The notes beneath the pieces are model-generated. The model saw only the letters and a list, made by a program, of their open reading frames with translations, was not told where the DNA came from and made no database searches. The position numbers and the translations under genes are program-made. Shown here one piece after another: positions 1-64,000 of a stretch of 64,000 nt of DNA. Every line of letters starts with the position of its first letter. Position 1 is the first letter of the stretch. Source of the DNA: an uncultured Candidatus Saccharibacteria bacterium. Its GTDB lineage: Bacteria; Patescibacteriota; Minisyncoccia; Phycocordibacterales; UBA9973. Location: assembly GCA_964591445.1 (NCBI GenBank), contig CAZQAW010000002.1, positions 67,394-131,393 on the forward strand, given 5' to 3'.

Positions 1-879
1 GTGATGCGGCGAGCGGAACGGCGGAGCCGTGACAAGCTCCCTGGCGAGGTTTCCTGCAATAGAATAAATTCCCGTTGCTTCCAAAATTTCTGGAAGTGTC
101 AACCGCGGAAGTATGCCGGCAAATGCTTTTGCGAGCATCGTCTTTCCGGTTCCCGGCGGGCCCGACATGACGACATTGTGCCCGCCGGCTGCGGCAATTT
201 CGAGTCCGCGTTTTGCGGCTTCTTGTCCACGAATATCAGAAAAGTCTGTCGTGTGGTCTTCTTCGGCATACGTTATTTCTGTTTGCGGTTGCTTTTGTAT
301 TTTTCCTCCCGTGCCAAGGGGAGGTGTCAGCCCTTTGGCTGACGGAGGGGTGTGTGGTTTTTCGTCCAAATGTTCTATGACTTCCTTCAAATAGTTCACT
401 CCGAAAATCGTAATGCCATCAATCAGTGCTGCTTCAGCTGCATTTTCCATCGGCACGTAGACTTCTTGAAATCCTTTTGCTTTCGCTTCGCGCACAAGTG
501 GCAATGTTCCTTTGATCGGTTTTATTTCTCCGTTCAATGCAAGCTCGCCCAAGAAAAGTTTTTTCTCCGGTTCAAAATGTATATCGCCAAGCGAAAGCAG
601 ATATCCGAGCGCAATCGCCAAGTCAAAATATGGACCTTCTTTTTTCAAATCCGCCGGCGAAAGCGAAACAACTATTTTCTGATTCTGACTTTTAGGCGAA
701 GTGTAACCAGAATTTTTAAGCGCGCCGGAAACGCGGTCTTTCGATTCATCGACTGCTTTGTCTGGAAGCCCAACCACGGTAAAAGCATGAAGCGAATTCT
801 TGGTGATATCCGCTTCGATAGTGACGATTGCACCTTTCAGTGCATGAGTTTGTGCGCTGTAGACTCTTGAGAAGGACAT
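1..879 (-). CDS. comM: YifB/ComM family Mg-chelatase-like AAA+ ATPase (N-terminal part; C-terminus lies beyond the window start)
   Basis: Minus-strand translation from ATG at 879 reads MSFSRVYSAQTHALKGAIVTIEADITK...GLPDKAVDESKDRV...VVMSGPPGTGKTMLAKAFAGILP (Walker A). The listed + strand ORFs at 1..870 are antisense artefacts. Confidence 0.8.
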   Translation of the reverse strand, partial: MSFSRVYSAQTHALKGAIVTIEADITKNSLHAFTVVGLPDKAVDESKDRVSGALKNSGYTSPKSQNQKIVVSLSPADLKKEGPYFDLAIALGYLLSLGDIHFEPEKKLFLGELALNGEIKPIKGTLPLVREAKAKGFQEVYVPMENAAEAALIDGITIFGVNYLKEVIEHLDEKPHTPPSAKGLTPPLGTGGKIQKQPQTEITYAEEDHTTDFSDIRGQEAAKRGLEIAAAGGHNVVMSGPPGTGKTMLAKAFAGILPRLTLPEILEATGIYSIAGNLARELVTAPPFRSPHH

Positions 880-905
880 AGTATGCCCTTCTCCAAAAAG
901 AAGAG

Positions 906-1259
906 CTAGTTATTCATATGAGCTTTGCAAGTGCGTGCTGCTGGGTTTGCCATCAAGCGATCTTCTTCGATTGGCTCGCCAGAGATTTCGCACTTACCAT
1001 AGTTGCCGCCTTCGATTTTGTCGAGTGCGACGTTCACATCAGCATAGCGTGCTTCAAGTGTTTGCAAAATAGAAGTTCGTTCTTGGAAGTCTTCTGCTCG
1101 GTCTGCCAAGTCATTCTCGTCTGCTTCCGGCAAACCTGCTTCGGGAATTGCTTCCCAATCGCCGGTTTCAGTGTTTACTACGCGGCCAAGGGCCTTCAAT
1201 TCTTCGAGCAAAACACCTTTTTCTTCCAACAATTTTTCTTTATATACTGATGTATTCAT
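906..1259 (-). CDS. DksA/TraR family C4-type zinc-finger protein
   Basis: 117 aa with coiled-coil N-terminus and C-terminal CxxC...CxxC (GKCEISGEPIEEDRLMANPAARTCKAH). Confidence 0.7.
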   Translation of the reverse strand: MNTSVYKEKLLEEKGVLLEELKALGRVVNTETGDWEAIPEAGLPEADENDLADRAEDFQERTSILQTLEARYADVNVALDKIEGGNYGKCEISGEPIEEDRLMANPAARTCKAHMNN

Positions 1260-1306
1260 AGTTGTATCATAACACTGATAAAGGAAATATCAACTTCCGC
1301 GAGATG

Positions 1307-2245
1307 TTACCGGCGAATCCGGCTCGCATTGTATCGAGTCATAATTTCGGCAAACGTTTCTTGGGTTGTGGTGATGATGACGGTGTTTTGGTTGACGAAT
1401 CCATAGAGAAGTATTGTCTTGCCGTCTTTGTCGAGGAGTGTGCGCACGTCGATATTTCTGATCGTCGTATCTTGGAAGGGTTTTGCCAAGAGATAAGCGC
1501 GTTCACCGGAAACCGATATGTCAAACATTGTGAAAAAATCATCCACCATTTTTTTCTCCCATTCGAGCAAGCCCGCGTACATGTTGTCGTAGTCGCTTGT
1601 GTTAAGAAGCATGAACGGCGTATTGGCGCCCGAGCTTACTCCTTTGTGCACGCCGACCATAAATTCATTTTGCAAACTTCGAGATGCCCGGCCCGGAATG
1701 CTGGAAGCTACGGTTGTAAAAAATGCTTGCGCGCCAAGTTTTGTCGCGACGTCGCCACTCTTGGTGATGAAATACATATACAGCACACCGCCGTCTTTGA
1801 GAGTAACTTTTTCGACGTCGTTTTTTATCATCGTCTGCACTTGGTTTTTCAAAAGTCCGGTTACGTCGTAGCCTTTGTTTTCATCTGCATAGACGAGCGA
1901 CTGGATCTGCGGAGTGCTGTCGGTGACTTTCGGAGTCGCATCTTTTCTCATGTATAAAAAGTAATACCCGACTGCAATGATTCCAAGTGCGACAAGCACC
2001 GAACTTCCTGCAATGAAAGCTTTATTTTTTCGCGAAGCCGGAGAAAAGTTTTCGTACTCAGCGGTTTTCTTTTTTTGCTCAGCCATCGCAATCTTCACCA
2101 CGCTCGCTTCCCCGCTTTTGATGGCCTCGGCCATGTCAGAAGAAAAAGTGCGAAGCACAGTCGGCTGCGAATTTATTTTCTCTGTACTTTTGTCGACAAA
2201 ATTCTCGCGACCCGTATTGTTATTTCCATTATTTCCCGGTGGCAT
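1307..2245 (-). CDS. hypothetical single-pass membrane protein
   Basis: 312 aa; Asn/Gly-rich N-terminus, one hydrophobic helix (AFIAGSSVLVALGIIAVGYYFLY), large extracytoplasmic domain; no family recognised. Confidence 0.5.
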   Translation of the reverse strand: MPPGNNGNNNTGRENFVDKSTEKINSQPTVLRTFSSDMAEAIKSGEASVVKIAMAEQKKKTAEYENFSPASRKNKAFIAGSSVLVALGIIAVGYYFLYMRKDATPKVTDSTPQIQSLVYADENKGYDVTGLLKNQVQTMIKNDVEKVTLKDGGVLYMYFITKSGDVATKLGAQAFFTTVASSIPGRASRSLQNEFMVGVHKGVSSGANTPFMLLNTSDYDNMYAGLLEWEKKMVDDFFTMFDISVSGERAYLLAKPFQDTTIRNIDVRTLLDKDGKTILLYGFVNQNTVIITTTQETFAEIMTRYNASRIRR

Positions 2246-2278
2246 ATGCTTTGTAGTATAGCATCTTTTAGAAATGCG

Positions 2279-3085
2279 TTATTTCACATTTTTTACCACG
2301 CTTGCGCATTCTTCTTCTGAGATGACGGTGTGGAGGAGCGCTTGCAAGACTTTTGCCTTTGTTTCTTTCGGCAAGTTACTCCCTACACCCACCCCTCTTT
2401 TCTTGGCTTTTGCCGCGATAATGAAATCTATTTTCTCTGCAACATCTTGGTAAGCATTTGCCCCGTGTGCTACTAGGTGCAAATCTGGTCTGTCGACGGC
2501 TATCATTTCCATAACACCCTGCATCATTGTTTCTGCCAAGACTCCCATTTGTTCGTTATTCTTCCCTGTTCGCTCGGCAATTTTCTGGTAAGCCATCGAC
2601 ATGAGCATGTCTTTCTTGCGAGTTTCTTCGGTCAATTTTTCTGCCAGTATTTTATTTGTGTGGTTTTGGTAATCGTCTTCTCCTATTTTTTCTGTGTACA
2701 TTTTACGCAATCGTTTCCCTTCAAAAGTTCCTACTGTCCCCTTTTCTATCGCAACCTTCGCGCCAAAATGCCGGCTGGCGATTATTTCCCCGAGAGTTAC
2801 TTGTTCGTTCCCAATATAAAAAGATTTCTTGTATTTGTTATAAGAAATTACATTATCTTCACCCTCCAAAAGTTGGGCATCAGCAAGTTGCTCTGCACGA
2901 TGCTTTTCTTCTGTTGCTTGTAAAATTGCATCAGTTCCCACCAGCGCCCGCTCCATATCACCTAGAAAGTGAGGTTCTGTTTCCGGTGTTTCGTTTGTAC
3001 GACGCGGCGCTTCCATCAAGTTTGATTCGTTAAACATGTCTGTAGTATAGCAGGTCTGATAGCGAAAGAAATTATCATTTGACAA
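2279..3085 (-). CDS. hypothetical protein
   Basis: 268-aa ORF, coding-like composition, no recognisable motif. Confidence 0.45.
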   Translation of the reverse strand: MSNDNFFRYQTCYTTDMFNESNLMEAPRRTNETPETEPHFLGDMERALVGTDAILQATEEKHRAEQLADAQLLEGEDNVISYNKYKKSFYIGNEQVTLGEIIASRHFGAKVAIEKGTVGTFEGKRLRKMYTEKIGEDDYQNHTNKILAEKLTEETRKKDMLMSMAYQKIAERTGKNNEQMGVLAETMMQGVMEMIAVDRPDLHLVAHGANAYQDVAEKIDFIIAAKAKKRGVGVGSNLPKETKAKVLQALLHTVISEEECASVVKNVK

Positions 3086-3133
3086 AATATATTTTTAAAT
3101 GTAATATAAAGAAAAATATAAAACAAAAAAGAA

Positions 3134-3790
3134 ATGAAAAAGCACATATTATTTCGAATAGACTACTATTCGTATCTTGGTTCTGATGCATCAAATGAGC
3201 ATTTTCTCTACAACACAAAATTAAGTAAGGAATGCATTGAAACGTTTACTCAGTTGCTTGAAACAACAAAGCTGCCGGTATTGTTTATAAATATGGCAAG
3301 CTCAAGCTATTCAATTTGGGGAAAGGATAAATTCCCTATTACTTATACAAACACAGATATACTGACTAACCTTTGTAAAAAACATAGGACTAAGGGTGAA
3401 ACGCTCTATTCTTTTATAACAGGTCAGCGAAGAAAAGACGGGTTAAAGTGGATGTATCGAAAAAGAGAGAAAATAAATGCTGAGCTTGATAAGATCATTA
3501 AGAGAATTAATAATGATGAAGCGATGATTATTGTGGCCTCTTTCCGTGATGCAGAATATTTACAAAAAAATTTGCTGGATATCAAAAAAGTATTTTCTGA
3601 TGTAGCCCCCTCTACTCAAATTCTGAATTCCTGGCGAATCATGTGTCGTGAAAATTGGGGTGGTACTTCTAAGCAACTATTTGTTAATGATTTTGCAAAT
3701 GGTAAAGGAGATAGTCAGGTAAATGTGTATCCACCTTCAAACACATTTGTAAGTAAAGCGCCTAGGCCTAGACAGAAAAAAGCTGCATAA
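3134..3790 (+). CDS. hypothetical protein
   Basis: 218-aa ORF followed by a strong bidirectional terminator; AT-rich upstream region. Confidence 0.5.
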   Translation: MKKHILFRIDYYSYLGSDASNEHFLYNTKLSKECIETFTQLLETTKLPVLFINMASSSYSIWGKDKFPITYTNTDILTNLCKKHRTKGETLYSFITGQRRKDGLKWMYRKREKINAELDKIIKRINNDEAMIIVASFRDAEYLQKNLLDIKKVFSDVAPSTQILNSWRIMCRENWGGTSKQLFVNDFANGKGDSQVNVYPPSNTFVSKAPRPRQKKAA

Positions 3791-3805
3791 ATAATAAATG
3801 CGGTA

Positions 3806-3845
3806 TCAAAAAATCCTGAAACTCAAGTGAGTTTCAGGATTTTTA
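3806..3845. terminator. bidirectional rho-independent terminator
   Basis: A-run, perfect 13-bp stem ATCCTGAAACTCA/TGAGTTTCAGGAT, T-run; sits between convergent genes. Confidence 0.65.
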
Positions 3846-4676
3846 TTTCCCCAAAAGTTCAAACTGTTCTTGCAGATCTTTCGGTATGTAGAATCTTGCT
3901 GACATTCTTTTTCTTAGAGCTAATGCTTTTTTGCTGTTGTTCTCTACTATAATTTTGATCGTGCCTGGTCTTTTGAAAAGGTGGTTGAGTTTTGTTATGA
4001 GAACTGCTTCTTCTTTTTCTGTTTCGTATAGTTTGTCTATTTCTTCCGCAAGTCTTTTTGAAATCTTGGTTGTGATGATGTAGTCTTTCATCAGGCTTAT
4101 GTGGTCTCGCCTGCTAAAGTTCGCTTTGTGGTTGAGATCGACTTGGTGGAATTCATTTTGCAAACGCAGTTTCATTTTCTTGTCGAGTTCTGTTTCTCCG
4201 CCAAGAATCGAGAAATAATGAATTTTATTTTTAGTAAAGTTTTCTTCGTACTCGATTTCACTTTCTGTTCGTCCGTCGGCATAGTACCAAAAGTGATGCG
4301 GAAGGAATGCAAATGTCGGATACTGCCCAATTTCTTTTTGAATGTCGTTTAAAGTATGTTTCCAAAACGCATCCAAGTGCGCGATCTTGTTGAAGCTAAA
4401 AACAACATCTTCGCCGGGCGAAAGGCTGAAGCGATATTTTTCTTGGAATAGCGCCGAAGTCTTTTCTCTCCAGACACTGCTGACTGAGTACATTTTCTTC
4501 TGTTTCACCACGATATCCTCGGTAATTAATTCCCGAAGCGCTTTGTAGACACCCTGAATAGTGGCTTTTACTTGTAAGCTTCCCAAATAAGCTGAAATAC
4601 CGGCAACATCTGCCTCTTTTGCCAAAAGAAGCTCTATTATATGGTCATAAAGGGTTTTTCTTGTCCCAAGTAGCAT
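3843..4676 (-). CDS. hypothetical protein with N-terminal winged-helix-like domain
   Basis: 277 aa; N-terminus (LYDHIIELLLAKEADVAGISAYLG...VYKALRELITEDIVV) resembles a wHTH DNA-binding fold; remainder unassigned. Confidence 0.5.
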   Translation of the reverse strand: MLLGTRKTLYDHIIELLLAKEADVAGISAYLGSLQVKATIQGVYKALRELITEDIVVKQKKMYSVSSVWREKTSALFQEKYRFSLSPGEDVVFSFNKIAHLDAFWKHTLNDIQKEIGQYPTFAFLPHHFWYYADGRTESEIEYEENFTKNKIHYFSILGGETELDKKMKLRLQNEFHQVDLNHKANFSRRDHISLMKDYIITTKISKRLAEEIDKLYETEKEEAVLITKLNHLFKRPGTIKIIVENNSKKALALRKRMSARFYIPKDLQEQFELLGK

Positions 4677-4805
4677 ATAGAGACTATATCACTTTTAAAC
4701 TAATAGTTTAATTTATATTAATAATAAGTAATAAAATGGAAACTTTGTCAAATAACAGTTATACTTCCTTTAAATAAACACATTCACAATTTAAAAAATA
4801 AAACT

Positions 4806-5237
4806 ATGGATACTCAACTATTCAACCAAATGATTTCAAACGGAGGACTTGAATCATATAGAAAAAGCAGAACAATTCTTCTACCACTAGCTAGTTTTCT
4901 TAGCTTGTTTATACCATTCATTCTGACTCTGAGTTACTGCTATCTCAAAGTATCATCTGCGGGTACGAATATTGGATATGCAATTCTTATCTTATGTGCT
5001 TCTTACTTTCTTTCAATTTTTATCTTTAATAAAATTCTCAACTCGGGCTATAAAAAGAATCCTGAAAAATGGCAGAAGGCATTTCTATTTGAAAAGAAAA
5101 ATGAGCTTGAAAGATGCATCTTGGCACTTGATAATGCCAGGAAGATAAAAGCGGAAGAAGATAAAAAGAAAATTGATCAATTCAATGAGTCAATAAAAGA
5201 AATTGATAATTACTTAAACAATAAAAAAACTAAATAA
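4806..5237 (+). CDS. small membrane protein (2 TM) with C-terminal coiled coil
   Basis: 143 aa, two hydrophobic helices then KKNELERCILALDNARKIKAEEDKKKIDQF. Confidence 0.45.
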   Translation: MDTQLFNQMISNGGLESYRKSRTILLPLASFLSLFIPFILTLSYCYLKVSSAGTNIGYAILILCASYFLSIFIFNKILNSGYKKNPEKWQKAFLFEKKNELERCILALDNARKIKAEEDKKKIDQFNESIKEIDNYLNNKKTK

Positions 5238-5238
5238 A

Positions 5239-5514
5239 ATGAAAAAAGATAGAACTCATGATGAAGAATCCTTTATCATTGATATAAAATTTCACATTGT
5301 TTTCTTTATTCTAGCTGCCGTGAGTGTTTTTGCAGATACGAATGTTGGTTGGCATTTCGGAAATCATTTTGTAAATGAACATATCGTAATTTCCTGTATT
5401 ATTTTTGTTGTATATGCAATGGGTTGGTTTGCTACATTTATATATGGTTTATTTTGCGCAAGACCGGTTATTCTTTTCGGCAGTGTAGTATTATTCATTT
5501 ATTGTCAGTTTTAA
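5239..5514 (+). CDS. small membrane protein
   Basis: 91 aa, three hydrophobic segments; start abuts the stop of the upstream gene. Confidence 0.4.
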   Translation: MKKDRTHDEESFIIDIKFHIVFFILAAVSVFADTNVGWHFGNHFVNEHIVISCIIFVVYAMGWFATFIYGLFCARPVILFGSVVLFIYCQF

Positions 5515-5516
5515 TC

Positions 5517-5552
5517 AAAAATCCCATCACGAGTTGTGATGGGATTTTTTTT
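5517..5552. terminator. bidirectional rho-independent terminator
   Basis: ATCCCATCACGAGTTGTGATGGGAT stem-loop flanked by A and T runs. Confidence 0.65.
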
Positions 5553-5556
5553 AAAA

Positions 5557-6642
5557 TTACTTAAGAATTTTTAGCAAAGGATCAAACCGGAAAAGTTTAT
5601 TTCGACTTCGCTGTCCAACTTCAGAAATGTAGTTTTTTTCCTGTAAATTCTTTATGAGACTTGTTGCGGTAAGGTAGCTTGAACATTTTGTTGAATCCTG
5701 AACCATTTTAATAGTGAAAATCGGAGATTCGAAGAGCATATCAATAAATGGAATTATATATGGAGATTTATTAGTACTGTATTCTTTTCTCACCTTGTCA
5801 TATAAGGAATATATTTCTTCTATGATTTTTTGTGTTTCGTTGAGTTGTTCAGAAACAGAACGAAGGAAAAATTTTAACCACTCCTCGATATCATTACCCT
5901 CATCCACTGCATGCAATTTATCGATGTATTCATCTTTGTGGTCTTCAAAATAACCACTCAAATAGAGAATCGGGGCAGAAAGTCGTTGGTGTTTATGTAA
6001 GACTAATGGAATAAGTAGTCTACCAATACGCCCGTTTCCGTCATCAAAAGGGTGGATTGCTTCAAATTGATAATGCATCACGCCAGCTTTTATAAGTGCA
6101 TTTTCTTTGCCATTATTTATATAGTCAAACAGATTATCGACACCGCTTCTTACGTGTATTGGTTCTGGTGGAACATAAATTGCTTTCTCGATTGGATCTC
6201 CTGCACGTTCTGCAATCCATACTTGGCCTTCACGAAATTTCCCTAGTAAACCTTTATGGCGAACATCTTTCAATAGTATCCCGTGTAAGCTCTCAATGAG
6301 ATGACTACTTACACCTCTGCCTTTCTGAATTTCTTTTACTGCAAGCCCCATTGCTGTTCGGTAGTTTATGACTTCCTGAATGTCTGCGTGTTTAGTTTTT
6401 TCACCAGCATCAAATAGGAAAACATCCGCGACATCGCTTTGTGTTCCTTCGATCTTAGAACTCATAACGGCTTCTTTCGCTGTAAGAGGTGAAATAAGAA
6501 GTGAAGAGTTTTGTAATTTTTTTTGAGAACCTTCAAGTAAGCCAAGGGCGTACTCGGCGGTTGATAGTTCTTCTGCAAATTTGTTATAGTCTAACTTCAG
6601 CCCTTTAGGGTCCAAGTTTTTTACGATTGCTGGTTTTTTCAT
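5557..6642 (-). CDS. Fic/DOC family protein (AMPylator-type) with N-terminal inhibitory motif
   Basis: Canonical Fic motif HPFDDGNGRIGRLL; upstream SKIEGT matches the (S/T)xxxE(G/N) auto-inhibitory helix of class II Fic proteins. Confidence 0.85.
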   Translation of the reverse strand: MKKPAIVKNLDPKGLKLDYNKFAEELSTAEYALGLLEGSQKKLQNSSLLISPLTAKEAVMSSKIEGTQSDVADVFLFDAGEKTKHADIQEVINYRTAMGLAVKEIQKGRGVSSHLIESLHGILLKDVRHKGLLGKFREGQVWIAERAGDPIEKAIYVPPEPIHVRSGVDNLFDYINNGKENALIKAGVMHYQFEAIHPFDDGNGRIGRLLIPLVLHKHQRLSAPILYLSGYFEDHKDEYIDKLHAVDEGNDIEEWLKFFLRSVSEQLNETQKIIEEIYSLYDKVRKEYSTNKSPYIIPFIDMLFESPIFTIKMVQDSTKCSSYLTATSLIKNLQEKNYISEVGQRSRNKLFRFDPLLKILK

Positions 6643-6741
6643 ACAATTACAGTGTATTATGTGTACATAAGAATGTCAAGTTTCTTATGTATAAGTATTT
6701 TTTGTACATAACACCTTATATACATCGTAAGAAGAATTTTA

Positions 6742-8931
6742 CTATTGTGTCATAGGAGCTTGAGTGTACGGATTCTTGATGAAGTCTTTGTTTGCTTCTT
6801 TGATTGAAAGGCTGATGCGGCCGCGCTCTGGGTCTACCGCTACGACTTTTACTGGCACTCTTTGCCCTTCTTTTAATACATCTGTAACTTTTTGAACTCG
6901 AAACGGTGCGATTTCAGAAATGTGCACAAGTCCGTCGGTGTATTCAGAAAGTGCGACCACTGCGCCGATTTCAAGAATTTTTATTACAAGTCCTTCGGCA
7001 CTGTCACCCACGCGCCATTCTTTGGTCAGTGCTTCGATAATTTTCTTTGCAGCTTCGGCACTTCCGTCTTTGCCGGTAATGAATACTGTTCCGTCATCTT
7101 CGATATTGATTTCCGCGCCTGTTTTATCTTTGATGCCGTTCACTGTTTTGCCTCCGCCTCCGATCACAAGACCGATCTGTTCTGTCTTGATTTTGATCAC
7201 AAAAATCTTCGGAGCTTTTGCAGATATGTCAGCGCGAGGTTTCGCGATTTCTTTTTCAATCGTGTCGAGGATAGTGTAGCGCGCAGTTTTTGCTTGCTCG
7301 AGTGCAGCTTTCAAAATCTCTGGTGCGATGCCGCCAACTTTGATGTCGAGCTGAAGCGCAGTGATTCCCTTTCGTGTTCCGGCAATTTTAAAATCCATGT
7401 CGCCGTGATGGTCTTCCGGGCCTTGGATGTCGGTCAAGATTTTATAGTCGGTGTGATTTTCTTCATCGATCATTGCGCCCATTGCAATCCCGGCAACCGC
7501 GGCTTTGATCGGTACGCCTCCGTCCATGAGCGCAAGAGATGATGCACAAATAGAAGCTTGAGAAGTCGAGCCGTTCGATGCCATAGATTCAGATACGACG
7601 CGGATCGTGTAAGGAAAATCCATTTTAGATGGAAGCACCGGTACAAGCGCTTTTTCGGCGAGCATGCCGTGTCCCATTTCGCGGCGGTTCATGCCACCCA
7701 CGCGTCCAGTTTCTCCGGCAGAATACGGCGGAAAGTTGTAGTGATGCATAAATCTTTTTTCTCCGCGCACTTCCATGCCGTCCAAAATGTACATGTCGGC
7801 CGGGCCGCCAAGCGTAAGCGCAGAAAAGACGTGTGTTTCTCCGCGATAAAAAATGCCTGTGCCATGAAGCATTGGAGACACGCCGCCTGCTTGCGCAAAA
7901 AGGTTTCGAACTTCATCCATTCTTCGTCCGTCTGCACGGCGATTTTCTTTGAGCGCACCAACGTGAAGCACTCGGTCAACTTCGTGATGGAAATAGTCGA
8001 CCGCAATGTTTCGCAGTTCGTCGTTTGCTTTGTTTGTTTTATAATCTGCGGACGGCGGATACATTTCTTCAGCAATTTCTTTCCATTTGATTTCAAAATC
8101 GGTAATGTTGTCTTTTGAAAGTGTGCCTTCGAACTTCCCTTTCATGAAAAGTCCGTCCATGAGTTCTGTGCCGATAGTTTCTGCAAATTTCTGCTTCACT
8201 TCTTCTGGAGTTGCAGGCTTTGGAAATGAAAGTTTTGCTTTGCCGATTTCAGAAACGATTTTCTTCTGCCAGTTTTCAATTTCTGTAATGTGCGTTACCG
8301 CTTTGTCAAAAGCAATGCCCACGTTCGCTTCGTCCATTTCAAATGTCATCGCTTCGATCATCATGATCTTGCCTTCTTTTCCGCACACGGTAAGATCCAT
8401 GTCATACACCGCTTCGCCTTGGTGCGGTACGTATTCGTCGTATTTGATTTCGCTTTCACCTTTTACTTTGCCAATGTGCACCGCGCCCACTGGCCCGTCC
8501 CAAGGAATGTCTGACACCGCAAGCGCAAGCGATGCTGCGTTGATACCAAGCACTCCCGGGTCTGCTTGCCCTACAGAAAGTACGGTGATGATGACTTGCA
8601 CTGCGTTCTTGATATGCTTTTCAAACAAAGGACGGATCGTGCGGTCGATGATGCGAGAAGAAAGCACTGCTTCGTCGCTCGGCCGGCCTTCGCGCTTGTT
8701 GTATTGTCCGCCCAAGATGAGCCCTGCTGCATAATGCTTTTCCAAATACTCGACTGTAAGATTAAAAAATCCCAAACTTTTTTCTGCAGATTTTGAAATC
8801 ACTGCAGTTGCCATAACTATAGTGTCTTCACATTTGAGCATCACCGAGCCGTTTGCTTGGTCTGCCAAATCTGAAAAAATAGCGGTCATAGTCTTGCCGC
8901 CTACCTCTAAAGAATACTCTTTTTGTTTCAT
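6742..8931 (-). CDS. pnp: polyribonucleotide nucleotidyltransferase (PNPase)
   Basis: Two RNase PH-like cores, KH (GPKIFVIKIKTEQIGLVIGGGGKTV) and S1 (GDSAEGLVIKILEIGAVVAL) domains. Start chosen at MKQKEY (ATG at 8931) rather than the ORF-track extension to 9000. Confidence 0.9.
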   Translation of the reverse strand: MKQKEYSLEVGGKTMTAIFSDLADQANGSVMLKCEDTIVMATAVISKSAEKSLGFFNLTVEYLEKHYAAGLILGGQYNKREGRPSDEAVLSSRIIDRTIRPLFEKHIKNAVQVIITVLSVGQADPGVLGINAASLALAVSDIPWDGPVGAVHIGKVKGESEIKYDEYVPHQGEAVYDMDLTVCGKEGKIMMIEAMTFEMDEANVGIAFDKAVTHITEIENWQKKIVSEIGKAKLSFPKPATPEEVKQKFAETIGTELMDGLFMKGKFEGTLSKDNITDFEIKWKEIAEEMYPPSADYKTNKANDELRNIAVDYFHHEVDRVLHVGALKENRRADGRRMDEVRNLFAQAGGVSPMLHGTGIFYRGETHVFSALTLGGPADMYILDGMEVRGEKRFMHHYNFPPYSAGETGRVGGMNRREMGHGMLAEKALVPVLPSKMDFPYTIRVVSESMASNGSTSQASICASSLALMDGGVPIKAAVAGIAMGAMIDEENHTDYKILTDIQGPEDHHGDMDFKIAGTRKGITALQLDIKVGGIAPEILKAALEQAKTARYTILDTIEKEIAKPRADISAKAPKIFVIKIKTEQIGLVIGGGGKTVNGIKDKTGAEINIEDDGTVFITGKDGSAEAAKKIIEALTKEWRVGDSAEGLVIKILEIGAVVALSEYTDGLVHISEIAPFRVQKVTDVLKEGQRVPVKVVAVDPERGRISLSIKEANKDFIKNPYTQAPMTQ

Positions 8932-9202
8932 AGATACTTGTCCGCCTGTGGCGGGTTGTACGAATCTACAAGCTTTAGAACTGAAACCAGCTGGCTTCAA
9001 TACTACATGCTCACAGACTCGTGGTTAGTTGTAATGTCTGTACTCTAACACGAAATACTTTCTATGTGAAACAAAAAAATAAACCCCTCGGCAATCACTG
9101 CGGAGGGGTTTGAACCTAAAACTTATGCAATCTCACCGAATTGTAAAGCTTCTTTATTATATCACATGAGTCTATTGACTTACCACATCCTAGGTGTATC
9201 AA

Positions 9203-9234
9203 TAAAAAAACAGGCTTTGCAATTGCAAAGCCTG
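9203..9234 (-). terminator. rho-independent terminator for the 9278..10213 gene
   Basis: Perfect 12-bp palindrome CAGGCTTTGCAA/TTGCAAAGCCTG followed (on the minus strand) by a T-run. Confidence 0.55.
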
Positions 9235-9277
9235 TACCCTAATGATGAACCTTCATTCAGAGAGTTTTTTCACTTGA

Positions 9278-10213
9278 TTAAAGGTGCATAAACAAATACA
9301 AGTTGATCGTATTTATTTTCTCCTCCATTACTACTTCGTTCTGCCAACCGATAGCTACAAGGCCGGAAAAGGCAAACGGTGTCTTTCCAAAATCTTTCGA
9401 TTTGAAATTTTTGATAATCCCCCACTCTCCGCGCGGCCTGTCTCCGCTATTTAAGTTGAAGCCCATATCAGAATAAATATCAAAGCGATTTGTTTTAATC
9501 ACAAAGAAATTTGAAAAGATATAGTCTTTCGGAAGAGCCTCGCCTGCTTTCGGAACTTTTGTGCCGACCGCAATTGTTGTGAAATGCTTGGTGTCGAATT
9601 TCGCAGTAGCGCTCCAGTTATTTTCTTCAACCGAACCGCCCACACTTACGTCTCCAAATTTTATTTTTCCGGCAAGCATCGGATTGTTATTATTCGCGCT
9701 GTTTACTGTTCCGGAAACCGATATTTCAGTAAGGCCTGACACGTAGTTGATCTTCCCACCTGTACGAACTCCGGGAAGAAGTGCTTCGGTAAAAGTTTCG
9801 AACTGCCCGTCTCCGGTTGCCGGATTGGGACGAAATTCTGCAGTAGCGCTTGGCAGATGTCCACCAGAAAGTTTCCATTTTTTGGAAATATTCCACGTAA
9901 GGTACGTTGCAGAAAGCGTGTAAGGATTTCCCACGTTTTCATTGTGGAAAATTCCCCACGCATTAATCGCAAGCGTACGTTTTTTGTTGGTGATTTTCAA
10001 AATTCCACCTGCGCGCACACTTGCCCATTTGTAGAGCGAGCCAGAATCTGCGTTGAATTTTGCGGCAGTAAGCACTCCTGCGTATGGAGTGATTTCCATT
10101 AAAGCTGAAGTATCTTTCAACCCGTCAAATTTTGATGTCGTATCTTGTTCCTGAGCGTTTACATGGATTGCAAGAGTAAGGCAGAGTGCTGCCAAAGCAG
10201 TAAGTTCTTTCAT
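9278..10213 (-). CDS. secreted beta-strand-rich protein (possible porin-like beta-barrel; function unknown)
   Basis: Signal peptide MKELTALAALCLTLAIHVNA; alternating hydrophobic beta-strand pattern throughout; no enzymatic motif. Confidence 0.5.
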   Translation of the reverse strand: MKELTALAALCLTLAIHVNAQEQDTTSKFDGLKDTSALMEITPYAGVLTAAKFNADSGSLYKWASVRAGGILKITNKKRTLAINAWGIFHNENVGNPYTLSATYLTWNISKKWKLSGGHLPSATAEFRPNPATGDGQFETFTEALLPGVRTGGKINYVSGLTEISVSGTVNSANNNNPMLAGKIKFGDVSVGGSVEENNWSATAKFDTKHFTTIAVGTKVPKAGEALPKDYIFSNFFVIKTNRFDIYSDMGFNLNSGDRPRGEWGIIKNFKSKDFGKTPFAFSGLVAIGWQNEVVMEEKINTINLYLFMHL

Positions 10214-10270
10214 TTTCTTAAGTTTGAATGTTTAATTATATGATAGCATATTTATGTATACTTGTCAAAC

Positions 10271-10299
10271 AAAAAACACCCCACAAGGAGGTGTTTTTT
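10271..10299. terminator. stem-loop terminator
   Basis: AAAAACACCCCACAAGGAGGTGTTTTTT between the 10310..10822 gene and 9278..10213. Confidence 0.5.
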
Positions 10300-10309
10300 A
10301 GTTAAGAAT

Positions 10310-10822
10310 TTATCTCATCCCGATCAAATATTTTCGGGCGTTTTCTGAGAGGTCCATGAAGTCGTCTGCGGCTTCTTTCAATTTCATTGAAGAAGATTTG
10401 CCGAATGACGCAACTTCGACTTGGATGCCGGCGTTGATCTGCAAATATTCGACAAGCGGAATGAAGTCTCCGTCGCCTGTTACCAAGACGACAGCGTCAA
10501 GCTTGGGTGCCATGGTAATGGCGTCGACTGCAAGACCTACGTCCCAGTCGGCTTTCTTTGCGCCGCCGGAAAAGACTTGCAAATCTTTGGTGCGAGTTTC
10601 GATGCCTATTTTTGTAAGTGCTTCGAAAAAGCTTTTCTCGTCCCCCGCTTCGCTGGTTATCACGTACGCTATCGCGCGCACGAGCTTGCGTCCGGCAAGT
10701 GCGTCTTTGACGATCTGGCCGAAATTTACTTTTCTCTTGTACAAATTCTTTGCACTGTGATAGAGATTTTGCGCGTCGATGAAAATAGCGACACGCTGCT
10801 CTTTATGTTTAATGATACTCAT
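10310..10822 (-). CDS. NYN/LabA-like domain protein (predicted RNA-binding nuclease fold)
   Basis: VAIFIDAQNLY ... WDVGLAVDAI ... DAVVLVTGDGDFIPL are the conserved NYN/LabA Asp-rich motifs. Confidence 0.75.
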   Translation of the reverse strand: MSIIKHKEQRVAIFIDAQNLYHSAKNLYKRKVNFGQIVKDALAGRKLVRAIAYVITSEAGDEKSFFEALTKIGIETRTKDLQVFSGGAKKADWDVGLAVDAITMAPKLDAVVLVTGDGDFIPLVEYLQINAGIQVEVASFGKSSSMKLKEAADDFMDLSENARKYLIGMR

Positions 10823-10875
10823 ATAAAAAATGACTAACTATTTATTAAAAAATACTTAACAGACTAAGTCTAACA

Positions 10876-10901
10876 CAAAATCCGCCGAGCGGCGGATTTT
10901 G
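10876..10901 (-). terminator. rho-independent terminator of rpsO
   Basis: AAAATCCGCCGAGCGGCGGATTTT directly 3' of the rpsO stop. Confidence 0.6.
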
Positions 10902-10909
10902 AAAATACT

Positions 10910-11176
10910 TTAAGCTTTTATCTTCTTTACGATCTCGGCATGAGCTTCCTTGTTCTTTCGTTCAAGATATTTCAAATGCTTTCGTCGGTCTGCCACCATC
11001 TTGATGAGTCCGCGGCGAGAGTGGTTGTCCTTCTTGTGCGTCTTCAAATGGCTTGCAAGTTCGTCGATCCGAGCGCTTAGGATACCGATCTGCGCTTGAG
11101 AAGAGCCGGTGTCTTTGTCGTGAATCTGAGACTTTTTGATAACTGCTTGTTTTTTCTTTGTCGTAAGCATGGGCAT
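10910..11176 (-). CDS. rpsO: 30S ribosomal protein S15
   Basis: 88 aa, MPMLTTKKKQAVIKK...GILSARIDELASHLKTHKKDNHSRRGLIKMVADRRKHLKYL. Confidence 0.9.
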   Translation of the reverse strand: MPMLTTKKKQAVIKKSQIHDKDTGSSQAQIGILSARIDELASHLKTHKKDNHSRRGLIKMVADRRKHLKYLERKNKEAHAEIVKKIKA

Positions 11177-11206
11177 ATAATAGCATACTTATTTGTACAT
11201 TGCAAG

Positions 11207-11318
11207 CCCCTTCTCCTGAGGTAGGAGAAGGTGGCCTTTAGGCCGGATGAGGTATGTGTATAATCCAATACCTCACCCCGAACCTTCGGTCGACCCTCTC
11301 CTACTTTAGGAGAGGGAG
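11207..11318. repeat. family-A palindromic interspersed element, full copy (copy 1)
   Basis: 112 bp with hairpin-forming ends (CTTCTCCTGAGGTAGGAGAAG ... CCCTCTCCTACTTTAGGAGAGGG) and internal GAGGTAT..ATACCTC inverted segment; its exact reverse complement occurs at 26008..26119. Confidence 0.85.
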
Positions 11319-11344
11319 GAATTCAAAAATGCTATACTCTCTAC

Positions 11345-12370
11345 ATGTCACAAATCGACACGCTCAAGCGCCAATTTCTCGAATATTTGGAAATCGAAAA
11401 AGGTTCAAGCATCCGCACGGTAGAAAATTACCAGCGCTATCTCGAGCGTTTTTTTGAACAAGCGAAAATCGCGAATGCTTCTGACATTACCGACGACGCG
11501 GTGCGAGATTTTCGTTTGTGGCTCAACCGCCAATACGCAAAACATCAGAAAAGCAATCGCTTGCCGGGGAACACTATTTCCAAGCGCACGCAAAACTACT
11601 ATATGATCGCGCTCCGCATGTTCCTCAAATTTTTGATGAAACGCGAAATCAAATCTTTGCCAGCAGACCGCATCGAACTTGCAAAAACGACCGAGCGGCA
11701 CCTTGATCTCATTTCCAAAGACGAGCTCAACCGTTTGCTTGCAGCGCCCAAAGGCACCGACTTGAAATCGCTACGCGACAAAGCGATTTTGGAATTACTT
11801 TTTTCTACCGGGCTTCGCGTGTCGGAACTTTGTTCGCTCGGAAGTGATTTGGATGTGAACCGCGACGAATTCTCTATCCGCGGAAAAGGTGGCAAAGTGC
11901 GCGTAGTGTTTCTTTCCGACGATGCAAAAAATGCGGTGCGTGCGTATATGAAAGCCCGCAAAGATATGTCTGAAGCGTTGTTCGTGCAAGTTTCTGATAT
12001 GGAAGGCGGAAAAAAGAAAAAAGAAAAAGAGACACACCTCTCCGTCAGCAAAGCCGACACCTCTCCTTCAAAAGGGGAGGAAAACTTAAAGAAGAAAAAA
12101 AATAAAACTACTCTTGAGGCCGTTGCTCTCACTCGCCGTTCGGTCGAACGTATTGTGAAGCATTATGCAGTCGTTGCAGGCATTTCCAAAAAAGTAACTC
12201 CGCACGTCATCCGTCACAGCTTCGCGACAGATTTGCTGGGCAACGGCGCAGATATCCGCAGTGTGCAAGTCATGCTCGGCCACGCGAACATTGCAACCAC
12301 ACAAATATATACGCATGTCACAGACAGCCAGCTCCGAGAGATCCACAAAAAGTTTCATGGGAAAAAATAA
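11345..12370 (+). CDS. tyrosine site-specific recombinase, XerC/XerD-like
   Basis: N-terminal core-binding domain; C-terminal VTPHVIRHSFATDLLGNGADIRSVQVMLGHANIATTQIYTHV (R..H..R..Y catalytic set). Contains a Lys/Glu-rich insertion of about 45 aa at 11985..12125. Confidence 0.8.
   Translation: MSQIDTLKRQFLEYLEIEKGSSIRTVENYQRYLERFFEQAKIANASDITDDAVRDFRLWLNRQYAKHQKSNRLPGNTISKRTQNYYMIALRMFLKFLMKREIKSLPADRIELAKTTERHLDLISKDELNRLLAAPKGTDLKSLRDKAILELLFSTGLRVSELCSLGSDLDVNRDEFSIRGKGGKVRVVFLSDDAKNAVRAYMKARKDMSEALFVQVSDMEGGKKKKEKETHLSVSKADTSPSKGEENLKKKKNKTTLEAVALTRRSVERIVKHYAVVAGISKKVTPHVIRHSFATDLLGNGADIRSVQVMLGHANIATTQIYTHVTDSQLREIHKKFHGKK
12037..12110. repeat. family-B palindromic element copy embedded in frame in the recombinase gene
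   Basis: CACCTCTCCGTCAGCAAAGCCGACACCTCTCCTTCAAAAGGGGAGGAAAAC is about 80% identical to 37143..37200; it encodes the extra loop SVSKADTSPSKGEEN... absent from canonical XerC/D. Confidence 0.5.
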
Positions 12371-12418
12371 AAAGCAGAACTATACGTTCTGCTTTTTATG
12401 CAGTTATGAAATTTTGGA

Positions 12419-13198
12419 TTAAGCACCTGCTCCTTGCAAATCATCCGCAGGTTTCTCTTCGGTTTTGAAGTAAGGAAGTCCTTCAAAAAAATTGAGAATT
12501 AGAATCCCAGTAATAAATACAAAAGTCATTATTTGTATGGTAAACGGGAATTCTTTAACATAAAACCACCCACCGCCAATCAATAAGAAGTATGCTGTCA
12601 CAACTACACCCAGTCCTTTGTAAACACTACTTCTTAATTCAGTTTCTTGTGCAACAGCCAGAGCTTTTTCTTCTTCGTCTGTGGTTGTGCTAGCTTTTTC
12701 AAGAAATGCGTTACATTTTTTTATGGACCCTTGCAGTTGTATGCCAAACAGAAGCGCTATTATACAATTAAGCGCAAAAAACACTATTGTAGCAGTCAAA
12801 TGTTCGTGTACATCTATAATTGAATGTGAAAAGCATATGCAGACCAACCATAGACTAAGAACAATGATAAGAAGGGGTCGCATTTGTTTTTCAAAAAGAT
12901 AAGGTTGTTTACTCTTACCTGTTCTCTCACCTGCTACCCACAGAGCTAGTCCTAATAGTAGTTTAACGCCTACTCCCAGAATAAAAACAGGATGTGGTTT
13001 AAGCGATCTAAACGGTACCCATTCCGGGTAAAGTACTGCAAAAGGAACAACAATCGCTCCAATGATAATAGAGATAAGGTACAAGAAAATTCTTTTTGTG
13101 TTGTACTCACTGTGCGTAAAGTACAGGTAAACAGTGATTCCGAGGGCTACGAGCGAAATAGTTTCCGCTAGTATGTAAGTGCTTGTGATTTTTTCCAT
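12419..13198 (-). CDS. hypothetical polytopic membrane protein
   Basis: 259 aa with about 7 hydrophobic helices. Confidence 0.5.
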   Translation of the reverse strand: MEKITSTYILAETISLVALGITVYLYFTHSEYNTKRIFLYLISIIIGAIVVPFAVLYPEWVPFRSLKPHPVFILGVGVKLLLGLALWVAGERTGKSKQPYLFEKQMRPLLIIVLSLWLVCICFSHSIIDVHEHLTATIVFFALNCIIALLFGIQLQGSIKKCNAFLEKASTTTDEEEKALAVAQETELRSSVYKGLGVVVTAYFLLIGGGWFYVKEFPFTIQIMTFVFITGILILNFFEGLPYFKTEEKPADDLQGAGA

Positions 13199-13653
13199 AA
13201 TTAACTTCGTTTTGTTTTGTGTGTGATTTTGTTTTGTTGTTTGAATTATTTTGTTTTAAAATGTGCGAAATTCCATTGTACCCAAAACAATAGTTTTGTC
13301 AATTTTGTTTTTGGGTAAAAATAAAAAGCAAACCTACAGAGTTTGCTTTTTAATCATTAAGCAGCTTCAATTTATTCGAGGTATGGCACCTCCCGGGCAC
13401 AAAATTCTTCAGTCTGTTTTCCTTTAGGAGCATCTTCGCTTTTTACAAATGAACCATTCAATGATTCGGCATTCACACCTGTGGTGTGCGGAGAAATAAA
13501 CTTTTTCATCGTATTTTGGTATTTGTTTTCGACTACAGAGTCCCCTGCTGTCGATTCCGGGTAATGTACTTTGTTTGATTACAACTATACTCCTATCGAT
13601 TTTTCGTGTCAAACAAAAAAGTGCATAACTTTGGGGTATGTTATTATGGAAAT

Positions 13654-14427
13654 ATGCGAATCATTTCATGGAACACCAACGGCTTGCGGGCAACCATCAA
13701 GCAAGGACATTTTGAACCAATTTTCGACAAATACGATCCTGACATTTTGTGTTTGCAAGAAACAAAAGCCGAGAAAGATCAGATCGCGGTAGAAATCCAA
13801 AACCATAAAAAATATTTTTCGTTCTTCTCTTCATCAAAAGTAAAAAAGGGTTACAGCGGCGTTGCGATTTTTTCTCGCACGATGCCAGAGAAAGTTGAAT
13901 TCGGTATCGGCATTTCAGAATTCGACGACGAAGGCCGCACGATCATCGGCTACTACAAAGACTTCGTGCTCATCAACTGTTACTTCCCCAACGGTGGCGG
14001 AGGTCCGCACCGGCTTGACTACAAACTGCGATTTTACGATGCGTTTCTTTTGTTTGTCGATAAATTAAAAAAAGAAGGGAAAAATATTATTTTCTGCGGA
14101 GACGTGAATACTGCTCACACACCCATAGATTTGGCTCGTCCAAAAGAAAATGAAGAGAACACCGGTTTCTTGCCGGAAGAGCGCGCGTGGGTGGACGAAG
14201 TTGTTGCGCATGGCTACATCGATATTTTCCGCATGTTCTACCCTTCCAAAAAAGACGTCTACACATATTGGGATCAAAAAACTCGCGCGCGAGAACGCAA
14301 TGTCGGATGGCGCATCGACTATTTCTTCATGAACACAGCCTTTGCAAAAAAAGCTGCAAAGCTTCAAACTTTGGCGGACTATTATGGGTCAGACCATTGC
14401 CCTGTTTTGCTCGATATAAAGCTCTAA
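13654..14427 (+). CDS. xth: exodeoxyribonuclease III (Xth/APE1 family)
   Basis: MRIISWNTNGLRA...ILCLQETK...WDQKTRARERNVGWRIDYFF...YGSDHCPV are the EEP-fold catalytic motifs. Start at ATG 13654 rather than the ORF-track 13606. Confidence 0.85.
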   Translation: MRIISWNTNGLRATIKQGHFEPIFDKYDPDILCLQETKAEKDQIAVEIQNHKKYFSFFSSSKVKKGYSGVAIFSRTMPEKVEFGIGISEFDDEGRTIIGYYKDFVLINCYFPNGGGGPHRLDYKLRFYDAFLLFVDKLKKEGKNIIFCGDVNTAHTPIDLARPKENEENTGFLPEERAWVDEVVAHGYIDIFRMFYPSKKDVYTYWDQKTRARERNVGWRIDYFFMNTAFAKKAAKLQTLADYYGSDHCPVLLDIKL

Positions 14428-14525
14428 AATGACCCCAAAGTTATCCCCAGAAAGCTTGACTTTTGTATTTTTTCTGATATAATGCATTTAAATAACGTTT
14501 CGTCTCACCTTTAAAAATAAATACT

Positions 14526-15788
14526 ATGAAAAATTTCTTCAAATTGGTAATCACCGCGCTTGTTGCGATCTACCTACTACTTTCTCCTGCCTATAGCCAG
14601 ACTATCGACTCGCTCATTACCGGCTCAAAGCCGGAAAGTGTAAAGTTTGCTGACATAAACAAAGACGGCAAATCAGACATAATCGTCAATGTTGGCATCT
14701 TTATGGATTCATTAAATGACGCCACTGTACAACTTTTTACAAACACAGGAAACAGTTTTCAAAAAACCGTCCTGTCGTATAAAAGACATGCATTAGCAAA
14801 TAGCATGAAGCATTATATTGAAGTGTATGATGTCGACCAGAATACCTGGCCCGATATCGTAGTAAATTGTTATGATTCCCTCGGCATCTTTTTTCAAGAT
14901 TCACTGGGCGGGTTCACCCTTACAACTACTTATGTTGGGGAAGTGGTGGAAAAATTTTCCATTAGTTCGACAGGTCTCATAGTAATGAGCACTCTTAACC
15001 CAAACGTTATTGGCTTACTTGAAGACGGTCTGCCCGTTACATTTATCCCCGTGAGCTTTTCTGCTTACGAGAATGCAACATTCATATCAGACGATGTGTT
15101 TGTGGCAACAGGAGTAAGTGGGGCTGCGAAATATTTCATAAATACTTCGCAGAAAACTATTGATAGCGTTCAGTTGTTTTCCGGTGTAAAAAACTTTTGT
15201 TTCAACACCCAAGGAGACATGATCACCTCTACAAACACTAACGGTGGGGTTGTATATCTCAATGATGGAGATGCTGTGCCTGACTCACTCTTCTCTTTTC
15301 CGTTTGGTTTTGTTCCGGAAGCGATTGAAGTGAAAGGTACAGATATTCTTGCGCTCAAGCAAAATATGCTTTCGGTAAATGGCGTTGTTGATACGTTCGG
15401 CATGTATGGCTTTAGCCAACACATGCAAGCAATTGCAGTCGGTGATGTTACAGGCGATGGTGATCTTGATTACGGCTTCACTTTATGTGACCCCATGTCT
15501 GGTATTAAGGGAATAATCTTTATGAATTCTGGCTGGGGAAATTTTACTTCAGCGGAAAATCAGGAAGTTCAAGCAACTTCCGAAATCAAGATTTATCCTA
15601 ATCCAGCTACGGATTTTGTGAACATAGGCAATATGCCCGCATCTGTGAAAGAAGTTATTCTCTATGATCTGTTGGGCAAAGTTGTACTTTCTAGTACAAG
15701 TGCTACACTGGATGTAAGAGCTTTGCCTGTAGGAAAGTATATAATCCGAATAGGTGAAGTGAGAAAAAAGTTCATAAAAATAAGATAA
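14526..15788 (+). CDS. secreted FG-GAP/beta-propeller repeat protein with T9SS-type C-terminal sorting-like domain
   Basis: Signal peptide; repeated ADINKDGKSDIIVN / DVDQNTWPDIVVN / GDVTGDGDLDYG calcium-binding-like FG-GAP motifs; C-terminus KIYPNPATDFVNIGNMPASVKEVILYDLLGKVVLS...LPVGKYIIRI matches Por-secretion C-terminal-domain consensus. Confidence 0.6.
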   Translation: MKNFFKLVITALVAIYLLLSPAYSQTIDSLITGSKPESVKFADINKDGKSDIIVNVGIFMDSLNDATVQLFTNTGNSFQKTVLSYKRHALANSMKHYIEVYDVDQNTWPDIVVNCYDSLGIFFQDSLGGFTLTTTYVGEVVEKFSISSTGLIVMSTLNPNVIGLLEDGLPVTFIPVSFSAYENATFISDDVFVATGVSGAAKYFINTSQKTIDSVQLFSGVKNFCFNTQGDMITSTNTNGGVVYLNDGDAVPDSLFSFPFGFVPEAIEVKGTDILALKQNMLSVNGVVDTFGMYGFSQHMQAIAVGDVTGDGDLDYGFTLCDPMSGIKGIIFMNSGWGNFTSAENQEVQATSEIKIYPNPATDFVNIGNMPASVKEVILYDLLGKVVLSSTSATLDVRALPVGKYIIRIGEVRKKFIKIR

Positions 15789-15814
15789 GTTTTCATAGGT
15801 TAGTTTAGGTTAGT

Positions 15815-15848
15815 TACCCCGGCAACTGCGAAGTTCCCGGGGTTTTTT
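15815..15848. terminator. bidirectional terminator between the 14526..15788 gene and cca
   Basis: CCCCGGCAACTGCGAAGTTCCCGGGG stem then TTTTTT. Confidence 0.5.
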
Positions 15849-15854
15849 ATTTGA

Positions 15855-17405
15855 CTACTTCACCCCGTGCTTCCCGCGGAGTTTTTTTATTTCTTCTTCT
15901 TCTGTCTCTTCTTTCTTTTCTTTTCCTTTTTCTCCCAGCTCTCGCAACTTTTTGTCTTCAAGTTTGTCGAGTTCTAGTGCTCGAGATTTCAAATAGTCAA
16001 TGTTGTTTATCCCCACGTCGCCAAGGCTTTGCGGGGCTGGCGCTTCCAAACATTCTTCAAGCAGTGCGTGAAGAATCCAACCCATACGTGGGCCCGGTTT
16101 GATATTCAATTCTTTGATCAGCACTTCCCCGTTTATTTTCAGCATGCCAACAGAAGTCGGCGCGCGAAGCGCTTCTTCGATCATCGCATGATATTTTCGC
16201 AAGCGATATGGTGCTTCTTTCTTTTTCATCCCAACACGGTCGCATTCGCGGACTTGCATCAAATCCCAAATATGTTCGCGGCCGACGTTTACGATGGTGC
16301 GACGAACAGCCGAAAGCGTAATCGTTTCGGTATCAGAGAAAAACATATGGTAGCGCACGAGCTTTACCACTCTTTCACTCAAGTCTTTTGAAAAGCGAAG
16401 CCGATCCATGATCTTTGCAACCATGCGTGCGCCGACAACTTCGTGCCCATAGAATGTGTACTTCCCTTTTCCGCCAGCTTTTGTGCCGTCCCAGCGGCGA
16501 GTTCGCGGTTTGCCAATATCGTGAAAGAGCGCCGCGAGCCGAATATCGAGCCCCCAGCCTTTTTCTTCTGCGTGGCCAAGCGCGTGAAGCATGTGTTCAA
16601 ACACATCGTAGATGTGCTCCCCTTTTTGGTCGCAGCCAATTCCCTCTTCGAGTTCTGGAATAAAGTGTTTGAGCAATCCAAGTTTCGCAAACATCCCTAC
16701 TCCGGCCATCGGGTTTTGTGATTCAATCGTTTTTGTAAATTCATCGCGAATGCGCTCCATCGAAATGTGTTTCAGTAAGTCTGCATTTTTTGCAATGCTC
16801 GCAATTACTTCTGTGGATAACGCAAAGCCTTGCCCGCCTTTTGGCGCGGTGAGCTGACATGAGAAACGAATGGCTCGCAGCATGCGTAATGCGTCTTCAG
16901 CGAAGCGCACGTCCCCTTCCCCCACCGTTCGCACCACTTTGTCCTTTATGTCTCTTAAACCGTCGTATAAGTCGATTAAACGTCCGTTAGATGGACTATA
17001 AGCTAGTGCGTTGATGGTAAAGTCGCGTCGCATAAGGTCGTCCTTTATATCTTTACTAAAAGTTACTTTGTCTGGATGACGAAAATCGCTATAATCCCCT
17101 TCGCTTCGGTAAGGAGTTACTTCTATGACCTTTAGTTGTGGGCTCACGTCCAATTCTTCATTTATAACAGCCACAGTACCAAAATCGTTTTCGTATACTG
17201 TCTTTGAGAAAAGCGAAATGATCTCTTCAGGGACAGCGTTGGTTGTCACATCCCAATCCTTTGGCTCTTTGCCTAAAATGAGATCGCGCACGCACCCGCC
17301 CACGAGAAAAGCCTCAAACCCAGCTTTTTCTAAAGTTTGTGTTACATGCAAAACTTCTTGCGGAATGCGTGAAGCGTCTATTGTGTTTTCTAAAATATGG
17401 CTCAT
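15855..17405 (-). CDS. cca: CCA tRNA nucleotidyltransferase with HD phosphohydrolase domain and Lys/Glu-rich C-terminal tail
   Basis: GGCVRDLILGKEPKDWDVTT polymerase-beta head motif, then an HD domain (ALFHDIGKPRT). Start set at MSHILEN (ATG 17405). Confidence 0.85.
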   Translation of the reverse strand: MSHILENTIDASRIPQEVLHVTQTLEKAGFEAFLVGGCVRDLILGKEPKDWDVTTNAVPEEIISLFSKTVYENDFGTVAVINEELDVSPQLKVIEVTPYRSEGDYSDFRHPDKVTFSKDIKDDLMRRDFTINALAYSPSNGRLIDLYDGLRDIKDKVVRTVGEGDVRFAEDALRMLRAIRFSCQLTAPKGGQGFALSTEVIASIAKNADLLKHISMERIRDEFTKTIESQNPMAGVGMFAKLGLLKHFIPELEEGIGCDQKGEHIYDVFEHMLHALGHAEEKGWGLDIRLAALFHDIGKPRTRRWDGTKAGGKGKYTFYGHEVVGARMVAKIMDRLRFSKDLSERVVKLVRYHMFFSDTETITLSAVRRTIVNVGREHIWDLMQVRECDRVGMKKKEAPYRLRKYHAMIEEALRAPTSVGMLKINGEVLIKELNIKPGPRMGWILHALLEECLEAPAPQSLGDVGINNIDYLKSRALELDKLEDKKLRELGEKGKEKKEETEEEEIKKLRGKHGVK

Positions 17406-17418
17406 GAGCCTGTTATTG

Positions 17419-17490
17419 TGCACTCGGAGGGATTCGAACCCCCAACAACGGTTCCGAAGACCGGTATGATATCCATTTCACCACGAGTGC
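17419..17490 (-). tRNA. tRNA-Arg (anticodon TCG)
   Basis: 72-nt cloverleaf by hand: acceptor GCACTCG/CGAGTGC, anticodon loop CTTCGGA, T-arm GGGGGTTCGAATCCCTC; one mismatch in the anticodon stem. Confidence 0.7.
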
Positions 17491-17600
17491 GTTTATTTTT
17501 AATGCACTTCATTATATGTTATTTATCGAAATATGTAAAATATGTGTTTATTTTATTGCACTTTTATTTCAAACATAGTACAATTCACCTACATAAATTT

Positions 17601-17671
17601 GCGGTGTTGGTTTAGTGGTAGAACACGTCCTTGCCAAGGATGAGACAGGAGTTCGATTCTCCTACGCCGCA
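17601..17671 (+). tRNA. tRNA-Gly (anticodon GCC)
   Basis: Acceptor GCGGTGT/ACGCCGC, D-arm TAGTGGTAGA, anticodon loop TTGCCAA, T-arm GGAGTTCGATTCTCC. Confidence 0.8.
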
Positions 17672-17844
17672 CATTAGTTTTACTCAATCTATATTAAAAA
17701 AGTCCTTGATGGATGTCTGACCTTTATTCCCCATTTTTACCCATATTTTTCAACAAACTGTGGATAACTATGTGTACATTGGTGATAAAAGACACATTTT
17801 TAGTCTTTTATAGTCAATAAGTCTGAAATTAAGATATATCAGTC

Positions 17845-17883
17845 GCAGCAAAAAATCCTTATTTTATAAGGATTTTTTGCTGC
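17845..17883. other. perfect 17-bp stem / 5-nt loop hairpin (GCAGCAAAAAATCCTTA-TTTTA-TAAGGATTTTTTGCTGC)
   Basis: Exact inverted repeat in the 350-bp non-coding region between tRNA-Gly and yraN; the T-runs lie inside the stem, so it is not a classical intrinsic terminator. Confidence 0.6.
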
Positions 17884-17927
17884 TTATCCTATAAATCTTG
17901 TCTTTTTTGGCTTTTAACATACTTATA

Positions 17928-18016
17928 TGTTTCACGTGAAACAGTTTCATATGAAACACCACATAAAATCTCGATTTTTGGCATCTTTAGAAAAAATTCA
18001 TGTTTCATATGAAACA
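17928..18016. promoter_or_regulatory. three palindromic operator-like sites TGTTTCAYRTGAAACA upstream of yraN
   Basis: 17928..17943 TGTTTCACGTGAAACA (perfect 16-bp palindrome), 17944..17957 GTTTCATATGAAAC (abutting), 18001..18016 TGTTTCATATGAAACA (perfect; 9 bp before the ATG at 18025). Confidence 0.55.
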
Positions 18017-18024
18017 ATAGCCTT

Positions 18025-18480
18025 ATGCCAAAGGTTTTTACTTCAAAAAGCCAAAAAATAGGGGAGTTGGGTGAAGAAATTGCCTGTAAATATCTTATTT
18101 CTAAAGGATTTAGAGTTTTGGAACGCAATTATACAAAGAAGTGGGGAGAAATAGACATAATTGCAGAACGTGATAGGAAAATCTACTTTATAGAGGTAAA
18201 AGCGGTTTCATGTGTAACATTGCCGGAGGTTTCTCAGTCAGACAATACCTCACCCCGGGCCTCTGGCCGACACTCTCCTACCTTAGGAGAGGGAAGAAGC
18301 CTTTTCCGTCCAGAAGAAAACATGCATCCAATGAAAGTCCGCAAGTTCTTAAGGACAATTCAAACGTACTTGATCCAAAGGAAAATAGAAGGGGAGTGGC
18401 AAGCAGATCTGTATTGCGTGTATATCCAGCTTGAAAGCCGCAAGGCAAGGGTGACGAAAATAGAAAACATTATTGGTTGA
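18025..18480 (+). CDS. yraN: YraN/UPF0102 family endonuclease-like protein carrying an in-frame repeat-derived insertion
   Basis: KYLISKGFRVLERNYTKKWGEIDIIAERDRKIYFIEVKA ... DLYCVYIQL matches the YraN core; about 30 extra residues (SQSDNTSPRASGRHSPTLGEGRSLF) are encoded by a family-A repeat fragment. Confidence 0.7.
   Translation: MPKVFTSKSQKIGELGEEIACKYLISKGFRVLERNYTKKWGEIDIIAERDRKIYFIEVKAVSCVTLPEVSQSDNTSPRASGRHSPTLGEGRSLFRPEENMHPMKVRKFLRTIQTYLIQRKIEGEWQADLYCVYIQLESRKARVTKIENIIG
18224..18302. repeat. family-A palindromic element, partial copy inside the yraN reading frame
   Basis: CAATACCTCACCCCG...CCGACACTCTCCTACCTTAGGAGAGGGAAG shares the ACCTCACCCCG and CTCTCCTACnTTAGGAGAGGG blocks with 11207..11318. 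Confidence 0.6.
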
Positions 18481-18564
18481 CAAAAATATATTTTTGTATA
18501 TAATTTTCTTAAATAATCCAACAAGTAACAAACAAAACAATTAAACTATTTAAACTTTGACACA

Positions 18565-19134
18565 ATGAAACCATCATTATTAGTAATTAACAAAGACCCA
18601 AGAACTGAGCAAAATGTTAATTTGGCTGCTCAAGTGAACCAAAACTTTTTTCGTGACAGAAAAGAGTTTGCAAAACTCTATACTCTGTTTATGCAAACAG
18701 ACAAGAAAAAATGGCTCGATTTATTTTTTCTCAAAGCAAAGATGATACATTTTGCTTGTGGCAAGCATCATGAGAGTATACTTCGTGCATTGCCCACAGT
18801 AAAAATTCCGGAAATGACTCCGGAGGAACGCTTCAATACTTTTTTTGACTATTACCACGAACACCACAAAGATCTGTTTGTTCGTAATGCGATTGTAAAA
18901 ATAATATGCGAAGATCCGGATATTTCTACAGGCCTACGGGTTTCGCTTATTGGTATTCATTATGGTTTTGCTGAGAAAAAGCTCACTTTTGGAGACTATA
19001 TGAAACGTCTCCGTGAAGGAGATTTGAGTCCTAAAACAATCAGTCAAGCTTTTGATCATGCCCATCGTATTACTGAGTGGGAGCAACTAACTACTTTTTT
19101 GACTGCAAAGAACATTATATATATGCATAATTAG
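18565..19134 (+). CDS. hypothetical protein
   Basis: 189-aa ORF, His-rich central region (HHESILRALP...YYHEHHKD), followed by a terminator. Confidence 0.5.
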   Translation: MKPSLLVINKDPRTEQNVNLAAQVNQNFFRDRKEFAKLYTLFMQTDKKKWLDLFFLKAKMIHFACGKHHESILRALPTVKIPEMTPEERFNTFFDYYHEHHKDLFVRNAIVKIICEDPDISTGLRVSLIGIHYGFAEKKLTFGDYMKRLREGDLSPKTISQAFDHAHRITEWEQLTTFLTAKNIIYMHN

Positions 19135-19158
19135 CACTTTAGCTCCATCATTTTGCAA

Positions 19159-19186
19159 AGAACCCCAAATCAGGGGTTCTTTTTTA
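19159..19186 (+). terminator. rho-independent terminator
   Basis: AGAACCCCAAATCAGGGGTTCT then TTTTTT. Confidence 0.6.
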
Positions 19187-19234
19187 TTGTAAAAAACGAA
19201 AAATATGCTAAGATAGGGGAGTTATATGGGCTTT

Positions 19235-19306
19235 CGGGGTGTAGTATATCGGTAGTATACATGTTTTGGGAACATGAGGGCAGGGTTCGATTCCCTGCAC
19301 CCCGAC
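19235..19306 (+). tRNA. tRNA-Pro (anticodon GGG)
   Basis: Acceptor CGGGGTG/CACCCCG, anticodon stem ATGTT/AACAT with loop TTGGGAA, T-arm CAGGGTTCGATTCCCTG. Confidence 0.75.
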
Positions 19307-19333
19307 ACGGTTTCTGGTAGAATGATTGAAAAT

Positions 19334-19403
19334 GCGGGATTAGTTTAGTGGTAGAACTACAGTTTTCCAAACTGTTGGCAAGAGTTCGATTCTCTTATCC
19401 CGC
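19334..19403 (+). tRNA. tRNA-Gly (anticodon TCC)
   Basis: Acceptor GCGGGAT/ATCCCGC, anticodon stem ACAGT/ACTGT with loop TTTCCAA, T-arm AGAGTTCGATTCTCT. Confidence 0.8.
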
Positions 19404-19415
19404 ACAGACAAACAA

Positions 19416-19445
19416 AAATCCCTCAGCCTAGGCTGAGGGATTTTT
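19416..19445. terminator. bidirectional terminator (tRNA cluster / hup)
   Basis: AAATCCCTCAGCCTAGGCTGAGGGATTT flanked by A/T runs. Confidence 0.6.
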
Positions 19446-19458
19446 GTAAGTGGTGATG

Positions 19459-19731
19459 CTATTTGACTGCATCTTTCAAAGCCTTTGCGGCTCGGAATTT
19501 TGGAACTGTTGTAGCGGCAACTTTTACTTGCTCGCCAGTTTTTGGGTTGCGGGCCATGCGCGCAGCACGAGCCTTCACAGAAAAGATTCCAAGTCCTGCG
19601 ATAGAAACTTCTCCTCCTTTCTTGAGAGTGCCGACGATAGCGTCGATCATTCCGCTTACGATTTCTTCGGCTTGTACTTTTGTACCGCCAAGTTTACCGT
19701 GAACCCATTCGATTAAGTCTTGTTTGTTCAT
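19459..19731 (-). CDS. hup: HU family DNA-binding protein
   Basis: 90 aa, [15 protein letters not shown]...[26 protein letters not shown]-like arm motif. The real start is 28 codons inside the ORF-track call. Confidence 0.85.
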   Translation of the reverse strand: [90 protein letters not shown]

Positions 19732-19961
19732 AATGTAATTTTTTTTATCAATTTCCAATAAAAAACACATTCGACCCAAGGCTTCCGGCCTTTCCAAAAG
19801 CCTTAAAAAACCCATATATCTATTATACCCCCAAGCAAATTGAGCGCAATAGCCGTCAAAATTGATCAGATTTTGACAAAATAAAGTAATTATTTTCTAT
19901 TATTAGCTAGAAAAGATGGTTTTAGTCACAAAGTTTTCATTCGACATGTTATACTTCATAT

Positions 19962-20720
19962 ATGAACAACAACAATTCATTTTTCAATAAGCCTTATGTT
20001 GCCGCGGCTTTTGTGCTCGGCCTCGCTTTCGTTGTGGCTTTTATTATCGGTGGCTCTGCGGTGAAGTCGCTTCGAGCAGGGGAGCAGTCTATTAATGTGA
20101 CTGGCTCTGCAAAAGAACGAGTGGAATCTGACGTTGCAAAAATCGGTGGATCTTTTGAGCGCAAAGTTGCTCGAGAAGCTTTGGCAACTGGTTACAAACA
20201 GATCAACGCTGACAAAGACACTTCAGTAAAAATATTAAAAGATTTAGGGGTGAAAGATGAAGAATTGACAGTAAACCCAGTTTCTTCGTATGAAACTTTT
20301 GATTACGACCAAAATGGTAACCGTGTTCAAGGTTCAGGCATGATGGTGCTTAACCAGTCGTTCTCTGTTTCATCGAGCGATATTGCAAAAGTAAAAACGA
20401 TTTCCGAGAAAGCGAACTTGTTTGCTGATAAAGGAATTTTCGTCCAGATGCAATCTCCGCAATTTCTTTATTCTCAGGAAAAGTTGGCAGGACTCCGTGT
20501 TTCACTTCTTGGCAAGGCTATTGAAGACGCAAAAGCTCGAGCAGATGTGATAGCTAAAGGTTCTGGAACGAGTGTTACGAAGCTTGTTGGCGCGTCATCT
20601 GGAGTTGTACAGCTTCTTTCTCCTGACTCTGTGAATGTCGAAGACTATGGTTCGTATGATACATCTACAGTTTCCAAAGATGTGATGGTGACGGTGAAGG
20701 CTCAGTTTCGGTTGAGATAG
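19962..20720 (+). CDS. SIMPL (DUF541) domain membrane-anchored protein
   Basis: N-terminal TM helix; the two-lobe pattern and C-terminal VMVTVKAQFRL are typical of SIMPL/YggE-like proteins (family assignment tentative). Confidence 0.5.
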   Translation: MNNNNSFFNKPYVAAAFVLGLAFVVAFIIGGSAVKSLRAGEQSINVTGSAKERVESDVAKIGGSFERKVAREALATGYKQINADKDTSVKILKDLGVKDEELTVNPVSSYETFDYDQNGNRVQGSGMMVLNQSFSVSSSDIAKVKTISEKANLFADKGIFVQMQSPQFLYSQEKLAGLRVSLLGKAIEDAKARADVIAKGSGTSVTKLVGASSGVVQLLSPDSVNVEDYGSYDTSTVSKDVMVTVKAQFRLR

Positions 20721-20778
20721 AAGGGGAAATAGACTAAAAGAACTGAAACAGCCGCGCAGGCTACGCCTGCGCGGCATT

Positions 20779-21165
20779 TTGGTTGACTTCTTCTTATTAA
20801 TAGTGTATTTTGTATACAAATCACAAATAAATAATCTTATGAATACAACCACTATTTTGATTAAAAGCGAAGAAATTGTATTTTCTAATTATATAAGAGA
20901 TATAGAATTTATTCACCCAGGACGGCCAAGAACTGTCCTAGCAACTGAAGATAAAATCATCGTTCTCTTTTTTGAAGTAGAAAATTCAAAGTTAGATAAC
21001 GTAAGTGATTGTAGGACTTTCTATGCTCATGCACTTTCAAAGCTACTTAAACCTACTGCCGAGCCTTGTGTTAAATATGAATCAAAAACATACGCAGGCA
21101 TTAGTTTTCCAAAGCCGGAACATTTTTCTTCTTTTGATGTATATTTTAAGACTTTATTTAAGTAG
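20779..21165 (+). CDS. hypothetical protein
   Basis: 128-aa ORF, no motif; alternative start at MNTTTIL (20839). Confidence 0.35.
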   Translation: MVDFFLLIVYFVYKSQINNLMNTTTILIKSEEIVFSNYIRDIEFIHPGRPRTVLATEDKIIVLFFEVENSKLDNVSDCRTFYAHALSKLLKPTAEPCVKYESKTYAGISFPKPEHFSSFDVYFKTLFK

Positions 21166-21186
21166 GAGCTATCAATTAAAAACCAA

Positions 21187-21224
21187 AAGGCCGATCTCAA
21201 TTGAGATTGGCCTTCATTTTTTTT
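21187..21224. terminator. bidirectional terminator
   Basis: AAGGCCGATCTCAA/TTGAGATTGGCCTT stem (1 mismatch) then T-run; overlaps the rny stop. Confidence 0.5.
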
Positions 21225-22749
21225 ATCTTGCGTATTCGATGACTCGTGTTTCTCGTATCATGGTTACTTTGATTTCTCCCGGATACTTGAGTTCTTGCTC
21301 GATCTTGAGCGCTATTTCTCGTGCCATATTTTTTGCTTCAACGTCAGACACTTTGTCTGGAGTAACGAAGATGCGGATTTCGCGGCCGGCAGAAAGTGCA
21401 TATGATTTCTCGACACCTTCGAAACCATTTACGAGCGCTTCCAAATCTGCCAAGCGTTTCAAATAGTTTTCGACAGAGTCTCGGCGTGCGCCTGGGCGTC
21501 CACCAGAAATGTAGTCGGCTGTTTGGACGATCACTGCTTCGATAGTTTCATGCGGGCAGTCGTCGTGGTGAGATTTCATCGCAACGATTATGCGTTCATC
21601 TGCGCCAAATTTCTGAAGGATGCGGATACCGATGTCGATGTGTGTTCCTTGCACTTCATGGTCAAGCGCTTTTCCGATGTCGTGTACAAGCGCGCCAGCT
21701 TTTGCAACGTAGACATCTGCTCCCAATTCTTCGGCAATCATGCCGGCAATGTGCGTCATTTCAATAGAGTGTTGAAGCACATTTTGTCCATAACTTGTGC
21801 GGAAGTAGAGTCGTCCGAGAATTGCGATCAAACGCGGATCGAAGTTGAAGATGCCACATTCGTATACCGCTTGTTCGCCTTTTGTTTTGATAATCTTATT
21901 AATTTCTTCTTTTGCTTTTTCAACGATTTCTTCAATCTTTGCTGGCTGGATGCGTCCGTCCAAAATCAAATTTTCGAGCGCAACGCGGGCGATCTGTCTT
22001 CGTACTGGGTCAAACGATGAAATGATGATCACTCCTGGTGTGTCGTCAACAATAAGTTCAACTCCGGCTGCTTTTTCAAATGCGCGAATATTTCGGCCTT
22101 CTTTTCCGATGATTTTTCCTTTGATATCGTCTGAAGGAATTGCAACGTTGGTCGTCATCATTTCGCTGGCAGTGCTTGATGCAAGTCGCTGGATCGATGT
22201 CGCAAGGATTTCTTTTGCGCGATTTTCCAACTTCTCTTCGTTGGTATTTTCAAGCTTTTGCATGCGCACCAAGAAATCTTCTTCGTATTTTTTCTCGATA
22301 CTTACGTTCAAAAGTTCGCGTGCGTCATTTTCAGAAAGTCGTGCAACTTTCTCGAGCTCTTTCATTTTTTCTTCTTCCATCACGCCCACTTTCTCGCGAG
22401 CTTTTTTCACTTCTTCTACTTTGAGTTTGATGTTCTCAACTTCTTTGTCGATTTCAACTTGGCGAGCGTCCAAGAGTTCTTCTTTTTTGATCAATCGTTC
22501 TTCTGTTTTCTTGAACTCATGCTCTTTCTGCTTTTCTTCTTCTTTCAATTCTTCTGCACGCTCGTCGGCCTTTTTCTTGGCTTCGTCGCGGATGCGTTCT
22601 GCTTCTTCGCGTGCGCCCACCATCATCTGCTTGATCTCAAGCTCCATGCTTCCGCGCTTTCCCTGAGAAATGATGATGCGGAGGTAGTAGCCAAGTCCAA
22701 GCCCGAGAGCGATGCCCGCGAACAAAAGTACTATGGTAATAAAGCTCAT
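21223..22749 (-). CDS. rny: ribonuclease Y
   Basis: N-terminal TM helix, long Glu/Lys coiled coil, KH domain (IGKEGRNIRAFEKAAGVELIVDD), HD domain (LVHDIGKALDHEVQGTHIDIG). Confidence 0.9.
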   Translation of the reverse strand: MSFITIVLLFAGIALGLGLGYYLRIIISQGKRGSMELEIKQMMVGAREEAERIRDEAKKKADERAEELKEEEKQKEHEFKKTEERLIKKEELLDARQVEIDKEVENIKLKVEEVKKAREKVGVMEEEKMKELEKVARLSENDARELLNVSIEKKYEEDFLVRMQKLENTNEEKLENRAKEILATSIQRLASSTASEMMTTNVAIPSDDIKGKIIGKEGRNIRAFEKAAGVELIVDDTPGVIIISSFDPVRRQIARVALENLILDGRIQPAKIEEIVEKAKEEINKIIKTKGEQAVYECGIFNFDPRLIAILGRLYFRTSYGQNVLQHSIEMTHIAGMIAEELGADVYVAKAGALVHDIGKALDHEVQGTHIDIGIRILQKFGADERIIVAMKSHHDDCPHETIEAVIVQTADYISGGRPGARRDSVENYLKRLADLEALVNGFEGVEKSYALSAGREIRIFVTPDKVSDVEAKNMAREIALKIEQELKYPGEIKVTMIRETRVIEYAR

Positions 22750-23019
22750 ATGCTATTGTCTGCCAAAAGAAAAATCCGCCTCGTGAGACGTCTAAAAAGC
22801 ACTGAAGGAGAAAGGAAATAAAGCGAGAGTTGTCATGCGGGAAGTCATATCGAGAAAATAGGCGTTTGCGGGAAGGAAATTCTTTCGGTCAAACCAAACT
22901 AAAATAATAAAATTCGATACTTGTATAGTACCAAACTGAACTTATCTTGTCGAATGGTCTATATTGACTTTTTTATATTAATATTATATAATATAATTAA
23001 ATTTGAAAAATCATACATA

Positions 23020-23250
23020 ATGAAAAAAGAAGAAAAGTACAAAGCTATTTTAGCCTTTGGTATCATAGTTATTGCGACTATATGTTCTGCAATTATGGCA
23101 CCTATCGGTGCTAAAAATTTCCCTTATGTCTCTTATTCGCAGGATCTCCAAATAGTGGCATATTTCCTTGTTACCGGTTCTCTGGTAGGTTTCTGGCTCT
23201 ATTTTGGGAAAAAGTATTTCCAGAAAAAACTGGAAGAAAAGAGAGTTTAA
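23020..23250 (+). CDS. small membrane protein (2 TM)
   Basis: 76 aa from MKKEEKY; two hydrophobic helices; terminator immediately downstream. Confidence 0.4.
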   Translation: MKKEEKYKAILAFGIIVIATICSAIMAPIGAKNFPYVSYSQDLQIVAYFLVTGSLVGFWLYFGKKYFQKKLEEKRV

Positions 23251-23272
23251 AAAACAAAGTTGTACATATGTG

Positions 23273-23305
23273 AAATCCCACAGATTACTCTGTGGGATTT
23301 TTTTT
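23273..23305 (+). terminator. rho-independent terminator
   Basis: AAATCCCACAGATTACTCTGTGGGATTT then TTTTTT. Confidence 0.6.
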
Positions 23306-23351
23306 ATTGCACGTTATTTCTTATTTATATGGATTTTTGTAAAATAGACAT

Positions 23352-23876
23352 ATGAAAAATGTCGCAAAAAGTTTGACGTATGTTCCAAATGAAAGAGTAA
23401 TAAATAAAATATTTTTACTTCGTGGCAAGAAAGTAATGTTGGATCGTGATTTAGCAGAGCTTTACGGAGTGGAAACTCGAGTTCTCAATCAGGCAGTAAA
23501 AAGAAACTATGAGCGTTTTCCGAACGATTTTATGTTTCAACTTACGAGTACTGAAATAAAAAACTTGAAGTCACAAATTGTGATATCAAGTTGGGGTGGC
23601 ACAAGAAAACCATCTATGGTTTTTACCGAACAAGGTGTTGCGATGCTTTCAAGTGTTCTCAAAAGCAAACGTGCGATAGAAGTTAATATTCAAATTATTC
23701 GTACGTTTACAAAGTTGCGCGAACTCTTGGCGAGTCATACCAAGCTTCGCGCTAAGCTTGAAAATATGGAAAAGAAATATGATACGAAACTCAAACAAGT
23801 ATTTGATATTTTAAAGCAGCTGCTTATGCAAGAGACCAAAAAACCAAAAGGTCAAATTGGTTTCCGTGTTAAATAA
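23352..23876 (+). CDS. ORF6N (KilA-N-like) domain protein
   Basis: VMLDRDLAELYGVETRVLNQAVKRNYERFPNDFMFQLT matches the ORF6N/KilA-N DNA-binding family usually found on phage/mobile DNA. Confidence 0.65.
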   Translation: MKNVAKSLTYVPNERVINKIFLLRGKKVMLDRDLAELYGVETRVLNQAVKRNYERFPNDFMFQLTSTEIKNLKSQIVISSWGGTRKPSMVFTEQGVAMLSSVLKSKRAIEVNIQIIRTFTKLRELLASHTKLRAKLENMEKKYDTKLKQVFDILKQLLMQETKKPKGQIGFRVK

Positions 23877-23903
23877 AAATCTCGCCTAAGGGCGAGATTT
23901 TTG
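23877..23903. terminator. bidirectional terminator (ORF6N gene / clpP)
   Basis: AAATCTCGCCTAAGGGCGAGATTT. Confidence 0.55.
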
Positions 23904-23905
23904 TG

Positions 23906-24490
23906 CTATTTCTTCTTATTTCCGATGATTTCGTCTATCAATCCGTATTTCTTTGCTTCTTCGGCGCTCATGTAGTAGTCGCGGTCGGAGTCTTTTTCTA
24001 CTTGTTCAAATGTCTTGCCGGTGTTTTTTGCGAGTAGCTTATTTAATTTCTCTTTTGTCTTCAAGATATGTTTTGCAACGATCTCGATATCAGACGCTTG
24101 CCCTTCTGCGCCGCCCATCACTTGGTGGATCATAACTTCGGCGTTTGGGAGAGCGAAACGCTTGCCTTTTGTGCCAGAAGAAAGAAGTACTGCTCCGGCT
24201 GAAGCTGCAAGTCCGACGCAGATAGTCTGCACGTCTGGCTTGACGTGGTTCATCGTGTCAAAGATTGCCATTGCTGCGGTGACAGATCCGCCCGGAGAGT
24301 TGATGTAAAGCATAATGTCTTTCTTTGGGTCTTCATGTTCAAGGTGAAGAAGCTGCGCGATGACGATATTTGCAATGTTGTCATCGATTGGGCCGCCCAA
24401 GAATATGATGCGTTCGTTCAAAAGGCGAGAGTAGATGTCGTACGCTCGCTCGCCAAACTGAGATTTTTCTATAACTGTTGGGATTAACAT
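23906..24490 (-). CDS. clpP: ATP-dependent Clp protease proteolytic subunit
   Basis: [21 protein letters not shown]...[16 protein letters not shown]...[11 protein letters not shown]...MIHQ (Ser-His-Asp triad context). Confidence 0.9.
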
Positions 24491-24567
24491 AAAAAGCTTT
24501 AAAATTAAGGTTTATAAGTGGTTTAGAGCTACAGTATAGCACAGATTTAACCTAATGTCTGTGGTTA

Positions 24568-24596
24568 TTGACATACTAGCTTATTTGTGATACAAT
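24568..24596 (+). promoter_or_regulatory. sigma70-type promoter (TTGACA-17 bp-TACAAT) for the 24621 lipoprotein gene
   Basis: TTGACA at 24568..24573, 17-nt spacer, TACAAT at 24591..24596, about 25 bp upstream of the ATG. Confidence 0.45.
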
Positions 24597-24620
24597 ATAG
24601 GTAAGAAAAACTCAAAAAAT

Positions 24621-24869
24621 ATGCGCAGAAAAATAGTTATTGTATTAGGAATGGCAGCATTGTGTTTATCACTTAATAGCTGCGATGTTTACCATTCAGC
24701 CAGTTTGACAACTACCAGTTATGTTGTTGACACGCCCGTGCTTCTGGTTCCTCAGGGAGCGCAATACAACAATGGAGGATATACAAATCCTAACAACAGT
24801 AGTGGAGGTTGTATAAATCCTAACGGTTCCGATTTTGGACCAAGACGCCCGTCTGGTTCCAATAGATAA
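24621..24869 (+). CDS. small putative lipoprotein
   Basis: MRRKIVIVLGMAALCLSLNSC lipobox-like signal; Asn/Gly/Pro-rich mature part. Confidence 0.45.
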   Translation: MRRKIVIVLGMAALCLSLNSCDVYHSASLTTTSYVVDTPVLLVPQGAQYNNGGYTNPNNSSGGCINPNGSDFGPRRPSGSNR

Positions 24870-24922
24870 AAAAGTAAACATGTTACAACAAAAATGCCCC
24901 GCACTGAAGCAGGGTATTTTTT

Positions 24923-25978
24923 TTATTTCTGATCTTCCAAGAATTTGAAGACGAGCTCGTTGGTCATGATGCTTTCGATGTAGACTCTTGCGCGGATCGG
25001 GTCTGCGCCTTTGTAATGTTCTACGAGGTGGCCGACTTGCGTCTCAACTTCTTTTTCGTCCGGCTTCAAGTTTTCTTTGACGCTTATTGCATGAAGAATG
25101 AGCTCGAGCTTTGCGCGCTTTTCTGCATCCGGAGCGATTTCTTTTTTGATATCGTCTTCGGTTTTGTTCAAGTGTTTCAAATAATCTTCGTATTTCATGC
25201 CCGCTTGCTCGATGTCAGTTTTCACTTTATAGATCGTCTTGTCGATTTCAGAATTGATGATGACTTGCGGAACGTCTATTTCAGAAGTTTTCACGAGTTC
25301 TTCGACAAGCTGCGCTCGAGATTTGCTTTGCGCTTGCTGAGCTTTTTCAAGCGCGATGTTTTCTTTCATTTTTGCTTTGAATTCCTCGACAGTTTTGAAC
25401 GGTCCAAAACCTTGCACGTATTCATCATTGAGTTCTGGCAAGTCTTCGTCTTTGAGTGCGTCATGCGGAGCGTGTTCGCCTGGTTTATCATTCTTATGAA
25501 ATTCGTTGTGCTGTCGCATGCGGCGAACTTCGAGTATTGCGTCTTCAACTTCTTTATCTGTCACTTCGCTTGCGATTTCTTTTTTATTTTCTTTCGCAGC
25601 TTTTTTATAATCGCCAAGTTTCACTTCCGGCATCACCGCTGTGGTGATTTTGAAACCAAGTGGGTTGTCTTGCGCAAGTTTGGTGATCATGATTTCCGGT
25701 CGGCCAATCGCGTCAATTTTATTTTCTTCAAGAATTTTTGGGTACGCTTCGCTCATTGCAAGTTCGGCCATTTCTTCAAGAATTGCAGAAGGCTGGACTT
25801 TGCTTTCAAGCACGCTTGTTGGTACTTTGCCTTTGCGGAAGCCGTCGAGCTCTACGTCTTTGCCGATAATTTCAAGCGCTTTTGCACGGTAAGAAGAGAA
25901 TTGCTCAGCGGCAATTTCTCCGGAAATTTCTATTTGGCTTTTGGCTAATTTCTTTATGTCGATATTCATAGTAGCCAT
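24923..25978 (-). CDS. tig: trigger factor lacking the PPIase domain
   Basis: The N-domain signature LDGFRKGKVP and the C-domain block DLPELNDEYVQGFG align with E. coli TF on both sides; the roughly 100-aa FKBP insert is absent (351 aa vs 432). Confidence 0.8.
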   Translation of the reverse strand: MATMNIDIKKLAKSQIEISGEIAAEQFSSYRAKALEIIGKDVELDGFRKGKVPTSVLESKVQPSAILEEMAELAMSEAYPKILEENKIDAIGRPEIMITKLAQDNPLGFKITTAVMPEVKLGDYKKAAKENKKEIASEVTDKEVEDAILEVRRMRQHNEFHKNDKPGEHAPHDALKDEDLPELNDEYVQGFGPFKTVEEFKAKMKENIALEKAQQAQSKSRAQLVEELVKTSEIDVPQVIINSEIDKTIYKVKTDIEQAGMKYEDYLKHLNKTEDDIKKEIAPDAEKRAKLELILHAISVKENLKPDEKEVETQVGHLVEHYKGADPIRARVYIESIMTNELVFKFLEDQK

Positions 25979-26007
25979 ACTTTAGCAGAAAGTTCGTGTT
26001 TTGGCGA

Positions 26008-26119
26008 ATCTCCCTCTCCTAAAGTAGGAGAGGGTCGACCGAAGGTTCGGGGTGAGGTATTGGATTATACACATACCTCATCCGGCCTAAAGGCCACCTT
26101 CTCCTACCTCAGGAGAAGG
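26008..26119. repeat. family-A palindromic interspersed element, full copy (copy 2, inverted relative to copy 1)
   Basis: Exact reverse complement of 11207..11318 over 112 bp (checked base by base). Confidence 0.85.
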
Positions 26120-26125
26120 GGTACC

Positions 26126-26155
26126 AAAAAAGCCGCGCGGTAGCGCGGCTTTTTT
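26126..26155. terminator. bidirectional rho-independent terminator
   Basis: AAAAAGCCGCGCGGTAGCGCGGCTTTTTT. Confidence 0.65.
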
Positions 26156-26162
26156 GAGGTTC

Positions 26163-26465
26163 CTATTCCTCCAAAGAATTCAAATCTGTTTCATTCAAGT
26201 CTTTGTCGATCGAGTCCAAATCGTCGGAATTTGATTGCGAACTTTGGTCGATTGTCGTTGTCGAGTTGATGTTGAGCTGTGAACCACTTTCGTTTGGCAT
26301 TTCGCTTACGTTCATTTCTTCGTTCATCATTTGTGTTTCATGCGGTCGGTTGTACATATAGATGCCACCGATGATAAGCAAAATGACTACAATAATAGAA
26401 CCCACAAGTGCACCCGAACCCTTTTTGTTTCCAGTATTCACAGAACTCATATTGTTGTTTTCCAT
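26163..26465 (-). CDS. small membrane-anchored acidic protein
   Basis: 100 aa; one TM helix (GALVGSIIVVILLIIGGIYMY) then a Ser/Asp/Asn-rich tail. Confidence 0.4.
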   Translation of the reverse strand: MENNNMSSVNTGNKKGSGALVGSIIVVILLIIGGIYMYNRPHETQMMNEEMNVSEMPNESGSQLNINSTTTIDQSSQSNSDDLDSIDKDLNETDLNSLEE

Positions 26466-26488
26466 GTGGCTTTATATATAAATAATAA

Positions 26489-27130
26489 TTATTGAACCGT
26501 TGTTGTTGAGTTTGCGTTTGTTGAAGTTGTTGCACCTGCATTTCGAAGCTCTTTCACTGCTTTCACAATGTTGTCAAAAGCGCTTTTAAGTTCTTCTTTT
26601 TCTTTTTTCATCCAGTCTTTAAGTTGAGTTTTTTCTGCGTCAGTAAGTTCTACTGTGCTATTTGCGCGAGTATCCATAAATGCTTTTACTTGTGCGTGAA
26701 TTGTTTTTGCGTCAGCAATGTCTACTTTTGCGTTTGCGATAAATGTTTCTGAAGCGCCGACAGATTTGCCTTCAGTCTTCATCTTCGCGATGCGAGACTC
26801 GACTCGAACAATAATTTTCTCAAGGCGTTCAACGGCAACGTCGAACTTTTTGTGAGCCATCATCTTTATGCGCATATATTCGCCAAGGTGCAAACCGCGA
26901 TTGTCTTTGTCTCCGCGAAGTACGTCGTCTGTACCAAAACGCATTTTTGCTTCGGCTTCTGCGCGGTCATGTTCGGAATCCATTCCGCGATCTTTATTTC
27001 CAAAAAGGTTTATTTTTACCCCACCACGAACTTCGCCTTCGCTGCCGCGTCCGCTTTCAGCATGAGCGTTTATGCTTGCAAACGGAGACATAAGCATCGC
27101 ACATATTGCAACAATAATGTATTTTTTCAT
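26489..27130 (-). CDS. secreted hypothetical protein (helical, Lys/Glu-rich)
   Basis: Signal peptide MKKYIIVAICAMLMSPFASINAHA; no catalytic motif. Confidence 0.5.
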   Translation of the reverse strand: MKKYIIVAICAMLMSPFASINAHAESGRGSEGEVRGGVKINLFGNKDRGMDSEHDRAEAEAKMRFGTDDVLRGDKDNRGLHLGEYMRIKMMAHKKFDVAVERLEKIIVRVESRIAKMKTEGKSVGASETFIANAKVDIADAKTIHAQVKAFMDTRANSTVELTDAEKTQLKDWMKKEKEELKSAFDNIVKAVKELRNAGATTSTNANSTTTVQ

Positions 27131-27202
27131 AACTATATCTAAATTAATTTGCTAATTGCTAACAAGAACTCTTACACTAGTATATAACGTTTTCGCTCTT
27201 TT

Positions 27203-27250
27203 GCCTGTGACTTGCCAAAAACCCTCTCCTGGCTAGGAGAGGGTTAGGGT
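27203..27250 (-). terminator. terminator of ppa built from a family-A-like palindrome
   Basis: AACCCTCTCCTGGCTAGGAGAGGGTT hairpin with a T-run on the minus strand; resembles the CCCTCTCCTAC..TAGGAGAGGG end of family A. Confidence 0.5.
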
Positions 27251-27260
27251 GAGGTTGAGT

Positions 27261-27848
27261 TTATTCAGCTACTTTTGGAGCATAGTCTTTCTGATATCGC
27301 TCCATGCATTCTTTGACTATGTGCATCGCTTCTTCTGGATCAAGGAATTCTCCAACTGCGCCAGTACCTGGTTTTTTGAGTGCTTTGTAATTTTCCCAAT
27401 AGTATTTTGTTTCTTTTACAAAGTATTCGCCAAGGTCTGTGTAGCTTTTAATATGGTCAGAGCGTTTGTCGCTTGCGAGGACCGCAATTATTTTGTCGTC
27501 AACTTCGCCGCCGTCAACGAACTTCATCGCGCCAATGATGCGGATTTCTGCAACACATCCTGGCACCAAGGGCTCGGTAATGTTTACAATTTCAACATCA
27601 AGCGGGTCGCCATCCAAATCCCAAGTCTGTGGAATTGCTCCGTATGTAAATGGATACGCAAGAGAAGAGTATCCAACACGGTCGAGCTTGAGCTGTCCGC
27701 TTTCGGTAATAAGTTCGTATTTATTGATCGAGCCTGCAGAAACTTCGACAATAGTGTTAGCGATTTTTCCCGCCTCGTCGACAACTGCCGGTAAAACATG
27801 CAAAAGGTTGAGCATGTATTTTGAAGGTTTGTGATTGATGTTTGCCAT
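27261..27848 (-). CDS. ppa: inorganic pyrophosphatase (family I)
   Basis: 195 aa from MANINHK; EVSAGSINKYE...DGDPLDV...DDKIIAVL motifs of soluble PPase. Confidence 0.9.
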   Translation of the reverse strand: MANINHKPSKYMLNLLHVLPAVVDEAGKIANTIVEVSAGSINKYELITESGQLKLDRVGYSSLAYPFTYGAIPQTWDLDGDPLDVEIVNITEPLVPGCVAEIRIIGAMKFVDGGEVDDKIIAVLASDKRSDHIKSYTDLGEYFVKETKYYWENYKALKKPGTGAVGEFLDPEEAMHIVKECMERYQKDYAPKVAE

Positions 27849-27956
27849 AGTGCTTTTATAGTAGCAGAAATGGTGCAAAATTGCATCTTTGCCTATGTTT
27901 CACAAAGAAGCGCGACACGTTAGTGTCGCGCTTCTTCTTTTTCGTAATGTGATTTC

Positions 27957-29264
27957 TTACTGTGCTTCCTCACTATCAAGCACATTTGGATCAGCATCTT
28001 TTTCTTCAGTTGCTTCCGCTTCGGGCACTGTGTCGATCATTTCATCCACGATTTCTTCTGTTTCAATATTCTCGTCTTCATCTTTCAAATCTGAAAGTTT
28101 CATAAATCCTTCGTCACTGTCGACACCGTCGCCGTCTCCAACAACTTCTTCACCTTTCACGCCTTTGATATCGATTCTCCAACCTGTAAGCTTTGCAGCA
28201 AGTCGAACGTTCTGTCCGCCTTTGCCGATTGCAAGAGATAGTTGGTCGTCTGCAACATCGATAGAAGCTTTGCGTTCGTCTTCATTGATTTCAATGTCCA
28301 ACACTTTCGCTGGAGAAAGAGAATTCGCTACGAATGTAAGCACGTTTTCAGACCAAGGAATGATGTCGATCTTTTCTCCGCCAAGTTCGCTCATGACTGT
28401 TGTTACGCGAACGCCTTTTTGTCCGACGCATGCACCGACAGGGTCGATGTGTTCATCGTTGCTCATCACCGCGATCTTGCTTCGGCTTCCTGCTTCGCGA
28501 GCGATGGATTTGATTTCGACAACTCCGTTGGCAATTTCCGGGGCTTCCATTGCAAAGAGTTTTTCAATAAGCTTTGGATGGCTGCGAGAAAGTCGCAAGT
28601 TTACTCCGCGAGGAGATTCTTCGACAGCGTAGAGATACGCCTTGATGCGGTCGCCTCGGCGATAGTGTTCGCCCGGGATCTGTTCTTCAAATGGAATCAC
28701 GCCTGTCGCTCGGTTGAAGTCGACGTACACCATACCGCGTTCGATTTTAGAAACCATACCGTTGATGATTTCGCCTTCTTTGTTTCCGTATTCATCGATA
28801 ATGCTTCCGCGTTCTGCTTCTCGGATGCGCTGGATGATCACTTGCTTTGCAGTTTGCGCTGCAATGCGTCCGTAGTCGTCTTTGCCTTCAAGAGGGAAGA
28901 CCATTTCGTCTTCGATCTCGGCATCCTTTTTCATTTTCTTCGCGTCTTCGAGCAAGATGTGATGTTCCGGGTTGAAGCGAACTCGTTCGTCGCCCTCAAT
29001 TTCTTCTGGCATGTCATTTTCGTCTTCGCCTTCAACTGGTATGCGAGTTGTCGTTTCGTCTACTACGATTTTCACTTGGTAGAAATCTGTCTTGCCTGTT
29101 TCAACGTCGAACTTCGCGCGGATGATCTGGCCTTTCTTTCCATAATCTTTCTTGTACGCGGCAGCAAGCGCTTGTTCGATCGCTTCAATAATTTTTTCTT
29201 TTGGAATCCGTCGCTCTTCTTCGAGTTGTTGAAGTGCGGAATTCATTGTTTTGAGGTCTAACAT
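27957..29264 (-). CDS. nusA: transcription termination/antitermination factor NusA
   Basis: N-terminal domain, S1 (GEIINGMVSKIERGMVYVDF), two KH domains (IDPVGACVGQKGVRV; AIGKGGQNVRLAAKLTGW), acidic C-terminal tail. Confidence 0.85.
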   Translation of the reverse strand: MLDLKTMNSALQQLEEERRIPKEKIIEAIEQALAAAYKKDYGKKGQIIRAKFDVETGKTDFYQVKIVVDETTTRIPVEGEDENDMPEEIEGDERVRFNPEHHILLEDAKKMKKDAEIEDEMVFPLEGKDDYGRIAAQTAKQVIIQRIREAERGSIIDEYGNKEGEIINGMVSKIERGMVYVDFNRATGVIPFEEQIPGEHYRRGDRIKAYLYAVEESPRGVNLRLSRSHPKLIEKLFAMEAPEIANGVVEIKSIAREAGSRSKIAVMSNDEHIDPVGACVGQKGVRVTTVMSELGGEKIDIIPWSENVLTFVANSLSPAKVLDIEINEDERKASIDVADDQLSLAIGKGGQNVRLAAKLTGWRIDIKGVKGEEVVGDGDGVDSDEGFMKLSDLKDEDENIETEEIVDEMIDTVPEAEATEEKDADPNVLDSEEAQ

Positions 29265-29449
29265 ATATTTAATTTTTTTAACCCCACTTCACTTACGTTT
29301 CGCGGGGCAAGCTTTTAATAAAAACGTCCGGGTTTCGTGACCGGACTTGTACTTTATGTATACCAAAAATGGTTCTCTTTGTCAAAAAGTATATTTATCC
29401 ACAAGAATTTTCTTAACGTCAACAACAAAGGTGATACTATATATAGTAT

Positions 29450-29752
29450 ATGGAACCGATTCCTTCCCAACCTCACGCATCGCGACGTCTTTTTATTTCG
29501 CTTATCGCGCTTATTGTTGTGGTTTTGATTGGGCTGTACCTTCATCGCGAACATGTCGTAGATGTTCCGTCGTTTCTTGATCGCGACACTACTCTTTCTG
29601 AAGAAGAACAAAAGGGAATTGTAAATATGAACGCATCGGGTCAAGCAAGTGAAGCGCAACTTTCTGCTCAGCAGAAAGCTATTACTTCAACACAGAAATC
29701 TTCTGGAAAACAAGGCATCTCCCTCGAAGAGCAGCAAAGTATTTTCAAATAA
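29450..29752 (+). CDS. small membrane protein
   Basis: 100 aa, one TM helix (LFISLIALIVVVLIGLYL); its stop abuts the next gene. Confidence 0.4.
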   Translation: MEPIPSQPHASRRLFISLIALIVVVLIGLYLHREHVVDVPSFLDRDTTLSEEEQKGIVNMNASGQASEAQLSAQQKAITSTQKSSGKQGISLEEQQSIFK

Positions 29753-29753
29753 T

Positions 29754-31541
29754 ATGTTCCGCCACTTCTTTCACTTCAATATGAATCTCAAAAGAGCGCT
29801 CGCTCCGCTCGCGCTCTTCCTCATTGTCGGCATCTCATCCGTCGTTTTTCCCATGATGGCAAAAGGCGCGCCGGTTCCTCCGACTGCTCAGCAGTCTCTT
29901 GTCGGCTACGCACTTACAAATACGTATGGACTCATCAGTTTTAGTGGGCCTTCGCACGGTGTTTTTGTCGACGCATTGGGCAATCTTACAGGATACGCTT
30001 GGAGTGAAAACGTTGGTTGGCTCAAATTTGGCGGACTTTCCGGTTTCCCTACGACAGACCCGACGGTAACAAGCGCCAACGCAAAGATCGTTACGAGCGG
30101 CGGAGTAAGATACTTGAAAGGCTGGGCGCGATTTTGCTCGCCAGTTGCCGGATTGCCAAGCTGTATTCCGGGAGAAAACTATTCTATGAATGGTGGATGG
30201 ACTGGCTGGGTGTCTTTTGATGGATCAAACCGCACTATTTCTATTTCAAACACAGAAACTCCTGCCGGCTCTGACAAATATCCACTTTCTGGCTATGGCT
30301 GGGGTGCAGATATGGTAAGTATCAATGGCCTTCCTGAACCGCAGACTGTTTCTGGCACGCCTCCTACTATATATAATATGCGTCCCGGTGTGGGCTGGGT
30401 AGATATGTCTGGTGTTGCGCTTGTTGACGATGTTGTAGTAGAAGAAGAGCTCACTCCAAAACTTTATATTTCTGCTTCACCAAACCCAACTTCAAGCGGA
30501 GATACGAACCTCACATACTACACAGACCCTGGTTCAAGCTTCCAAACTTGCGCGGGCGGTTTGGCGGTAGACAATATTACGGGTACTTCACAAAGTGTTG
30601 CTGGTTGGACAGGCCCACTTCTGACGCTTGGCGGATCGACCATCACTCGCACGGTGTTAAACGTAAACGTGCCATATGACGAAACAGTCTTTGCCGTTTC
30701 GTGTTACCATGCAGCGACAACTACTACAGTTACAACAACTATTTTAGTAGAAAAACTTCCACTTGCTCTTACTCCAAAAATCGATTTGTGTTTAGTAGAT
30801 CCAACTACTGGCTTGAATGCTTCTGGTTGTGGCGCTGGTACTGTAAACGTTACTCAGAACTACGCTTCAACTGCAACTATCGCGCAGCTTATTTGGAAAT
30901 CTGTAACGCCGGGTGTGACTTACACAAGTTGTGCCGGTGTCGGCGGAATGGCTTCCGACTGGGATCGTGTTAACCAAACTCCGGTGCCGGGCACAAGCTA
31001 TTCTCCTGTCAGATCTCGACTCATGCATCCAACTCAAGCAACAACTGTGTACCAACTCAAATGTACTGACGCAGACACTGGTTTGCCTGTTGTCTCAAAC
31101 ACAGCAACTGCGTTCCGTGTGCCAGACGTTCTTGATCCACAAGTCGATCTCAAAGTAGATATCGCTGGCGACTCTATTCCAAGCTTCTCTGACGGACCAC
31201 TCATCTTCTCTACAACTTCTGGTGGAAGTGTTGACCTCATGTGGGAAACACAAGACATCACCAGCCCTTACTGCCAAGTGACTTCAACGCAAGTATACGA
31301 AGATCCGGTTACAGGAACACAAACTAATGTACAAGGCGCATGGCCGCTTCACAATGTTTCCTCAGCATCATTCTCGACCGAAAGTGTAAGCATTTCTTCA
31401 ACAACAACATTCCGTATCGACTGTCCGGATCCAACTGGAGTTTCTCGAAGTGTTTCTGACTTGGCAAAAGTTCGCGTGCCAGGTACGTTAGACCCAGCTG
31501 ATCCTGCCGGTCCGAAGAAGCCAAAGTTTATTGAAATATAA
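29754..31541 (+). CDS. large secreted protein carrying a GYAWSENVGWLKF repeat motif
   Basis: 595 aa from MFRHFF (ATG 29754); signal/TM LAPLALFLIVGISSVVFPMMA; the motif is shared with the 50827..52785 protein. Confidence 0.6.
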   Translation: MFRHFFHFNMNLKRALAPLALFLIVGISSVVFPMMAKGAPVPPTAQQSLVGYALTNTYGLISFSGPSHGVFVDALGNLTGYAWSENVGWLKFGGLSGFPTTDPTVTSANAKIVTSGGVRYLKGWARFCSPVAGLPSCIPGENYSMNGGWTGWVSFDGSNRTISISNTETPAGSDKYPLSGYGWGADMVSINGLPEPQTVSGTPPTIYNMRPGVGWVDMSGVALVDDVVVEEELTPKLYISASPNPTSSGDTNLTYYTDPGSSFQTCAGGLAVDNITGTSQSVAGWTGPLLTLGGSTITRTVLNVNVPYDETVFAVSCYHAATTTTVTTTILVEKLPLALTPKIDLCLVDPTTGLNASGCGAGTVNVTQNYASTATIAQLIWKSVTPGVTYTSCAGVGGMASDWDRVNQTPVPGTSYSPVRSRLMHPTQATTVYQLKCTDADTGLPVVSNTATAFRVPDVLDPQVDLKVDIAGDSIPSFSDGPLIFSTTSGGSVDLMWETQDITSPYCQVTSTQVYEDPVTGTQTNVQGAWPLHNVSSASFSTESVSISSTTTFRIDCPDPTGVSRSVSDLAKVRVPGTLDPADPAGPKKPKFIEI

Positions 31542-31628
31542 GTTGTGCACTCGCGGTTTATACAAAGTGTCGTATACTTATAGTATTGAAATCCATTAGC
31601 AATTATCAATTTTATTTTTGTAAGTAGT

Positions 31629-33032
31629 ATGAAAAAACAATTCGTCACATATGCAAAGATGTTCATAGTCGCAGTCGCCATTTTTTCTGGCGTGGGTTAC
31701 ATCTCTGCGCAAACTCCTCCGCCATGTTCAAGCCCGAGCGCTTGTAACGTTGCAGCTCCGGTAAATATTGGCACGACTGGCCAGATCAAAAATGGCAGTT
31801 TCGGAGTCGGTGGTGCATCGAGCAGTTTCTTTGTTTCGTTCTTCAAGTCATACTTGATGGGCGAAACGTGGGTAGGTCATGATGGAAGTATTATCAGCGC
31901 TGCAGGTTTTGCTGCGCCGGGAACACTTAAGGTGTATGGTGGTGCAAATAAATACGGCATCTTTGATGGAGCCTATGCAAAATTCGGTGATGTAAACAAT
32001 GGCAAATATCTCGAACTTGGTTACGACGGAGCGCATTCGACTATCGATGGCAAGCATTCAAATTCGGGCGACCGTGGACTTCTTCTCAATTATTATTCTG
32101 GTGGCAATGTTGGCATCGGTGGTGGGCCTGGTGGAAACAGTAACCTTACTGTTTCTGGTGATGCAACTATTTCTGAAAATGCTTACATACAAAACGGCAA
32201 ACTTGCTATAGGTAACAACGGAGGACAAGTTGAACGTTTGCAAGTTACCGGAGGTGCGAGAATTGACTCCGGATATGTTGTCGGAAACCTTGATGTTGGA
32301 AATGAACTTACTGTTGATGTTGATATCCGTGTATCAAGCAAGGGAGGTTCAGGCAATGCATACGCATGTTTTGATGCCAGCGGAAATCTATTTCGTTCAG
32401 ATACTCCATGTATCACCGCTCCACCACCTGCAACGGGTACCGCGACATTCTCTACTCCTGGAACTTCAAACTGGACAGTACCAGCCGGCGTAACTTCTAT
32501 CACAGTTAAGATTTGGGGCGCTGGCGGAGGCGGAGCTTCAGGTTCTTTTTTTGGTCCAGGAGTTGATGGTACAGATGGCGGTAATTCTGAATTCAAAAAT
32601 GGCGGCACTACAGTATTGTTTGCCGGTGGAGGTGAAAAAGGTATATCTATGTCAACTTACCCTGGTAATGGAAATTCACGTGGGGGTGATGGAGGAACCG
32701 CTTGGGGAGGTACAATAAATAATACGGGAAGTGATGGTGGCGAGACTTGTTCTTTTGTGCCGTCTCAAACTACGGGGGGTGTTCCAAGTCCTTCTGCGCC
32801 GGTTGCTGGTAAGGGTGTAGGTGGAGGTGGTAATTGTGGTTCAGGTGGAGCTGGAAACAACAAAGGACCTGGTGCGGGTGGAGGTGGCGGTTATTCTCAA
32901 GGAACATTTACTGTAGTTCCTGGTGGAGCTTATACTCTTGTTATTGGTGGTGCTGGTCTTGGTGGAGATGTTTTTGGAAGCCAAGATGATGGTTATCCTG
33001 GTGGTGCTGGTTACGCAACGATTTCTTACTAA
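31629..33032 (+). CDS. secreted glycine-rich beta-helix-like protein
   Basis: Signal peptide; long Gly-rich repeats (GGGPGGNSNLTVSGDATIS..., GGGGASGSFFGPGVDGTDGGN...) typical of fibre/beta-helical surface proteins. Confidence 0.55.
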   Translation: MKKQFVTYAKMFIVAVAIFSGVGYISAQTPPPCSSPSACNVAAPVNIGTTGQIKNGSFGVGGASSSFFVSFFKSYLMGETWVGHDGSIISAAGFAAPGTLKVYGGANKYGIFDGAYAKFGDVNNGKYLELGYDGAHSTIDGKHSNSGDRGLLLNYYSGGNVGIGGGPGGNSNLTVSGDATISENAYIQNGKLAIGNNGGQVERLQVTGGARIDSGYVVGNLDVGNELTVDVDIRVSSKGGSGNAYACFDASGNLFRSDTPCITAPPPATGTATFSTPGTSNWTVPAGVTSITVKIWGAGGGGASGSFFGPGVDGTDGGNSEFKNGGTTVLFAGGGEKGISMSTYPGNGNSRGGDGGTAWGGTINNTGSDGGETCSFVPSQTTGGVPSPSAPVAGKGVGGGGNCGSGGAGNNKGPGAGGGGGYSQGTFTVVPGGAYTLVIGGAGLGGDVFGSQDDGYPGGAGYATISY

Positions 33033-33052
33033 TACTAAAAAATATACAGCAC

Positions 33053-33080
33053 AAAAAATCAGCCTTCGGGCTGATTTTTT
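33053..33080 (+). terminator. rho-independent terminator
   Basis: AAAATCAGCCTTCGGGCTGATTTTTT. Confidence 0.65.
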
Positions 33081-33114
33081 GTGCTTGGTCTTTCTGCCGT
33101 GCTACAATGCTCGT

Positions 33115-33867
33115 ATGAAAACACTCATCATTGGTAACTGGAAGGCGAACCCTGCGCATTTCAAACAAGCAGAAGAACTTTTCAAGAATGCAAAAAAAGT
33201 TGGAAGCAAACTTCGCAACGTCGAAGTCGCGCTTGCAGCGCCGGCAGTATTTCTTTCCGGATTGAAATCGTACAAAGCTATGCTCGCTGCACAAGATGTT
33301 TCGACAGTTGGAGAAGGCCCGCACACCGGTGAAGTTACCAGCGCAATGCTTCGAGATATCGGAGTACAATACGTCATCGTTGGACATTCAGAGAGACGCG
33401 CGGCAGGCGAAACAAACGAAATCGTTTCAATAAAAATAAAAAATGCTTGGAAAGCGCACCTTACTCCTGTGGTATGTGTCGGAGAAATGGAACGCGATGC
33501 GTTTGGAAAGTTTTGGAACGCTTTGCGAGAACAGATCGAGAGCACATTTGCTGGTGCGCAGAAGTCTTGGTTGAAAGATATCATTGTTGCGTACGAGCCC
33601 GTGTGGGCGCTTTCGACAACTGCAAATCGCCACGATGTTACAAGTGCGGAAGTTCACGAAGCCACTATTTTTATCCGCAAAGTATTGGCAGACATGTTCG
33701 GACAAAAAGAAAGCATGAGTGTGAGAATCATTTACGGTGGATCAGTGAATAGTAAAAACGCAGAAGACATTTTAAAAAACGGAAATGTGACAGGTCTTCT
33801 TCCTGGCAAAGCAAGTTTGAATGCAAAAGAATTTGCACGCATACTTACTATAGCGAACACAAAATAG
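33115..33867 (+). CDS. tpiA: triosephosphate isomerase
   Basis: MKTLIIGNWKANP...VIVGHSERR...AYEPVWA...IIYGGSV. Start at ATG 33115, not the ORF-track 32923. Confidence 0.9.
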   Translation: MKTLIIGNWKANPAHFKQAEELFKNAKKVGSKLRNVEVALAAPAVFLSGLKSYKAMLAAQDVSTVGEGPHTGEVTSAMLRDIGVQYVIVGHSERRAAGETNEIVSIKIKNAWKAHLTPVVCVGEMERDAFGKFWNALREQIESTFAGAQKSWLKDIIVAYEPVWALSTTANRHDVTSAEVHEATIFIRKVLADMFGQKESMSVRIIYGGSVNSKNAEDILKNGNVTGLLPGKASLNAKEFARILTIANTK

Positions 33868-33868
33868 T

Positions 33869-34996
33869 ATGAACTACCCAACTCTCAAAGAACTCAAAAA
33901 CTTGAAAGGTACACGCGTCATTGTCCGAGTAGATTTCAATGTTCCGCTTGATGCAAAAGGAAAAATCGAAGACACGTTTCGGATCGATTCTGCGCTTCCG
34001 ACTTTGGAATACTTGCGAAATAAAGGCGCGCGGATTATTCTTGTTTCACATATCGGCAAAGATGGCGCGACCAGTTTGAAAGTTGTGCACGCATATTTGA
34101 ATAAGAAATTCCCGCTCGCATTCTCAAAAGATGTGGTTGGCTCTGAAGTAGAAAAGCAAGTCTACGCAATGAAAGCTGGCGATGCGATTTTGCTTGAAAA
34201 TGTTCGTAAAGAAGTTGGAGAAATGGGAAATTCAAAAATCTTTGCGCTTGAACTTGCAAAGCTTGGCGAAGCATACGTGAACGAAGCTTTTTCTGTTTCT
34301 CATCGTGCACATGCGAGCTTGGTGCTTGTGCCAAAACTTGTGCCCTCATATATTGGTTTGCAGTGTGAAAAAGAAGTCAAAGAACTTTCTAAAGTGCACG
34401 ACAATGTAAAACACCCTTTTCTTTTTATCTTGGGTGGTGCAAAGTTTGAAACGAAAATGCCGCTTATCAAAACGTTTTTGAAAACTGCCGACACGGTGTT
34501 CGTGGGCGGTGCGCTTGCAAACAACTTTTTGAAACTCGAAGGCTACAATGTCGGTAAAAGTTTGATCGATGAAGACGTGAAAGGCTTAGAAAAAATTGCC
34601 AAGAACAAAAAGCTTCTGCTTCCGGTAGATTTGATAGTTGAAAATGGAAAGACGAAAAAAGAAATCGGTCTTGATGAAGTAAAACATGGCGACATGATAG
34701 TCGATATGGGCAAAGCAAGCGTTGCGCTTTTGGAAACATATATCAAAAAAGCAAAAATGATTGTCTGGAACGGCCCGCTTGGCAAAGGCTCAAACACAAA
34801 AGCAACTTCCGCAATTTTACATTTACTTGCACAAAATAAAGCAACGAGAATTATTGGTGGGGGAGATACGGCAGAGATTATTGATGAACTGAAACTCAAA
34901 GACAAAGTTGGATTTGTTTCAACCGGCGGCGGAGCAGCGATAGATTTCTTGATAGACGAAAAACTTCCTGCGCTTCAAGCCCTCAAAACTAAATAA
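33869..34996 (+). CDS. pgk: phosphoglycerate kinase
   Basis: RVDFNVPLD...ILVSHIGKDG...FILGGAKFETK...GGGDTAEII. Confidence 0.9.
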   Translation: MNYPTLKELKNLKGTRVIVRVDFNVPLDAKGKIEDTFRIDSALPTLEYLRNKGARIILVSHIGKDGATSLKVVHAYLNKKFPLAFSKDVVGSEVEKQVYAMKAGDAILLENVRKEVGEMGNSKIFALELAKLGEAYVNEAFSVSHRAHASLVLVPKLVPSYIGLQCEKEVKELSKVHDNVKHPFLFILGGAKFETKMPLIKTFLKTADTVFVGGALANNFLKLEGYNVGKSLIDEDVKGLEKIAKNKKLLLPVDLIVENGKTKKEIGLDEVKHGDMIVDMGKASVALLETYIKKAKMIVWNGPLGKGSNTKATSAILHLLAQNKATRIIGGGDTAEIIDELKLKDKVGFVSTGGGAAIDFLIDEKLPALQALKTK

Positions 34997-35300
34997 GTGT
35001 TCGCGGGATCAAATGAATATGAAAGTGTGGGACATCTTTGCCTATTACTTTGAGTTCAACGTATTCGCAACCAAGGCGTGATTTCATTTCGAGCATCATG
35101 TGTTTTGCTTGCACAAATATTTTTGCAATGATTTCATCCGGAGCATCTTGCATCCACACGTAAGGATGTTTTGAAATAAGCAGTGTGTGGCCTGGTGCGG
35201 CGGGATGAATATCTAAAAATGCGATCATTTCGTCGTTTTCAAATACGATGTCTGCTGGAATTTCTCTGTCTATAATCTTTTGAAATATTGTTTTCTCCAT
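34989..35300 (-). CDS. HIT family (histidine triad) hydrolase
   Basis: FQKIIDREIPADIVFENDEMIAFLDIHPAAPGHTLLISK...VPHFHIHLIP (HxHxHxx). Confidence 0.8.
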   Translation of the reverse strand: MEKTIFQKIIDREIPADIVFENDEMIAFLDIHPAAPGHTLLISKHPYVWMQDAPDEIIAKIFVQAKHMMLEMKSRLGCEYVELKVIGKDVPHFHIHLIPRTLI

Positions 35301-35322
35301 ATGGGTTCATTATATGGTAAAA

Positions 35323-35471
35323 TAGAAAAAGTGGAAAATATGATTTGAAATGCCTTGCGCAAGGTCGTCTACAGATGTCTGTCTTACCCGACAGACCCGT
35401 CGGGCCGAGCAGAGCAAAAATTCAGCAGAATTTTATGTCGTGCATTTCAAATCATATTTTCCACTTTTTCT
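35323..35471. repeat. 30-bp perfect inverted repeat flanking an 89-nt structured core in the HIT/recJ divergent intergenic region
   Basis: AGAAAAAGTGGAAAATATGATTTGAAATGC (35323..35352) and its exact reverse complement (35442..35471). The core contains the palindrome CCTTGCGCAAGG and the stem GTCTGTC-TTACCC-GACAGAC; the right arm ends 4 nt before the recJ ATG. Confidence 0.65.
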
Positions 35472-35474
35472 TAT

Positions 35475-37151
35475 ATGAAACCTATCCCAGACGAACTATC
35501 TACATATACGCCGCTACTCGGCCGACTGCTTACAAACCGCGACATTGTCACTTTCAAAGACGCAGAACATTTTTTGAATCCTTCTTTTACGCGCGACTTG
35601 GCAGACCCGTTCGGTATTCACGATATGGAAAAGGCGACGGTGCGGATTTACGAAGCAATGGAAGCGAAAGAAAAAATTGTGGTTTTTGCGGATTATGATT
35701 GCGACGGCATTCCAGGTGCGGTGATTATGCATGACTTTTTTACAAAGCTTGGTTATGAGAACTTTGAAATATACATTCCCGACAGACATCACGAAGGATA
35801 TGGCTTGAGTATTCCCGCGATAGAAAAGTTTCGTGACAACGAAGTAAAATTAATTATTACCATCGATCTTGGAACTTCAAACGTCGAAGAAATCGCGCAA
35901 GCGGAAGCGTTTGGAATTGATGTTATAGTCACTGATCACCATTTACCGAAAACAGATGTGCCGCATGCGTACGCAATTGTGAATCCAAAACTAAGTCCTG
36001 ATTATAACGATATCATGCTCTGCGGTTCCGGAGTTGTATTTCGTCTTGTGCAAGCATTCCTTACAAAGTATCGTGAATACTACAAAGTCCAAGACGGATG
36101 GGAAAAATGGTTGCTCGACATGGCCGGCCTCGCAACGCTTTCAGACATGGTGCCGCTGGTCAAAGAAAACCGCGTGCTCGCATACTACGGCATGATGGTG
36201 TTGAAAAAAAGTCCACGACCTGGTTTGCTTCGCTTGCTTTATAAAATGAAAGTCGATCCGCGTACAATGACCGAAGACGATATTGCCTTTATGCTCACTC
36301 CGCGCATCAATGCTGCTTCGCGCATGGACAATCCGCTTCGCGCTTTCGAACTTCTTTCTACTCGCGATAGTGTGAAAGCGGGTGCACTTGCTGACCATTT
36401 GACAAACATAAATGACGAACGAAAAACACTGGTTGCAACGATCATGAAAGAAGCGCATCACACTTTGCGCGAGAGAGAAGAGAAGCATGTGATCGTCATT
36501 GGCAACCCAAAATGGCGCGTTGGTGTGCTTGGGCTTGTCGCTTCGAAGATTATGGAAGAATATAAAAAGCCGACATTTGTGTGGGGGCTTGAAGGTGCGA
36601 GCGTGATCAAAGGTTCGTGTCGAAGCGACGGCAGTGTGAACTTGGTGTCGCTTATGGCGCACATTCCAAAAGATTCACTTCTCGAATTCGGCGGGCATGA
36701 ACTTGCCGGAGGATTTTCTGTGAGTCACGAAAGCGTGCATTTTCTCGAAGAGCATCTTAGTGCAAGTTACACCGAAATAAAAAAAGAAGGAGCGATTGTT
36801 TCTGCAAATCCTATCGACATGCATTTGACGCTCGACGATGTGACGATGAAGAATTACAAAGACATTGCAAAGCTCGCACCGTTTGGTGTTGGGAATCCGA
36901 AGCCGACATTTCTGTTTGAAAATGTGATGATCCAAAACGTCAAAGAATTTGGGAAAGAGCAAAACCACCTTGAACTGTGTTTTGAAAATTCAAACAGCAG
37001 GCCGATCAAAGCGATAGCATTCTTTAAAACGCGCGCGTCCTACGGCCGCGCGCTTCAAAAAGGCGTTGCCATAAATCTTGTAGCAACCTTTGAACTTTCC
37101 AACTTTGCCGGCAGGGAAGAGCTGCGGCTACGCATAGTTGATATTTTATAA
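35475..37151 (+). CDS. recJ: single-stranded-DNA-specific exonuclease RecJ
   Basis: DHH motifs (DYDCDGIPGAVIMHDF; VTDHH) and DHHA1 domain (GGHELAGGFSV). Start at ATG 35475. Confidence 0.85.
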   Translation: MKPIPDELSTYTPLLGRLLTNRDIVTFKDAEHFLNPSFTRDLADPFGIHDMEKATVRIYEAMEAKEKIVVFADYDCDGIPGAVIMHDFFTKLGYENFEIYIPDRHHEGYGLSIPAIEKFRDNEVKLIITIDLGTSNVEEIAQAEAFGIDVIVTDHHLPKTDVPHAYAIVNPKLSPDYNDIMLCGSGVVFRLVQAFLTKYREYYKVQDGWEKWLLDMAGLATLSDMVPLVKENRVLAYYGMMVLKKSPRPGLLRLLYKMKVDPRTMTEDDIAFMLTPRINAASRMDNPLRAFELLSTRDSVKAGALADHLTNINDERKTLVATIMKEAHHTLREREEKHVIVIGNPKWRVGVLGLVASKIMEEYKKPTFVWGLEGASVIKGSCRSDGSVNLVSLMAHIPKDSLLEFGGHELAGGFSVSHESVHFLEEHLSASYTEIKKEGAIVSANPIDMHLTLDDVTMKNYKDIAKLAPFGVGNPKPTFLFENVMIQNVKEFGKEQNHLELCFENSNSRPIKAIAFFKTRASYGRALQKGVAINLVATFELSNFAGREELRLRIVDIL

Positions 37152-37200
37152 CCCCACCCCTCCGTCTCGGAATACCGAGCCACCTCCCCTTTAAAAGGGG
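37143..37200. repeat. family-B palindromic element copy downstream of recJ
   Basis: ACCCCACCCCTCCGTCTCGGAATACCGAGCCACCTCCCCTTTAAAAGGGGAGGAAAACACG; related to 12037..12110; hairpins CTCGG/CCGAG and CCTCCCC/GGGGAGG. Confidence 0.5.
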
Positions 37201-37300
37201 AGGAAAACACGAGTTCTTGACTTTTTATACAATATGGTGTAAAGTGTGGTCAAACGAATTTTAAAATAACAAATAATTAAACTAAAACAAATTTACAACA

Positions 37301-38230
37301 ATGAAAAGACTCATTATTCTCTTGGCGGTTATAGCGTCTACGCTTCCGTCTACGTCCAATGCTCAGTGTACTGGACTTGGTTTTACTGCTGGTGCTTCAC
37401 CGACTATCCCTTCTTGTATGCGTACAGGGGATACTACTAGTGTTTGGTTGTCCTGGTGTTCTGATGCTGGATATACTTATGACATTGTAAAGCCGGATGG
37501 AAGTTCAGAGGTTACTCAGTTACAGACAGGATTTTACACTTTGGGCTCGATTGGTGCCCAAACAGCCACGAAGTACAATGGTAACTGGAAAGTTAAAAAA
37601 TACTTCAACGGTAATCCTTTGCCTGTAGATAGTGGTGTGTGTACAATTGCTTACGCTGCACCTGCGGTATATGTTACACCTATGCCAAGCACACCAACGC
37701 CCGAAATCTATATTTGGCAATGCGCAACCATTACTGTTTCCCCTCAGTCACCCTGTTATACTTATCAGTGGCACAAGAAACAATCAAACGGAAGCTGGGC
37801 TATGATTTCTGGAGCAACAGGTCTAACTTATAAGACAAAACTCTTGGAATTAGGCACATTTGCTTGCGAAATTATCGATCAAACAGGCGGGCACAGCGTT
37901 TTTACTACCTACACGGTAACAATCAAACGCAAAAAACTGTTTTCTTGGTTCAGACAATCTGATCAAACACAAGACGATGTACCGATGTTTGAAGAAAAAC
38001 AGATAGCGGAACCGGAAATTGCTAAAATTCCATACTCACCTCGTGTGTATGACAAAGTCATTATTTATGATATAACTGGCAAAGAAATAGTACATTTTAC
38101 GAATATTTCATCAGATGTGAAAAATCATGAAATAATACAGAAATTGTCAGCCCGTCCAGGAATTTACTTTATATGCAAAATAAGCAACAATCAGGTTTTT
38201 GCAAAAGATAAAGTTATTAAGCAGCAATAA
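37301..38230 (+). CDS. secreted protein with T9SS-type C-terminal sorting-like domain
   Basis: Signal peptide MKRLIILLAVIASTLPSTSNA; C-terminus ...VYDKVIIYDITGKEIVHFTNIS...GIYFICKI matches Por-secretion C-terminal-domain consensus. Confidence 0.55.
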   Translation: MKRLIILLAVIASTLPSTSNAQCTGLGFTAGASPTIPSCMRTGDTTSVWLSWCSDAGYTYDIVKPDGSSEVTQLQTGFYTLGSIGAQTATKYNGNWKVKKYFNGNPLPVDSGVCTIAYAAPAVYVTPMPSTPTPEIYIWQCATITVSPQSPCYTYQWHKKQSNGSWAMISGATGLTYKTKLLELGTFACEIIDQTGGHSVFTTYTVTIKRKKLFSWFRQSDQTQDDVPMFEEKQIAEPEIAKIPYSPRVYDKVIIYDITGKEIVHFTNISSDVKNHEIIQKLSARPGIYFICKISNNQVFAKDKVIKQQ

Positions 38231-38263
38231 TTAATTTTTTCGTTCATCTTGTTTTGTTGAAAT

Positions 38264-38297
38264 AAAGCCCTCGATCAAATTGATCAGGGCTTTTTTT
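38264..38297 (+). terminator. rho-independent terminator
   Basis: AAAGCCCTCGATCAAATTGATCAGGGCTTT then TTTTTTT. Confidence 0.55.
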
Positions 38298-38447
38298 ATT
38301 TGTTTTTACTTTATGTTTACTTGAAGTTATACACACATTTTATATACACGCTTGTTGAGACATTGTATACTTATATCTAATGGAGGCGTCTGTATGTAAC
38401 GCCTCGTCCGTTATTTTATTAATTATTTTTTATAAGCGTATTCGTAT

Positions 38448-41400
38448 ATGAAAAAAAATACTTTCCTTGTCGGTTTGAGTGTTGTGGTGGTGTTCGTGCT
38501 CATCTTCAACATTTTCAAAACTGACAGTTTGCGTGGGATCTTGAAGCGTGTCGGCAATCGCGGCCAGCAGGCAGCGGTCAATAGCGTCCCGACGACGATC
38601 CCAGACTATTATTGGCGTTTCGAAGGCGGAATGACTCCAACCAACGGTTCTGGTAACTACCCGGTTACCGGTGGCTCCGTTGCTACTGGCTGTAGCGCAG
38701 CTGGCGGATGCTTAAACACGACTGTTTCAAGCGTTAACGGCACATTCCCAAGCATCGGCAGTGTAAGCAAGCTCTCGTACGAGTTCTTGTTTAAAGCTGG
38801 CCCACGCTTTGAAACGACTATTTTCTTCGATGATCGACCTTCTCAGACAGCATTCTCTGCCATGCTTGAATGGCCTGCCTCCGGTCTTACTATTCCGAAG
38901 CTCTGGTTCCAGGTCAACGGAGACCGACTTTCTGTCGATCTTACTGGTATTGGCCAGAAACGATGGGGGTATTTTGCCGATGGCAATTTCCACCACATGG
39001 TCTTTACTTATGATGGCGCGTCAGGAAAGCGCACTATCTACGTTGATGGAGTAAAATTTGCTGAAAAAACTGGCACTACAGGCAACGTAAACCTAAGTTC
39101 AAACAACCTTTACTCTGGAGGTCTTACGAGCTATGAACGTTTGAGTGGCTCTATAGATGAAGTCGCTATCTATAAAAATGTAGCTATCGACCCTCTTCTC
39201 GTCGCCCAGCACTACCAAGATGCGGTAGTAAACGGCGTTGCATACAATACAACAAACACCACAGTAGCAAACGTGCCAGCTGCACCTGCTTCAACTGCTG
39301 GTATCGATTCTTCTGAATATCCAGTTGGCTACCCTACTCCAGGATCTATGGCTTCTGCTACCACACAGTTGAAGTCATATCCGCTTCCTCGATACAAGCC
39401 AGGAAACACTCTTATGAAAAACGTTGACTGGATAGACGGTATGTATTTTGGAGGACGCTTCCAACCGGGCGTGTCTGATCCTCAAGCCGTGACGAACAGT
39501 ACAACTATCAAAGACGAACTTGCAAAGAACTGGAACTATGCGGTGATGATCAACTGGTCAAGCGGTAATGAATTCGTTCCTGCATGGAAGACGCTTATTA
39601 ACAACAATCCAAGTTACCAGTTTGATTTCACGACGCTTCGAGCGCAAGTCAACGGTGGTACAAAAATTACTAACCAAACTCTTCCAAATGATCGTTATTT
39701 CCAAAACGCATCAGGATCAGCTTTGGTCCCCGCTGGTTGCGGAACAGCGTCAGGTACAAAATATTGGCGTGCTGTTCCAAATTTTGAAGCAGACTATATG
39801 AGCGATGGTACTTCTGCGGCAGGGTGGGTAGCTGGCGCATTGTCAGGACTCAATGCCGACCGAAAGGTTCGTATCTTGAACGAAAACGGAGAAGTACATT
39901 TGTACTACACGAATGGTTGCGGATCTCAAGACCCTCTTATCGAATCAAGCCGTGCAGCTTATAACAGCGCAAACGGTACAAGCTTGACCACAAAGCAATA
40001 TATCGGCGAACAATATCGTCGAAGTATGCAGAACGAATATTTTACTCCAATCAAGAATGCAAGCCCGTCACGACTTACTGACACAAAGTTCACTTTGTAC
40101 CAGGTGTCTGGACGTGGAGAATATGCTTACGATTGGTCCACTGCTCGAAAAATCAACACCCCAATTAATGGCCAATACTACTCAACACTCGATTTCTACC
40201 AAGGTTTCTATGGAGCGACTGGACCAAACAACTGGGCAAACGGTGTTGGGGCAGGTAATGGACTCGGAGTATTTCTTGAAGCTCGCAAGAACGAAATTGC
40301 GCTTGGAGATAAACTCTTCTCTCCATTCGTAGCAGCAGGTTGGATGCATTCGAATATACATCCTTATACAAATACAACGTATTCTCAGACAGACGTCCGA
40401 CCTGGACAATGGCTTGGAATGCTCAAGCTTTTGGGTGCTATCGGTGCCGAATTTTATTACACAGGTTACTTTAACGAAGGTGGTAACTACCAGAACTGTA
40501 CGACATCTGGTGGTACATGCCCTGCTCTACCACAGACATATGCATGGCAAGCAGTCATGCCTTCATACGCACAAGGCGCAATGAGCCGAGCTGAAGATTT
40601 GCTTCGAGGCACACTCATTACAAACACTGCGGGTAACTTGCCGGCTGTGTACACTAACCCAACATCCAACGATGGCTTCTTGCTTGCAACAGGAGACAAG
40701 ACAGTTCCCGCATTCGCTCGACAAAGCGGTAGTAAATATTTGATCACCGCCGCGGTCATGCGCAACCACAATATGCAAGAGTCTGCCCAAGAACAGACAA
40801 AGAACGTGAATGTCACTGTCGGTGGAGACAACCTCCGTATCCAAGCTCGTCAACAAGGAAGCATGTACGTGTATGACAAATCAAACACGGCGGCGCCGAT
40901 CTTTTACCAGATCGACGGATGGCATGAACGTGCTCACCCAAGCTACTGGACTGGCGACTTTAGTATCGAAGCTGAAATGCCTGACTCTGGTACAGCACAG
41001 CTCGTCACATACGGCCCAGGTGTTGCTTCAAAAGATTTTACTCCTGGCAACTACACGACAGCCGTCAAGAATGCTTCAGGAACTCTTTCATACAATTTCC
41101 AACCTCGAAACGCTGCATCAAGTGGTACAGAAACGCGTTACCTCTGGTTCCGCGCAAACAACAACTCTACGACAGCTGCTTCAACGGGAAGCTTTGCTGT
41201 AGATTCTGGTGCTGCACAAACAGTAAGCTTGCCAGCAAATAGCGGCAACGTTTGGTGCAACAAGAACTCTGCTGGCCAAGTCATGGCGTTCTCTGTGAGT
41301 CAAAATGCAGACCATCAGTTGAAGTACACTGCATCAAATGCAAACCTTTATGTTGATCAGTTCGTCCTTACGACAAATCCAAACCTCGGACTTGGTACAT

Positions 41401-43631
41401 GTACCGGCGGCGCGGGAACTTCCGACACGATTCTACCCAGTATATCCATCACCTCGCCAACTACTAGCGCGACCTACTCTACTTCCACTCCTTCTATTAC
41501 TCTCTCTGGTAGCGCTTCTGACAATGTGGCTGTTACGTCGGTCGTCGCGGTAAACGCAGCAGCAGGCGCATCCGCAATCAGTATCAGCGGTACGACATCT
41601 TGGACCGGAAGTGTGTCACTTGTGTCCGGCTTGAACAGTCTTGTTGTGACAGCATACGATGCAGCTGGAAACCAAAAGCAAGCAACGCTTGATGTTACGT
41701 ACACACCAGCAGACACTGTTCTTCCAAACGTTTCTATTGTGGCACCGGTTGCTTCTGGTGGAACATATCTTGCAACTTCTAACTCCCTCACCACTCTTGC
41801 CGGCACCTCTTCCGACAACGTCGGAGTCACCCAAGTAACATGGGTCAACTCACTCGGCGGCTCTGGTACAGCAACAGGAACAACAAGCTGGTCTGTGCCT
41901 TCGATTGCGCTTTCCAACGGCTCTAACGTGATTACGGTCACAGCCAAAGATGCGGCAAACAATACGAAGACTGCAAGTATCACAGTAGTTCGAGATACGA
42001 CAGCCCCAACAGTTTCTGTCACAGTTCCTACAGCTGGTGCATCATTTACTGGCACAAGCCCTATCACTTTGACTGCAAATGCGACTGACAACGTAGCTAT
42101 CGACCATGTCGACTTCTACTATGGCTCAAACCAATTCATCGGCGGCGCGACAACTGTCACCGGTGGCAACTACACTCGCACATGGACACCAAGCACAAGC
42201 GGGTCTATCGGCCTTTACGCTATCGCATATGACACATCTGGAAATCCAAAGACTTCTGCAACAGTTACAATCTCTGTCAGTCTTTCAACTCCGGACACTA
42301 TCGCTCCGACAGTACAAATGTCTGCTCCGGCAGCTGGTGCAACAGTGTCTGGCACAGCGGTCACTCTTGGTGCAGTTGCAAGTGACAACACGGGTGTATC
42401 TTCTGTAGCATTCTACTTGGATGGAGTGGCGATCTCTGGCGCAATCGATACGACAGGCAACAATCCAAACACGAATGGCACCGGCATCACCGGCCAACTC
42501 TATGAAGCGGTATGGAATACATCTTCAGTTTCAAATGGAACACATACACTTTCTGCTCGAGCAACAGATGCGGCTGGTAATATCAAAAATTCATCGACAG
42601 TTTCGATCACGGTTTCAAATGTAGTCGGCCAACCAGATCTTATAGTTACAGATCTCAGCTGGACTCCGGCATCACCAGTTCTTGGTTCAGTTATTACATT
42701 TAGTGCAGTGGTGAAAAATGTAGGAAATGCAGCAACACCTGCAGGAAAAGTGACAAGCGTTACTTTCTACAACAACGAAGGCACTGTCATCGGTTGTGGT
42801 GACTCTTATACTCAGTCCATCGCAGCTGGCGCAAGCATTACGGTGACAGCTGGACAGACTTCATCTGTCACAAGCAACTGGTGTAACACTACTCTTGGCG
42901 GACAAATTCCTCCAACGTGGATTGCTACAGGTAGTGCATTTGAAGCACGAGCTGAAGTTGACGACATCAACCGTATTACTGAAAGCAATGAGACAAACAA
43001 CATGTTGACTACTGTATATAATCCTCCGGCAGATACGACTGCTCCAACTGTTGCTATCACTTCTCCGACAACGTCTGCAACATACAGTTCAACAAGTGCT
43101 ACACTTGCGAACCTTGCCGGCACCTCTTCCGACAACGTCGGAGTCACCCAAGTAACATGGGTCAACTCACTCGGCGGCTCTGGTACAGCAACAGGAACAA
43201 CAAGCTGGTCTGTGCCTTCGATTGCGCTGCTTAGTGGTACAAATGTGATTACAATCACTGCTTATGATGCATCAGGAAATACTGCAACCAAGCAGCTTGC
43301 AGTGTCATACGCAGTTGCATCAAGCGATACAGTTGCACCAACGGTCACTATTACGAGCCCGGCTAACAATGCCAATGTCTCAAACACTTCTAATACGACA
43401 TTTGTTGCCACAGCAACGGACAATGTCGGCGTAACTGAAGTGAAATTTTTTCTCGGGGGCACTACAACGGCAGCGAAATGCACTCTTTCTTCTCCTACTA
43501 CTGCACCTAGTACTTACACATGTTCGTTCAAAGTACCGTCCGTCTTCTTCGGATGGGGAACTTCGACCATAACAGTACAGGCAAAAGACGCAGCAGGAAA
43601 TACGAAAGTGACAAGCATCAAAGTTCGCTAA
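38448..43631 (+). CDS. giant (1727 aa) membrane-anchored adhesin-like protein: LamG/ConA-like domain, about 600-aa unassigned central domain, about 7 Ig-like repeats and a CARDB-like domain
   Basis: N-terminal TM; LamG-like block FHHMVFTYDGASGKRTIYVDGVKF...GSIDEVAIYK; repeated DTxAPTVxITSP...SDNVGVTxV Ig-like modules; CARDB-like PDLIVTDLSWTPASPVLGSVITFSAVVKNVGNAATP. Confidence 0.75.
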   Translation: MKKNTFLVGLSVVVVFVLIFNIFKTDSLRGILKRVGNRGQQAAVNSVPTTIPDYYWRFEGGMTPTNGSGNYPVTGGSVATGCSAAGGCLNTTVSSVNGTFPSIGSVSKLSYEFLFKAGPRFETTIFFDDRPSQTAFSAMLEWPASGLTIPKLWFQVNGDRLSVDLTGIGQKRWGYFADGNFHHMVFTYDGASGKRTIYVDGVKFAEKTGTTGNVNLSSNNLYSGGLTSYERLSGSIDEVAIYKNVAIDPLLVAQHYQDAVVNGVAYNTTNTTVANVPAAPASTAGIDSSEYPVGYPTPGSMASATTQLKSYPLPRYKPGNTLMKNVDWIDGMYFGGRFQPGVSDPQAVTNSTTIKDELAKNWNYAVMINWSSGNEFVPAWKTLINNNPSYQFDFTTLRAQVNGGTKITNQTLPNDRYFQNASGSALVPAGCGTASGTKYWRAVPNFEADYMSDGTSAAGWVAGALSGLNADRKVRILNENGEVHLYYTNGCGSQDPLIESSRAAYNSANGTSLTTKQYIGEQYRRSMQNEYFTPIKNASPSRLTDTKFTLYQVSGRGEYAYDWSTARKINTPINGQYYSTLDFYQGFYGATGPNNWANGVGAGNGLGVFLEARKNEIALGDKLFSPFVAAGWMHSNIHPYTNTTYSQTDVRPGQWLGMLKLLGAIGAEFYYTGYFNEGGNYQNCTTSGGTCPALPQTYAWQAVMPSYAQGAMSRAEDLLRGTLITNTAGNLPAVYTNPTSNDGFLLATGDKTVPAFARQSGSKYLITAAVMRNHNMQESAQEQTKNVNVTVGGDNLRIQARQQGSMYVYDKSNTAAPIFYQIDGWHERAHPSYWTGDFSIEAEMPDSGTAQLVTYGPGVASKDFTPGNYTTAVKNASGTLSYNFQPRNAASSGTETRYLWFRANNNSTTAASTGSFAVDSGAAQTVSLPANSGNVWCNKNSAGQVMAFSVSQNADHQLKYTASNANLYVDQFVLTTNPNLGLGTCTGGAGTSDTILPSISITSPTTSATYSTSTPSITLSGSASDNVAVTSVVAVNAAAGASAISISGTTSWTGSVSLVSGLNSLVVTAYDAAGNQKQATLDVTYTPADTVLPNVSIVAPVASGGTYLATSNSLTTLAGTSSDNVGVTQVTWVNSLGGSGTATGTTSWSVPSIALSNGSNVITVTAKDAANNTKTASITVVRDTTAPTVSVTVPTAGASFTGTSPITLTANATDNVAIDHVDFYYGSNQFIGGATTVTGGNYTRTWTPSTSGSIGLYAIAYDTSGNPKTSATVTISVSLSTPDTIAPTVQMSAPAAGATVSGTAVTLGAVASDNTGVSSVAFYLDGVAISGAIDTTGNNPNTNGTGITGQLYEAVWNTSSVSNGTHTLSARATDAAGNIKNSSTVSITVSNVVGQPDLIVTDLSWTPASPVLGSVITFSAVVKNVGNAATPAGKVTSVTFYNNEGTVIGCGDSYTQSIAAGASITVTAGQTSSVTSNWCNTTLGGQIPPTWIATGSAFEARAEVDDINRITESNETNNMLTTVYNPPADTTAPTVAITSPTTSATYSSTSATLANLAGTSSDNVGVTQVTWVNSLGGSGTATGTTSWSVPSIALLSGTNVITITAYDASGNTATKQLAVSYAVASSDTVAPTVTITSPANNANVSNTSNTTFVATATDNVGVTEVKFFLGGTTTAAKCTLSSPTTAPSTYTCSFKVPSVFFGWGTSTITVQAKDAAGNTKVTSIKVR
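41796..41911 (+). repeat. intragenic 116-nt exact duplication, copy 1
   Basis: CTTGCCGGCACCTCTTCCGACAACGTCGGAGTCACCCAAG...TCGATTGCGCT identical to 43113..43228 (encodes LAGTSSDNVGVTQVTWVNSLGGSGTATGTTSWSVPSIAL). Confidence 0.85.
43113..43228 (+). repeat. intragenic 116-nt exact duplication, copy 2
   Basis: Identical to 41796..41911 at nucleotide level. Confidence 0.85.
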
Positions 43632-43642
43632 ATAGTTTCCAC

Positions 43643-43668
43643 AAAAAACCGCCATTCGGCGGTTTTTT
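43643..43668 (+). terminator. rho-independent terminator
   Basis: AAAAAACCGCCATTCGGCGGTTTTTT. Confidence 0.65.
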
Positions 43669-43690
43669 GTTATCTTGGTATAATAAAGCC

Positions 43691-44422
43691 ATGCTACAGA
43701 ACAAAGTGGTCATCTATACCGACGGAAGCTCGCGCGGAAATCCTGGCAACGGTGGCTGGGGAGCAATTATTATCGACAATAAACACAACAAAGTGCTCGA
43801 GATCGGCGGCTCGGCAGCCCAGACAACGAACAATAAAATGGAACTTCAGGCGGCGATCCGCGCGCTTGGTCACAGAGACTTTTTGAAATCCGACATCGTT
43901 ATCCATTCGGACTCGGCATACGTGATCAACGGCAGCACCAAATGGATCCATGGTTGGAAGAACAACGGCTGGAAGACGTCGACCAAAGAGCCGGTATTGA
44001 ACGTAGAAGAATGGCAGAAGATCATGCACTTGCTTGCGACTCGCGGCGGCAAGGTTGAATGGGTGAAAGTGAAAGGCCATTCGGGTGAGAGCTTGAACGA
44101 GCGCGCAGACATTATTTGTACTTCATTTGCCGACGGGAAACCCGTGCCGCTTTTTGAGGGCAAGTATACTGACTACATGTCTCAAATAAAAAGCGATGAA
44201 AGTGCGGTAAAAAAAATCACTCCTCGCAAAAAAACCAAACATAATACCAAAGAAGCGTATTCGTATGTGTCGTTTGTTGGTGGTGTAATTAAAACAGATA
44301 AAGATTGGGCTACGTGCGAAAAACGTGTCAAAGGCAAGAAAGGCGCTCAGTACAAAAAAGTATTTTCAAAACAAGAAGAACAAGAGCTGATAGCTTTGTG
44401 GTCTTTAAAATCGCTTTTCTAA
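43691..44422 (+). CDS. rnhA: ribonuclease HI with a C-terminal hybrid-binding (caulimovirus VI-like) domain
   Basis: RNase H core VVIYTDGSSRGNPGNGGWGAII...NNKMELQAAIRAL...IHSDSAYV...HSGESLNERADI (DEDD). C-terminal YSYVSFVGGVIKTDKDWATCEKRVKGKKGAQYKKVFSKQEEQEL fits the Y..V..G...G....W..C...V.G..GA.YKKF pattern of the HBD. Start at ATG 43691. Confidence 0.8.
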   Translation: MLQNKVVIYTDGSSRGNPGNGGWGAIIIDNKHNKVLEIGGSAAQTTNNKMELQAAIRALGHRDFLKSDIVIHSDSAYVINGSTKWIHGWKNNGWKTSTKEPVLNVEEWQKIMHLLATRGGKVEWVKVKGHSGESLNERADIICTSFADGKPVPLFEGKYTDYMSQIKSDESAVKKITPRKKTKHNTKEAYSYVSFVGGVIKTDKDWATCEKRVKGKKGAQYKKVFSKQEEQELIALWSLKSLF

Positions 44423-44423
44423 T

Positions 44424-45896
44424 ATGCGCGATCGACTTCTCATTGCAGCGGTCGTTGGGTTTCTTTCTGGAATTTGTGCGCGTTCGTATGTGTTTGTTTC
44501 AATTCCGCTTGTTGGATTTATTTGTCTGCTAGGCGTTGTTTTGCTTGTTTCGTATTTTGTTTTCTATACACGCATGCGGATATTGTTTGCCTCGCTTTTT
44601 CTCATTTTTCTTTCGGTGGGTGTTGTGCGATTCCATATTTCCGATACGCCTCTTTATACATCAGATTTATTTTCAAGTGTAGATTCGCTTGTTGCAGTAG
44701 ACGGCAAGGTGGTCACCGATGTCGACACAAAAGAAAAAACTTCCGACTTTGTGCTCAAAGTAGGGAACGACAAAATCCTTGTCAAAGACGAAGTATTTTC
44801 AAAAGTTGAATACGGAGACATGGTGCATGTCGAGGGCATGCTCAAACTTCCGGAGAATTTTCTTGGCGACAACGGCAAAGCATTTGATTATGTAAACTAT
44901 CTTCGCAAAGACGGCATTGTATATATTGTTGAAAACGGGAACATAACTATACAAGAAAGTAACGGTGGATTTTTCTTGAAGCGATGGTTGTATAGCTTCA
45001 AGCATTTTCTCATGCATACTATCGACAAGCTCTTTACCATGCCAGAGTCCGGGCTTCTTTCTGGTGTGCTGCTTGGAACAAAAAGCTCTTTGGGTAATGA
45101 CTTGCGAGAGGAATTCATACAAACCGGAACGATACACATCGTCGCGCTTTCTGGTTACAACGTGACTATCATTGCCGAAGCGGTGATGGCATTGTTCACT
45201 CGAGTATTTCCGTTTTATGCGGGTATTGCCGGTGGTGCGGTTGGTATTATTTTGTTTGCACTTATGACCGGTGCCGGCTCGACTGTGGTACGAGCGGCAA
45301 TCATGGCTATTATGGTTTTGGTTGCAAAGGCGCTTGGGCGCGCGGCCGATGTCGGCCGCGCGCTGGTCTTTACCGCAGTTTCCATGATACTTTTCAATCC
45401 GTGGATCCTTGTCTATGATATATCATTCCAACTTTCATTTCTTGCAACTGTCGGCTTGGTGTATCTCACGCCAAAAGTGGAGCCGTATCTGAAACGTATT
45501 CCAGCAAAGTTTGGTTTCCGCACTATCATTGCTTCTACCATTGCCACGACGATATTTGTCATGCCGTTTATTGCTTACACCATGGGCAATTTCTCGCTTG
45601 TCGCAATTCCGGCAAACCTTTTCATCTTACCGCTTATGCCGCTTGTCATGCTTGTCGGCACGATTTCGCTTGCCGTTGGTGCGCTGTCATCTTTTATCGC
45701 ATTTCCAATTACGTTCATTTCATACGCGCTTCTTCATTATGTACTCGCAGTCATTCACTTTTTCGCCAAACTTCCATTCGCCTCAAAAACAATATCCCAC
45801 GTACCGCTTCTAGTCGTGGGAATTGTCTACGCTCTACTTTTGTACTATATGTTTAAGAAGCCGAAGCAAAGTTTGCTTCAATCACTTTCCAGTTAA
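44424..45896 (+). CDS. comEC: ComEC/Rec2 DNA-uptake channel protein, membrane (DUF4131 + competence) part only
   Basis: 490 aa; N-terminal OB-like DUF4131 region, then a polytopic competence domain (GTIHIVALSGYNVTIIAE...LSFLATVGLV); no MBL domain in this ORF. Confidence 0.8.
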   Translation: MRDRLLIAAVVGFLSGICARSYVFVSIPLVGFICLLGVVLLVSYFVFYTRMRILFASLFLIFLSVGVVRFHISDTPLYTSDLFSSVDSLVAVDGKVVTDVDTKEKTSDFVLKVGNDKILVKDEVFSKVEYGDMVHVEGMLKLPENFLGDNGKAFDYVNYLRKDGIVYIVENGNITIQESNGGFFLKRWLYSFKHFLMHTIDKLFTMPESGLLSGVLLGTKSSLGNDLREEFIQTGTIHIVALSGYNVTIIAEAVMALFTRVFPFYAGIAGGAVGIILFALMTGAGSTVVRAAIMAIMVLVAKALGRAADVGRALVFTAVSMILFNPWILVYDISFQLSFLATVGLVYLTPKVEPYLKRIPAKFGFRTIIASTIATTIFVMPFIAYTMGNFSLVAIPANLFILPLMPLVMLVGTISLAVGALSSFIAFPITFISYALLHYVLAVIHFFAKLPFASKTISHVPLLVVGIVYALLLYYMFKKPKQSLLQSLSS

Positions 45897-46446
45897 GGTT
45901 TGCGAAAAAGTCTTCTACGTATTGTTTTTTGCCGGAAGGTTGATAGTCTGCCACGTATGAATGCTCCCACATGTCGAGCGCGAGTACGATTGCGCAATCT
46001 GTGAGATGTCCCACATGTTGTTCGTCTACCCATTGGAGGATAAGCTTGCTATTTTTCTTGTCGTAGAAAAGTATTGTCCAGCCGATACCACGTGTGAGCG
46101 CAGTTCCCTTGGTGCGGGCCATGAATGCGTCCCAACTTCCGAAATCTTTTGTAACTTGCGCTACAAATGCGCCAGCTGTGTCGACTGCTTGCGCGCCGCC
46201 TTCGAGCGAATGGAAATAATATTCGTGGTTGCGCATGCCGTCAAACTCGAAAGAAAATCTGCGCTGAAGTTCGCCAAGTTCGTAGGCGTATTTTTCAGAA
46301 TCCTTCATAAGCTCGGCCATATGCTCGTTTATCAAATTCGCATGCTTCACGTAGCCTTGATAAAGCTTCATGTGCTCTTCGATATTTTTGGTCGAAATGC
46401 CTTGTAATTCTGGGATGGTAAATGTGTGCGCTGTAAATGGTTGCAT
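45853..46446 (-). CDS. sodA: Fe/Mn superoxide dismutase
   Basis: 197 aa from MQPFTAHTFTIPELQ...HHSKHH-like N-domain...DMWEHSYV (metal ligand D-x-W-E-H). The ORF-track extension to 46971 is antisense to the next gene and rejected. Confidence 0.85.
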   Translation of the reverse strand: MQPFTAHTFTIPELQGISTKNIEEHMKLYQGYVKHANLINEHMAELMKDSEKYAYELGELQRRFSFEFDGMRNHEYYFHSLEGGAQAVDTAGAFVAQVTKDFGSWDAFMARTKGTALTRGIGWTILFYDKKNSKLILQWVDEQHVGHLTDCAIVLALDMWEHSYVADYQPSGKKQYVEDFFANLNWKVIEANFASAS

Positions 46447-46482
46447 AGTATAAGTGGTTACGAGTAATGTCTTTATTATATC

Positions 46483-47367
46483 ATGATCCTGTTTTGGTAT
46501 ACTTGCTGTATGCAATTCTTGAAACGGAACCGCTGGCTTATACTTTTGTGTCTTGTTTTGCTGTGTATTTTTGTCTGGTGGAAATTGTGGTCTGCCAATA
46601 CCGGCAAGTTGCAAGTTTCTTTTCTGGATATTGGACAAGGGGACAGTATTTTTATCCAAGCGCCCAACGGCCGGCAAGTTTTGATAGACGGCGGCAGAGA
46701 CCAGACTGTTTTGAAACGCCTCGGCGAAGTGATGCCGTATGGCGACCGCTCGATAGACGTGATGATTGCGACGCATCCGGACGCTGACCACATTGGCGGG
46801 CTGCCTTTTGTGCTTGCACACTACAATGTTGCGATGGTAATGGAGCCTGGCGTGGGCTCGGATTCTGACGTGTATCAAACTTTTGAAGAAAAAATAGGGG
46901 AAGAGAAAGCGGCGCGCGAGTACGCGCGCCGCGGCATGACCCTCGTTCTCGACCAAGAAAAAAACATCCACCTCGATATTTTATTCCCAGACCAAGACGT
47001 TTCAACGTGGGAAACGAACGAAGCCTCCATCGTTGCCAAGCTTGTCTATGGACACACTTCTTTTTTGTTGACCGGCGACGCGCCACGACAAACCGAACTT
47101 TATTTGGACAAACTCAACAAGAAAGAACTCGACGTCGACGTGCTCAAGCTCGGCCACCACGGTTCGCACACGTCTACTTCGCCGACATTTATCCAAGACA
47201 CAACGCCCGACTACGCCATTATTTCAGCAGGCAAAAACAACAGCTACGGCCACCCGCACCCAGAAGTCTTGCAAGTGCTGGAAGCTTTCCAAGTGCCGTA
47301 TCTTGCAACGTACGAACAGGGAACTATTACATTTGTAAGTGATGGAGAAGTGCTTATTAAGAAATAG
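46483..47367 (+). CDS. stand-alone ComEC-type metallo-beta-lactamase domain protein (membrane-anchored)
   Basis: N-terminal TM; VSFLDIGQGDSIFIQ...ATHPDADHIGG...LKLGHHGSHTS motifs of the ComEC C-terminal MBL nuclease domain. Confidence 0.75.
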   Translation: MILFWYTCCMQFLKRNRWLILLCLVLLCIFVWWKLWSANTGKLQVSFLDIGQGDSIFIQAPNGRQVLIDGGRDQTVLKRLGEVMPYGDRSIDVMIATHPDADHIGGLPFVLAHYNVAMVMEPGVGSDSDVYQTFEEKIGEEKAAREYARRGMTLVLDQEKNIHLDILFPDQDVSTWETNEASIVAKLVYGHTSFLLTGDAPRQTELYLDKLNKKELDVDVLKLGHHGSHTSTSPTFIQDTTPDYAIISAGKNNSYGHPHPEVLQVLEAFQVPYLATYEQGTITFVSDGEVLIKK

Positions 47368-47475
47368 CCAGAACATACTTTTTAAAAGCACGACATAAAA
47401 TCCTGGTGGATTTTTGCTCTGCTCGGCTCGACAGCCTGCGCAAGGCTTTTCAAAAGCATGTTCTGGCTATTTCTT
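47360..47475. repeat. 24-bp inverted repeat (1 mismatch) with 68-nt spacer bridging the stops of two convergent genes
   Basis: AGAAATAGCCAGAACATACTTTTT (47360..47383) versus AAAAGCATGTTCTGGCTATTTCTT (47452..47475). Confidence 0.45.
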
Positions 47476-47478
47476 TTC

Positions 47479-49266
47479 TTATTTAAAACAATAATGCTCC
47501 CAGGTAGTAGTCGGTTTGATGGTCGGAGTTTTGTAGTCCGGCAATGTGTCTTCGCGCATGTAGATTATTTTAAAGTTGTCGAGCTTCTGCCCGTCTTCCT
47601 TGTGGCTGTTGTTCCACTGTCGGCACAAATATTGCCCGTAGTACAAACGATACTTGCTGTAATCGCTTCGCCACAAATTCATCATGTATTTTTGCCAGCG
47701 TTGGTCGAAATACGTTTTCGAAACGAGCATCGGTTTGCCATAGTTTACCGGGCCGCCGTTTTTGTAGAGGTCAACCAAAGTTCCATCGCTCAGCGTGCCG
47801 GGAATAATGTACCAGCCGTCATCTATGAGCGGGTAAGGCGCAAACATGTCGAACTTTTGGTCGAGGCGTGTGACCCAGGCAAAAGGTTTCAAACTTTCGG
47901 GAATGATTTTCTTTGCACCGCCAAGCGTGTCGACGTTCCACAAAACAATATAAATAGTCACAAGCACAAGCGCTGTACTTTTCACTGCACGCACAACATT
48001 CTTCCGTTTTTCTTTGCCCGGAGAAAATATAACTTTCTTTGGTGGCAAGCAAATGGTGAGTCGTGAGTTTGCAGTTGTGCGATACAAATATTCTCCCACA
48101 TGGTGAATACCTGGTAATTTGAATACGAATACAAGCGGCCACCAGAGCGGAGAAAAACGAAGTGTGGCGATCAAACCATCAAATCCAAAAAACTTCCTGC
48201 CTTTTTCGTCTACTACAACCCATGAATTTTCTTTGCGCATGAGAGCTTCTATTTCTGCATCATTTTGCGCAGGCAAAATAGTTGTTTTCGGAGAAAGGAA
48301 AAGCAAACGTTTCAAGTATTGTACTGTGCGAGTGCAGAATCCGCAGTCTTTATCAAAGTAAATCGTGAGCCCAGCTTTGCGAGAAAATGCGAACCATGGG
48401 AGCACTTTGTCCCAGAAGATCGAAGGCAGAAGCCCGAGTGTGATAGCAATGCTGATCGCTCCGAAAAGCCCGATCGACATGGAAAGATTGATACCGATCT
48501 GGAACATTGCGAACAAAACAACTCCGACAAGGCGTGTATATTGATTCCATAAAGGGAAAATAAAAAGAAGGGTGCCATAAATCTCAAGCCAGATAGTCGA
48601 ATATGTGAGAAACGTAAGCGCGCGCGGGAAGCCAAGCAAAAAATGCCCGAACGGAGTAGTGAGCTGGTCGATGCTCAGTGCATAATACAGTGCGGTGCCA
48701 TCTTTCCATTGCACGCCTGTTTTCAAAAGTCCGGCAAAAAGATAGAAGACGAAAATCTGCGCAATGTAGCCGACAGTTGCGGCAGAAAACACGAGCTTTT
48801 CTTCGGCCGGTTTTGTATAGTTGCGGAAATTGTCAAAGCTCCATCGTGCGCCCCACGGCAGGAACATTGCAAAAAACATCACGCATCGCAAGATGACGTC
48901 GCCGCCTTGAATAACGAGAGGATTTCTATTTTGTACAGAAATAATAAGGAACCACGAAAGTACTGTTGCTAAAGTCGTGCGGTAGCCAATGAATACTGCG
49001 ACGGCAAGCAAGCCGGTGATGATGAAAAGAATTCCTTCAAAAAAAGCCGTGCCGCTCATGTGATGCACCGAAATGAGCCAAGGATTGTTGAAAAGTTCAA
49101 GAAGATGCGCGCGCGGCAATACGCCCAGATCTGTATAATGCGCCACCAAGCTCCGCCCGCGTTCGATAGTATCAAGCACAAGTATGAGCCCGATCGAGAT
49201 ACGCATCAAAGCCAAAGATCGGTAGTCGAGAGAGAAAAGCTTCTTCAAGTATTCGGTTATTTTCAT
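47479..49266 (-). CDS. HTTM domain membrane protein fused to a DCC1-like thiol-disulfide oxidoreductase (DUF393) and a C-terminal domain of unknown function
   Basis: N-terminal polytopic region with the HTTM (vitamin-K-carboxylase-like) topology; central IYFDKDCGFCTRTVQYLK matches the DCC/DUF393 CxxC motif; roughly 200-aa C-terminal domain unassigned. Confidence 0.7.
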   Translation of the reverse strand: MKITEYLKKLFSLDYRSLALMRISIGLILVLDTIERGRSLVAHYTDLGVLPRAHLLELFNNPWLISVHHMSGTAFFEGILFIITGLLAVAVFIGYRTTLATVLSWFLIISVQNRNPLVIQGGDVILRCVMFFAMFLPWGARWSFDNFRNYTKPAEEKLVFSAATVGYIAQIFVFYLFAGLLKTGVQWKDGTALYYALSIDQLTTPFGHFLLGFPRALTFLTYSTIWLEIYGTLLFIFPLWNQYTRLVGVVLFAMFQIGINLSMSIGLFGAISIAITLGLLPSIFWDKVLPWFAFSRKAGLTIYFDKDCGFCTRTVQYLKRLLFLSPKTTILPAQNDAEIEALMRKENSWVVVDEKGRKFFGFDGLIATLRFSPLWWPLVFVFKLPGIHHVGEYLYRTTANSRLTICLPPKKVIFSPGKEKRKNVVRAVKSTALVLVTIYIVLWNVDTLGGAKKIIPESLKPFAWVTRLDQKFDMFAPYPLIDDGWYIIPGTLSDGTLVDLYKNGGPVNYGKPMLVSKTYFDQRWQKYMMNLWRSDYSKYRLYYGQYLCRQWNNSHKEDGQKLDNFKIIYMREDTLPDYKTPTIKPTTTWEHYCFK

Positions 49267-49374
49267 GAGTTTAGTATAGCAAAATATGCTTTTCTCGCAG
49301 ACTTGCTTTTTCTATAAGATGTTATATAATGCATTCAAACAAAAATTAAGTCAAGTCTCTAAAAATAAATAAAA

Positions 49375-49887
49375 ATGAAAAAAACAAAAATCTTTGATTT
49401 TAAAGTACGTCCTTCACAAATACTTCTTGAAGAATTCGAGAAAAGGGGCTTGGAATATCGCGCTCATGAAATTGCACCGGGAGGGAATGCTTCGGAATTA
49501 TTTTTTGCTGTCCCTTCAGACTCTCAGGAAAGATCGTTAGCCCTTATATCTATCAAAGAGTGTTCTTGGAATAAGTATTCTAAAAATGCTGAGGAAGAGT
49601 TTACAAAATATATTGCTGCTCTTGGGTATAAACCTGTTGCAAATGCCCACCCAACTCTTCTCATTAACTCTTTGAAAAAGCTAAATGAAGGTGTATTCAA
49701 AAAAGTGGGGATGAGGTGGTTTGAGTCCTTGCTTTTGGTGCAGGATAAAAAAGGATATAACATTGTGGTCGATAACGGTGAGGATTGTGTTTTCTCAATT
49801 CAAAGAGGCATGTCGAAAAAATATCTTTTTGGTCTGCATCAAAGAATTTTTCATGAAGAGGATGCTTATATTGTAGAGAAAATTTAA
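49375..49887 (+). CDS. hypothetical protein
   Basis: 170-aa ORF with terminator downstream. Confidence 0.45.
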   Translation: MKKTKIFDFKVRPSQILLEEFEKRGLEYRAHEIAPGGNASELFFAVPSDSQERSLALISIKECSWNKYSKNAEEEFTKYIAALGYKPVANAHPTLLINSLKKLNEGVFKKVGMRWFESLLLVQDKKGYNIVVDNGEDCVFSIQRGMSKKYLFGLHQRIFHEEDAYIVEKI

Positions 49888-49891
49888 TTTT

Positions 49892-49924
49892 AAAAAACCT
49901 TTCCGAGCGGAAAGGTTTTTTTAT
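49892..49924. terminator. bidirectional terminator (49375 gene / rpmB)
   Basis: AAAACCTTTCCGAGCGGAAAGGTTTTTTT. Confidence 0.65.
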
Positions 49925-50166
49925 TTGATTACTCCAGCTTTTTTCAAAGTTGCGTAGGCTCCGTTTTTTGCTAGTGTGCGCATGCCTTCTGTTGAGACTG
50001 AAAGCGTAAATGTTTTGCCGAGTTCTGGAACAAAAATGCGCTTTTTCTGGAGGTTTGGATACTTGCGGTGGCTGCCAGTCGGAGTAAAGATGGTAGCACG
50101 AGTACGGTTGGCGTATTTACCGCCGACAAGTGAGCTCTTTTTAGTTATTGCGCAGACTTTTGACAT
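49921..50166 (-). CDS. rpmB: 50S ribosomal protein L28
   Basis: MSKVCAITKKSSLVGGKYANRTRATIFTPTGSHRKYPNLQKKRIFVPELGK. Confidence 0.85.
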   Translation of the reverse strand: MSKVCAITKKSSLVGGKYANRTRATIFTPTGSHRKYPNLQKKRIFVPELGKTFTLSVSTEGMRTLAKNGAYATLKKAGVIK

Positions 50167-50207
50167 ATAGGTTTTGTGCCCCTTATGCTATCATATAGCT
50201 ATACATT

Positions 50208-50825
50208 ATGCAAGAGCTCGACGCTTTGTTCTATATAGTCATACTCATTATGTCCGTCGTGGTGCACGAGGTTGCTCACGGCTATGCGGCGTACTATTTT
50301 GGCGATACGACTGCCCGCGACCAAGGTCGGCTTACTTTGAACCCGATCAAGCATTTGGACATGTTTGGGTCGGTCATCATCCCGCTTATTCTTATCCTTA
50401 CCAAAGCTGGCTTCGTTTTTGGCTGGGCAAAGCCGGTGCCTTACAATCCGAACAATTTGTCTGACCGAAAAACGGGAACATTGTGGGTCGCAAGCGCAGG
50501 CATCATTGCAAATCTTGTGCTCGCAGTTTTCTTTGGGCTTATACTTCGTTTTGCTGGCGCGCATTTGCCGGGTGCGGTTAGTATTATTCTAAGCACTATC
50601 GTTTTTGTAAATATCGTCCTTGCAATCTTCAATCTCATTCCGCTTCCGCCGCTTGATGGTTCGAAAATTCTTTTTACTTTACTCGGACATCGCTCACATA
50701 AAGTCGAACGATTTCTAGAAACGTACGCACTTGCATTCGTGCTTATATTTGTGTTTTTCATTTGGAGGTATGTCGCACCGGTGATCGTTTGGCTCTTTAC
50801 TATTATTACAGGCATTCACCCATAA
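50208..50825 (+). CDS. site-2 protease family (peptidase M50) intramembrane metalloprotease
   Basis: HEVAHG (HExxH) in TM1 and NLIPLPPLDGS (LDG motif) in a later TM. Confidence 0.8.
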   Translation: MQELDALFYIVILIMSVVVHEVAHGYAAYYFGDTTARDQGRLTLNPIKHLDMFGSVIIPLILILTKAGFVFGWAKPVPYNPNNLSDRKTGTLWVASAGIIANLVLAVFFGLILRFAGAHLPGAVSIILSTIVFVNIVLAIFNLIPLPPLDGSKILFTLLGHRSHKVERFLETYALAFVLIFVFFIWRYVAPVIVWLFTIITGIHP

Positions 50826-50826
50826 T

Positions 50827-52785
50827 ATGAAAAAGTTCGTCACAGCATCTCTTTTTTTGCTTGCTACACTTTTTGTTTTTTTTCTCGCGCCTCGTTTTTC
50901 TCAAGCATCTGCAACAGTTGGAAGCATTGACCCAACGTCTTCTGGCAACTACAAAGCAAAACTTTTGTATGATGGAAGCGTTGTTAATTTCGGATATTTT
51001 CCGACGACGAATCCAAGCAAGCAAGTTTCGGTAACGACAAGCGAGCTTGATGGATACATCTGGGGTGAGACGATCGGCTGGGTGAGTTTGAATTGCTCAA
51101 ACAACAGTTCGTGCGGATCTTCCAATTTCAAAGTTTCCAATACTTCAAGCGGAGTTCTTTCTGGCTACGCGTGGGGAGAAAATGCTGGTTGGGTAAACTT
51201 TGGTCCGTTTGCAAATTCTGCTACTCCGTCCGTTGCTATCGACTCGACCGGATATTTTTCTGGTTTCGCATGGAGTGAAAATTTTGGCTGGATACAGTTT
51301 GATTGCGGAGTAGTAAATGCTTGCGTGAACACCGACTGGCGATATCCGTCTGGCACAAGCGGCGGAGGCGGCGTTGTTATTCCACCAACGACTACAGGCA
51401 CGAGCGGCACGACAACCACAAATGGTACGACAGATGGAAATGGAAACACTGTCGGCTCCACTGATGCAGGTGGAACAACCGATACTTCTGGCACAACCGG
51501 AACCGGGTTTGGAACTACGAGCGGCGGAAGCACTGGCTCATCTGGCAGTACAACCGGAAGCGGATTTGACCCGGGAACTTCCGGAGGCACAGGCGGGTTT
51601 GTGGGTGGATTTTTCTCGACCGGCGGCGGTGCGCAAGGTGGAAACAATGGCGGAAGCGGAAATGGCGCAAGTTCTGGCGGGCAAAGCAATCCGAACAATC
51701 CAACTTCAGATTCTTCTTGTGGCTCGCTCAGTATATTAAACGCTATCGTTTGCACGGTTCTTGAAACGTATCACTTCACGCAAGAATCTTTTATTGACGT
51801 AGTTGGCGGCATACGAAATGTGCTCTCAACTCCGGAAGGCGATAGCATTACGAAAATCATTGCAATCGTCGGACTTATTTTCGGTGCGCTTTTTGCGGTA
51901 CTGCCCGTGCTCTTTGGCACACCGCTTTCATTTTCTGAAATCGTTCTCATCCCGTATCGTTTGTGGTCGCTGCTTATGACGCTCTTTGGGTTGCGCAAGC
52001 GTTCACGTCCATGGGGAACGGTGTATGACTCTGTCACCAAGCAGCCTCTTGATCCGGTAATGGTGACACTTTCCGACATGGATGGAAAAGAAATCGCAAC
52101 GTCGATCACCGATATGGATGGCCGCTACGGATTCTTGGTCGGCCCCGGCATGTATCGCATCACTCCGGCAAAAACACACTATTCGTTTCCATCGGCAAAG
52201 CTCGTCGGCAAGACGAGCGACGAAGTGTATCCGAATTTGTATTTCGGTTATCCAATAGAAATCACTCAAGAAAGTGAAGTCATCACCAAAAATATTCCGA
52301 TGGATCCGGACAATTTTGATTGGAACGAATTTGCAAAACGCGACCAGCATTTGATGACGTTCTATTCAAAACAAACTGTCATTGTGGCAAAAGTTGCAAG
52401 CGTGTTGTTCTCTGTCGGGTTTACGCTTTCGTTCATCGCGCTCGTGTCTTCGTTTGAACTGTACAATGTTTGTATCTTCGCGCTCTACATCGCCCTCTTT
52501 ATTTTGCGCGAAACTGGTTTGAAGACTCGCCCTGGCGGCAAACTTGTAGATAAAAGCGGCGCACCGCTTTCGTTCGGCGTTGTTCGAGTCTTTACTGCAA
52601 CTTCCAAAACGAATGTGGCTACGCGCGTTGCCGACAAATACGGCACGTATTATTGTCTTATCCAAAATGGCGAGTACTACGTGACCATCGAACGCAAAAA
52701 TGCCGACCAATCTTACACTGTACTCCTTACCTCACCAACTATTCATGTCACGAACGGATTTATCAACACGACCTTCACTATATAG
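50827..52785 (+). CDS. large membrane/surface protein with three G[YF]AW[SG]ENxGW repeats, a Gly/Thr/Ser-rich linker, TM helices and two CarbopepD_reg-like beta-sandwich domains
   Basis: GYIWGETIGWVSLNC, GYAWGENAGWVNFG, GFAWSENFGWIQFDC; (G/T/S)n region 51350..51700; TVYDSVTKQPLDPVMVTLSDMDGKEIATSITDMDGRYGF resembles carboxypeptidase-regulatory-like domains. Confidence 0.6.
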   Translation: MKKFVTASLFLLATLFVFFLAPRFSQASATVGSIDPTSSGNYKAKLLYDGSVVNFGYFPTTNPSKQVSVTTSELDGYIWGETIGWVSLNCSNNSSCGSSNFKVSNTSSGVLSGYAWGENAGWVNFGPFANSATPSVAIDSTGYFSGFAWSENFGWIQFDCGVVNACVNTDWRYPSGTSGGGGVVIPPTTTGTSGTTTTNGTTDGNGNTVGSTDAGGTTDTSGTTGTGFGTTSGGSTGSSGSTTGSGFDPGTSGGTGGFVGGFFSTGGGAQGGNNGGSGNGASSGGQSNPNNPTSDSSCGSLSILNAIVCTVLETYHFTQESFIDVVGGIRNVLSTPEGDSITKIIAIVGLIFGALFAVLPVLFGTPLSFSEIVLIPYRLWSLLMTLFGLRKRSRPWGTVYDSVTKQPLDPVMVTLSDMDGKEIATSITDMDGRYGFLVGPGMYRITPAKTHYSFPSAKLVGKTSDEVYPNLYFGYPIEITQESEVITKNIPMDPDNFDWNEFAKRDQHLMTFYSKQTVIVAKVASVLFSVGFTLSFIALVSSFELYNVCIFALYIALFILRETGLKTRPGGKLVDKSGAPLSFGVVRVFTATSKTNVATRVADKYGTYYCLIQNGEYYVTIERKNADQSYTVLLTSPTIHVTNGFINTTFTI

Positions 52786-52800
52786 TGCTATACTAGCTGT

Positions 52801-54357
52801 ATGAAGAAGTTTCCTTTTCTCTCGCGCGTACAACATCATCCGCTTTTCACGCTCGTATTTTTCATCGCTTTCGGGCTTGTGGTTTCTTTCGTAAGCGTTT
52901 TTGCCGTGCCACCGGCAACAAAGTATGATCCTGGCGCAACGCTTGACCCAACATGTGCTCCGGGTGATACGAATTGTTCGGTTGCGGTGGGGACGGTTAC
53001 GCAAAGTTCTGGAACGCAAACTGATGGATATATTCCTTATTGGACTTCAAATGATAGAGAGCTTTTTATCGGAGGTCCGCAATTCCAGTGGGATGCAAAT
53101 CGGCGCCGTCTGGGTATCAACACAAACAGCGGACCGACCGCCACTCTCGATGTAGCTGACAATGGCGATTATGAAAATGATATTTTTCGCATTGCTGGTG
53201 CAACTTCGACTGTTGGGGATAGTGCTGGAATTTCAATAAGCTTGGGTACGGCTCTTGCTCAAAATGGCGTTGGTCAAACGGGATATGACGGTGGTGCTAT
53301 ATCTTTCTTAAGCGGTCGTGGTGGCGCTGGTGACGTAAGCGGTGGACTTGGTGGAAATGTCACTATTGGTGCACACAAGGGTGGCAATGCAAGCAGTGGT
53401 GTTGGTGGCGTGGGTGGTGGTGTTGTTATTAACGCTGGCGGCGCAGGGAACTCTGCAAACTCTGCAAATGGCGGGAATGGGGGCAGTATAAGTCTTAACG
53501 GGGGAGCACCAACTACTGGTGAATCTGTCGGCGGCGCAGGAGGTACTATAACACTTACTTCAGGTGCTGGAGGAGATATTACCAATGGCGCGGGCGCGAC
53601 AGCTGCTTCTGGTGCGCATATTCTTCTTACTTCGGGCAACGGCGGAAGCGCGCCGTCGGGCAGTACAAATGGCAATGGTGGAAATATTATTCTTGCCCCA
53701 GGAGTTGCAGGTACTGGTGGAGGCAACAGTGGTTCTATTGGCAATGTACTTCTTGCTGTTTCTGGTGGAAATGTTGGCGTGGGTATTACGAGCCCTCTTT
53801 ATCGGCTTCATGTTAAAGGCGACAACGGCGCTGGTGTCGTTGCAAAATTTGAAACTTCTGGTGGTGCAACAGCCTGTACGCTTTCTGCAACGACTGGACT
53901 TCTCAACTGTTCATCTGATTCTCGTTTGAAAAAAGATATTGAAAATATCGGCAGTGTACTCGACAAGATGCTTGCGCTTCGTCCGGTGTCTTACCGATGG
54001 AATACAGAAGACTCTGATGCTCCGCTTAAATACGGTTTCATTGCGCAAGAAGTCGAAGAGCAATTTCCGGCAACTGTTACGACTGATGAAGAAAGTGGAT
54101 ATAAACTTTTTTCACTCCAAGGTTTGATTCCTTACATTGTTAAATCTCTTAAAGAATTGAACGACAAAGTTGATTCTATTTCTGGCAATATTTCAAGCCA
54201 GGTTACGCAGGTGGTGCAAAGCATCATGCCGAGCCTGACTGTCGGCTCGGCCGAAGCTCCGACAGGTATTACGTTGTTCGACAAAACTACAACCGAACCG
54301 CATTGCCTTTCTATAAATAACGGCATCATCGAAACTACTCCTGGTGCGTGCCAGTAA
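52801..54357 (+). CDS. membrane-anchored tail-fibre-like protein with glycine-rich beta-helix repeats and C-terminal Peptidase_S74 intramolecular chaperone domain
   Basis: C-terminus SDSRLKKDIENIGSVLDKMLALRPVSYRWNTEDSDAPLKYGFIAQEVEEQFPATVTTDEESGYKLFSLQGLIPYIVKSLKEL closely follows the phage endosialidase/tail-fibre chaperone consensus (SDxRLKxDI ... GxIAQEVEE). Confidence 0.7.
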   Translation: MKKFPFLSRVQHHPLFTLVFFIAFGLVVSFVSVFAVPPATKYDPGATLDPTCAPGDTNCSVAVGTVTQSSGTQTDGYIPYWTSNDRELFIGGPQFQWDANRRRLGINTNSGPTATLDVADNGDYENDIFRIAGATSTVGDSAGISISLGTALAQNGVGQTGYDGGAISFLSGRGGAGDVSGGLGGNVTIGAHKGGNASSGVGGVGGGVVINAGGAGNSANSANGGNGGSISLNGGAPTTGESVGGAGGTITLTSGAGGDITNGAGATAASGAHILLTSGNGGSAPSGSTNGNGGNIILAPGVAGTGGGNSGSIGNVLLAVSGGNVGVGITSPLYRLHVKGDNGAGVVAKFETSGGATACTLSATTGLLNCSSDSRLKKDIENIGSVLDKMLALRPVSYRWNTEDSDAPLKYGFIAQEVEEQFPATVTTDEESGYKLFSLQGLIPYIVKSLKELNDKVDSISGNISSQVTQVVQSIMPSLTVGSAEAPTGITLFDKTTTEPHCLSINNGIIETTPGACQ

Positions 54358-54477
54358 CTATGTAAAAAATCCATAGAATAAGCCCCAAAAATCCCCGAGT
54401 GGTTATCCACAAGGGGATTTGACATTGACAAATAAATAGTGTATAGTGTAGAAAACCTTTAAAAAACAAAAAAGATA

Positions 54478-55239
54478 ATGAAAAACTACAAATCTATTCC
54501 GAAAGCACAGTACTCTAATAAGGAAATGCGTCTGATTCTGTTAAAGATTTTTATTTTCCACCTGTTAACGGTCATGTTGATGTTCAATCATGCACATGCC
54601 AACGTAAAAATCATTCGTTTTGATAAACAAAATGGTTTTACAGTAGATTCAACATCGTCCACAAATTTCAACAGAATTACTCCTCAGATGGAGGTTTGGG
54701 CAATAGGTGACACGTTCAATGTTGTCCCTACGGGGTCACCTCAGCCGTATCCCCAGTGGAGATTCATGAGATATTTCCATGTTTCGACTGGTACAAATCC
54801 GGTCGCGTATGCAGGTTTAAAACTTACACTTGCTGCTGACACAACCAATCCGGCAACATTTATCGAATACACTTTGAACACACCTGTAATGATACAGCCA
54901 ACAGATGATAGTTTGTTGATAGACATGGGAGTATTAGACGAGTGCACCGTTTATTCTTACGGTGTTGATATGTTTTACAGTATCGACACTGTAAAATCTG
55001 CTTTTTCGCAGATAAAGATTATGGAGTGTACCACAGGAATTACTTCACAAGAAATCAACTTCACGCTATATAACGGTACTATTGTTGCACCACTAAAGGC
55101 CACAATTGAAGTGTACGATCTTGCAAGCCGAAAAATCCGGCACGGCATTTCAGAGCTTAATGTTTCTGATCTACATGGTATATATCTGGTGAGGGTTTCT
55201 GTGGCTAAGAATTTTAGTACCAGAAAATATAGTTTTTAA
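54478..55239 (+). CDS. secreted protein with T9SS-type C-terminal sorting-like domain
   Basis: Signal peptide MRLILLKIFIFHLLTVMLMFNHAHA (probable start at 54526); C-terminus TIEVYDLASRKIRHG...GIYLVRVSV. Confidence 0.5.
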   Translation: MKNYKSIPKAQYSNKEMRLILLKIFIFHLLTVMLMFNHAHANVKIIRFDKQNGFTVDSTSSTNFNRITPQMEVWAIGDTFNVVPTGSPQPYPQWRFMRYFHVSTGTNPVAYAGLKLTLAADTTNPATFIEYTLNTPVMIQPTDDSLLIDMGVLDECTVYSYGVDMFYSIDTVKSAFSQIKIMECTTGITSQEINFTLYNGTIVAPLKATIEVYDLASRKIRHGISELNVSDLHGIYLVRVSVAKNFSTRKYSF

Positions 55240-55297
55240 AAAATAAGCGAAACTGTGTCATTGAAAGAAATGGGTTTTTCTGTAACAGCTAGCTTTT

Positions 55298-55330
55298 GCC
55301 ACCTCTACTGCACGGGGTGGCTTTTTTTTA
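55298..55330 (+). terminator. rho-independent terminator
   Basis: GCCACCTCTACTGCACGGGGTGGC then TTTTTTTT. Confidence 0.5.
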
Positions 55331-55419
55331 TTACCCATCCAATCCAAGGGCACTTGCATTTATTTAGCCCATATAGTAGAGTAGGAGCACTAGTCCGTAA
55401 GGACTTTTTTTATAGAAAT

Positions 55420-55845
55420 ATGCCAACAATCAACCAGCTCGTAAAAAAGAGCCGAAAGAAAGTACAGTACAAATCTAAAGCGGTCGCTCTCGCCCGCGGT
55501 TTCAACGCGATCCACAATCGTCCTGTATTTTACCCTGCGCCATTCAAAAGAGGCGTATGCTCAAAAGTGACGACAACTACTCCAAAGAAGCCTAACTCTG
55601 CGCTCCGAAAGATCGCCCGCGTACGACTTACGAACGGAATGGAAGTTACTGCGTACATCCCGGGTATGGGCCACAACTTACAAGAACACTCTGTAGTAAT
55701 GCTTCGCGGCGGTCGCGTGAAGGACTTGATCGGAGTACGTTACACTATCGTTCGCGGACGTTTGGATGCAACTGGTGTCGACAAGCGACGACAAGCACGT
55801 TCACGATACGGTGCAAAACGCCCAAAGGCAACAGATAAGAAATAA
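55420..55845 (+). CDS. rpsL: 30S ribosomal protein S12
   Basis: [14 protein letters not shown]...[61 protein letters not shown]. Start at ATG 55420 (the ORF track extends to 55255). Confidence 0.9.
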
Positions 55846-55850
55846 TTCAT

Positions 55851-56318
55851 ATGCGAAGAAAGATAAAGAACAAACGAATAGTAGAAGCTGACATGGTATA
55901 CAGCTCAGAGCGTCTTGCAAAATTCATCAACAACTTGATGTGGGATGGAAAAAAGGAAACAGCTCGCAAAGTTGTCTACGCATGCCTCGCGATGATCAAA
56001 GAAAAGACAACGCTTGACCCGCTTGAAGTCTTTGAAACAGCGATCAAGAACGCAAGCCCTCTTACTGAAGTCCGTTCTCGACGTATCGGTGGTGCAAACT
56101 ACCAGGTGCCTCGCGAAGTCCGACCAGAACGAAGACAGGCTCTTGCATTCCGATGGATCCTCGATGCTGCTCGCAGCAAGAAAGGCCAGCCAATGCACAT
56201 CAAGCTTGCGGAAGAATTGATCCTTGCTTCAAAGAACGAAGGAGCTGCGGTCAAGAAACGCGAAGACACGCACAAGATGGCAGAATCAAACAAAGCTTTT
56301 GCTCACTTTGCTTGGTAA
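55851..56318 (+). CDS. rpsG: 30S ribosomal protein S7
   Basis: 155 aa; ...RRIGGANYQVPREVRPERRQALAFRWILDAAR... Confidence 0.9.
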   Translation: MRRKIKNKRIVEADMVYSSERLAKFINNLMWDGKKETARKVVYACLAMIKEKTTLDPLEVFETAIKNASPLTEVRSRRIGGANYQVPREVRPERRQALAFRWILDAARSKKGQPMHIKLAEELILASKNEGAAVKKREDTHKMAESNKAFAHFAW

Positions 56319-56331
56319 TAATATACAACTC

Positions 56332-56370
56332 AAAAACAGCGGCGCCGGTAAACCGGCGCCGCTGTTTTGT
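56332..56370 (+). terminator. strong rho-independent terminator directly after rpsG
   Basis: ACAGCGGCGCCGGTAAACCGGCGCCGCTGT (13-bp GC-rich stem) then TTTTGTT. Confidence 0.7.
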
Positions 56371-56447
56371 TATACACATACAACTTTCGCGTCTCATGGT
56401 ACGCTATAAGTATATACAAGTCGCTTTATAAGCAATTTATTTTTATT

Positions 56448-57623
56448 ATGAAAAAAACTATCTGGGGCCTGGTGATAGCCATCATCGTAGTGCTCATTGT
56501 CATTATCAACATGCGCGTGCCGGGAGACAATCAGGAAGCATCTGGTGTCAGTACGCAACCAGGAGATGTGATTTCTTTTGTATTGGAACGTTCAGTTGCA
56601 AACAATGTAGATTATAGATCTAACTATCGTCTTGCAGGACCAAACGTGGGGCCTGCACGAGTGAAAACCTCCAATTCTCATCCAGGTTCGACGGCAACTA
56701 TCACCGAACTGAAAATCAAAGTTGCTTCAAATGTTGTAAATCCGGCAAGCGGCATTGGTATGTACGTAGGTTCGACATATACCACATTTCCTCTTGGTGC
56801 AGGTGGTATTGCTCACATCACAGGGCTCTCGATTCCCGTCACTTATGGAATGACTCAAAGCTTTCCTTTTGATATCATGTTTAGTCCGCTTGGCGGAACT
56901 GTAGTTTCTGGTTCGGTAGTCAACGCGGCAATCCAATACATCAAATATAATTTAAATGGAAGTACCTATACTAAATGTACGACATTTGGAGCTTGTAACT
57001 TCTGGATCAGTCCCTCTCAGTTGTACTATTATAATACTTCTACTTACATGCTTACGGGTTCTGTCTTTACAAACGGTCCTACCAAGCGTATACAACTTTC
57101 AAAACCTGCAGGAGCTCAGCTTACAAACGGAGTAAATAAACTTGCTGACTTTACGTTTGACACCAACAGTACTATTTTGGGACAAATGCGGATCAAAGAA
57201 GTTCCAATCACCATCAAATCTACCGGTACTGCAAACATCCCAGCCTCTGCAAACAATTTGAAAATCACAAGCGGGTCAAGCTCGTGTGCTACGGGAATAA
57301 ATCTTATACAAAATACTTCTGTTACACTTCTGGCTGGAGGTACAACGACTGTGCAAGCGGTGTTTCCTGGGAACGGCGTGCTCATCGTTCCAGGAACTTC
57401 CGTCACATTCCATGTCTGTGTTACGAACGTCGCTGGTGCAAATGGAGCAAACCCAACTTCACTTTCTACAACATTTGGACCGTCTTCAACATTCAAGTGG
57501 CAAGACGTAACTGGTAATAATCCCGCGTATTTTACTACTACGAACCCACAATTCTTGCAGGACTATCCAACCAATGCATCTGTTGTTGGCAACACTGCGT
57601 TCCCAATAAATCCGACTGAATAA
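56448..57623 (+). CDS. hypothetical membrane-anchored secreted protein
   Basis: 391 aa from MKKTIWGLVIAIIVVLIVIINM; Thr/Ser/Asn-rich beta-rich ectodomain; no motif. Confidence 0.5.
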   Translation: MKKTIWGLVIAIIVVLIVIINMRVPGDNQEASGVSTQPGDVISFVLERSVANNVDYRSNYRLAGPNVGPARVKTSNSHPGSTATITELKIKVASNVVNPASGIGMYVGSTYTTFPLGAGGIAHITGLSIPVTYGMTQSFPFDIMFSPLGGTVVSGSVVNAAIQYIKYNLNGSTYTKCTTFGACNFWISPSQLYYYNTSTYMLTGSVFTNGPTKRIQLSKPAGAQLTNGVNKLADFTFDTNSTILGQMRIKEVPITIKSTGTANIPASANNLKITSGSSSCATGINLIQNTSVTLLAGGTTTVQAVFPGNGVLIVPGTSVTFHVCVTNVAGANGANPTSLSTTFGPSSTFKWQDVTGNNPAYFTTTNPQFLQDYPTNASVVGNTAFPINPTE

Positions 57624-57661
57624 ATCCGCCCAAGGCGGATCAGCCTAGGGCTGAAATAAAA

Positions 57662-57696
57662 AAACCCGACTGCGATAAGCCGTCGGGTTTTTGTTT
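57662..57696. terminator. bidirectional terminator
   Basis: AAACCCGACTGCGATAAGCCGTCGGGTTT then TTTGTTTT; preceded by a second hairpin ATCCGCCCAAGGCGGAT. Confidence 0.6.
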
Positions 57697-57713
57697 TAGT
57701 TTTGCCAAAATAT

Positions 57714-58205
57714 TTATGGCTGGGTTCTGTATGTTTCCCATGGGGTAGCATCTGCTCCGAACTCGTTCTGGTAAACGATCCTTATATCATAATCAGTATT
57801 CGGTATCAGGTTATTGATATCCTGAAAGACGAGCCAAAAACTATATCCAGGAATATGGCACCATGTTGAGGAGGTGACTGCTGTTATCCCAGTAAGTCTT
57901 ACTTCGATCCGCATCTGCGATGTGAGCGCATTTGCATGATAGTACATCAACATCACTTGCAACTTGTTGGTAAAACGATCTACGATTACCGTGTCAATTG
58001 TAGGTGCTTGGTGGAAGGGAATAATAGTTGTAGGCGGGATTCCTAGTCTTGGGCTTTGCATCACATCGAGTGGCTCAAAACGCGGTTCCGAAAAAGTAAT
58101 TTCAGGAGCAGGTTTTGAAGGCGCTACTTCTTCACCTGTATCCTTAGTACAAGATGAAAAACCAATAATTAGCATTGCAATTAGGGTGAAGGTTTTTATG
58201 TTCAT
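57714..58205 (-). CDS. putative lipoprotein
   Basis: MNIKTFTLIAMLIIGFSSC lipobox; 163 aa beta-rich. Confidence 0.5.
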   Translation of the reverse strand: MNIKTFTLIAMLIIGFSSCTKDTGEEVAPSKPAPEITFSEPRFEPLDVMQSPRLGIPPTTIIPFHQAPTIDTVIVDRFTNKLQVMLMYYHANALTSQMRIEVRLTGITAVTSSTWCHIPGYSFWLVFQDINNLIPNTDYDIRIVYQNEFGADATPWETYRTQP

Positions 58206-58377
58206 TTTGTTGAATTTTTAAAGGGTTTGAATATCTAGCTATTTACTTATATTATATACTATTTTACCATATTTGTCAATCTCTATTATGTGGATAAATA
58301 TAAGGCTTATTTGACAAAAAATATACAATATGTATGATTTATAAAAACTGAAACTCATAATTTAAAAATTAAAAATC

Positions 58378-58974
58378 ATGGTAAAAAAAGAAAATTCCTC
58401 GCAAACTTTTCTTGCAAGAAAACTTGCATCTGTTGGAGTCACTCAGGCAGACTTCAAAAGTGCCTTTACAGAAGATAACAAGACAAATATAGGGTCATTC
58501 GGAGAAAGCGATCCCACATTTGCTAAGCTTTTGTTTCCGGAAAAAAAATTTACTAAAAAAGAAATTGCACTTTTGGACGAAGCTGTAGATTGCGCCATGT
58601 GCATCAAGAGCTCTAACAGCTACAAAAAAGCCTATGCAAGTTTGGAAGCGAAGTGTCCTGGTATTGCGGAAGTTGGACAGAAGCTTTTTCACGCTTATAA
58701 CATTATTACATATAGCGGGAGAAGAGATTTAAATAAGAATGAGCAGAAAGTCATGGATCAACTGATGAGCACGGAAATTTCTGCTAAAATGGTGAAAGAA
58801 TTACAGATTGAAGATCTGTGGGAAGACGTAAGAGGGGAAAGAAAAAATGCTGCTTCCCGGCTCCGTAAGATTCTCGAAGATCCTCTATGGAAAAGATTTT
58901 TCATTACCAAATTTGTTTCAGACTTCTCTATAACGACCGCCATATCTGAGGCGCTGAACAAGAAGATTCCTTAG
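58378..58974 (+). CDS. hypothetical protein
   Basis: 198-aa ORF, helical, no motif; terminator downstream. Confidence 0.45.
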   Translation: MVKKENSSQTFLARKLASVGVTQADFKSAFTEDNKTNIGSFGESDPTFAKLLFPEKKFTKKEIALLDEAVDCAMCIKSSNSYKKAYASLEAKCPGIAEVGQKLFHAYNIITYSGRRDLNKNEQKVMDQLMSTEISAKMVKELQIEDLWEDVRGERKNAASRLRKILEDPLWKRFFITKFVSDFSITTAISEALNKKIP

Positions 58975-58989
58975 CAGTAATAGTTTGTG

Positions 58990-59020
58990 AAAAGCCGCTT
59001 GATACCGAGCGGCTTTTTTA
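58990..59020 (+). terminator. rho-independent terminator
   Basis: AAAAGCCGCTTGATACCGAGCGGCTTTTTT. Confidence 0.65.
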
Positions 59021-59021
59021 T

Positions 59022-59050
59022 TTGCAAAAAGGGGGAGAATGTCGTATAGT
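59022..59050 (+). promoter_or_regulatory. sigma70-type promoter (TTGCAA-17 bp-TATAGT) upstream of fusA
   Basis: TTGCAA 59022..59027, 17-nt spacer, TATAGT 59045..59050; 75 bp upstream of the fusA ATG. Confidence 0.45.
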
Positions 59051-59125
59051 CTATGTATATAAGCCCTTCGGCTTTTTATTTTTATCAAGGTATTAATGTG
59101 TATGAGTTTATAAAGAATTAGTTAT

Positions 59126-61267
59126 ATGGAACGAGATTATCCACTAGAGAAAGTACGAAATTTCGGTATTATCGCGCACATCGATGCGGGTAAGACCACG
59201 ACATCAGAGCGCGTGCTCTATTATACCGGCATGAGCCACAAGATCGGTGAAGTTCACAACGGTGAAGCGACAACCGACTGGATGGAACAAGAAAAAGAAC
59301 GCGGAATCACTATTACTTCTGCGGCTATTACTTGTTTCTGGACACCGACATACGCTGGTGCTGACAAGAACAAAAAGCACCGCTTCAACATTATCGACAC
59401 TCCTGGACACATCGACTTTACTGTTGAAGTAAAGCGATCTCTTCGCGTGCTCGACGGAGCGGTTGTGGTATTTGACGGCGTTGCCGGAGTAGAACCGCAG
59501 TCAGAAACAAACTGGCGTTACGCTGACGAAGCGATGGTGCCACGAATCTGTTTCGTGAACAAGCTCGACCGAACAGGTTCTTCGTTTGAACACTCATACA
59601 AAACAATCCTTGATCGTCTCTCTAAAAAAGCGATCCGTGCTCAACTTCCAATCGGTGCTGAAGACAAGTTCGAAGGTGTTGTCGACCTTTTGAAAATGAA
59701 GGCGTACTACTTTGAAGGCGCGATGGGCGAAAAAGTTATCGAAAAAGATATTCCAGAGAGCATGTTAGCTGACGCCGAAAAGTATCACGGCGAACTCGTT
59801 GAAAAAATCGTTGAACAAGACGACGCTGTCATGAACGCGTACCTCGAAGGTAAAGTTCCGGAAGTAGACGTTTTGAAAAAGCTTCTCCGAAAAGGCGTTA
59901 TCGCAAACGAAATCTTCCCAGTGTTTACAGGAACTGCGCTCAAGAACAAAGGCGTGCAGCTCGTGCTTGATGCTGTTGTCGACTACTTGCCAGCGCCAAC
60001 AGATATTCCTCCGGTAAAAGGTATTAACCCGGACACCGAAGAAGCAGTAGAGCGAAAAGCTTCAGACGCGGATCCATTCTCAGCGCTTGCTTTCAAGGTT
60101 GCAACAGATCCATTCGTCGGACAACTCATCTTCTTCCGAGTCTACTCAGGTTCACTTGCTGCAGGTTCATACGTGTACAACCCACGAACTCGCAACAAAG
60201 AACGTATCGGACGAATCCTTCGAATGCACGCGAACGAACGAGAAGAAGTGAAGAAAGTATTTGCAGGAGAAATCGCAGCTGCGGTTGGTCTTAAAGATAC
60301 TATCACTTCAGACACACTTTGTGATGAAAACAATCCTGTTGAGCTCGATCGTATCGTGTTCCCAGAACCAGTTATCTCTCTTCGTATTGAACCAAAGACA
60401 AAAGCCGACCAAGAAAAAATGGGTATGGCGCTCAACCGACTTGCGCAAGAAGATCCAACATTCCGAGTTACTTCTGACCAAGAAACAAACGAAACGATCA
60501 TTGCGGGAATGGGAGAACTTCACCTTGAAATTATCGTTGACCGAATGAAGCGAGAATTCAACGTTGAAGCAAATGTTGGCAAGCCACAAGTTGCGTACCG
60601 AGAAACCATTCTTGGCAATGCAGAAGCAGAAGGAAAATACATCAAGCAGTCTGGAGGTAAAGGTAACTACGGTCACGTACGCATTCGCGTTAAGCCTATT
60701 GATTACTCAATCCCAGTAGAAGATTTGCCAAAGAACGTGAAGCGAGATGGATTCTTCGAATTCATCAACACTATTAAAGGAGGTGCTATTCCACAAGAAT
60801 TTATCGCTCCATCTGAAAAAGGATTCCGAGAAGGTCTCGACCGAGGTGTCGTTGCTGGATTCAAAATGGTCAACGTTTCGGTTGAACTCTACGATGGTAG
60901 CTACCACGAAGTTGACTCGAACGAAATGGCCTTCAAAATTGCCGCTTCAATGGCTGTGCAAGACGCGACAAAGCGAGCTCGCCCAGTGATCCTTGAACCG
61001 ATGATGAAAGTTGAAGTTGTAACTCCAGACAAATTCATGGGAGACGTGACTGGAAACTTGTCTTCAAAACGCGGACTTATCGAAGGAATGGAAGAACGCG
61101 GTATGAACAAAGTGGTGAACGCTGTCGTTCCTCTTTCTGAAATGTTCGGATACATGACAAACCTTCGCTCTATGACAGAAGGTCGCGCAGGATTCACAAT
61201 GGAATTCCTCCGCTACGATGTCGTGCCGCAGAACGTTGCAGACGAAATTGCAAAGTCTCGAGCTTAA
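59126..61267 (+). CDS. fusA: elongation factor G
   Basis: [24 protein letters not shown]...[12 protein letters not shown]...NKLDR GTPase motifs and full EF-G domain order. Confidence 0.95.
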
Positions 61268-61280
61268 AATAAGAACTCAA

Positions 61281-61316
61281 AATGCCCCGCGCTGAAAAGC
61301 GCGGGGCATTTGTTTT
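61281..61316 (+). terminator. rho-independent terminator of fusA
   Basis: AATGCCCCGCGCTGAAAAGCGCGGGGCATT then TGTTTT. Confidence 0.65.
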
Positions 61317-61368
61317 CCCCTTGTTTACTACAATCTCAATCTCAGATTTGGTATACTTTACTCATCAC

Positions 61369-64000
61369 ATGAAACACTTGGGAACAAAAACTCTCGCTAT
61401 CGCAGTTCTTGTTTTTTCTCTTGGAGGAATTATTTTGAATGGGATTGACCGTGCGTATGGAAACTTCAACGCCACAGACTTGTTTGGTCAACTTGACGGT
61501 TTAGGTGTTCCGGATTTTGCGGCAGTTACTGCGAACAACAGTGCTGGAGTAGGTAATACGAACAATATTGGTTTTGATGATCCGCAGTCTATTGCGCTTG
61601 ATACTGTGAACCACCGACTGTTTGTGGCAGATTCAGACAATAACCGCATTCTTATGTTCAATCTTTCGGCGACAAACAATATTAACGATTATGTTGCGGA
61701 TGCGGTTATCGGTCAGGACAATTTTACTTCCAACCAGATCAATAAAGGATTGGGTTCGATCAATGCTGCGGGCTTGAATGATCCTCAGGGTGTCGAGTAT
61801 GTCAATAACGAACTTTTTGTTTCTGATAGCTTAAACCATCGCGTGCTTATCTTTTCTGTTCCTGTCGGTTTTGCGAACGGTATTTCTGCGATAGAACAAT
61901 TTGGCCAAGCAAATTTTACTTCAGGTTTACCAAACCGCGGCAATCCTACTCCGAACAACAATACGTTGAACAATCCAAAAGGTTTAACCACTGATACAAG
62001 TCGAAATTTGCTTTTTATCGCTGACTTGCTGAACGACCGCGTGCTTGTATTTGATATCAATCCCGCGACCCGAACAAATGTCGCATCATATGTACTTGGG
62101 GAACCGAATTTTACAACAGGTACTGGTACTGCAGCCCAAAATCGCATTAACAACCCTTATGATGTTGATTTTGATCCGATTAATACAAGACTTTTTGTTG
62201 CTGACGGACAGAACCGTCGTGTCGTTGTATTTGATGTACGAAATGCTGGGAGTGCGCCGATCAACTTGTGTCCGCTTATCGACCCGGTTATTACAACAGG
62301 TCTAGCAAATGGTATGAATGCATCATGTAGACTTGGCCAGGCCGATTGGATAAGTAACACTCCGGGAGTGACGGACCACGATTTTGAAATTATTACTGGT
62401 GTCACATACGATCCCGATAAAGAAATTTTGTATGTAATGGATACTAGTAGTCGTGTCACTACTTTTGATATTTCTACTTTCTCTCCTTATCCAACCGAAA
62501 CAGCCATCGGTGTGTTTGGTCAACCGGATTTTACGACTGCTGGCGCAGAAGACCATACGGCCGGAGGTATGCGCGATCCGGCTGCGCTTGTGTACAACCC
62601 TGTCAACCAAAACTTCTTTGTCGCTGACAGATACAACCGCGTGCTTTATTTTGAGTTTATTGATATTACGAGTACATTGGTCTCCGATGGAACAGTGGGG
62701 ATTGCGTATAATGAACCTATTTCATACATCGATTCGCAAGGGACGGTAACAATGCAAGTAACAGCAGGATCTCTTCCGCCGGGTATTTCGATTTCCGGAA
62801 CGTCACTCGTCGGCATGCCGACTTTGCAAGGCGTATATAACTTTACACTGCAGATGATTGACAGTTCTGCAGGAGTTGGAGCGTTTTATTCCGAAGAAGT
62901 GCCGTTCACTCTTACCGTCAACTTGCTTCCCCCAGGCTTTGATATCTCGCCGATTTCTGGAGATACGACTGAGCTTGGCGCAGGCACTGCAACATTTACC
63001 ATGGCACTTGCATCACCGACACTTCCTGGCGAAGATGTGACCATTGCGCTTTCATCAAGCGATCTGACTGAAGGAACGGTTTCTCCGGCGTCTTTAACCT
63101 TTACACATGGCAACTGGAATGTGCCGCAGACGGTTACTGTAACAGGTCAAGATGACCCCATTGCTGACGGAAATATTTCATACAACGTCGTGACTGCAAA
63201 TGCGGTGAGTACGTACGCAGAATATTCAAATAGAGATGTTCCAGATATCGGAGTTGTGAACATCGACAATGAAATTCCTGGATTTACTGTCGGTGCGATC
63301 AGTGCGCATACGACAGAAGCTTTGGGTACTGCAACATTTGATATCAGTATTAACACGCAACCAACATCTGCCGTTTCGGTTTCGCTTGCTTCCAATGACT
63401 CAACCGAAGGAACAGTTGCTACGCCTCTTGTCATATTCACTCCACTCAACTGGCAGACTGTACATACCATTACTGTTACCGGCGTGAACGATGATATTGA
63501 TGACGGAGATATTGCGTACAGTATTATCACTGGTGCAGCCACAAGCTCTGACCCAGTGTATTCCGGTATGTCTGTCAACAATGTTCCGGCGATCAACGAC
63601 GACGATGGTGACACGGCCGGAGTATCTCTCTCTTTGATCGACCAAAATACGACCGAAGGTGGCACGAATGGCACGTTCAGCATTGTGCTTACTTCCGAGC
63701 CGACTGCCGATGTCACTATTACACTTCTTTCGAGTGATACTTCCGAGGGCGTGATCACTACTCCGTCGGTAACATTTACCTCAGCCGACTGGGATACGCC
63801 ACAGCTCATACTTGTCGAAGGAGTTGATGACACTATCGATGATGGAGATATTGCTTATAGTATCATTACCGGTGATGCCACTTCGCTTGATGCAACATAC
63901 GATACTATGATCGTCGATGATGTTGCGGTAATAAACATTGATAATGATGCGACACCGACTGGCGGCGGAGTCGTACTGATTGAGACATTCGATCTGCATA
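61369..64000 (+). CDS. very large secreted protein: NHL/beta-propeller repeats followed by tandem Calx-beta-like/Ig-like repeats (partial, continues beyond the window)
   Basis: Hand translation from ATG 61369 gives 877 codons with no stop. Signal/TM LAIAVLVFSLGGIILNG; NHL-like blades NHRLFVADSDNNRILMF / LNHRVLIFS / LNDRVLVFD / NRRVVVFD / YNRVLYFE; then repeats ...SSDLTEGTVSPASLTFTHGNWNVPQTVTVTGQDDPIADGNISY... (at least 3 copies). Not in the ORF track because it lacks a stop inside the window. Confidence 0.7.
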   Translation, partial: MKHLGTKTLAIAVLVFSLGGIILNGIDRAYGNFNATDLFGQLDGLGVPDFAAVTANNSAGVGNTNNIGFDDPQSIALDTVNHRLFVADSDNNRILMFNLSATNNINDYVADAVIGQDNFTSNQINKGLGSINAAGLNDPQGVEYVNNELFVSDSLNHRVLIFSVPVGFANGISAIEQFGQANFTSGLPNRGNPTPNNNTLNNPKGLTTDTSRNLLFIADLLNDRVLVFDINPATRTNVASYVLGEPNFTTGTGTAAQNRINNPYDVDFDPINTRLFVADGQNRRVVVFDVRNAGSAPINLCPLIDPVITTGLANGMNASCRLGQADWISNTPGVTDHDFEIITGVTYDPDKEILYVMDTSSRVTTFDISTFSPYPTETAIGVFGQPDFTTAGAEDHTAGGMRDPAALVYNPVNQNFFVADRYNRVLYFEFIDITSTLVSDGTVGIAYNEPISYIDSQGTVTMQVTAGSLPPGISISGTSLVGMPTLQGVYNFTLQMIDSSAGVGAFYSEEVPFTLTVNLLPPGFDISPISGDTTELGAGTATFTMALASPTLPGEDVTIALSSSDLTEGTVSPASLTFTHGNWNVPQTVTVTGQDDPIADGNISYNVVTANAVSTYAEYSNRDVPDIGVVNIDNEIPGFTVGAISAHTTEALGTATFDISINTQPTSAVSVSLASNDSTEGTVATPLVIFTPLNWQTVHTITVTGVNDDIDDGDIAYSIITGAATSSDPVYSGMSVNNVPAINDDDGDTAGVSLSLIDQNTTEGGTNGTFSIVLTSEPTADVTITLLSSDTSEGVITTPSVTFTSADWDTPQLILVEGVDDTIDDGDIAYSIITGDATSLDATYDTMIVDDVAVINIDNDATPTGGGVVLIETFDLH

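Follow-up and report, generated by a model that had tools for sequence, protein, structure and literature searches.

Two secreted proteins encoded in the window, the whole stretch of 64,000 nucleotides analysed here, which comes from a CPR-type bacterium with a small genome, carry the same tryptophan-rich motif, which raises the question of what kind of module this motif forms and what the module does on the outside of the cell. The sequence-only reading had quoted four peptides from two open reading frames on the + strand, p1 (29754..31541) and p2 (50827..52785); both reading frames and all four peptides were recovered, with encoded proteins of 595 and 652 amino acids. In a six-frame translation of the whole window, the core pattern G[YFW].W[SGAT][EDNQ]..GW matched four times versus 1.5e-4 matches expected from residue frequencies, with every match inside p1 or p2 and none elsewhere: the p1 core peptide GYAWSENVGWLKF spans residues 80–92, and the p2 cores lie at residues 76, 113 and 146. 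A family profile HMM trained on outside homologues alone, with the window sequences excluded, scored p2 at 117.8 bits and p1 at 40.7 bits, with 5.7 bits for the next-best open reading frame of the window. The motif matches and the profile scores show that the module is real and common to both proteins, and the profile match assigns both to the family defined here, the four-hairpin W-x-E-N-x-G-W domain family.

Domain layout of p1 and p2

One repeat had been counted in p1 and three in p2, but each protein has four units, some of them degenerate or carrying insertions. Units are ~28–37 amino acids long, and four of them make up one domain, which across the family measures 110–166 amino acids (median 130). 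The same arrangement, a four-unit domain right behind the signal peptide, was found in p2, with unit starts at residues 41, 72, 109 and 142, and in p1, with unit starts at residues 49, 76, 121 and 177, where insertions lengthen the domain to ~172 amino acids. Both proteins open with a signal-peptide-like hydrophobic stretch, as had been read from the letters, and the extracellular domain of ~130 amino acids behind the Sec signal peptide, present once in each, had not been classified before. The DNA of the repeat copies is only ~72% identical, with synonymous differences, indicating old repeats maintained at the protein level and no recent duplication. The two proteins had been called paralogues, which holds for the N-terminal domain that they have in common but not for their full length, because BLASTP aligned just 18 residues (E = 3e-5) and the remainders retrieved different homologues.

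In p1, the signal peptide (29754..29867, +; hydrophobic core at residues 12–39 by Kyte-Doolittle scan and sequence reading) precedes a divergent four-hairpin domain at 29898..30413 (+), delimited by alignment with the p1-type subfamily A3 and by HMM alignment. The true start of the protein may be Met10 at 29781. Unit 1 (29898–29948) is degenerate and has no Trp, unit 2 (29979–30035) is canonical, unit 3 (30114–30224) contains a Cys-loop insertion and unit 4 (30282–30413) an insertion of 25 amino acids. The domain is followed by a Cys-containing C-terminal region, in which BLAST found no internal repeats, and by the tail KPKFIEI (31518..31538, +). This tail conforms to the pattern P-x-[FYW]-x-E-[ILVFKRM] at the C-terminus or no more than two residues away from it, an ending present in 7/23 p1 homologue hits, all seven of them among the 11 long p1-type hits (314–359 amino acids), and in 0/1,125 other open reading frames of related loci. 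The p1 homologues have the same layout of signal peptide, four units and a single Cys-containing C-terminal region, and one of them, P0210, sits in a syntenic region.

The membrane protein p2 starts with a signal peptide (50827..50910, +) consisting of MKK, a hydrophobic core and SQA|SA, as judged by hydropathy scan and sequence reading. Its four-hairpin domain (50914..51324, +), located by HMM and modelled by AlphaFold2 with a pLDDT of 77 and a pTM of 0.74, comprises a degenerate unit 1 (50947–50997) and units 2 (51040–51093), 3 (51151–51204) and 4 (51250–51303); Cys90/Cys96 and Cys160/Cys166 may form two disulfides. A low-complexity stalk of 125 amino acids (51352..51726, +; 42 Gly, 28 Thr and 20 Ser) then leads to the membrane-anchor half (51847..52782, +), whose hydrophobic segments at residues ~338–376 and ~516–565 are probably transmembrane. 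These alternate with two weakly transthyretin-like (CarboxypepD_reg-like) segments, each led by R-P-[WG]-G (RPWG at 394, RPGG at 568); the Pfam matches to SdrD_B, NOMO_5th and CarboxypepD_reg_2 on the first of them all fall under the curated cut-offs. The C-terminal half is conserved in p2-type orthologues, with homologues in 34/80 genome loci, mostly at 40–56% identity.

Spread, predicted fold and relatives of the domain

Scans of p1, p2 and canonical members with Pfam-A, NCBIfam and PHROGs returned nothing on the domain, even with Pfam taken to E ≤ 10 for p1 and p2, in agreement with the earlier view that the module lies outside named families. A profile search of sequence databases retrieved a large family, with 9,078 representatives (50% identity clusters) at E ≤ 1e-3, 1,310 at E ≤ 1e-30 and 6,210 clusters at 90% identity and E ≤ 1e-10, spanning Patescibacteria, Planctomycetota, Acidobacteriota and Nitrospirota. 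A tblastn search with a canonical domain against plasmid and phage collections gave no match, and literature searches on the domain motif and on the partner motif described below found no papers. The units share the consensus core G-[FY]-A-W-[GS]-E-N-x-G-W-[IV]-x-F, and exactly four strict cores occur in 191/239 domains. Together with the domain length, this count indicates a closed domain built of four tryptophan-rich beta-hairpin units and not an open-ended repeat.

The AlphaFold2 model of a minimal family member (pLDDT 88.7, pTM 0.83) is all-beta, with a hairpin at every W-x-E-N-x-G-W core. The family profile matched only unrelated proteins among the PDB sequences (best E 0.14 and 0.51), and Foldseek found nothing significant in the PDB with two models or in BFVD with one, so that neither profile nor fold places the domain in a family of solved structure. 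Weak matches to PnpCD_PnpD_N in 13/128 members (best E = 2.9e-4) found no support in the PDB profile search or in Foldseek and were therefore put down to chance local similarity.

In the proteins that carry it, the domain forms an exposed N-terminal head, and a different part attaches the protein to the cell. The first domain begins no more than 45 residues from the N-terminus in 118/141 representatives, and a TM-like segment past residue 60 was found in 53/87 domain proteins. The anchoring part varies: in p2 it consists of the hydrophobic segments behind the Gly/Thr/Ser stalk, in relatives it can be a C-terminal TM helix, small planctomycete-type members terminate in a GC-type dockerin or IPTL-CTERM, and PEP-CTERM and Por_Secre_tail (T9SS tail) also occur on domain proteins. 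Fusions in the same polypeptide mainly involve stalk or adhesin modules such as TSP3_bac, Ig-like, PKD and cadherin, with enzyme-like folds being rare.

The module had been proposed to be a carbohydrate- or surface-binding beta-hairpin, of which the hairpin part agrees with the predicted structure and the carbohydrate part finds no support in the rarity of enzyme fusions or in the gene pairing described below. The main rival to the reading that we prefer, developed below, is nonetheless a lectin-like adhesin head, in which the hairpins would supply four equivalent aromatic sites, or two plus two, for a glycan or another surface polymer of a host cell, a particle or a biofilm matrix, and the neighbouring genes would be co-regulated without encoding ligands; we regard it as rather unlikely. 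Such a head would be consistent with the conserved Trp, Glu/Gln and Asn in the hairpin turns, with turn residues that shift in concert across units (EN in all four, QN in all four, AN in all four, or alternating TN/EN), with one to four tandem domains per protein and with their distal N-terminal position on anchored adhesin-like proteins. The top Foldseek matches of both models in the PDB were AAL/AFL-family fucose lectins, all insignificant (E ≥ 0.4, best 0.41–0.44; probability ≤ 0.12; TM ≤ 0.24), and the sequence faintly echoes the cell-surface-binding repeat ChW. Against a lectin stand the lack of a sequence or fold match to lectin or CBM families by Pfam, PDB profile or Foldseek and the absence of any glycoside hydrolase among the 25 most frequent of 44 co-occurring Pfam families (94 architectures).

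The ChW echo could also mean that the units are divergent ChW or cell-wall-binding repeats that anchor the protein to the producer's own wall, an explanation that we consider very improbable. Weak PF07538 matches occur in 9/128 members (best E = 4.7e-5, 23.5 bits versus a cut-off of 22), but p1 and p2 show none even at E ≤ 10, and when the unit was compared by hhalign with 15 authentic ChW units taken from the phage contigs MT838047 and MT837030, the alignment covered only 7 columns (ENxGW) at a probability of 5%. Moreover, the unit, at 28–30 amino acids, is shorter than the ~47 amino acids of ChW, the domain is N-terminal and present in diderm phyla besides CPR, and the proteins already possess other anchors.

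Genes paired with the domain genes

The gene 15 nt downstream of p2 (52801..54357, +) encodes a Gly-rich secreted protein of tail-fibre-like type that contains a Peptidase_S74 chaperone domain (Pfam E = 1.1e-17), and its product matches PHROGs tail-fibre families. The mature N-terminus of this protein, VPPATKYDPGATLDPTCAPGDTNCSV (52906–52983, +), constitutes a proline-rich motif (type a) that recurs at 9 other loci, in a gene adjoining a p2-type gene or one gene away from it (L009), and is on average 66% identical versus 16% for the remainder of the protein. S74-homologous tail-fibre-type neighbours were found in 15/80 loci, about 14 of them p2-type. A prophage origin of the S74 neighbour is unlikely because it recurs beside p2-type genes in a conserved L28–M50–p2 chromosomal context across CPR species. 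In the window, the gene for a Peptidase M50-family membrane protease (50208..50825, +; Pfam) lies directly upstream of p2 in this syntenic context; M50 homologues occur in 12/80 loci overall and immediately upstream of the domain gene in 10/80, with L28 upstream of M50.

The gene after p1 (31629..33032, +), 87 nt downstream, encodes a secreted Gly-rich protein with a weak Pfam Gly_rich_2 match, the mature N-terminus of which carries a type-c motif, P..PP....N...P[ILV]N.G...Q.K.G (31710–31796, +). The same N-terminus is present in neighbours of p1-type genes at L084 and L085, and the pairing rests on these three loci only. An adjacent same-strand gene for a secreted protein with a proline-rich, conserved mature N-terminus thus accompanies both p2 (type a) and p1 (type c, three loci). 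We propose 52801..54357 as the partner of p2 and, with less certainty, 31629..33032 as that of p1; the cognate subtypes p2/type a and p1/type c stand side by side in one genome.

Across the 80 genome loci, the largest cluster of neighbours consists of secreted fibre or Gly-rich proteins (35 loci, mostly at position −1), and an HMM of the partner mature N-terminal motif matched in 37/80 loci, including Acidobacteria, Planctomycetota and Nitrospirae. Motif genes occupy 21% of positions −1, 10% of positions +1 and 0–8% of those beyond, and all 24 immediately adjacent pairs are co-stranded. The coupling also appeared in an independent sample of five small members chosen without regard to context, most or all of them non-CPR: four directly adjoin a gene for a beta-helix protein, with the full motif AG[SP]L[ND]PPxGP..PT.K.L.E..PR in three of these partners and a truncated form in the fourth (L090), and the fifth has a motif-bearing beta-helix gene ~4 kb upstream. 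In the reciprocal direction, starting from the motif in metagenomes, a four-hairpin gene was found in 18/22 non-redundant loci with at least 3 kb of downstream sequence; all 36 domain ORFs lie on the same strand as the motif gene, and the gap is no more than 81 nt in 16/34 cases. The partner motif splits into at least three or four subtypes, and the partners are of tail-fibre-like, parallel beta-helix, DUF1566-like and Hcp-like types. Several of these have carbohydrate-active folds (beta-helix, S74 tail-fibre type), which would suit a lectin, but a lectin function alone would not account for the co-stranded pairing, seen from both sides, with proteins that share a conserved peptide at the mature N-terminus; the conserved pairing points to a protein partner rather than a carbohydrate.

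The partners themselves are anchor-less: TM-like segments past residue 60 occur in 3/48 of them, versus the proportion given above for domain proteins, and a hydrophobic C-terminus in 0/48. At L042, L050, L027 and L064 the 3' end of the partner gene is the variable repeat of a DGR, and 62 of the 64 TR/VR mismatches fall at template adenines; we therefore read the partners as the ligand-binding component. Seven of the ten DGR-linked loci encode a domain protein with a TM helix and a basic tail at its C-terminus.

Tight co-stranded adjacency to tail-fibre-like and tailspike-like proteins, and the small size of many members (170–220 amino acids), could alternatively suggest that the domain protein resembles phage tail-fibre assembly proteins in aiding the folding, trimerisation or export of the neighbouring fibre or beta-helix protein, and that it provides no permanent anchor. 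We judge such an assembly or chaperone role improbable: domain proteins are usually equipped with long stalks and surface anchors of their own or built as large multi-domain adhesins, which is unexpected for a transient chaperone, and the S74-type partners already have an intramolecular chaperone.

Possible docking of partner proteins and comparison with known systems

The reading that we prefer, if tentatively and at somewhat less than even confidence, is that the domain serves as an anchored docking module for the partner proteins, where the binding of the partner itself is what we infer. The aromatic surface of the four-hairpin domain would capture the proline-rich peptide at the mature N-terminus of the partner, a secreted, unanchored protein made from the gene beside the domain gene, and docking would keep the partner tethered to the cell while its variable C-terminus, which binds the ligand, faces outwards from the surface. 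Several considerations weigh against docking: gene adjacency may reflect co-regulation of unrelated surface proteins; the partner motif is split into subtypes, with the type-c pairing seen at three loci; the S74-homologous neighbour and the type-a motif accompany domain genes at only some of the loci (15/80 and 9, respectively); the best Foldseek matches, although insignificant, are fucose lectins; the N-terminal hydrophobic segment of the partners might stay uncleaved and anchor them directly; and Trp/Asn/Glu-rich hairpins, up to four copies and several carbohydrate-active partners would suit a lectin equally well.

For the DGR-diversified variable proteins of CPR bacteria, an earlier study reported that no transmembrane or conserved domain could be recognised and left undecided whether these proteins are truly free of the membrane (PMC8144416). 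More speculatively, the four-hairpin domain might act as the receptor into which the partner N-terminus plugs, within a non-covalent surface-display system that extends over several phyla and has not been described before; in CPR, such a system could supply the missing membrane anchor of DGR-diversified proteins and could hold tail-fibre-like appendages, possibly for contact between episymbiont and host. The domain is common, with thousands of sequence clusters, yet unannotated, and it heads surface proteins of CPR/Patescibacteria, for which attachment to host cells is a central but poorly understood part of their biology. Should docking hold, it would represent a new mode of protein display on bacterial surfaces, account for the retention on the cell of fibre, beta-helix and DGR-diversified binding proteins that have no anchor of their own, and allow a two-gene module to be annotated by a simple rule across many thousands of metagenomic loci. 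A Pfam entry and a solved structure would be warranted for the family even without docking, since no structural neighbour could be detected for a confident model.

Among known systems, the nearest named family is ChW (PF07538, 'Clostridial hydrophobic W'), the sole Pfam surface-binding repeat family with recurrent, mostly sub-threshold matches to members. Published work describes ChW as a repeat that anchors proteins to the surface and has no identified ligand (PMC5817068, PMC6700490). Like the units described here it is extracellular, repeated and built on a hairpin-like core, [QE]-N-x-G-W, and it serves non-covalent surface attachment; however, the ChW unit of ~47–50 amino acids has a second conserved half (GttG...rlEAi.i.L) that the four-hairpin units do not have, and it occurs in runs of 1–12, with triplets suggested, mostly in endolysins of Firmicutes and Actinobacteria. 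The missing second half and the Pfam result for p1 and p2 place both proteins outside ChW. Choline-binding (CW_binding_1) and clostridial toxin repeats are likewise aromatic-rich beta-hairpin repeats, of 20–30 amino acids, in secreted proteins, but they form open solenoids of variable repeat number in contrast to the fixed four units found here; the Pfam scan gave no match to them even at E ≤ 10, and none of their solved structures was among the best 50 Foldseek PDB matches. The six-bladed beta-propeller fucose lectins (AAL/AFL/PHL) also consist of repeated small beta-meanders, but they differ in size and repeat number, and the insignificant superposition separates the domain from them.

WW, SH3 and GYF domains are small beta-sheet modules whose conserved Trp/Tyr bind polyproline-II peptides; they are intracellular, eukaryotic-type, 30–60 amino acids long and used singly. 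A possible parallel is that the partners here start with P-P-x-x-P-rich peptides; Foldseek gave no fold match. The cohesin–dockerin pairs of cellulosome scaffoldins and adaptors offer a functional analogy only, as they have no sequence or fold relationship to the four-hairpin domain and the proposed tag is an N-terminal proline-rich peptide in place of a Ca-binding dockerin. The analogy lies in copies of an anchored module, in unanchored, tagged cargo and in genes that are often clustered, and some small members join the four-hairpin domain to a GC-type dockerin in an adaptor-like manner.

A very large family of extracellular four-hairpin domains

The sequence-only reading had described a G[YF][AI]W[SG]ENxGW repeat in two proteins, and this repeat was recovered: when the 64-kb window is translated in all six frames, the pattern G[YFW].W[SGAT][EDNQ]..GW matches four times, once in p1 (ORF 29754..31541, 595 aa) and three times in p2 (ORF 50827..52785, 652 aa), against a chance expectation of about 1.5e-4 calculated from residue frequencies. 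At the DNA level the copies share only about 72% identity and differ synonymously, indicating that the repeats are old and kept at the protein level. Both proteins begin with a hydrophobic, signal-peptide-like segment, as had been noted, but they are not paralogues over their full length, as one domain is all that they share and BLASTP aligns only 18 residues.

With the p2 N-terminus as a query, we retrieved 52 small unnamed secreted proteins, each with four near-perfect units (core G[FY]AWGENIGWINF). A search with a profile built from this four-unit region gave 9,078 representatives (50% identity) at E <= 1e-3; tightening the cut-off to E <= 1e-10 leaves 6,512 of them, and to E <= 1e-30, 1,310; at 90% identity, 6,210 clusters match at E <= 1e-10. 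Extracellular four-hairpin domains of this kind make up a new and very large family. A family profile built without window sequences gave 117.8 bits for p2 and 40.7 bits for p1, with no other window ORF above 5.7 bits. The protein p1 belongs to a divergent subfamily with a Cys-bracketed insertion in unit 3; both Trp residues have disappeared from p1's own unit 1, and its unit 4 carries a 25-aa insertion.

Domain layout was analyzed in the 141 best representatives with a complete domain, which is matched end to end (median 130 aa, range 110–166), occurs in one to four copies per protein and begins no more than 45 residues from the N-terminus in 118 of them. Exactly four strict cores were found in 191 of 239 domains. 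On these features, this is a closed four-unit domain rather than an open repeat; the 30–35-aa module described earlier is a real unit, but not a free one. Behind the first Trp, the pair of residues in the turn changes together across units: either all four have the same pair (EN, QN, AN or QS), or the pairs alternate, one in units 1 and 3 and the other in units 2 and 4 (TN/EN, AN/EN). This pattern suggests a two-fold pseudo-symmetry or four functionally equivalent sites. These concerted residues, in turns rich in Trp, Glu and Asn, speak for the main rival to the docking function proposed below, namely that the domain is the lectin-like head of an adhesin, which we rate as somewhat less likely than docking.

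The family proved to be unnamed: Pfam-A (2025 copy) does not cover the domain of p1, p2 or canonical members, even at E <= 10, nor does NCBIfam (2026), and the family profile gave only chance-level matches to PDB sequences. The sole named surface-binding repeat with a recurrent weak likeness is ChW (PF07538; 9 of 128 members, best E 4.7e-5), which anchors proteins at the cell surface and has no known ligand (PMC5817068, PMC6700490). In a profile comparison with 15 genuine ChW units, taken from two phage contigs, just seven columns aligned (ENxGW, probability 5%), and the unit measures 28–30 aa here versus about 47 aa in ChW; ChW membership is therefore rejected. A ChW-like anchoring of the domain to the producer's own wall is a minor alternative.

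Exposed position on anchored proteins

The domain sits at the exposed N-terminus of anchored proteins. It is followed in the same polypeptide by stalk or adhesin modules (TSP3_bac, Ig-like, PKD, Calx-beta, cadherin, MopE) and by sorting or anchor signals (GC-type dockerin, IPTL-CTERM, PEP-CTERM, Por_Secre_tail, C-terminal TM helix), rarely by an enzyme-like fold. Genome loci were analyzed in the best 80 of at least 585, which are mostly from Patescibacteria (Paceibacterota, Nomurabacteria, Moranbacteria and others) and also include Acidobacteria, Phycisphaerae, Anaerohalosphaeraceae and Nitrospirae; going by its closest orthologous loci, the window itself is Paceibacterota-like.

In p2, the domain leads into a 125-aa Gly/Thr/Ser stalk and then hydrophobic segments alternating with two R-P-[WG]-G-led segments, the first with a weak transthyretin-like (CarboxypepD_reg-type) likeness under Pfam cut-offs. 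Full-length orthologues are common, since 34 of the 80 loci encode homologues of its C-terminal half, mostly at 40–56% identity. A small M50-family membrane metalloprotease (50208..50825) ends 2 nt before p2, preceded by ribosomal protein L28 (49921..50166, minus strand), and the order L28, M50 protease, p2 is kept in 10 of the 80 loci, all CPR. In this CPR-like genome, 47479..49266 (minus strand) also encodes a fusion protein, joining an HTTM domain (vitamin-K-dependent carboxylase type) and a DCC1-like thiol-disulfide oxidoreductase domain.

The region of p1 after the domain contains Cys and matches no Pfam family. Its tail, KPKFIEI (31518..31538), fits P-x-[FYW]-x-E-[ILVFKRM], an ending found at or within two residues of the C-terminus also in the p1-type proteins P0203, P0204, P0207, P0209, P0210, P0214 and P0221, in none of 1,125 other ORFs of related loci, and with no hydrophobic segment after it. 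The tail resembles the opening strand of the C-terminal domains of p1 itself (TPKLYIS, TPKIDL, DPQVDL) and so could act as a donor strand, or else serve as a signal for sorting or processing. Elsewhere in the window, 38448..43631 (plus strand), between RecJ and RNase H/ComEC, encodes a 1,727-aa Ig-rich surface protein (Big_7, Big_13, CARDB, Big_3_3, HYR) without the four-hairpin domain, and four tRNA genes at 17418..19405 (Arg-TCG, Gly-GCC, Pro-TGG, Gly-TCC) are the sole Rfam matches.

Coupling to unanchored secreted partners

Genes of the domain are coupled reciprocally, across phyla and on the same strand, to genes of unanchored secreted proteins. Clustering of neighbours across the 80 loci gave, as the largest cluster, secreted fibre or Gly-rich proteins (35 loci, mostly position −1); a role of the domain in fibre assembly is a minor alternative. 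These partners share a peptide after the signal peptide, of three types. Type a, [YF]A.PP....Y.PG.TLDP.C.PG...C.V., lies beside p2-type genes and is represented in the window by FA followed by VPPATKYDPGATLDPTCAPGDTNCSV in 52801..54357, a gene beginning 15 nt downstream of p2; among type-a partners the motif averages 66% identity versus 16% for the remaining protein. Type c, P..PP.GN...P[ILV]N.G...Q.K.G, lies beside p1-type genes (31629..33032 in the window, and the related loci L084 and L085). Type b, AGSLTPSASPAATsYTLxDIYxRL, was found in 38 of 87 loci, immediately adjacent to the domain gene in 24 and always on its strand (24/24), with an occupancy of 21% at −1, 10% at +1 and 0–8% elsewhere.

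Five small members, most or all non-CPR, were chosen without regard to context. Four are directly beside a gene for a parallel beta-helix protein, three of these opening with AG[SP]L[ND]PPxGP..PT.K.L.E..PR and the fourth (L090) with a shortened version of it; about 4 kb upstream of the fifth member is a beta-helix gene that carries the motif. Conversely, starting from the type-b motif in metagenome contigs, a four-hairpin gene was found in 18 of the 22 non-redundant loci that extend 3 kb or more downstream; all 36 domain ORFs were on the same strand, and the gap was 81 nt or less in 16 of 34. A hydrophobic C-terminus was found in none of 48 partners, and a TM-like segment after residue 60 in 3 of 48 partners versus 53 of 87 domain proteins.

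The planctomycete-type beta-helix partners L089 137-1231 and L090 3926-4984 end in NANFT[HY] and the four-hairpin protein P0012 (L091 369-944) in SYNTH, which may be a shared C-terminal signal. Two Planctomycetota genes adjoining four-hairpin plus dockerin-like genes (L074 5711-6475, L078 770-1456) carry the Pro-rich N-terminal motif on Hcp1/TssD-like bodies with a signal peptide; the former scores 51 bits against TIGR03344, under the cut-off, and the latter is alike by eye.

Diversified partners and a proposed docking model

A reverse transcriptase lies between partner and domain genes in 10 of the 80 loci, seven of which also encode an Avd-like four-helix protein. In all four loci examined, the partner 3′ end is a variable repeat matching a template repeat (TR) near the reverse transcriptase (RT) (paired repeats: L042 2605-2722/3343-3460; L050 1766-1898/2711-2843; L027 2664-2817/4215-4368; L064 1462-1611/2497-2646), and 62 of 64 mismatches fall at template adenines, the signature of a DGR. 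In these CPR loci the four-hairpin gene is directly preceded by a complete cassette (target gene, Avd-like protein, TR, RT), and the variable repeats with their adenine-directed mismatches indicate that the partners are the diversified, ligand-binding component. CPR DGR targets are reported to have no recognisable transmembrane or conserved domains, with a true non-membrane-bound state left open (Roux et al. 2021, PMC8144416); the domain protein of 7 of the 10 DGR-linked loci has a type-I membrane topology, its N-terminal head being the four-hairpin domain. In L050, three copies of a 70-nt element with internal dyad symmetry (126-195, 1953-2022, 4419-4488) flank the partner gene and the cassette and lie just upstream of the four-hairpin gene; the element may be a regulatory or terminator-like repeat.

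The coupled unanchored proteins share a conserved Pro-rich mature N-terminus. We tentatively propose, as a possibility somewhat short of even, that the domain binds this peptide, whereby the partner would be tethered to the anchored protein as an anchor–cargo pair. The carbohydrate or surface binding guessed from the sequence fares less well, as the best evidence favours a protein partner encoded by the adjacent gene; carbohydrate may be bound in addition, and the carbohydrate-active folds of several partners would also suit a lectin-like head. Under docking, the proposed anchor–cargo pair would functionally resemble cohesin and dockerin, and the mechanism of the domain would perhaps be like that of the WW and SH3 modules, which are Trp-rich and bind polyproline peptides.

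Follow-up and report, generated by a model that had tools for sequence, protein, structure and literature searches.

The 64,000-nucleotide stretch of DNA analysed here (the window) contains a HIT-family gene and a recJ gene that diverge from a short spacer filled by one long inverted repeat, and the question raised by this locus is what kind of element that repeat represents. An earlier note on the sequence proposed a MITE, a cis-regulatory RNA switch or a recombination site. The evidence assembled below indicates that the repeat, named el1, is most probably a copy of a small, non-coding, MITE-like family of mobile repeats in Paceibacteria-type CPR bacteria (probability about 0.8). As far as literature searches show, this sequence family is undescribed in the CPR lineage, although the kind of repeat is known. 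The window is assigned to a CPR bacterium because the homologues of its RecJ are named RecJ of Candidatus Paceibacterota and Nomurabacteria; an exact look-up of the RecJ sequence itself gave no record. The parts of the locus are as follows.

34989..35300, minus strand: HIT-family gene, 103 aa (Pfam PF01230, E = 1.5e-18)
35309..35314, minus strand: TATAAT -10 box from the promoter scan, 8 nt upstream of the HIT ATG (putative function)
35315..35323, plus strand: extended -10-like box TGGTAAAAT, putative recJ promoter, directly upstream of el1
35324..35353: el1 left arm (terminal inverted repeat) AGAAAAAGTGGAAAATATGATTTGAAATGC, pairing 30/30 with 35442-35471
35337-35332, minus strand: -35-like TTTCCA matching the HIT -10 box, inside the el1 left arm
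35354..35441, plus strand: el1 core, aligned with el2 and the metagenome copies
35354-35363, plus strand: core junction CTTGCGCAAG
35364-35396, plus strand: copy-specific 33-nt insertion inside hairpin P3
35397-35406, plus strand: remainder of P3, CCGTCGGGCC
35407-35416, plus strand: conserved purine linker GAGCAGAGCA
35417-35434, plus strand: hairpin P2, AAAATTC-AGCA-GAATTTT
35435-35441, plus strand: core junction ATGTCGT
35442..35471: el1 right arm (terminal inverted repeat)
35475..37151, plus strand: recJ, 558 aa (Pfam DHH, DHHA1 and RecJ_OB)

The element spans 148 bp (35324-35471) and is crossed by trivial ORFs only. The perfect 30-bp inverted repeat reported in the earlier note is real and its right arm was placed correctly, but the left arm had been placed one nucleotide off, and the core measures 88 nt rather than 89. 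The HIT ATG lies 23 nt from the left arm as described, and the recJ ATG is indeed adjacent to the right arm, at a distance of 3 nt. In 100 dinucleotide-preserving shuffles of the window, the 30-mer has no match at up to three mismatches. Predicted folding energies are -67.1 kcal/mol for the plus strand (z = -7.9 relative to shuffles) and -67.9 kcal/mol for the minus strand (z = -8.6). Two further details to which attention had been drawn, a 12-nt palindrome (CCTTGCGCAAGG at 35353-35364) and a 7-bp stem-loop (GTCTGTC at 35377-35383 pairing with GACAGAC at 35390-35396), are both present and are incidental. The palindrome is the family’s conserved junction motif (CTGCGCAAGG elsewhere) and is palindromic in el1 only, and the stem-loop falls within the insertion specific to el1. 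This insertion also has two 10-mers, CCCGACAGAC and GACAGACATC, in common with a single spot in the recJ coding sequence (35778-35790), where by a rough estimate ~0.08 such matches are expected by chance.

An inverted-repeat scan of the whole window identifies a second family member, el2, in the following setting.

46483..47367: metallo-beta-lactamase-fold (MBL) gene, with its stop codon inside the el2 left arm
47351..47358: left copy of the el2 target-site duplication, TGCTTATT, a 7/8 match to 47476-47483
47359..47475, plus strand: el2
47476..47483: right copy of the el2 target-site duplication, TTCTTATT
47479..49266, minus strand: HTTM/DCC1 gene, with its stop codon inside the right target duplication

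The el2 element has 31-nt arms, paired at 29 of 31 positions, around a canonical 55-nt core, and its plus strand corresponds to the minus strand of el1 in the alignment. Three blocks of the core are identical in the two copies (GCACGACATAAAAT, ATTTTTGCTCTGCTCGGC and TGCGCAAGGC), whereas their arms differ at ~12 positions with complementarity retained within each copy. A covariance model built from 21 copies of the family scores el1 at 67 bits (35342-35452, minus strand) and el2 at 90 bits, and these are the only significant matches in the window, which also holds no further copies of the element ends. A weak match at 17947-18013 (E = 0.12) probably reflects, instead, a 14-bp palindromic motif that occurs three times, at 17929-17942, 17944-17957 and 18002-18015 (GTTTCACGTGAAAC once and GTTTCATATGAAAC twice). 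These palindromes lie upstream of an ORF at 18025..18480 and look like operator sites for a dimeric regulator.

Beyond the window, a metagenome search with an 18-mer from the core returns 120 loci, of which ~20 are true homologues and most are chance matches in ABC-transporter genes. The covariance model finds 29 copies from 22 sources (the window and 21 metagenome contigs), so that at least 27 lie outside the window. Two or three copies occur on each of five single short contigs (L047, L065, L073, L075 and L115), compared with two in the 64-kb window; up to three are found within 3.3 kb, and the extra copies on short contigs are more diverged. Searches of other collections gave no true copies. 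The exact el1 30-mer is absent from a set of one genome per species (GTDB), in which a degenerate core pattern gives five chance matches and no true copy. A scan of viral contigs gives two chance matches only, and blastn against phage and plasmid records gives none. Searches of the window and eight other loci against Rfam, at gathering and at permissive thresholds, return only tRNAs and one spurious miRNA-stem match, in which a precursor model for a plant miRNA (29 bits, with its threshold at 211) picks up only the generic long stem. Two of the metagenome contigs end inside element copies (L133 at its end, position 5840, and L073 at its start), which suggests that the repeats break assemblies; such breakage may contribute to the absence of the family from the scan of representative genomes.

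All copies share one architecture, in which long complementary arms close a conserved centre of ~55 nt with two hairpins, P2 and P3, forming a three-way junction. The closing stem P1 is variable in sequence, often has internal loops and is formed by arms of 20 to >40 nt. The complete elements are non-coding and 117-160 bp long, within the size limit for MITEs (under ~400 bp). The family plan reads, in order:

P1, closing stem, left arm
CAC(R)CAU, junction
P2, AAAAUYC-UGCU-GRAUUUU
UGCUCUGCUC, linker
P3, GGCY-NNNN-RGCC
UG(Y)GCAAG, junction
P1, closing stem, right arm

Evidence that these hairpins are mobile comes first from their ends. Four copies on different contigs have the conserved termini CTCTGAATTACGAAA...TTTCGTAAYTCAGAG, and another subfamily group shares AAATAGCTCTTCTCGAAATGC... 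termini. Several copies are flanked, immediately outside the hairpin, by direct target duplications of 7-8 bp:

L079: TACTTAT, 7/7
L112: TAATTTT, 7/7
L115 (copy L115a): GTTATAA, 7/7
L073 (copy L073a): ATGATTTA, 8/8
L121: TACATTA / TATATTA, 6/7
el2: TGCTTATT / TTCTTATT, 7/8

By a rough estimate, chance would produce 7 matching nucleotides at a fixed offset in AT-rich DNA a few times in ten thousand. Several other copies, for example L075a and L033, show no target duplication, and neither does el1, whose flanks both contain TATATG (35311-35316 and 35472-35477) with the left occurrence 7 nt away from the arm, so that it is not a clean duplication. The idea that a short core was inserted into pre-existing hairpins was considered and rejected, since it is the entire hairpin that the duplications enclose, and since members of a subfamily have conserved ends.

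The second line of evidence is provided by empty sites. A relative whose RecJ is 75% identical (L129) is fully syntenic with the window across TIM, PGK, HIT, RecJ, a 370-aa protein and a large Ig-domain protein, and in this relative only ~40 nt separate the HIT and recJ ATGs and the spacer has no covariance-model match. The element is likewise absent upstream of recJ in a relative with 71% RecJ identity (L131); of the relatives compared, only the strain with 95% RecJ identity (L128) carries the el1 copy. The impression in the earlier note that el1 exactly fills its spacer thus arises because the element inserted into a very short divergent spacer. The 148 nt of el1 show no differences from the 95% strain, but this was discarded as a sign of purifying selection because divergence between the two is patchy and another spacer is also identical.

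At the el2 locus, the HTTM/DCC1 and MBL-fold genes converge and overlap by 16 nt in two relatives that lack the element (L135 and L136), and the sequence duplicated in the window is present there as a single copy. The el2 insertion struck the stop codon of the HTTM gene, which the target duplication preserved, and removed the last codons of the MBL-fold gene, which now stops inside the el2 arm. A 98% relative (L133) carries the el2 copy. In a 71% relative (L134), this convergent site is occupied by another member of the family, whose perfect 22-bp arms are unrelated; it represents a second insertion or, alternatively, a very old copy in which compensatory changes have preserved the pairing. 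Adjoining the family copy on that contig is an unrelated perfect 26-bp inverted repeat (L134:5795-5880, AGTCCGCAAAATACAAAAATTTCTTG / CAAGAAATTTTTGTATTTTGCGGACT) around a 33-nt G+C-rich core, possibly a member of a further family of hairpin repeats in these bacteria. The copy-free region upstream of recJ in L131 (9985-10003, gcTAAAATAGCCAGatg) has 11 nt (AAATAGCCAGA) in common with the end of el2, which could be a chance match or the relic of a solo end.

The empty sites also bear on the RNA-switch proposal of the earlier note, according to which el1 would be a dedicated cis-regulatory RNA (riboswitch, thermometer or attenuator) for recJ and/or HIT. The position of el1 in a divergent spacer beside both starts and its very stable predicted fold agree with such a role. 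The lack of the element in the syntenic L129 spacer and ahead of recJ in L131 speaks against it, as do the placement of other copies beside unrelated genes, often at their 3′ ends, the location of the HIT -10 box outside el1 and next to the ATG, and the lack of an Rfam match. As far as sequence evidence goes this explanation is already refuted, and it is retained only at a very low probability.

The MITE candidate, in contrast, is supported. The search for other copies that the earlier note recommended yields dispersed copies with target duplications for the family, the outcome that the note named as the mark of an ordinary MITE, although el1 itself has no clean duplication, and the family combines subfamily-specific inverted repeats and 7-8-bp duplications with empty sites for both el1 and el2. 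In terms of the properties by which MITEs are recognised, it agrees in size, inverted ends, copy number and insertion polymorphism, and in target duplication for several copies. The copies would have inserted among unrelated housekeeping genes with 7-8-bp duplications of AT-rich target DNA; subfamilies differ in their end sequences, with the core common to all.

The gene context of the family is consistent with this history. The 138 ORFs around the metagenome copies encode housekeeping functions (SecY, adenylate kinase, M24 peptidase/methionine aminopeptidase, Hsp70 and type IV pilins) with no enriched function, and the frequent families among them include no transposase, reverse transcriptase or integrase. 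No autonomous element or transposase with matching ends was found among these ORFs or in the window. Copies lie between tandem, convergent and divergent genes. An apparent bias in orientation relative to host genes (8 to 2 in a first tally) becomes ~7-9 to 5 with a better gene call and was rejected as no real bias.

Since copies often sit at gene ends, several of them between convergent genes (el2, L009, L075 and L084), and since T-rich runs mark the arm ends on either strand, the element might alternatively be a bidirectional terminator or insulator hairpin that the host has selected between genes. This is improbable, because el1 lies between divergent starts where there is nothing to terminate, a terminator scan reports no terminator-like site in 35000-35800, ordinary short terminators exist elsewhere in the window, and the target duplications and conserved core would be left unexplained. 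At 3809-3844, 17845-17883, 19412-19447, 33048-33085 and 56333-56368, just after genes or tRNAs, there are short hairpins with 17-18 perfectly paired bp and with A and T runs; these look like ordinary intrinsic terminators and differ from the long hairpins of the family.

Ordinary MITEs are conserved at their ends. In the present family the ends differ, and it is the core that is conserved, both between subfamilies and between contigs with G+C contents of 33-54%; the arms, P2 and P3 covary strongly. In the larger covariation alignment, which was itself fitted to the covariance model, 92.3% of cells are paired compared with 71.8% in shuffles, 15 of 18 pairs have changed on both sides, and the covariation score is 0.544 compared with 0.171 in shuffles (reached by 0 of 500) and at most 0.168 for slid partners. 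An independent MAFFT alignment gives the same trend. P2 alone occurs as AAAAUUC/GAAUUUU, AAAAUCC/GGAUUUU, AAAAUCU/AGAUUUU, AAAAUCG/CGAUUUU and AUAUUUCUU/AAGAAAUAU. Such covariation of P2 and P3 is not required by a recognition site in double-stranded DNA. Two structural candidates within the core were examined and dismissed. A CRCA/UGYG pairing of the junction strands is unsupported by covariation, as all four base combinations are seen, and a hammerhead-like CUGACGA motif lies within the covarying P3 helix, with the GAAA and stem II features missing.

The two strands of the element behave differently. In 24 of 27 copies the better fold is that of the reverse complement of the alignment strand, with summed energies of -1287 compared with -1110 kcal/mol; for el1 the favoured strand is the plus strand, which is the sense strand of recJ. 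Among transition mismatches in the arms, counted as unique events, 36 are G.U on the better-folding strand and 9 on the other, although some of these events are possibly shared by descent or located in misaligned internal loops. The single difference between el2 of the window and that of L133 is also A-U versus G.U on the better-folding strand. The mixed orientation relative to host genes makes a bias from host transcription or replication unlikely as the source. The wobble asymmetry suggests a single-stranded stage, as RNA or ssDNA, and two explanations present themselves: selection to fold as single-stranded RNA or DNA, or C-to-T damage to one strand during a single-stranded stage.

These observations are the basis for a different interpretation, in which the elements are structured RNA genes or modules whose core is a working RNA (for example for protein binding, as a processing signal or as a ribozyme); the element would be kept for this activity, and its mobility would be a secondary or an ancient property. 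The strong covariation of P1, P2 and P3, a core that is nearly invariant in contigs of 33% to 54% G+C, and the excess of wobble pairs on the strand that folds better all fit this interpretation, and the bcr1 repeat of Bacillus provides the precedent of a transcribed mobile repeat with compensatory changes (PMC3184786). It nevertheless appears unlikely, given that no consistent promoter or terminator is seen, the orientation to host genes is mixed, no known RNA family in Rfam matches, and the target duplications, conserved ends and empty sites show mobility. The asymmetry itself could stem from strand-specific C-to-T damage in an ssDNA stage.

Conservation of the folded structure rather than of the arm sequence, together with a favoured strand as in the bottom strands of attC, would also be expected of a site for site- or structure-specific recombination (integron attC-like, Xer/dif-like or the relic of a hairpin telomere). 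This third candidate of the earlier note finds no support and is highly improbable: no integrase or recombinase genes occur among the 138 neighbouring ORFs, the flanks are housekeeping genes and not cassettes, the conserved part is central instead of terminal as in attC, and direct target duplications are not made by such systems. The ends of the family also differ from integron attC sites in that they have no R′′/R′ motif (GTTRRRY), and the elements do not belong to that class. A dif/Xer-like reading of GCATAAAAT was set aside, the resemblance being only partial.

With the MITE-like family as the preferred interpretation, covariation of P2 and P3 and strand asymmetry are still unexpected for cut-and-paste transposition of DNA, which suggests a layer beyond the MITE label. 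It is hard to picture one sequence-specific transposase, because the ends differ strongly between subfamilies. The conserved core may be recognised by the mobilising machinery or by an RNA-binding factor, and the family may pass through, or be selected in, a single-stranded folded form (RNA or ssDNA). As a tentative extension, the core could be an undescribed functional nucleic-acid module of CPR bacteria, either a new small RNA device (self-processing or protein-recruiting) carried on hairpin elements or a folded single strand recognised by a new structure-dependent transposition system that makes 7-8-bp duplications; this is regarded as unlikely.

Among known repeat systems, the Correia elements of Neisseria and bcr1 of Bacillus are the nearest analogues. 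Correia elements (CREE) have a TA target duplication and a characteristic 26-bp repeat sequence, and their host is Neisseria. They are described (as CREE/NEMIS) as non-coding sequences of ~100-155 bp with inverted repeats around a conserved core and many intergenic copies; they are often co-transcribed with neighbouring genes as a long hairpin, their ends can contribute promoter elements, and RNase III can bind or cleave them (PMC2649163). The present family resembles them in its terminal inverted repeats and conserved core, and the position of el1 between a putative promoter and a start codon would be the classic CREE situation. It differs in having no detected sequence relation, in its 7-8-bp rather than TA duplications, in ends that vary by subfamily around a conserved and covarying centre, and in its Paceibacteria-like CPR host, and it is not assigned to the Correia elements.

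The bcr1 elements (group A bcr repeats of the Bacillus cereus group) are ~155 bp long, behave as mobile DNA with short direct repeats, vary in presence between strains, are transcribed, and have compensatory changes that keep a branched structure with two stem-loops (PMC3184786). Size, direct repeats (here at several copies), strain-variable presence and compensatory maintenance of a branched fold are thus common to both. The sequences are unrelated, however, and bcr1 has 5-bp direct repeats compared with 7-8 bp here and has no closing stem of 20-40 bp. ERIC/IRU and other small mobile repeats of enterobacteria, as well as REP/BIME, are intergenic imperfect palindromes with many copies that fold at the RNA level (PMC3184786, PMC2229807), and in this respect they are similar. 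REP sequences are 20-40 bp long, G+C-rich and marked by GTAG or CGTC tags (PMC3733652), whereas the arms of this family are AT-rich, 20 to >40 nt long and without a tag, and enclose a large conserved centre; the family is not a member of REP/BIME. ERIC is conserved over its whole length and not in a core with variable arms.

The consequences of the el1 insertion for its neighbours depend on where their promoters lie, and the empty site of L129 is informative in this regard. The L129 stretch cattgtatgatagaat aligns with cattatatggtaaaat in the window (35308-35323), where two -10-like boxes are placed back to back. L129 has a recJ -10-like box, TGATAGAAT, 17 nt before the recJ ATG, and TACAAT 8 nt from the HIT ATG, the same distance as in the window. 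The recJ start at 35475 is also the start called in the 95%-identical homologue. From this comparison, 35315-35323 is the putative recJ promoter, and el1 would have landed between it and the recJ start codon. A recJ transcript from this promoter would have its 5′ end in the left arm, ~7 nt beyond the -10-like box, and would carry nearly all of el1 as a leader of ~145 nt whose ~24-bp stem stops 3 nt short of the start codon. A leader of this kind would probably be open to cleavage by a double-strand RNase, or could slow initiation, as has been described for the Correia elements (PMC2649163). Alternatively, -10-like hexamers (TATGAT), which the promoter scan reports inside the el1 arms, could start transcripts that do not include the 5′ arm.

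For HIT, the -10 box 8 nt before the ATG implies a nearly leaderless mRNA without el1; the gene would keep this box and its near-leaderless start, with the -35 position now in the el1 arm. The expectation in the earlier note that transcripts of both genes would contain the hairpin is therefore reasonable for recJ and does not hold for HIT, whose -10 box is situated between el1 and the ATG. The promoter positions, and any effect of el1 on the expression of recJ or HIT, are predictions from sequence features. Downstream of recJ, a gene for a 309-aa protein (37301-38230) differs at 36% of its bases from the strain in which recJ differs by 6%, and the spacer that precedes it (37152-37300) is 100% identical to that same strain, a pattern that suggests a hypervariable surface gene or a recombination mosaic.

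The mobile DNA of CPR/Patescibacteria is poorly catalogued, and no literature report of MITE- or REP-type repeats or of structured RNA of this kind was found for these bacteria. The family described here alters gene ends, as in the MBL-fold gene that now stops inside a copy, and it would alter leaders, as in the hairpin leader predicted for recJ. It also probably breaks metagenome assemblies. The covariance model could be used to annotate the repeats, which would avoid mistaking them for riboswitches or small-RNA genes in CPR genomes. Its covarying core and strand-biased wobble make the family a test case for whether some bacterial MITEs are maintained via an RNA or ssDNA stage, and if the core does prove to be a nucleic-acid module of either kind, to describe the family as a decayed insertion sequence would fall short.

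Follow-up and report, generated by a model that had tools for sequence, protein, structure and literature searches.

An exported fiber protein of 518 aa, encoded among ribosomal and housekeeping genes of a Paceibacterota chromosome, follows the plan of a phage tail fiber. The reading favored here, to which we give roughly even chances, is that it is a trimeric surface fiber made by the cell, which acts as an adhesin and is possibly docked on a 652-aa membrane protein, termed CPD. The recurrent genomic partner of the fiber is CPD and not the M50 protease that is encoded upstream of both.

Overall Architecture of the Fiber Locus

The window, i.e. the whole 64-kb stretch of DNA that was analyzed, is part of the chromosome of an ultra-small CPR/Patescibacteria organism, and the fiber locus within it is flanked by rpmB and by rpsL-rpsG-fusA. 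As an earlier note on this DNA had described, four co-directional, tightly spaced ORFs are found on the plus strand. They encode proteins of 205, 652, 518, and 253 aa and are separated by gaps of 1, 15, and 120 nt in that order. The identity of rpmB is based on PF00830 matches of the orthologous gene in loci L003, L005, L009, and L011 and on phmmer matches in 40 or more loci. The features of the locus are as follows.

49921–50166, minus strand: rpmB (ribosomal protein L28), a divergently oriented ORF at the upstream edge of the conserved backbone
50160–50189, plus strand: promoter-like site TTGACA-18-TATGCT 5′ of the M50 gene, on weak evidence (the count of such sites is not above shuffle expectation)
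50208–50825, plus strand: minimal membrane metalloprotease of the M50 site-2 protease family, 205 aa (PF02163, E 2.8e-16)
50827–52785, plus strand: CPD membrane protein, 652 aa (from motifs, AF2 model, Foldseek, and charge and Cys distribution)
52801–54357, plus strand: exported S74 fiber protein, 518 aa (PF13884, E 1.1e-17; PHROG tail-fiber families match the C-terminal part only)
52801–52905, plus strand: fiber leader, residues 1–35, predicted Sec signal peptide ending in VFA/V, with A35 invariant
52906–52983, plus strand: conserved Cys head of the fiber, residues 36–61, containing PGATLDPTCAPGDTNC at 52930–52977, the proposed docking end
53066–53770, plus strand: hypervariable Gly-rich shaft with 20–24-aa repeats, residues ~89–323 (from strain comparison and repeat analysis)
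53914–54354, plus strand: C-terminal intramolecular chaperone/S74 autoprotease, residues 372–518, with predicted release after trimerization
54478–55239, plus strand: variable-slot gene, 253 aa, with a signal-peptide-like N terminus, not conserved as part of the module
55420–56318, plus strand: rpsL-rpsG (S12, S7), at the downstream edge of the backbone

The window also encodes other large surface proteins, among them a Big_7/CARDB protein of 1,727 aa and a second protein with repeat domains.

Domain Organization of the Fiber Protein

The leaders of the fiber family end in a conserved [YF]A/[TVA]PP motif, which fits a cleavable signal peptide. The hydrophobic N-terminal segment is present as the earlier note had seen, and the protein, which the note had called membrane-anchored, is on the evidence of this motif probably secreted after predicted signal-peptide cleavage. 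The leader is followed by a short head with the consensus PGxTLDPxCxPGxxNC, in which P37, P38, Y42, G45, T47, L48, D49, P50, C52, P54, G55, N58, and C59 are invariant. A profile search with this head yielded 1,293 cluster representatives and located it at residues ~1–75. A hydrophobic N terminus is found in 27 of 30 Paceibacterota fibers versus none of 83 viral S74 fibers. Neither leader nor head was detected in those 83 viral proteins, and the head profile matched none of 3,491 viral ORFs.

The shaft contains 7–8 Gly-rich repeats of 20–24 aa at residues 164–322, and Gly accounts for 32% of residues 140–330, in keeping with the earlier description of a Gly-rich protein. The S74 domain lies C-terminal to these repeats and was likewise confirmed: PF13884 (Peptidase_S74) matches residues 372–426 at E 1.1e-17 (64.5 bits, cut-off 22), and the motifs SDSRLK (residues 372–377) and GFIAQEVE (residues 412–419) are present. 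Ser372 is encoded at 53914–53916 and Lys377 at 53929–53931. S372, D373, and K377 are invariant in an alignment of 21 sequences, and an S[DE]xxxK dyad occurs in 26 of 30 cluster-linked fibers. The C-terminal domain aligns with the phage fiber chaperones 8jov and 6f45. In the AF2 model, residues 370–460 have pLDDT values of 85–90, and a long helix (residues 439–478) follows the S74 core; the shaft is modeled with low confidence. A fold search with the model, which is poor outside the S74 domain, gave no matches. Among fiber family members, 120 of 131 carry S74 at the C terminus, and some, such as that of L052, lack it. The chemistry of the Ser/Lys dyad and self-cleavage have been shown for endosialidase and MYRF (PMC3742443), and self-cleavage via the SDxxxK dyad has also been shown for Bd3182 of Bdellovibrio (PMC10769870).

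The CPD Membrane Protein

CPD begins with a signal peptide, followed by an all-β N-domain (residues ~30–176) with conserved Cys and a disordered Gly/Ser/Thr linker (residues 177–302). The N-domain bears three GYAWxENxGW repeats at 51052–51081, 51163–51192, and 51262–51291; two of them fit the G[YF]AWxENxGW pattern reported earlier exactly (GYAWGENAGW and GFAWSENFGW), and the third is a variant (GYIWGETIGW). The membrane part comprises a transmembrane helix (residues 336–357), a conserved P/R-containing helix (369–386), and a transmembrane hairpin (515–564). Transthyretin-like domain 1 spans residues ~402–495 and includes RPWGTVYDSVTKQP at 52006–52047, and domain 2 spans residues 566–652. The topology is ambiguous: by the positive-inside rule, the two transthyretin-like domains would be cytoplasmic only if helix 369–386 does not fully cross the membrane.

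These two domains had been described as CarbopepD_reg-like. The window protein has no PF13620 (CarboxypepD_reg) match at E ≤ 0.01, and its sub-threshold matches are to SdrD_B (19.9 bits versus 29.7) and to the transthyretin-like NOMO_5th (18.5 versus 27). Most CPD homologues do carry PF13620 or PF13715, and the AF2 model resembles transthyretin-like/carboxypeptidase-D domains (Foldseek, 5aq0, TMt 0.66, weak E). Because of these homologues and the predicted fold, CPD is treated as a CarboxypepD_reg-like protein that belongs to a family annotated so, even though the direct match fails. The family comprises 765 or more proteins and 483 species-representative contigs, exclusively from Patescibacteria.

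Linkage of the Fiber and CPD Genes

In 1.24 Mb of CPD-centered loci, all 27 S74 ORFs point the same way as CPD, 21 of them within 500 bp of it. Fibers are present in 14 of 25 backbone loci versus 1 of 14 paralogue loci (Fisher p = 0.005), and are confined to loci whose CPD bears the repeat N-domain (14/21 versus 0/4, p = 0.026), statistics that come from small and phylogenetically non-independent samples. Sampled from the fiber side, CPD is found within ~5 kb in 9 of about 13–15 fiber-centered loci, always co-directional and often overlapping, and in L087 and L084 the two genes are displaced as a pair. The remaining loci include CPD-less fibers (4 of 13 fiber-centered loci), and fibers are also located within other housekeeping operons, in the orders rplE–fiber–rpsH (L176), murJ–fiber–lepA (L177), and pheT–fiber–FKBP (L178). 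CPD cannot be an obligatory cis-encoded partner, because fibers also occur away from it and 11 of 25 backbone loci are fiberless.

These exceptions are what would be expected if the fiber were exported to the surface and acted on its own there, with no functional meaning in its adjacency to CPD and M50, a reading that we consider unlikely, though far from negligible. Fiber genes would then move as cassettes and settle, in the same orientation, within highly expressed core operons such as str and spc, and the CPD–rpsL junction would be one favored hot spot. The CPD-free fibers in the spc ribosomal operon, between murJ and lepA, and after pheT are consistent with such cassettes, as are the fiberless backbone loci, the loci in which rpsG rather than CPD precedes the fiber (L040 and L086), and the filling of the slot 3′ of the fiber by unrelated genes in different strains. 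Against this reading stand at least nine loci in which the fiber is placed between M50 and CPD and not beside rpsL, as well as L087, in which CPD and the fiber are found together downstream of S7 and apart from M50, and the pairs with neither rpsL nor M50 nearby in L084, L185, L198, and L242. The fiber and CPD ORFs often overlap (distance 0–25 nt), and their adjacency of ~60% far exceeds the few percent that we would expect from 1–3 CPD genes in a genome of <1 Mb. The restriction of fibers to loci whose CPD has the repeat N-domain also speaks against this reading.

Strain Variation of the Fiber and the Downstream Slot

Comparison with the near-identical strain L002 shows identities of 99% for M50, 98% for CPD, and 100% for S12 versus 67% for the fiber. 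Within the fiber, the head is 98% identical versus 42–57% amino-acid identity in the shaft, and the shaft DNA has no blastn similarity to L002, although the flanks are 94.7–97% identical. This strain-level hypervariability suggests that the fiber is surface-exposed and under selection. It is equally expected of phage-exposed surface proteins, and the fiber could instead be a structural or defensive element of the envelope, either an S-layer-associated spike or a phage decoy or shield that varies under phage or predator pressure. Such an element would have company in the Big_7/CARDB and repeat-domain surface proteins of the window, but the characterized S74 fibers of phages and the Bdellovibrio MAT fibers (see below) are all receptor-binding or adhesive, and we regard an envelope role as improbable. 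The surface-appendage or adhesion role proposed in the earlier note is retained as the best reading of the fiber, its function being assigned by analogy to these proteins.

The 253-aa protein downstream had been described as a secreted CTD protein of the same cluster, and neither description was upheld. It matches no Pfam family, and PF18962 (Por_Secre_tail, T9SS sorting domain) stays under threshold at E 0.16 (12.7 bits, cut-off 27). The genes that occupy the same slot in L002, L003, L005, and L015 are unrelated to one another, the 253-aa gene being swapped outright in L002. The gene has a promoter-like site (54419–54447) and a terminator-like site (55298–55321) of its own.

The M50 Protease

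The 205-aa protein is an M50 protease, as reported earlier: it scores 60 bits against the PF02163 cut-off of 27.2 (E 2.8e-16), and its motifs HEVAH (residues 20–24; 50265–50279) and NLIPLPPLDG (residues 142–151; 50631–50660) are intact. It falls below every NCBIfam equivalog cut-off (RseP, daptide, LiaK). Known site-2 protease systems include RseP/RseA, SpoIVFB/pro-sigma-K, and signal-peptide processing by Eep. Similar to these, the M50 protein has HExxH and NxxPxxxLDG motifs, and its operon also encodes a polytopic membrane protein in which prolines close to a transmembrane helix are conserved. Unlike them, it lacks PDZ and CBS domains, neither a sigma/anti-sigma partner nor a site-1 protease is encoded nearby, and its linkage to the fiber is lineage-specific.

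The M50 gene adjoins or overlaps CPD in 25 of 39 well-flanked CPD-centered loci, including L013 with its different upstream context, and would be co-transcribed with CPD in this lineage, possibly to process CPD or leaders. The locus might on this basis be centered on regulated intramembrane proteolysis, with M50 cutting CPD at its conserved Pro/Arg membrane region, which would free the cytoplasmic transthyretin-like domains as a surface-contact signal, or cutting the long fiber leaders, which would be matured or cleared. Substrates of site-2 proteases such as SREBP and RseA require helix-breaking residues, and P366, P376, and R378 of CPD, which lie beside the first transmembrane helix, are invariant or near-invariant; site-2 proteases also degrade signal peptides. 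The intact catalytic motifs are compatible with either activity. Against this stand the cluster itself, which has no sigma factor, anti-sigma factor or other transcription factor and no candidate site-1 protease, and the order L28–M50–CPD–S12, which may be mere lineage synteny, as neighboring genes are syntenic too. M50 is near just one of nine informative fiber–CPD pairs sampled from the fiber side, and its linkage to the fiber is confined to one lineage-specific backbone. M50 is not needed for the fiber–CPD pairing, the intramembrane protease is not a consistent partner of the fiber as had been suggested, and a proteolysis-centered module is quite improbable.

Chromosomal Setting of the Fiber Gene

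A prophage or tailocin tail-fiber module embedded in the chromosome is effectively refuted. PHROG tail-fiber families and phage tail fibers match the C-terminal part of the protein, but viral and named-phage matches span only residues ~320–487 with at most 41% identity, and leader and Cys head are missing from the 83 viral S74 fibers. Capsid, terminase, portal, tail tube, sheath, and baseplate genes are absent from the 64-kb window. The window does contain an ORF6N gene and a tyrosine recombinase (11345–12370), so the earlier statement that prophage hallmarks are lacking holds for capsid and terminase and not for integrase-like genes; the recombinase is of the XerC/D type and is located ~39 kb from the cluster, behind housekeeping genes. 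The GC content is unremarkable. Synteny bears out the earlier view of a cellular, non-prophage S74 gene, as the rpmB–rpsL slot with a fiber gene recurs in many Paceibacterota species. Identity as a phage tail fiber was rejected on the lack of virion genes in the window, the export leader, and the conserved chromosomal slot.

Comparison with Known Fiber Systems

Cellular S74 fibers have a precedent in the "mosaic adhesive trimeric" (MAT) fibers of Bdellovibrio bacteriovorus, which were characterized in 2024 (Caulton et al. 2024, PMC10769870); their S74 subgroup, e.g. Bd3182, is the one that compares most closely. In these proteins, a signal peptide is followed by a conserved N-domain "presumably binding a surface element," and then by a trimeric fiber and an S74 domain with SDxxxK (PMC10769870). 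The Paceibacterota fiber shares with them a chromosomal, non-phage location and, as an architecture-level match only, a leader, a conserved N-terminal module, a long variable fiber, and S74 with SDxxxK. In addition, both families include S74-less members (L052), both evolve as mosaics that keep the base and exchange the distal part, and both are made by organisms that live on other bacteria. The main differences are that the window fiber has 518 aa rather than ~1,000 aa, that Bdellovibrio is a diderm predator and the producer here a monoderm-type CPR bacterium, and that the head is a Cys-containing module of ~25 aa (PGxTLDPxCxPGxxNC) in place of a β-rich N-domain of ~130 aa. Homology of the head to the MAT N-domain is doubtful because of this small size and Cys content. 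The recurrent neighbor CPD supplies a candidate anchor for the Paceibacterota fiber, for which MAT fibers have no known counterpart. The text and three supplementary files of the MAT paper, among them its table of examples from other taxa, make no mention of Patescibacteria (PMC10769870).

The phage comparators are K1F endosialidase (PDB 3GW6), T5 pb1 (PDB 4UW8, PMC4690869), the S16 gp38-type fiber (6f45), and 8jov. Tail fibers and tailspikes of this kind likewise carry a C-terminal S74 domain with a Ser/Lys dyad on a Gly-rich β-helical fiber, with similarity over residues ~320–487. They lack a signal peptide and Cys head (0/83), their genes lie with those of the virion, and they are mounted on the baseplate or tail, whereas the Paceibacterota fiber is encoded among ribosomal and housekeeping genes and exported by the cell. 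The phage S74 domain has also been domesticated by cells in the eukaryotic MYRF/ICA-domain membrane-bound transcription factors, in which S578 and K583, the same invariant Ser and Lys, drive trimerization-dependent self-cleavage (PMC3742443, PMC8326128). In MYRF, the membrane anchor is C-terminal, and cleavage releases from it the transcription factor at the N terminus; in the Paceibacterota fiber, the hydrophobic segment is N-terminal and the predicted cleavage would just discard the chaperone. One member of the fiber family (P0186) is labeled a trimeric autotransporter adhesin by JGI. Similar to those adhesins, the fiber is proposed to be trimeric, fibrous, and surface-exposed with a repetitive stalk. 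It has the S74 chaperone in place of their C-terminal outer-membrane β-barrel anchor, and the producing organism probably has no outer membrane.

Proposed Assembly and Role of the Fiber

In the proposed mechanism, a long leader, probably removed by a cut after Ala35, would direct the fiber to export via Sec. Three chains would be set in register by the S74 intramolecular chaperone at their C termini, the Gly-rich shaft would fold into a trimeric β-helix, and the Ser372/Lys377 dyad would then cut off the chaperone (residues 372–518). The mature fiber would comprise residues ~36–371, with the conserved Cys head cell-proximal and the fast-evolving shaft exposed. CPD is proposed to serve as the surface dock, its secreted repeat N-domain binding the fiber head at the end of a long, flexible linker and its transmembrane part providing the tie to the cell. 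Like the MAT fibers of Bdellovibrio, the assembled protein would most likely be an adhesin or recognition fiber directed toward a host cell or another surface. A fiber that varies between strains, and whose gene mostly neighbors that of a single conserved membrane protein, is thus a candidate host-attachment device of these bacteria rather than a prophage remnant.

Gene Content and Genomic Context of the Cluster

The cluster comprises four co-directional ORFs, which lie exactly where the earlier note had placed them.

Genes of the cluster (window coordinates, strand)
50208-50825 (+): M50 site-2 protease, 205 aa; PF02163, E 2.8e-16
50827-52785 (+): CPD, a membrane protein with transthyretin-like domains, 652 aa; 1 nt after the M50 ORF
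52801-54357 (+): S74 fibre, 518 aa; PF13884 (Peptidase_S74), E 1.1e-17; 15 nt after the CPD ORF
54478-55239 (+): variable-slot gene, 253 aa; 120 nt after the fibre ORF

The assignment of the first gene as an M50 protease is borne out by the HEVAH (residues 20-24) and NLIPLPPLDG (residues 142-151) motifs, and the S74 domain proposed for the 518-aa protein was located at residues 372-426, where the SDSRLK and GFIAQEVE motifs occupy positions 372-377 and 412-419. Promoter and terminator scans around the cluster gave no excess over shuffle expectation, so the case for an operon is based mostly on the short spacings of 1 and 15 nt. Over 50349-55521, the window has 100% identity to a contig from run SRR12762304. 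The fourth gene had been described as encoding a secreted CTD protein, a label that falls away, as Por_Secre_tail is matched only at E 0.16. Its candidacy as a fourth cluster member or a T9SS-CTD protein is likewise ruled out, the slot genes being mutually unrelated and this one being replaced in L002, the near-identical strain. Elsewhere in the window, the protein encoded at 14526-15788 matches PF18962 Por_Secre_tail above threshold (E 1.3e-9) and contains FG-GAP repeats; proteins of the same Patescibacteria lineage with T9SS-type C-terminal sorting domains are also encoded at L005 8066-9742 and L015 2134-3753 (homologous loci, own coordinates). A type IX secretion system and an outer membrane are not known in CPR bacteria.

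The surroundings of the cluster are those of a core chromosome, with PNPase, CCA-adding enzyme, tRNAs, RNase Y, ClpP, trigger factor, NusA, PGK, RecJ, RNase H, ComEC, SOD, and L28 upstream and S12, S7, and EF-G downstream. No capsid, terminase, portal, or tail genes were found within the 64-kb window, as the earlier note had stated for capsid and terminase, but its claim that no integrase is present needs one amendment: a tyrosine recombinase of XerC/D architecture is encoded at 11345-12370, ~39 kb away. PHROG families are matched by the S74 protein alone in the window, and only by its C-terminal part. A prophage or tail module is ruled out by the genomic context, the export leader, and synteny across species.

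ComEC is split (44424-47367) into a Competence-domain gene (44424-45896) and a metallo-beta-lactamase-domain gene (46483-47367), with an opposite-strand superoxide dismutase gene between them, an arrangement also present in L009, L011, and L015. Just upstream of the cluster, 47479-49266 (-) encodes a 595-aa fusion of HTTM and a DCC1-like thiol-disulfide oxidoreductase, not found at that position in L009 and L011, which may be relevant to disulfide formation in Cys-containing surface proteins. The str operon is interrupted at 56367-58974 by three ORFs between rpsG and fusA (418 aa, +; 163 aa, -; 198 aa, +), none with a Pfam or PHROG family; the 163-aa product has a lipoprotein-like "SSC" signal. 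Small unannotated genes also occur between rpsG and fusA in further loci, such as L011 and L013.

Architecture of the S74 Fibre

Residues 1-35 of the fibre form a leader, basic and then hydrophobic, that across the family ends in [YF]A↓[TVA]PP; this end agrees with the -1/-3 rule for signal peptidase I, and cleavage is predicted here. The leader is followed by a Cys-containing head (residues 36-61), PP..KY.PGxTLDPxCxPGxxNC, with 13 positions invariant among eight divergent members aligned, by a shaft of 7-8 Gly-rich repeats of 20-24 aa each, by a GNVGVGITSPLYRLHV loop, and by the S74 domain. Ser372, Asp373, and Lys377 of the S74 domain are invariant across 21 sequences, and the Ser/Lys spacing is that of the catalytic dyad of endosialidase and MYRF (PMC3742443) and of Bdellovibrio Bd3182 (PMC10769870). 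The last 147 residues have the same size and order as the intramolecular chaperone.

In a PDB sequence search, the C-terminal domain aligns with the chaperone ends of the solved phage fibres 8jov and 6f45, as weak tail-fibre matches; a TAL-effector repeat match in the same search was rejected as spurious, and the entire fibre gave no match. An AF2 model is confident in the C-terminal part (pLDDT 85-90), which is accompanied by a long helix; its lack of confidence in the shaft is what an obligate trimer would be expected to give. Foldseek returned nothing significant with this model because it is poor outside the S74 domain.

A Family of Cellular Fibres Distinct from Viral Fibres

An exhaustive search of 1.84 billion proteins with a profile of the leader plus head, clustered at 50% identity, yielded 1,293 cluster representatives, 433 of them at E<=1e-10. 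For nearly all of the 150 matches listed, the profile aligns with the very start of the protein. Among listed members of 400 aa or more, lengths run from 445 to 4,116 aa, and 120/131 carry S74 at the C-terminal end. L052 encodes a complete head-bearing protein without S74. Viral fibres differ at the N-terminus: none of 83 viral S74 ORFs from IMG/VR has the head or a hydrophobic N-terminus, and their contigs contain no CPD or M50 gene. Among 244 named phages, similarity to the fibre is confined to residues ~321-487, at 28-37% identity. The absence of leader and head from the viral ORFs, together with this confinement, points to a fibre that the cell makes and exports on a plan derived from that of phage fibres. 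As judged from sequence, the locus defines a large, Paceibacterota-specific family of phage-like S74 fibres predicted to be exported.

The principle is not new. Reuse of the S74 fibre plan by cells has been documented before, and "tail fiber domain-containing" is a label that public pipelines already give to such proteins; one family member carries the NCBI label [quoted passage not shown]. Automated annotation can also miss Gly-rich fibre genes, since the public record has no gene call for a 970-aa S74 open frame at L011 10033-12942 and gives small ORFs on the opposite strand in its place. Tandem fibre gene pairs with near-identical leaders and heads and differing shafts occur in L017, L037, L040, L198, and L207, which suggests duplication followed by shaft diversification.

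Strain Variation of the Fibre

L002 is nearly identical to the window strain in M50 (99% amino-acid identity), CPD (98%), and S12 (100%), whereas the two fibres are only 67% identical and mosaic. Fibre identity is 98% over residues 1-40, 42-57% over 81-320, about 70% over 321-440, and 85-100% over 441-518.

Blastn comparison of the window with L002
49929-53065: L28, M50, CPD, and the first ~88 fibre codons; 94.7%
53066-53770: fibre shaft; no detectable similarity
53771-54485: S74 region; 76.9%
54486-55323: 253-aa gene; none, with an unrelated 202-aa gene instead
55324-56279: rpsL onward; 97.1%

A hypervariable island of ~2.3 kb thus lies between conserved flanks, and the cell-proximal head and the chaperone end of the fibre are kept while the shaft is exchanged between strains. 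Kept ends and an exchanged middle are the pattern of phage receptor-binding proteins. For the mosaic adhesive trimeric (MAT) fibres of Bdellovibrio, the same pattern has been termed "tip swapping" (PMC10769870).

Architecture of the Membrane Protein CPD

Nearly all homologues of CPD (at least 765 proteins, 483 species-representative contigs) are from Patescibacteria, under the names Candidatus Paceibacterota, Nomurabacteria, or Parcubacteria. The layout is strongly conserved.

Layout of CPD, from an alignment of 26 members and an AF2 model
N-terminus: signal peptide
Residues 30-176: all-beta N-domain, pLDDT ~90, three repeats, about four Cys
Residues 177-302: disordered Gly/Ser/Thr linker
Residues 336-357: TM helix
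Residues 369-386: conserved Pro/Arg-containing helix
After helix 369-386: KKRxRPWGTVYDSVTKQP, leading into transthyretin-like domain 1
Residues 515-564: TM hairpin
After the hairpin: transthyretin-like domain 2

The G[YF]AWxENxGW repeats noticed earlier are present as three repeats of this type, although only two have the exact pattern. The two CarbopepD_reg-like domains attributed to the protein have no PF13620 match at E<=0.01, but PF13620 is found in most homologues and the AF2 beta domains match transthyretin-like/carboxypeptidase-D folds with weak E-values. Lys/Arg clusters follow helix 369-386 (3.9 per 15 residues), precede TM3 (3.5), and follow TM4 (3.0), compared with 0-0.5 in two short loops. 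The positive-inside rule would put both transthyretin-like domains in the cytoplasm, provided that helix 369-386 does not cross the whole membrane.

The mature N-termini of CPD and the fibre have similar short motifs soon after the predicted signal-peptide cut: G(T/S)ID(P) in CPD (50914-50940, residues 30-38; G32 and I34 near-invariant) and GxTLDP in the fibre (52930-52950, residues 44-50; invariant). The likeness may reflect a shared sorting or processing signal, or coincidence. Repeats of the CPD type, LTGYAWSENVGWLKF, NGGWTGWVSFDG, and LSGYGWGADMVSING, also occur in a second secreted window protein (29649-31541, 630 aa, no Pfam family), which is followed at 31629-33032 by a Gly-rich secreted protein of 467 aa, also with no Pfam family.

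Genetic Linkage of the Fibre, CPD, and M50

In 39 species-representative loci centered on CPD with at least 4 kb on either side, the gene order L28(-)/M50/CPD is found in 25, with S12/S7 next in 23 of these. One or two fibre genes are present in 14/25 of these backbone loci, at three alternative positions: between M50 and CPD, between CPD and S12, or after S7. In L087, CPD and a fibre lie together downstream of S7, away from M50. All 27 S74 ORFs in the 1.24 Mb of CPD-centered DNA are co-directional with CPD, 21 of them within 500 bp of it, and every head-bearing ORF in these loci lies within 6.6 kb of a CPD gene. Among paralogue loci without M50, 1/14 has a fibre (Fisher p=0.005). In the backbone loci, a fibre is present in 14/21 of those whose CPD has the repeat N-domain and in 0/4 of those whose CPD does not (p=0.026).

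This picture is tempered by a metagenome sample selected via the head, in which 13 loci have at least 2.5 kb on either side of the fibre. CPD lies within 3 kb in 7/13 and within ~5 kb in 9/13, and is not found nearby in 4/13. The two genes occur in either order, their ORFs often overlap, and CPD proteins encoded beside a fibre likewise have the signal peptide, TDGTID motif, and repeat N-domain. The pairing is therefore frequent (roughly 60%) and not obligatory. M50 is present in only 1/9 fibre-CPD loci, which rules it out as an obligatory partner of the fibre and makes it part of a lineage-specific backbone; in the window's lineage, it probably acts on CPD or on leaders. Around the pairs that have no M50, no further conserved partner recurs, only housekeeping genes. 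In L185, a cassette resembling a diversity-generating retroelement lies directly downstream of the fibre-CPD pair (16050-19168); its products are a protein of 426 aa with no Pfam family, a bAvd-like protein that stays below threshold (29.9 bits vs a cut-off of 40), and a reverse transcriptase.

Three more distant fibres without CPD nearby lie between rplE and rpsH, murJ and lepA, and pheT and an FKBP gene. The first, a head-bearing S74 fibre of 846 aa (L176 9001-11541), is encoded co-directionally inside the spc ribosomal-protein operon. This site and the str site of the window suggest that fibre genes tend towards strongly expressed core operons.

Proposed Mechanism and Relation to Known Systems

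The closest known system is the MAT family of Bdellovibrio, 21 chromosomal fibres of which 13 have S74 and SDxxxK (PMC10769870). MAT fibres start with a signal peptide, and of their conserved N-domain it is said that it "would presumably tightly bind a surface element"; their self-cleavage has been demonstrated, and they have a role in prey recognition (PMC10769870). The S74-like examples given there are from Micavibrio, Ca. Uabimicrobium, and Omnitrophica, and Patescibacteria are absent from the text and three supplementary files of that paper (PMC10769870). In contrast to MAT fibres, the window family has a short Cys head, a monoderm-type CPR producer, and a recurrent membrane-protein neighbor, CPD. 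A literature search found no paper linking S74, ICA, or intramolecular chaperone domains to CPR, Patescibacteria, or Parcubacteria, and none on a site-2 protease in Parcubacteria.

Most likely, the fibre would be exported via Sec and its leader removed, S74 would guide trimerization and folding of the Gly-rich beta-helix, and autocleavage at Ser372/Lys377 would free residues 372-518. In the mature fibre, the conserved Cys head would be held at the cell surface with the variable shaft exposed for binding. Export, trimerization, and autocleavage are proposed on the basis of domain content and of S74 behavior experimentally established elsewhere. CPD is proposed as a candidate dock because of the gene linkage, the correlation with the repeat N-domain, and its design, in which a secreted domain on a long flexible stalk is tied to a conserved membrane core.

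A more far-reaching scenario, which we consider improbable as a whole, casts the hypervariable fibre as the adhesin by which Paceibacterota episymbionts recognize their hosts, and CPD as its transmembrane dock and sensor. The fibre head would bind the secreted repeat domain of CPD, and the signal of host contact would cross the membrane; in the M50-linked lineage, it would do so when the site-2 protease cleaves CPD and releases the cytoplasmic transthyretin-like domains. If true, a domesticated phage fibre would have been made into an apparatus for contact sensing of which nothing was known before.

How CPR/Patescibacteria outside Saccharibacteria find and hold their hosts, a question on which the locus bears, is little understood; the experimental work on host attachment found in the literature concerns type IV pili in Saccharibacteria. 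The fibre family, with its 1,293 clusters, varies from one near-identical strain to another and has a genetic tie to a single conserved membrane protein. These properties provide concrete candidates, open to testing, for a determinant of host recognition and for the anchor of the fibre, a component not yet known for the analogous MAT fibres. The combination of conserved head and variable shaft is, in addition, usable as a marker of strain-level host-range variation in metagenomes.
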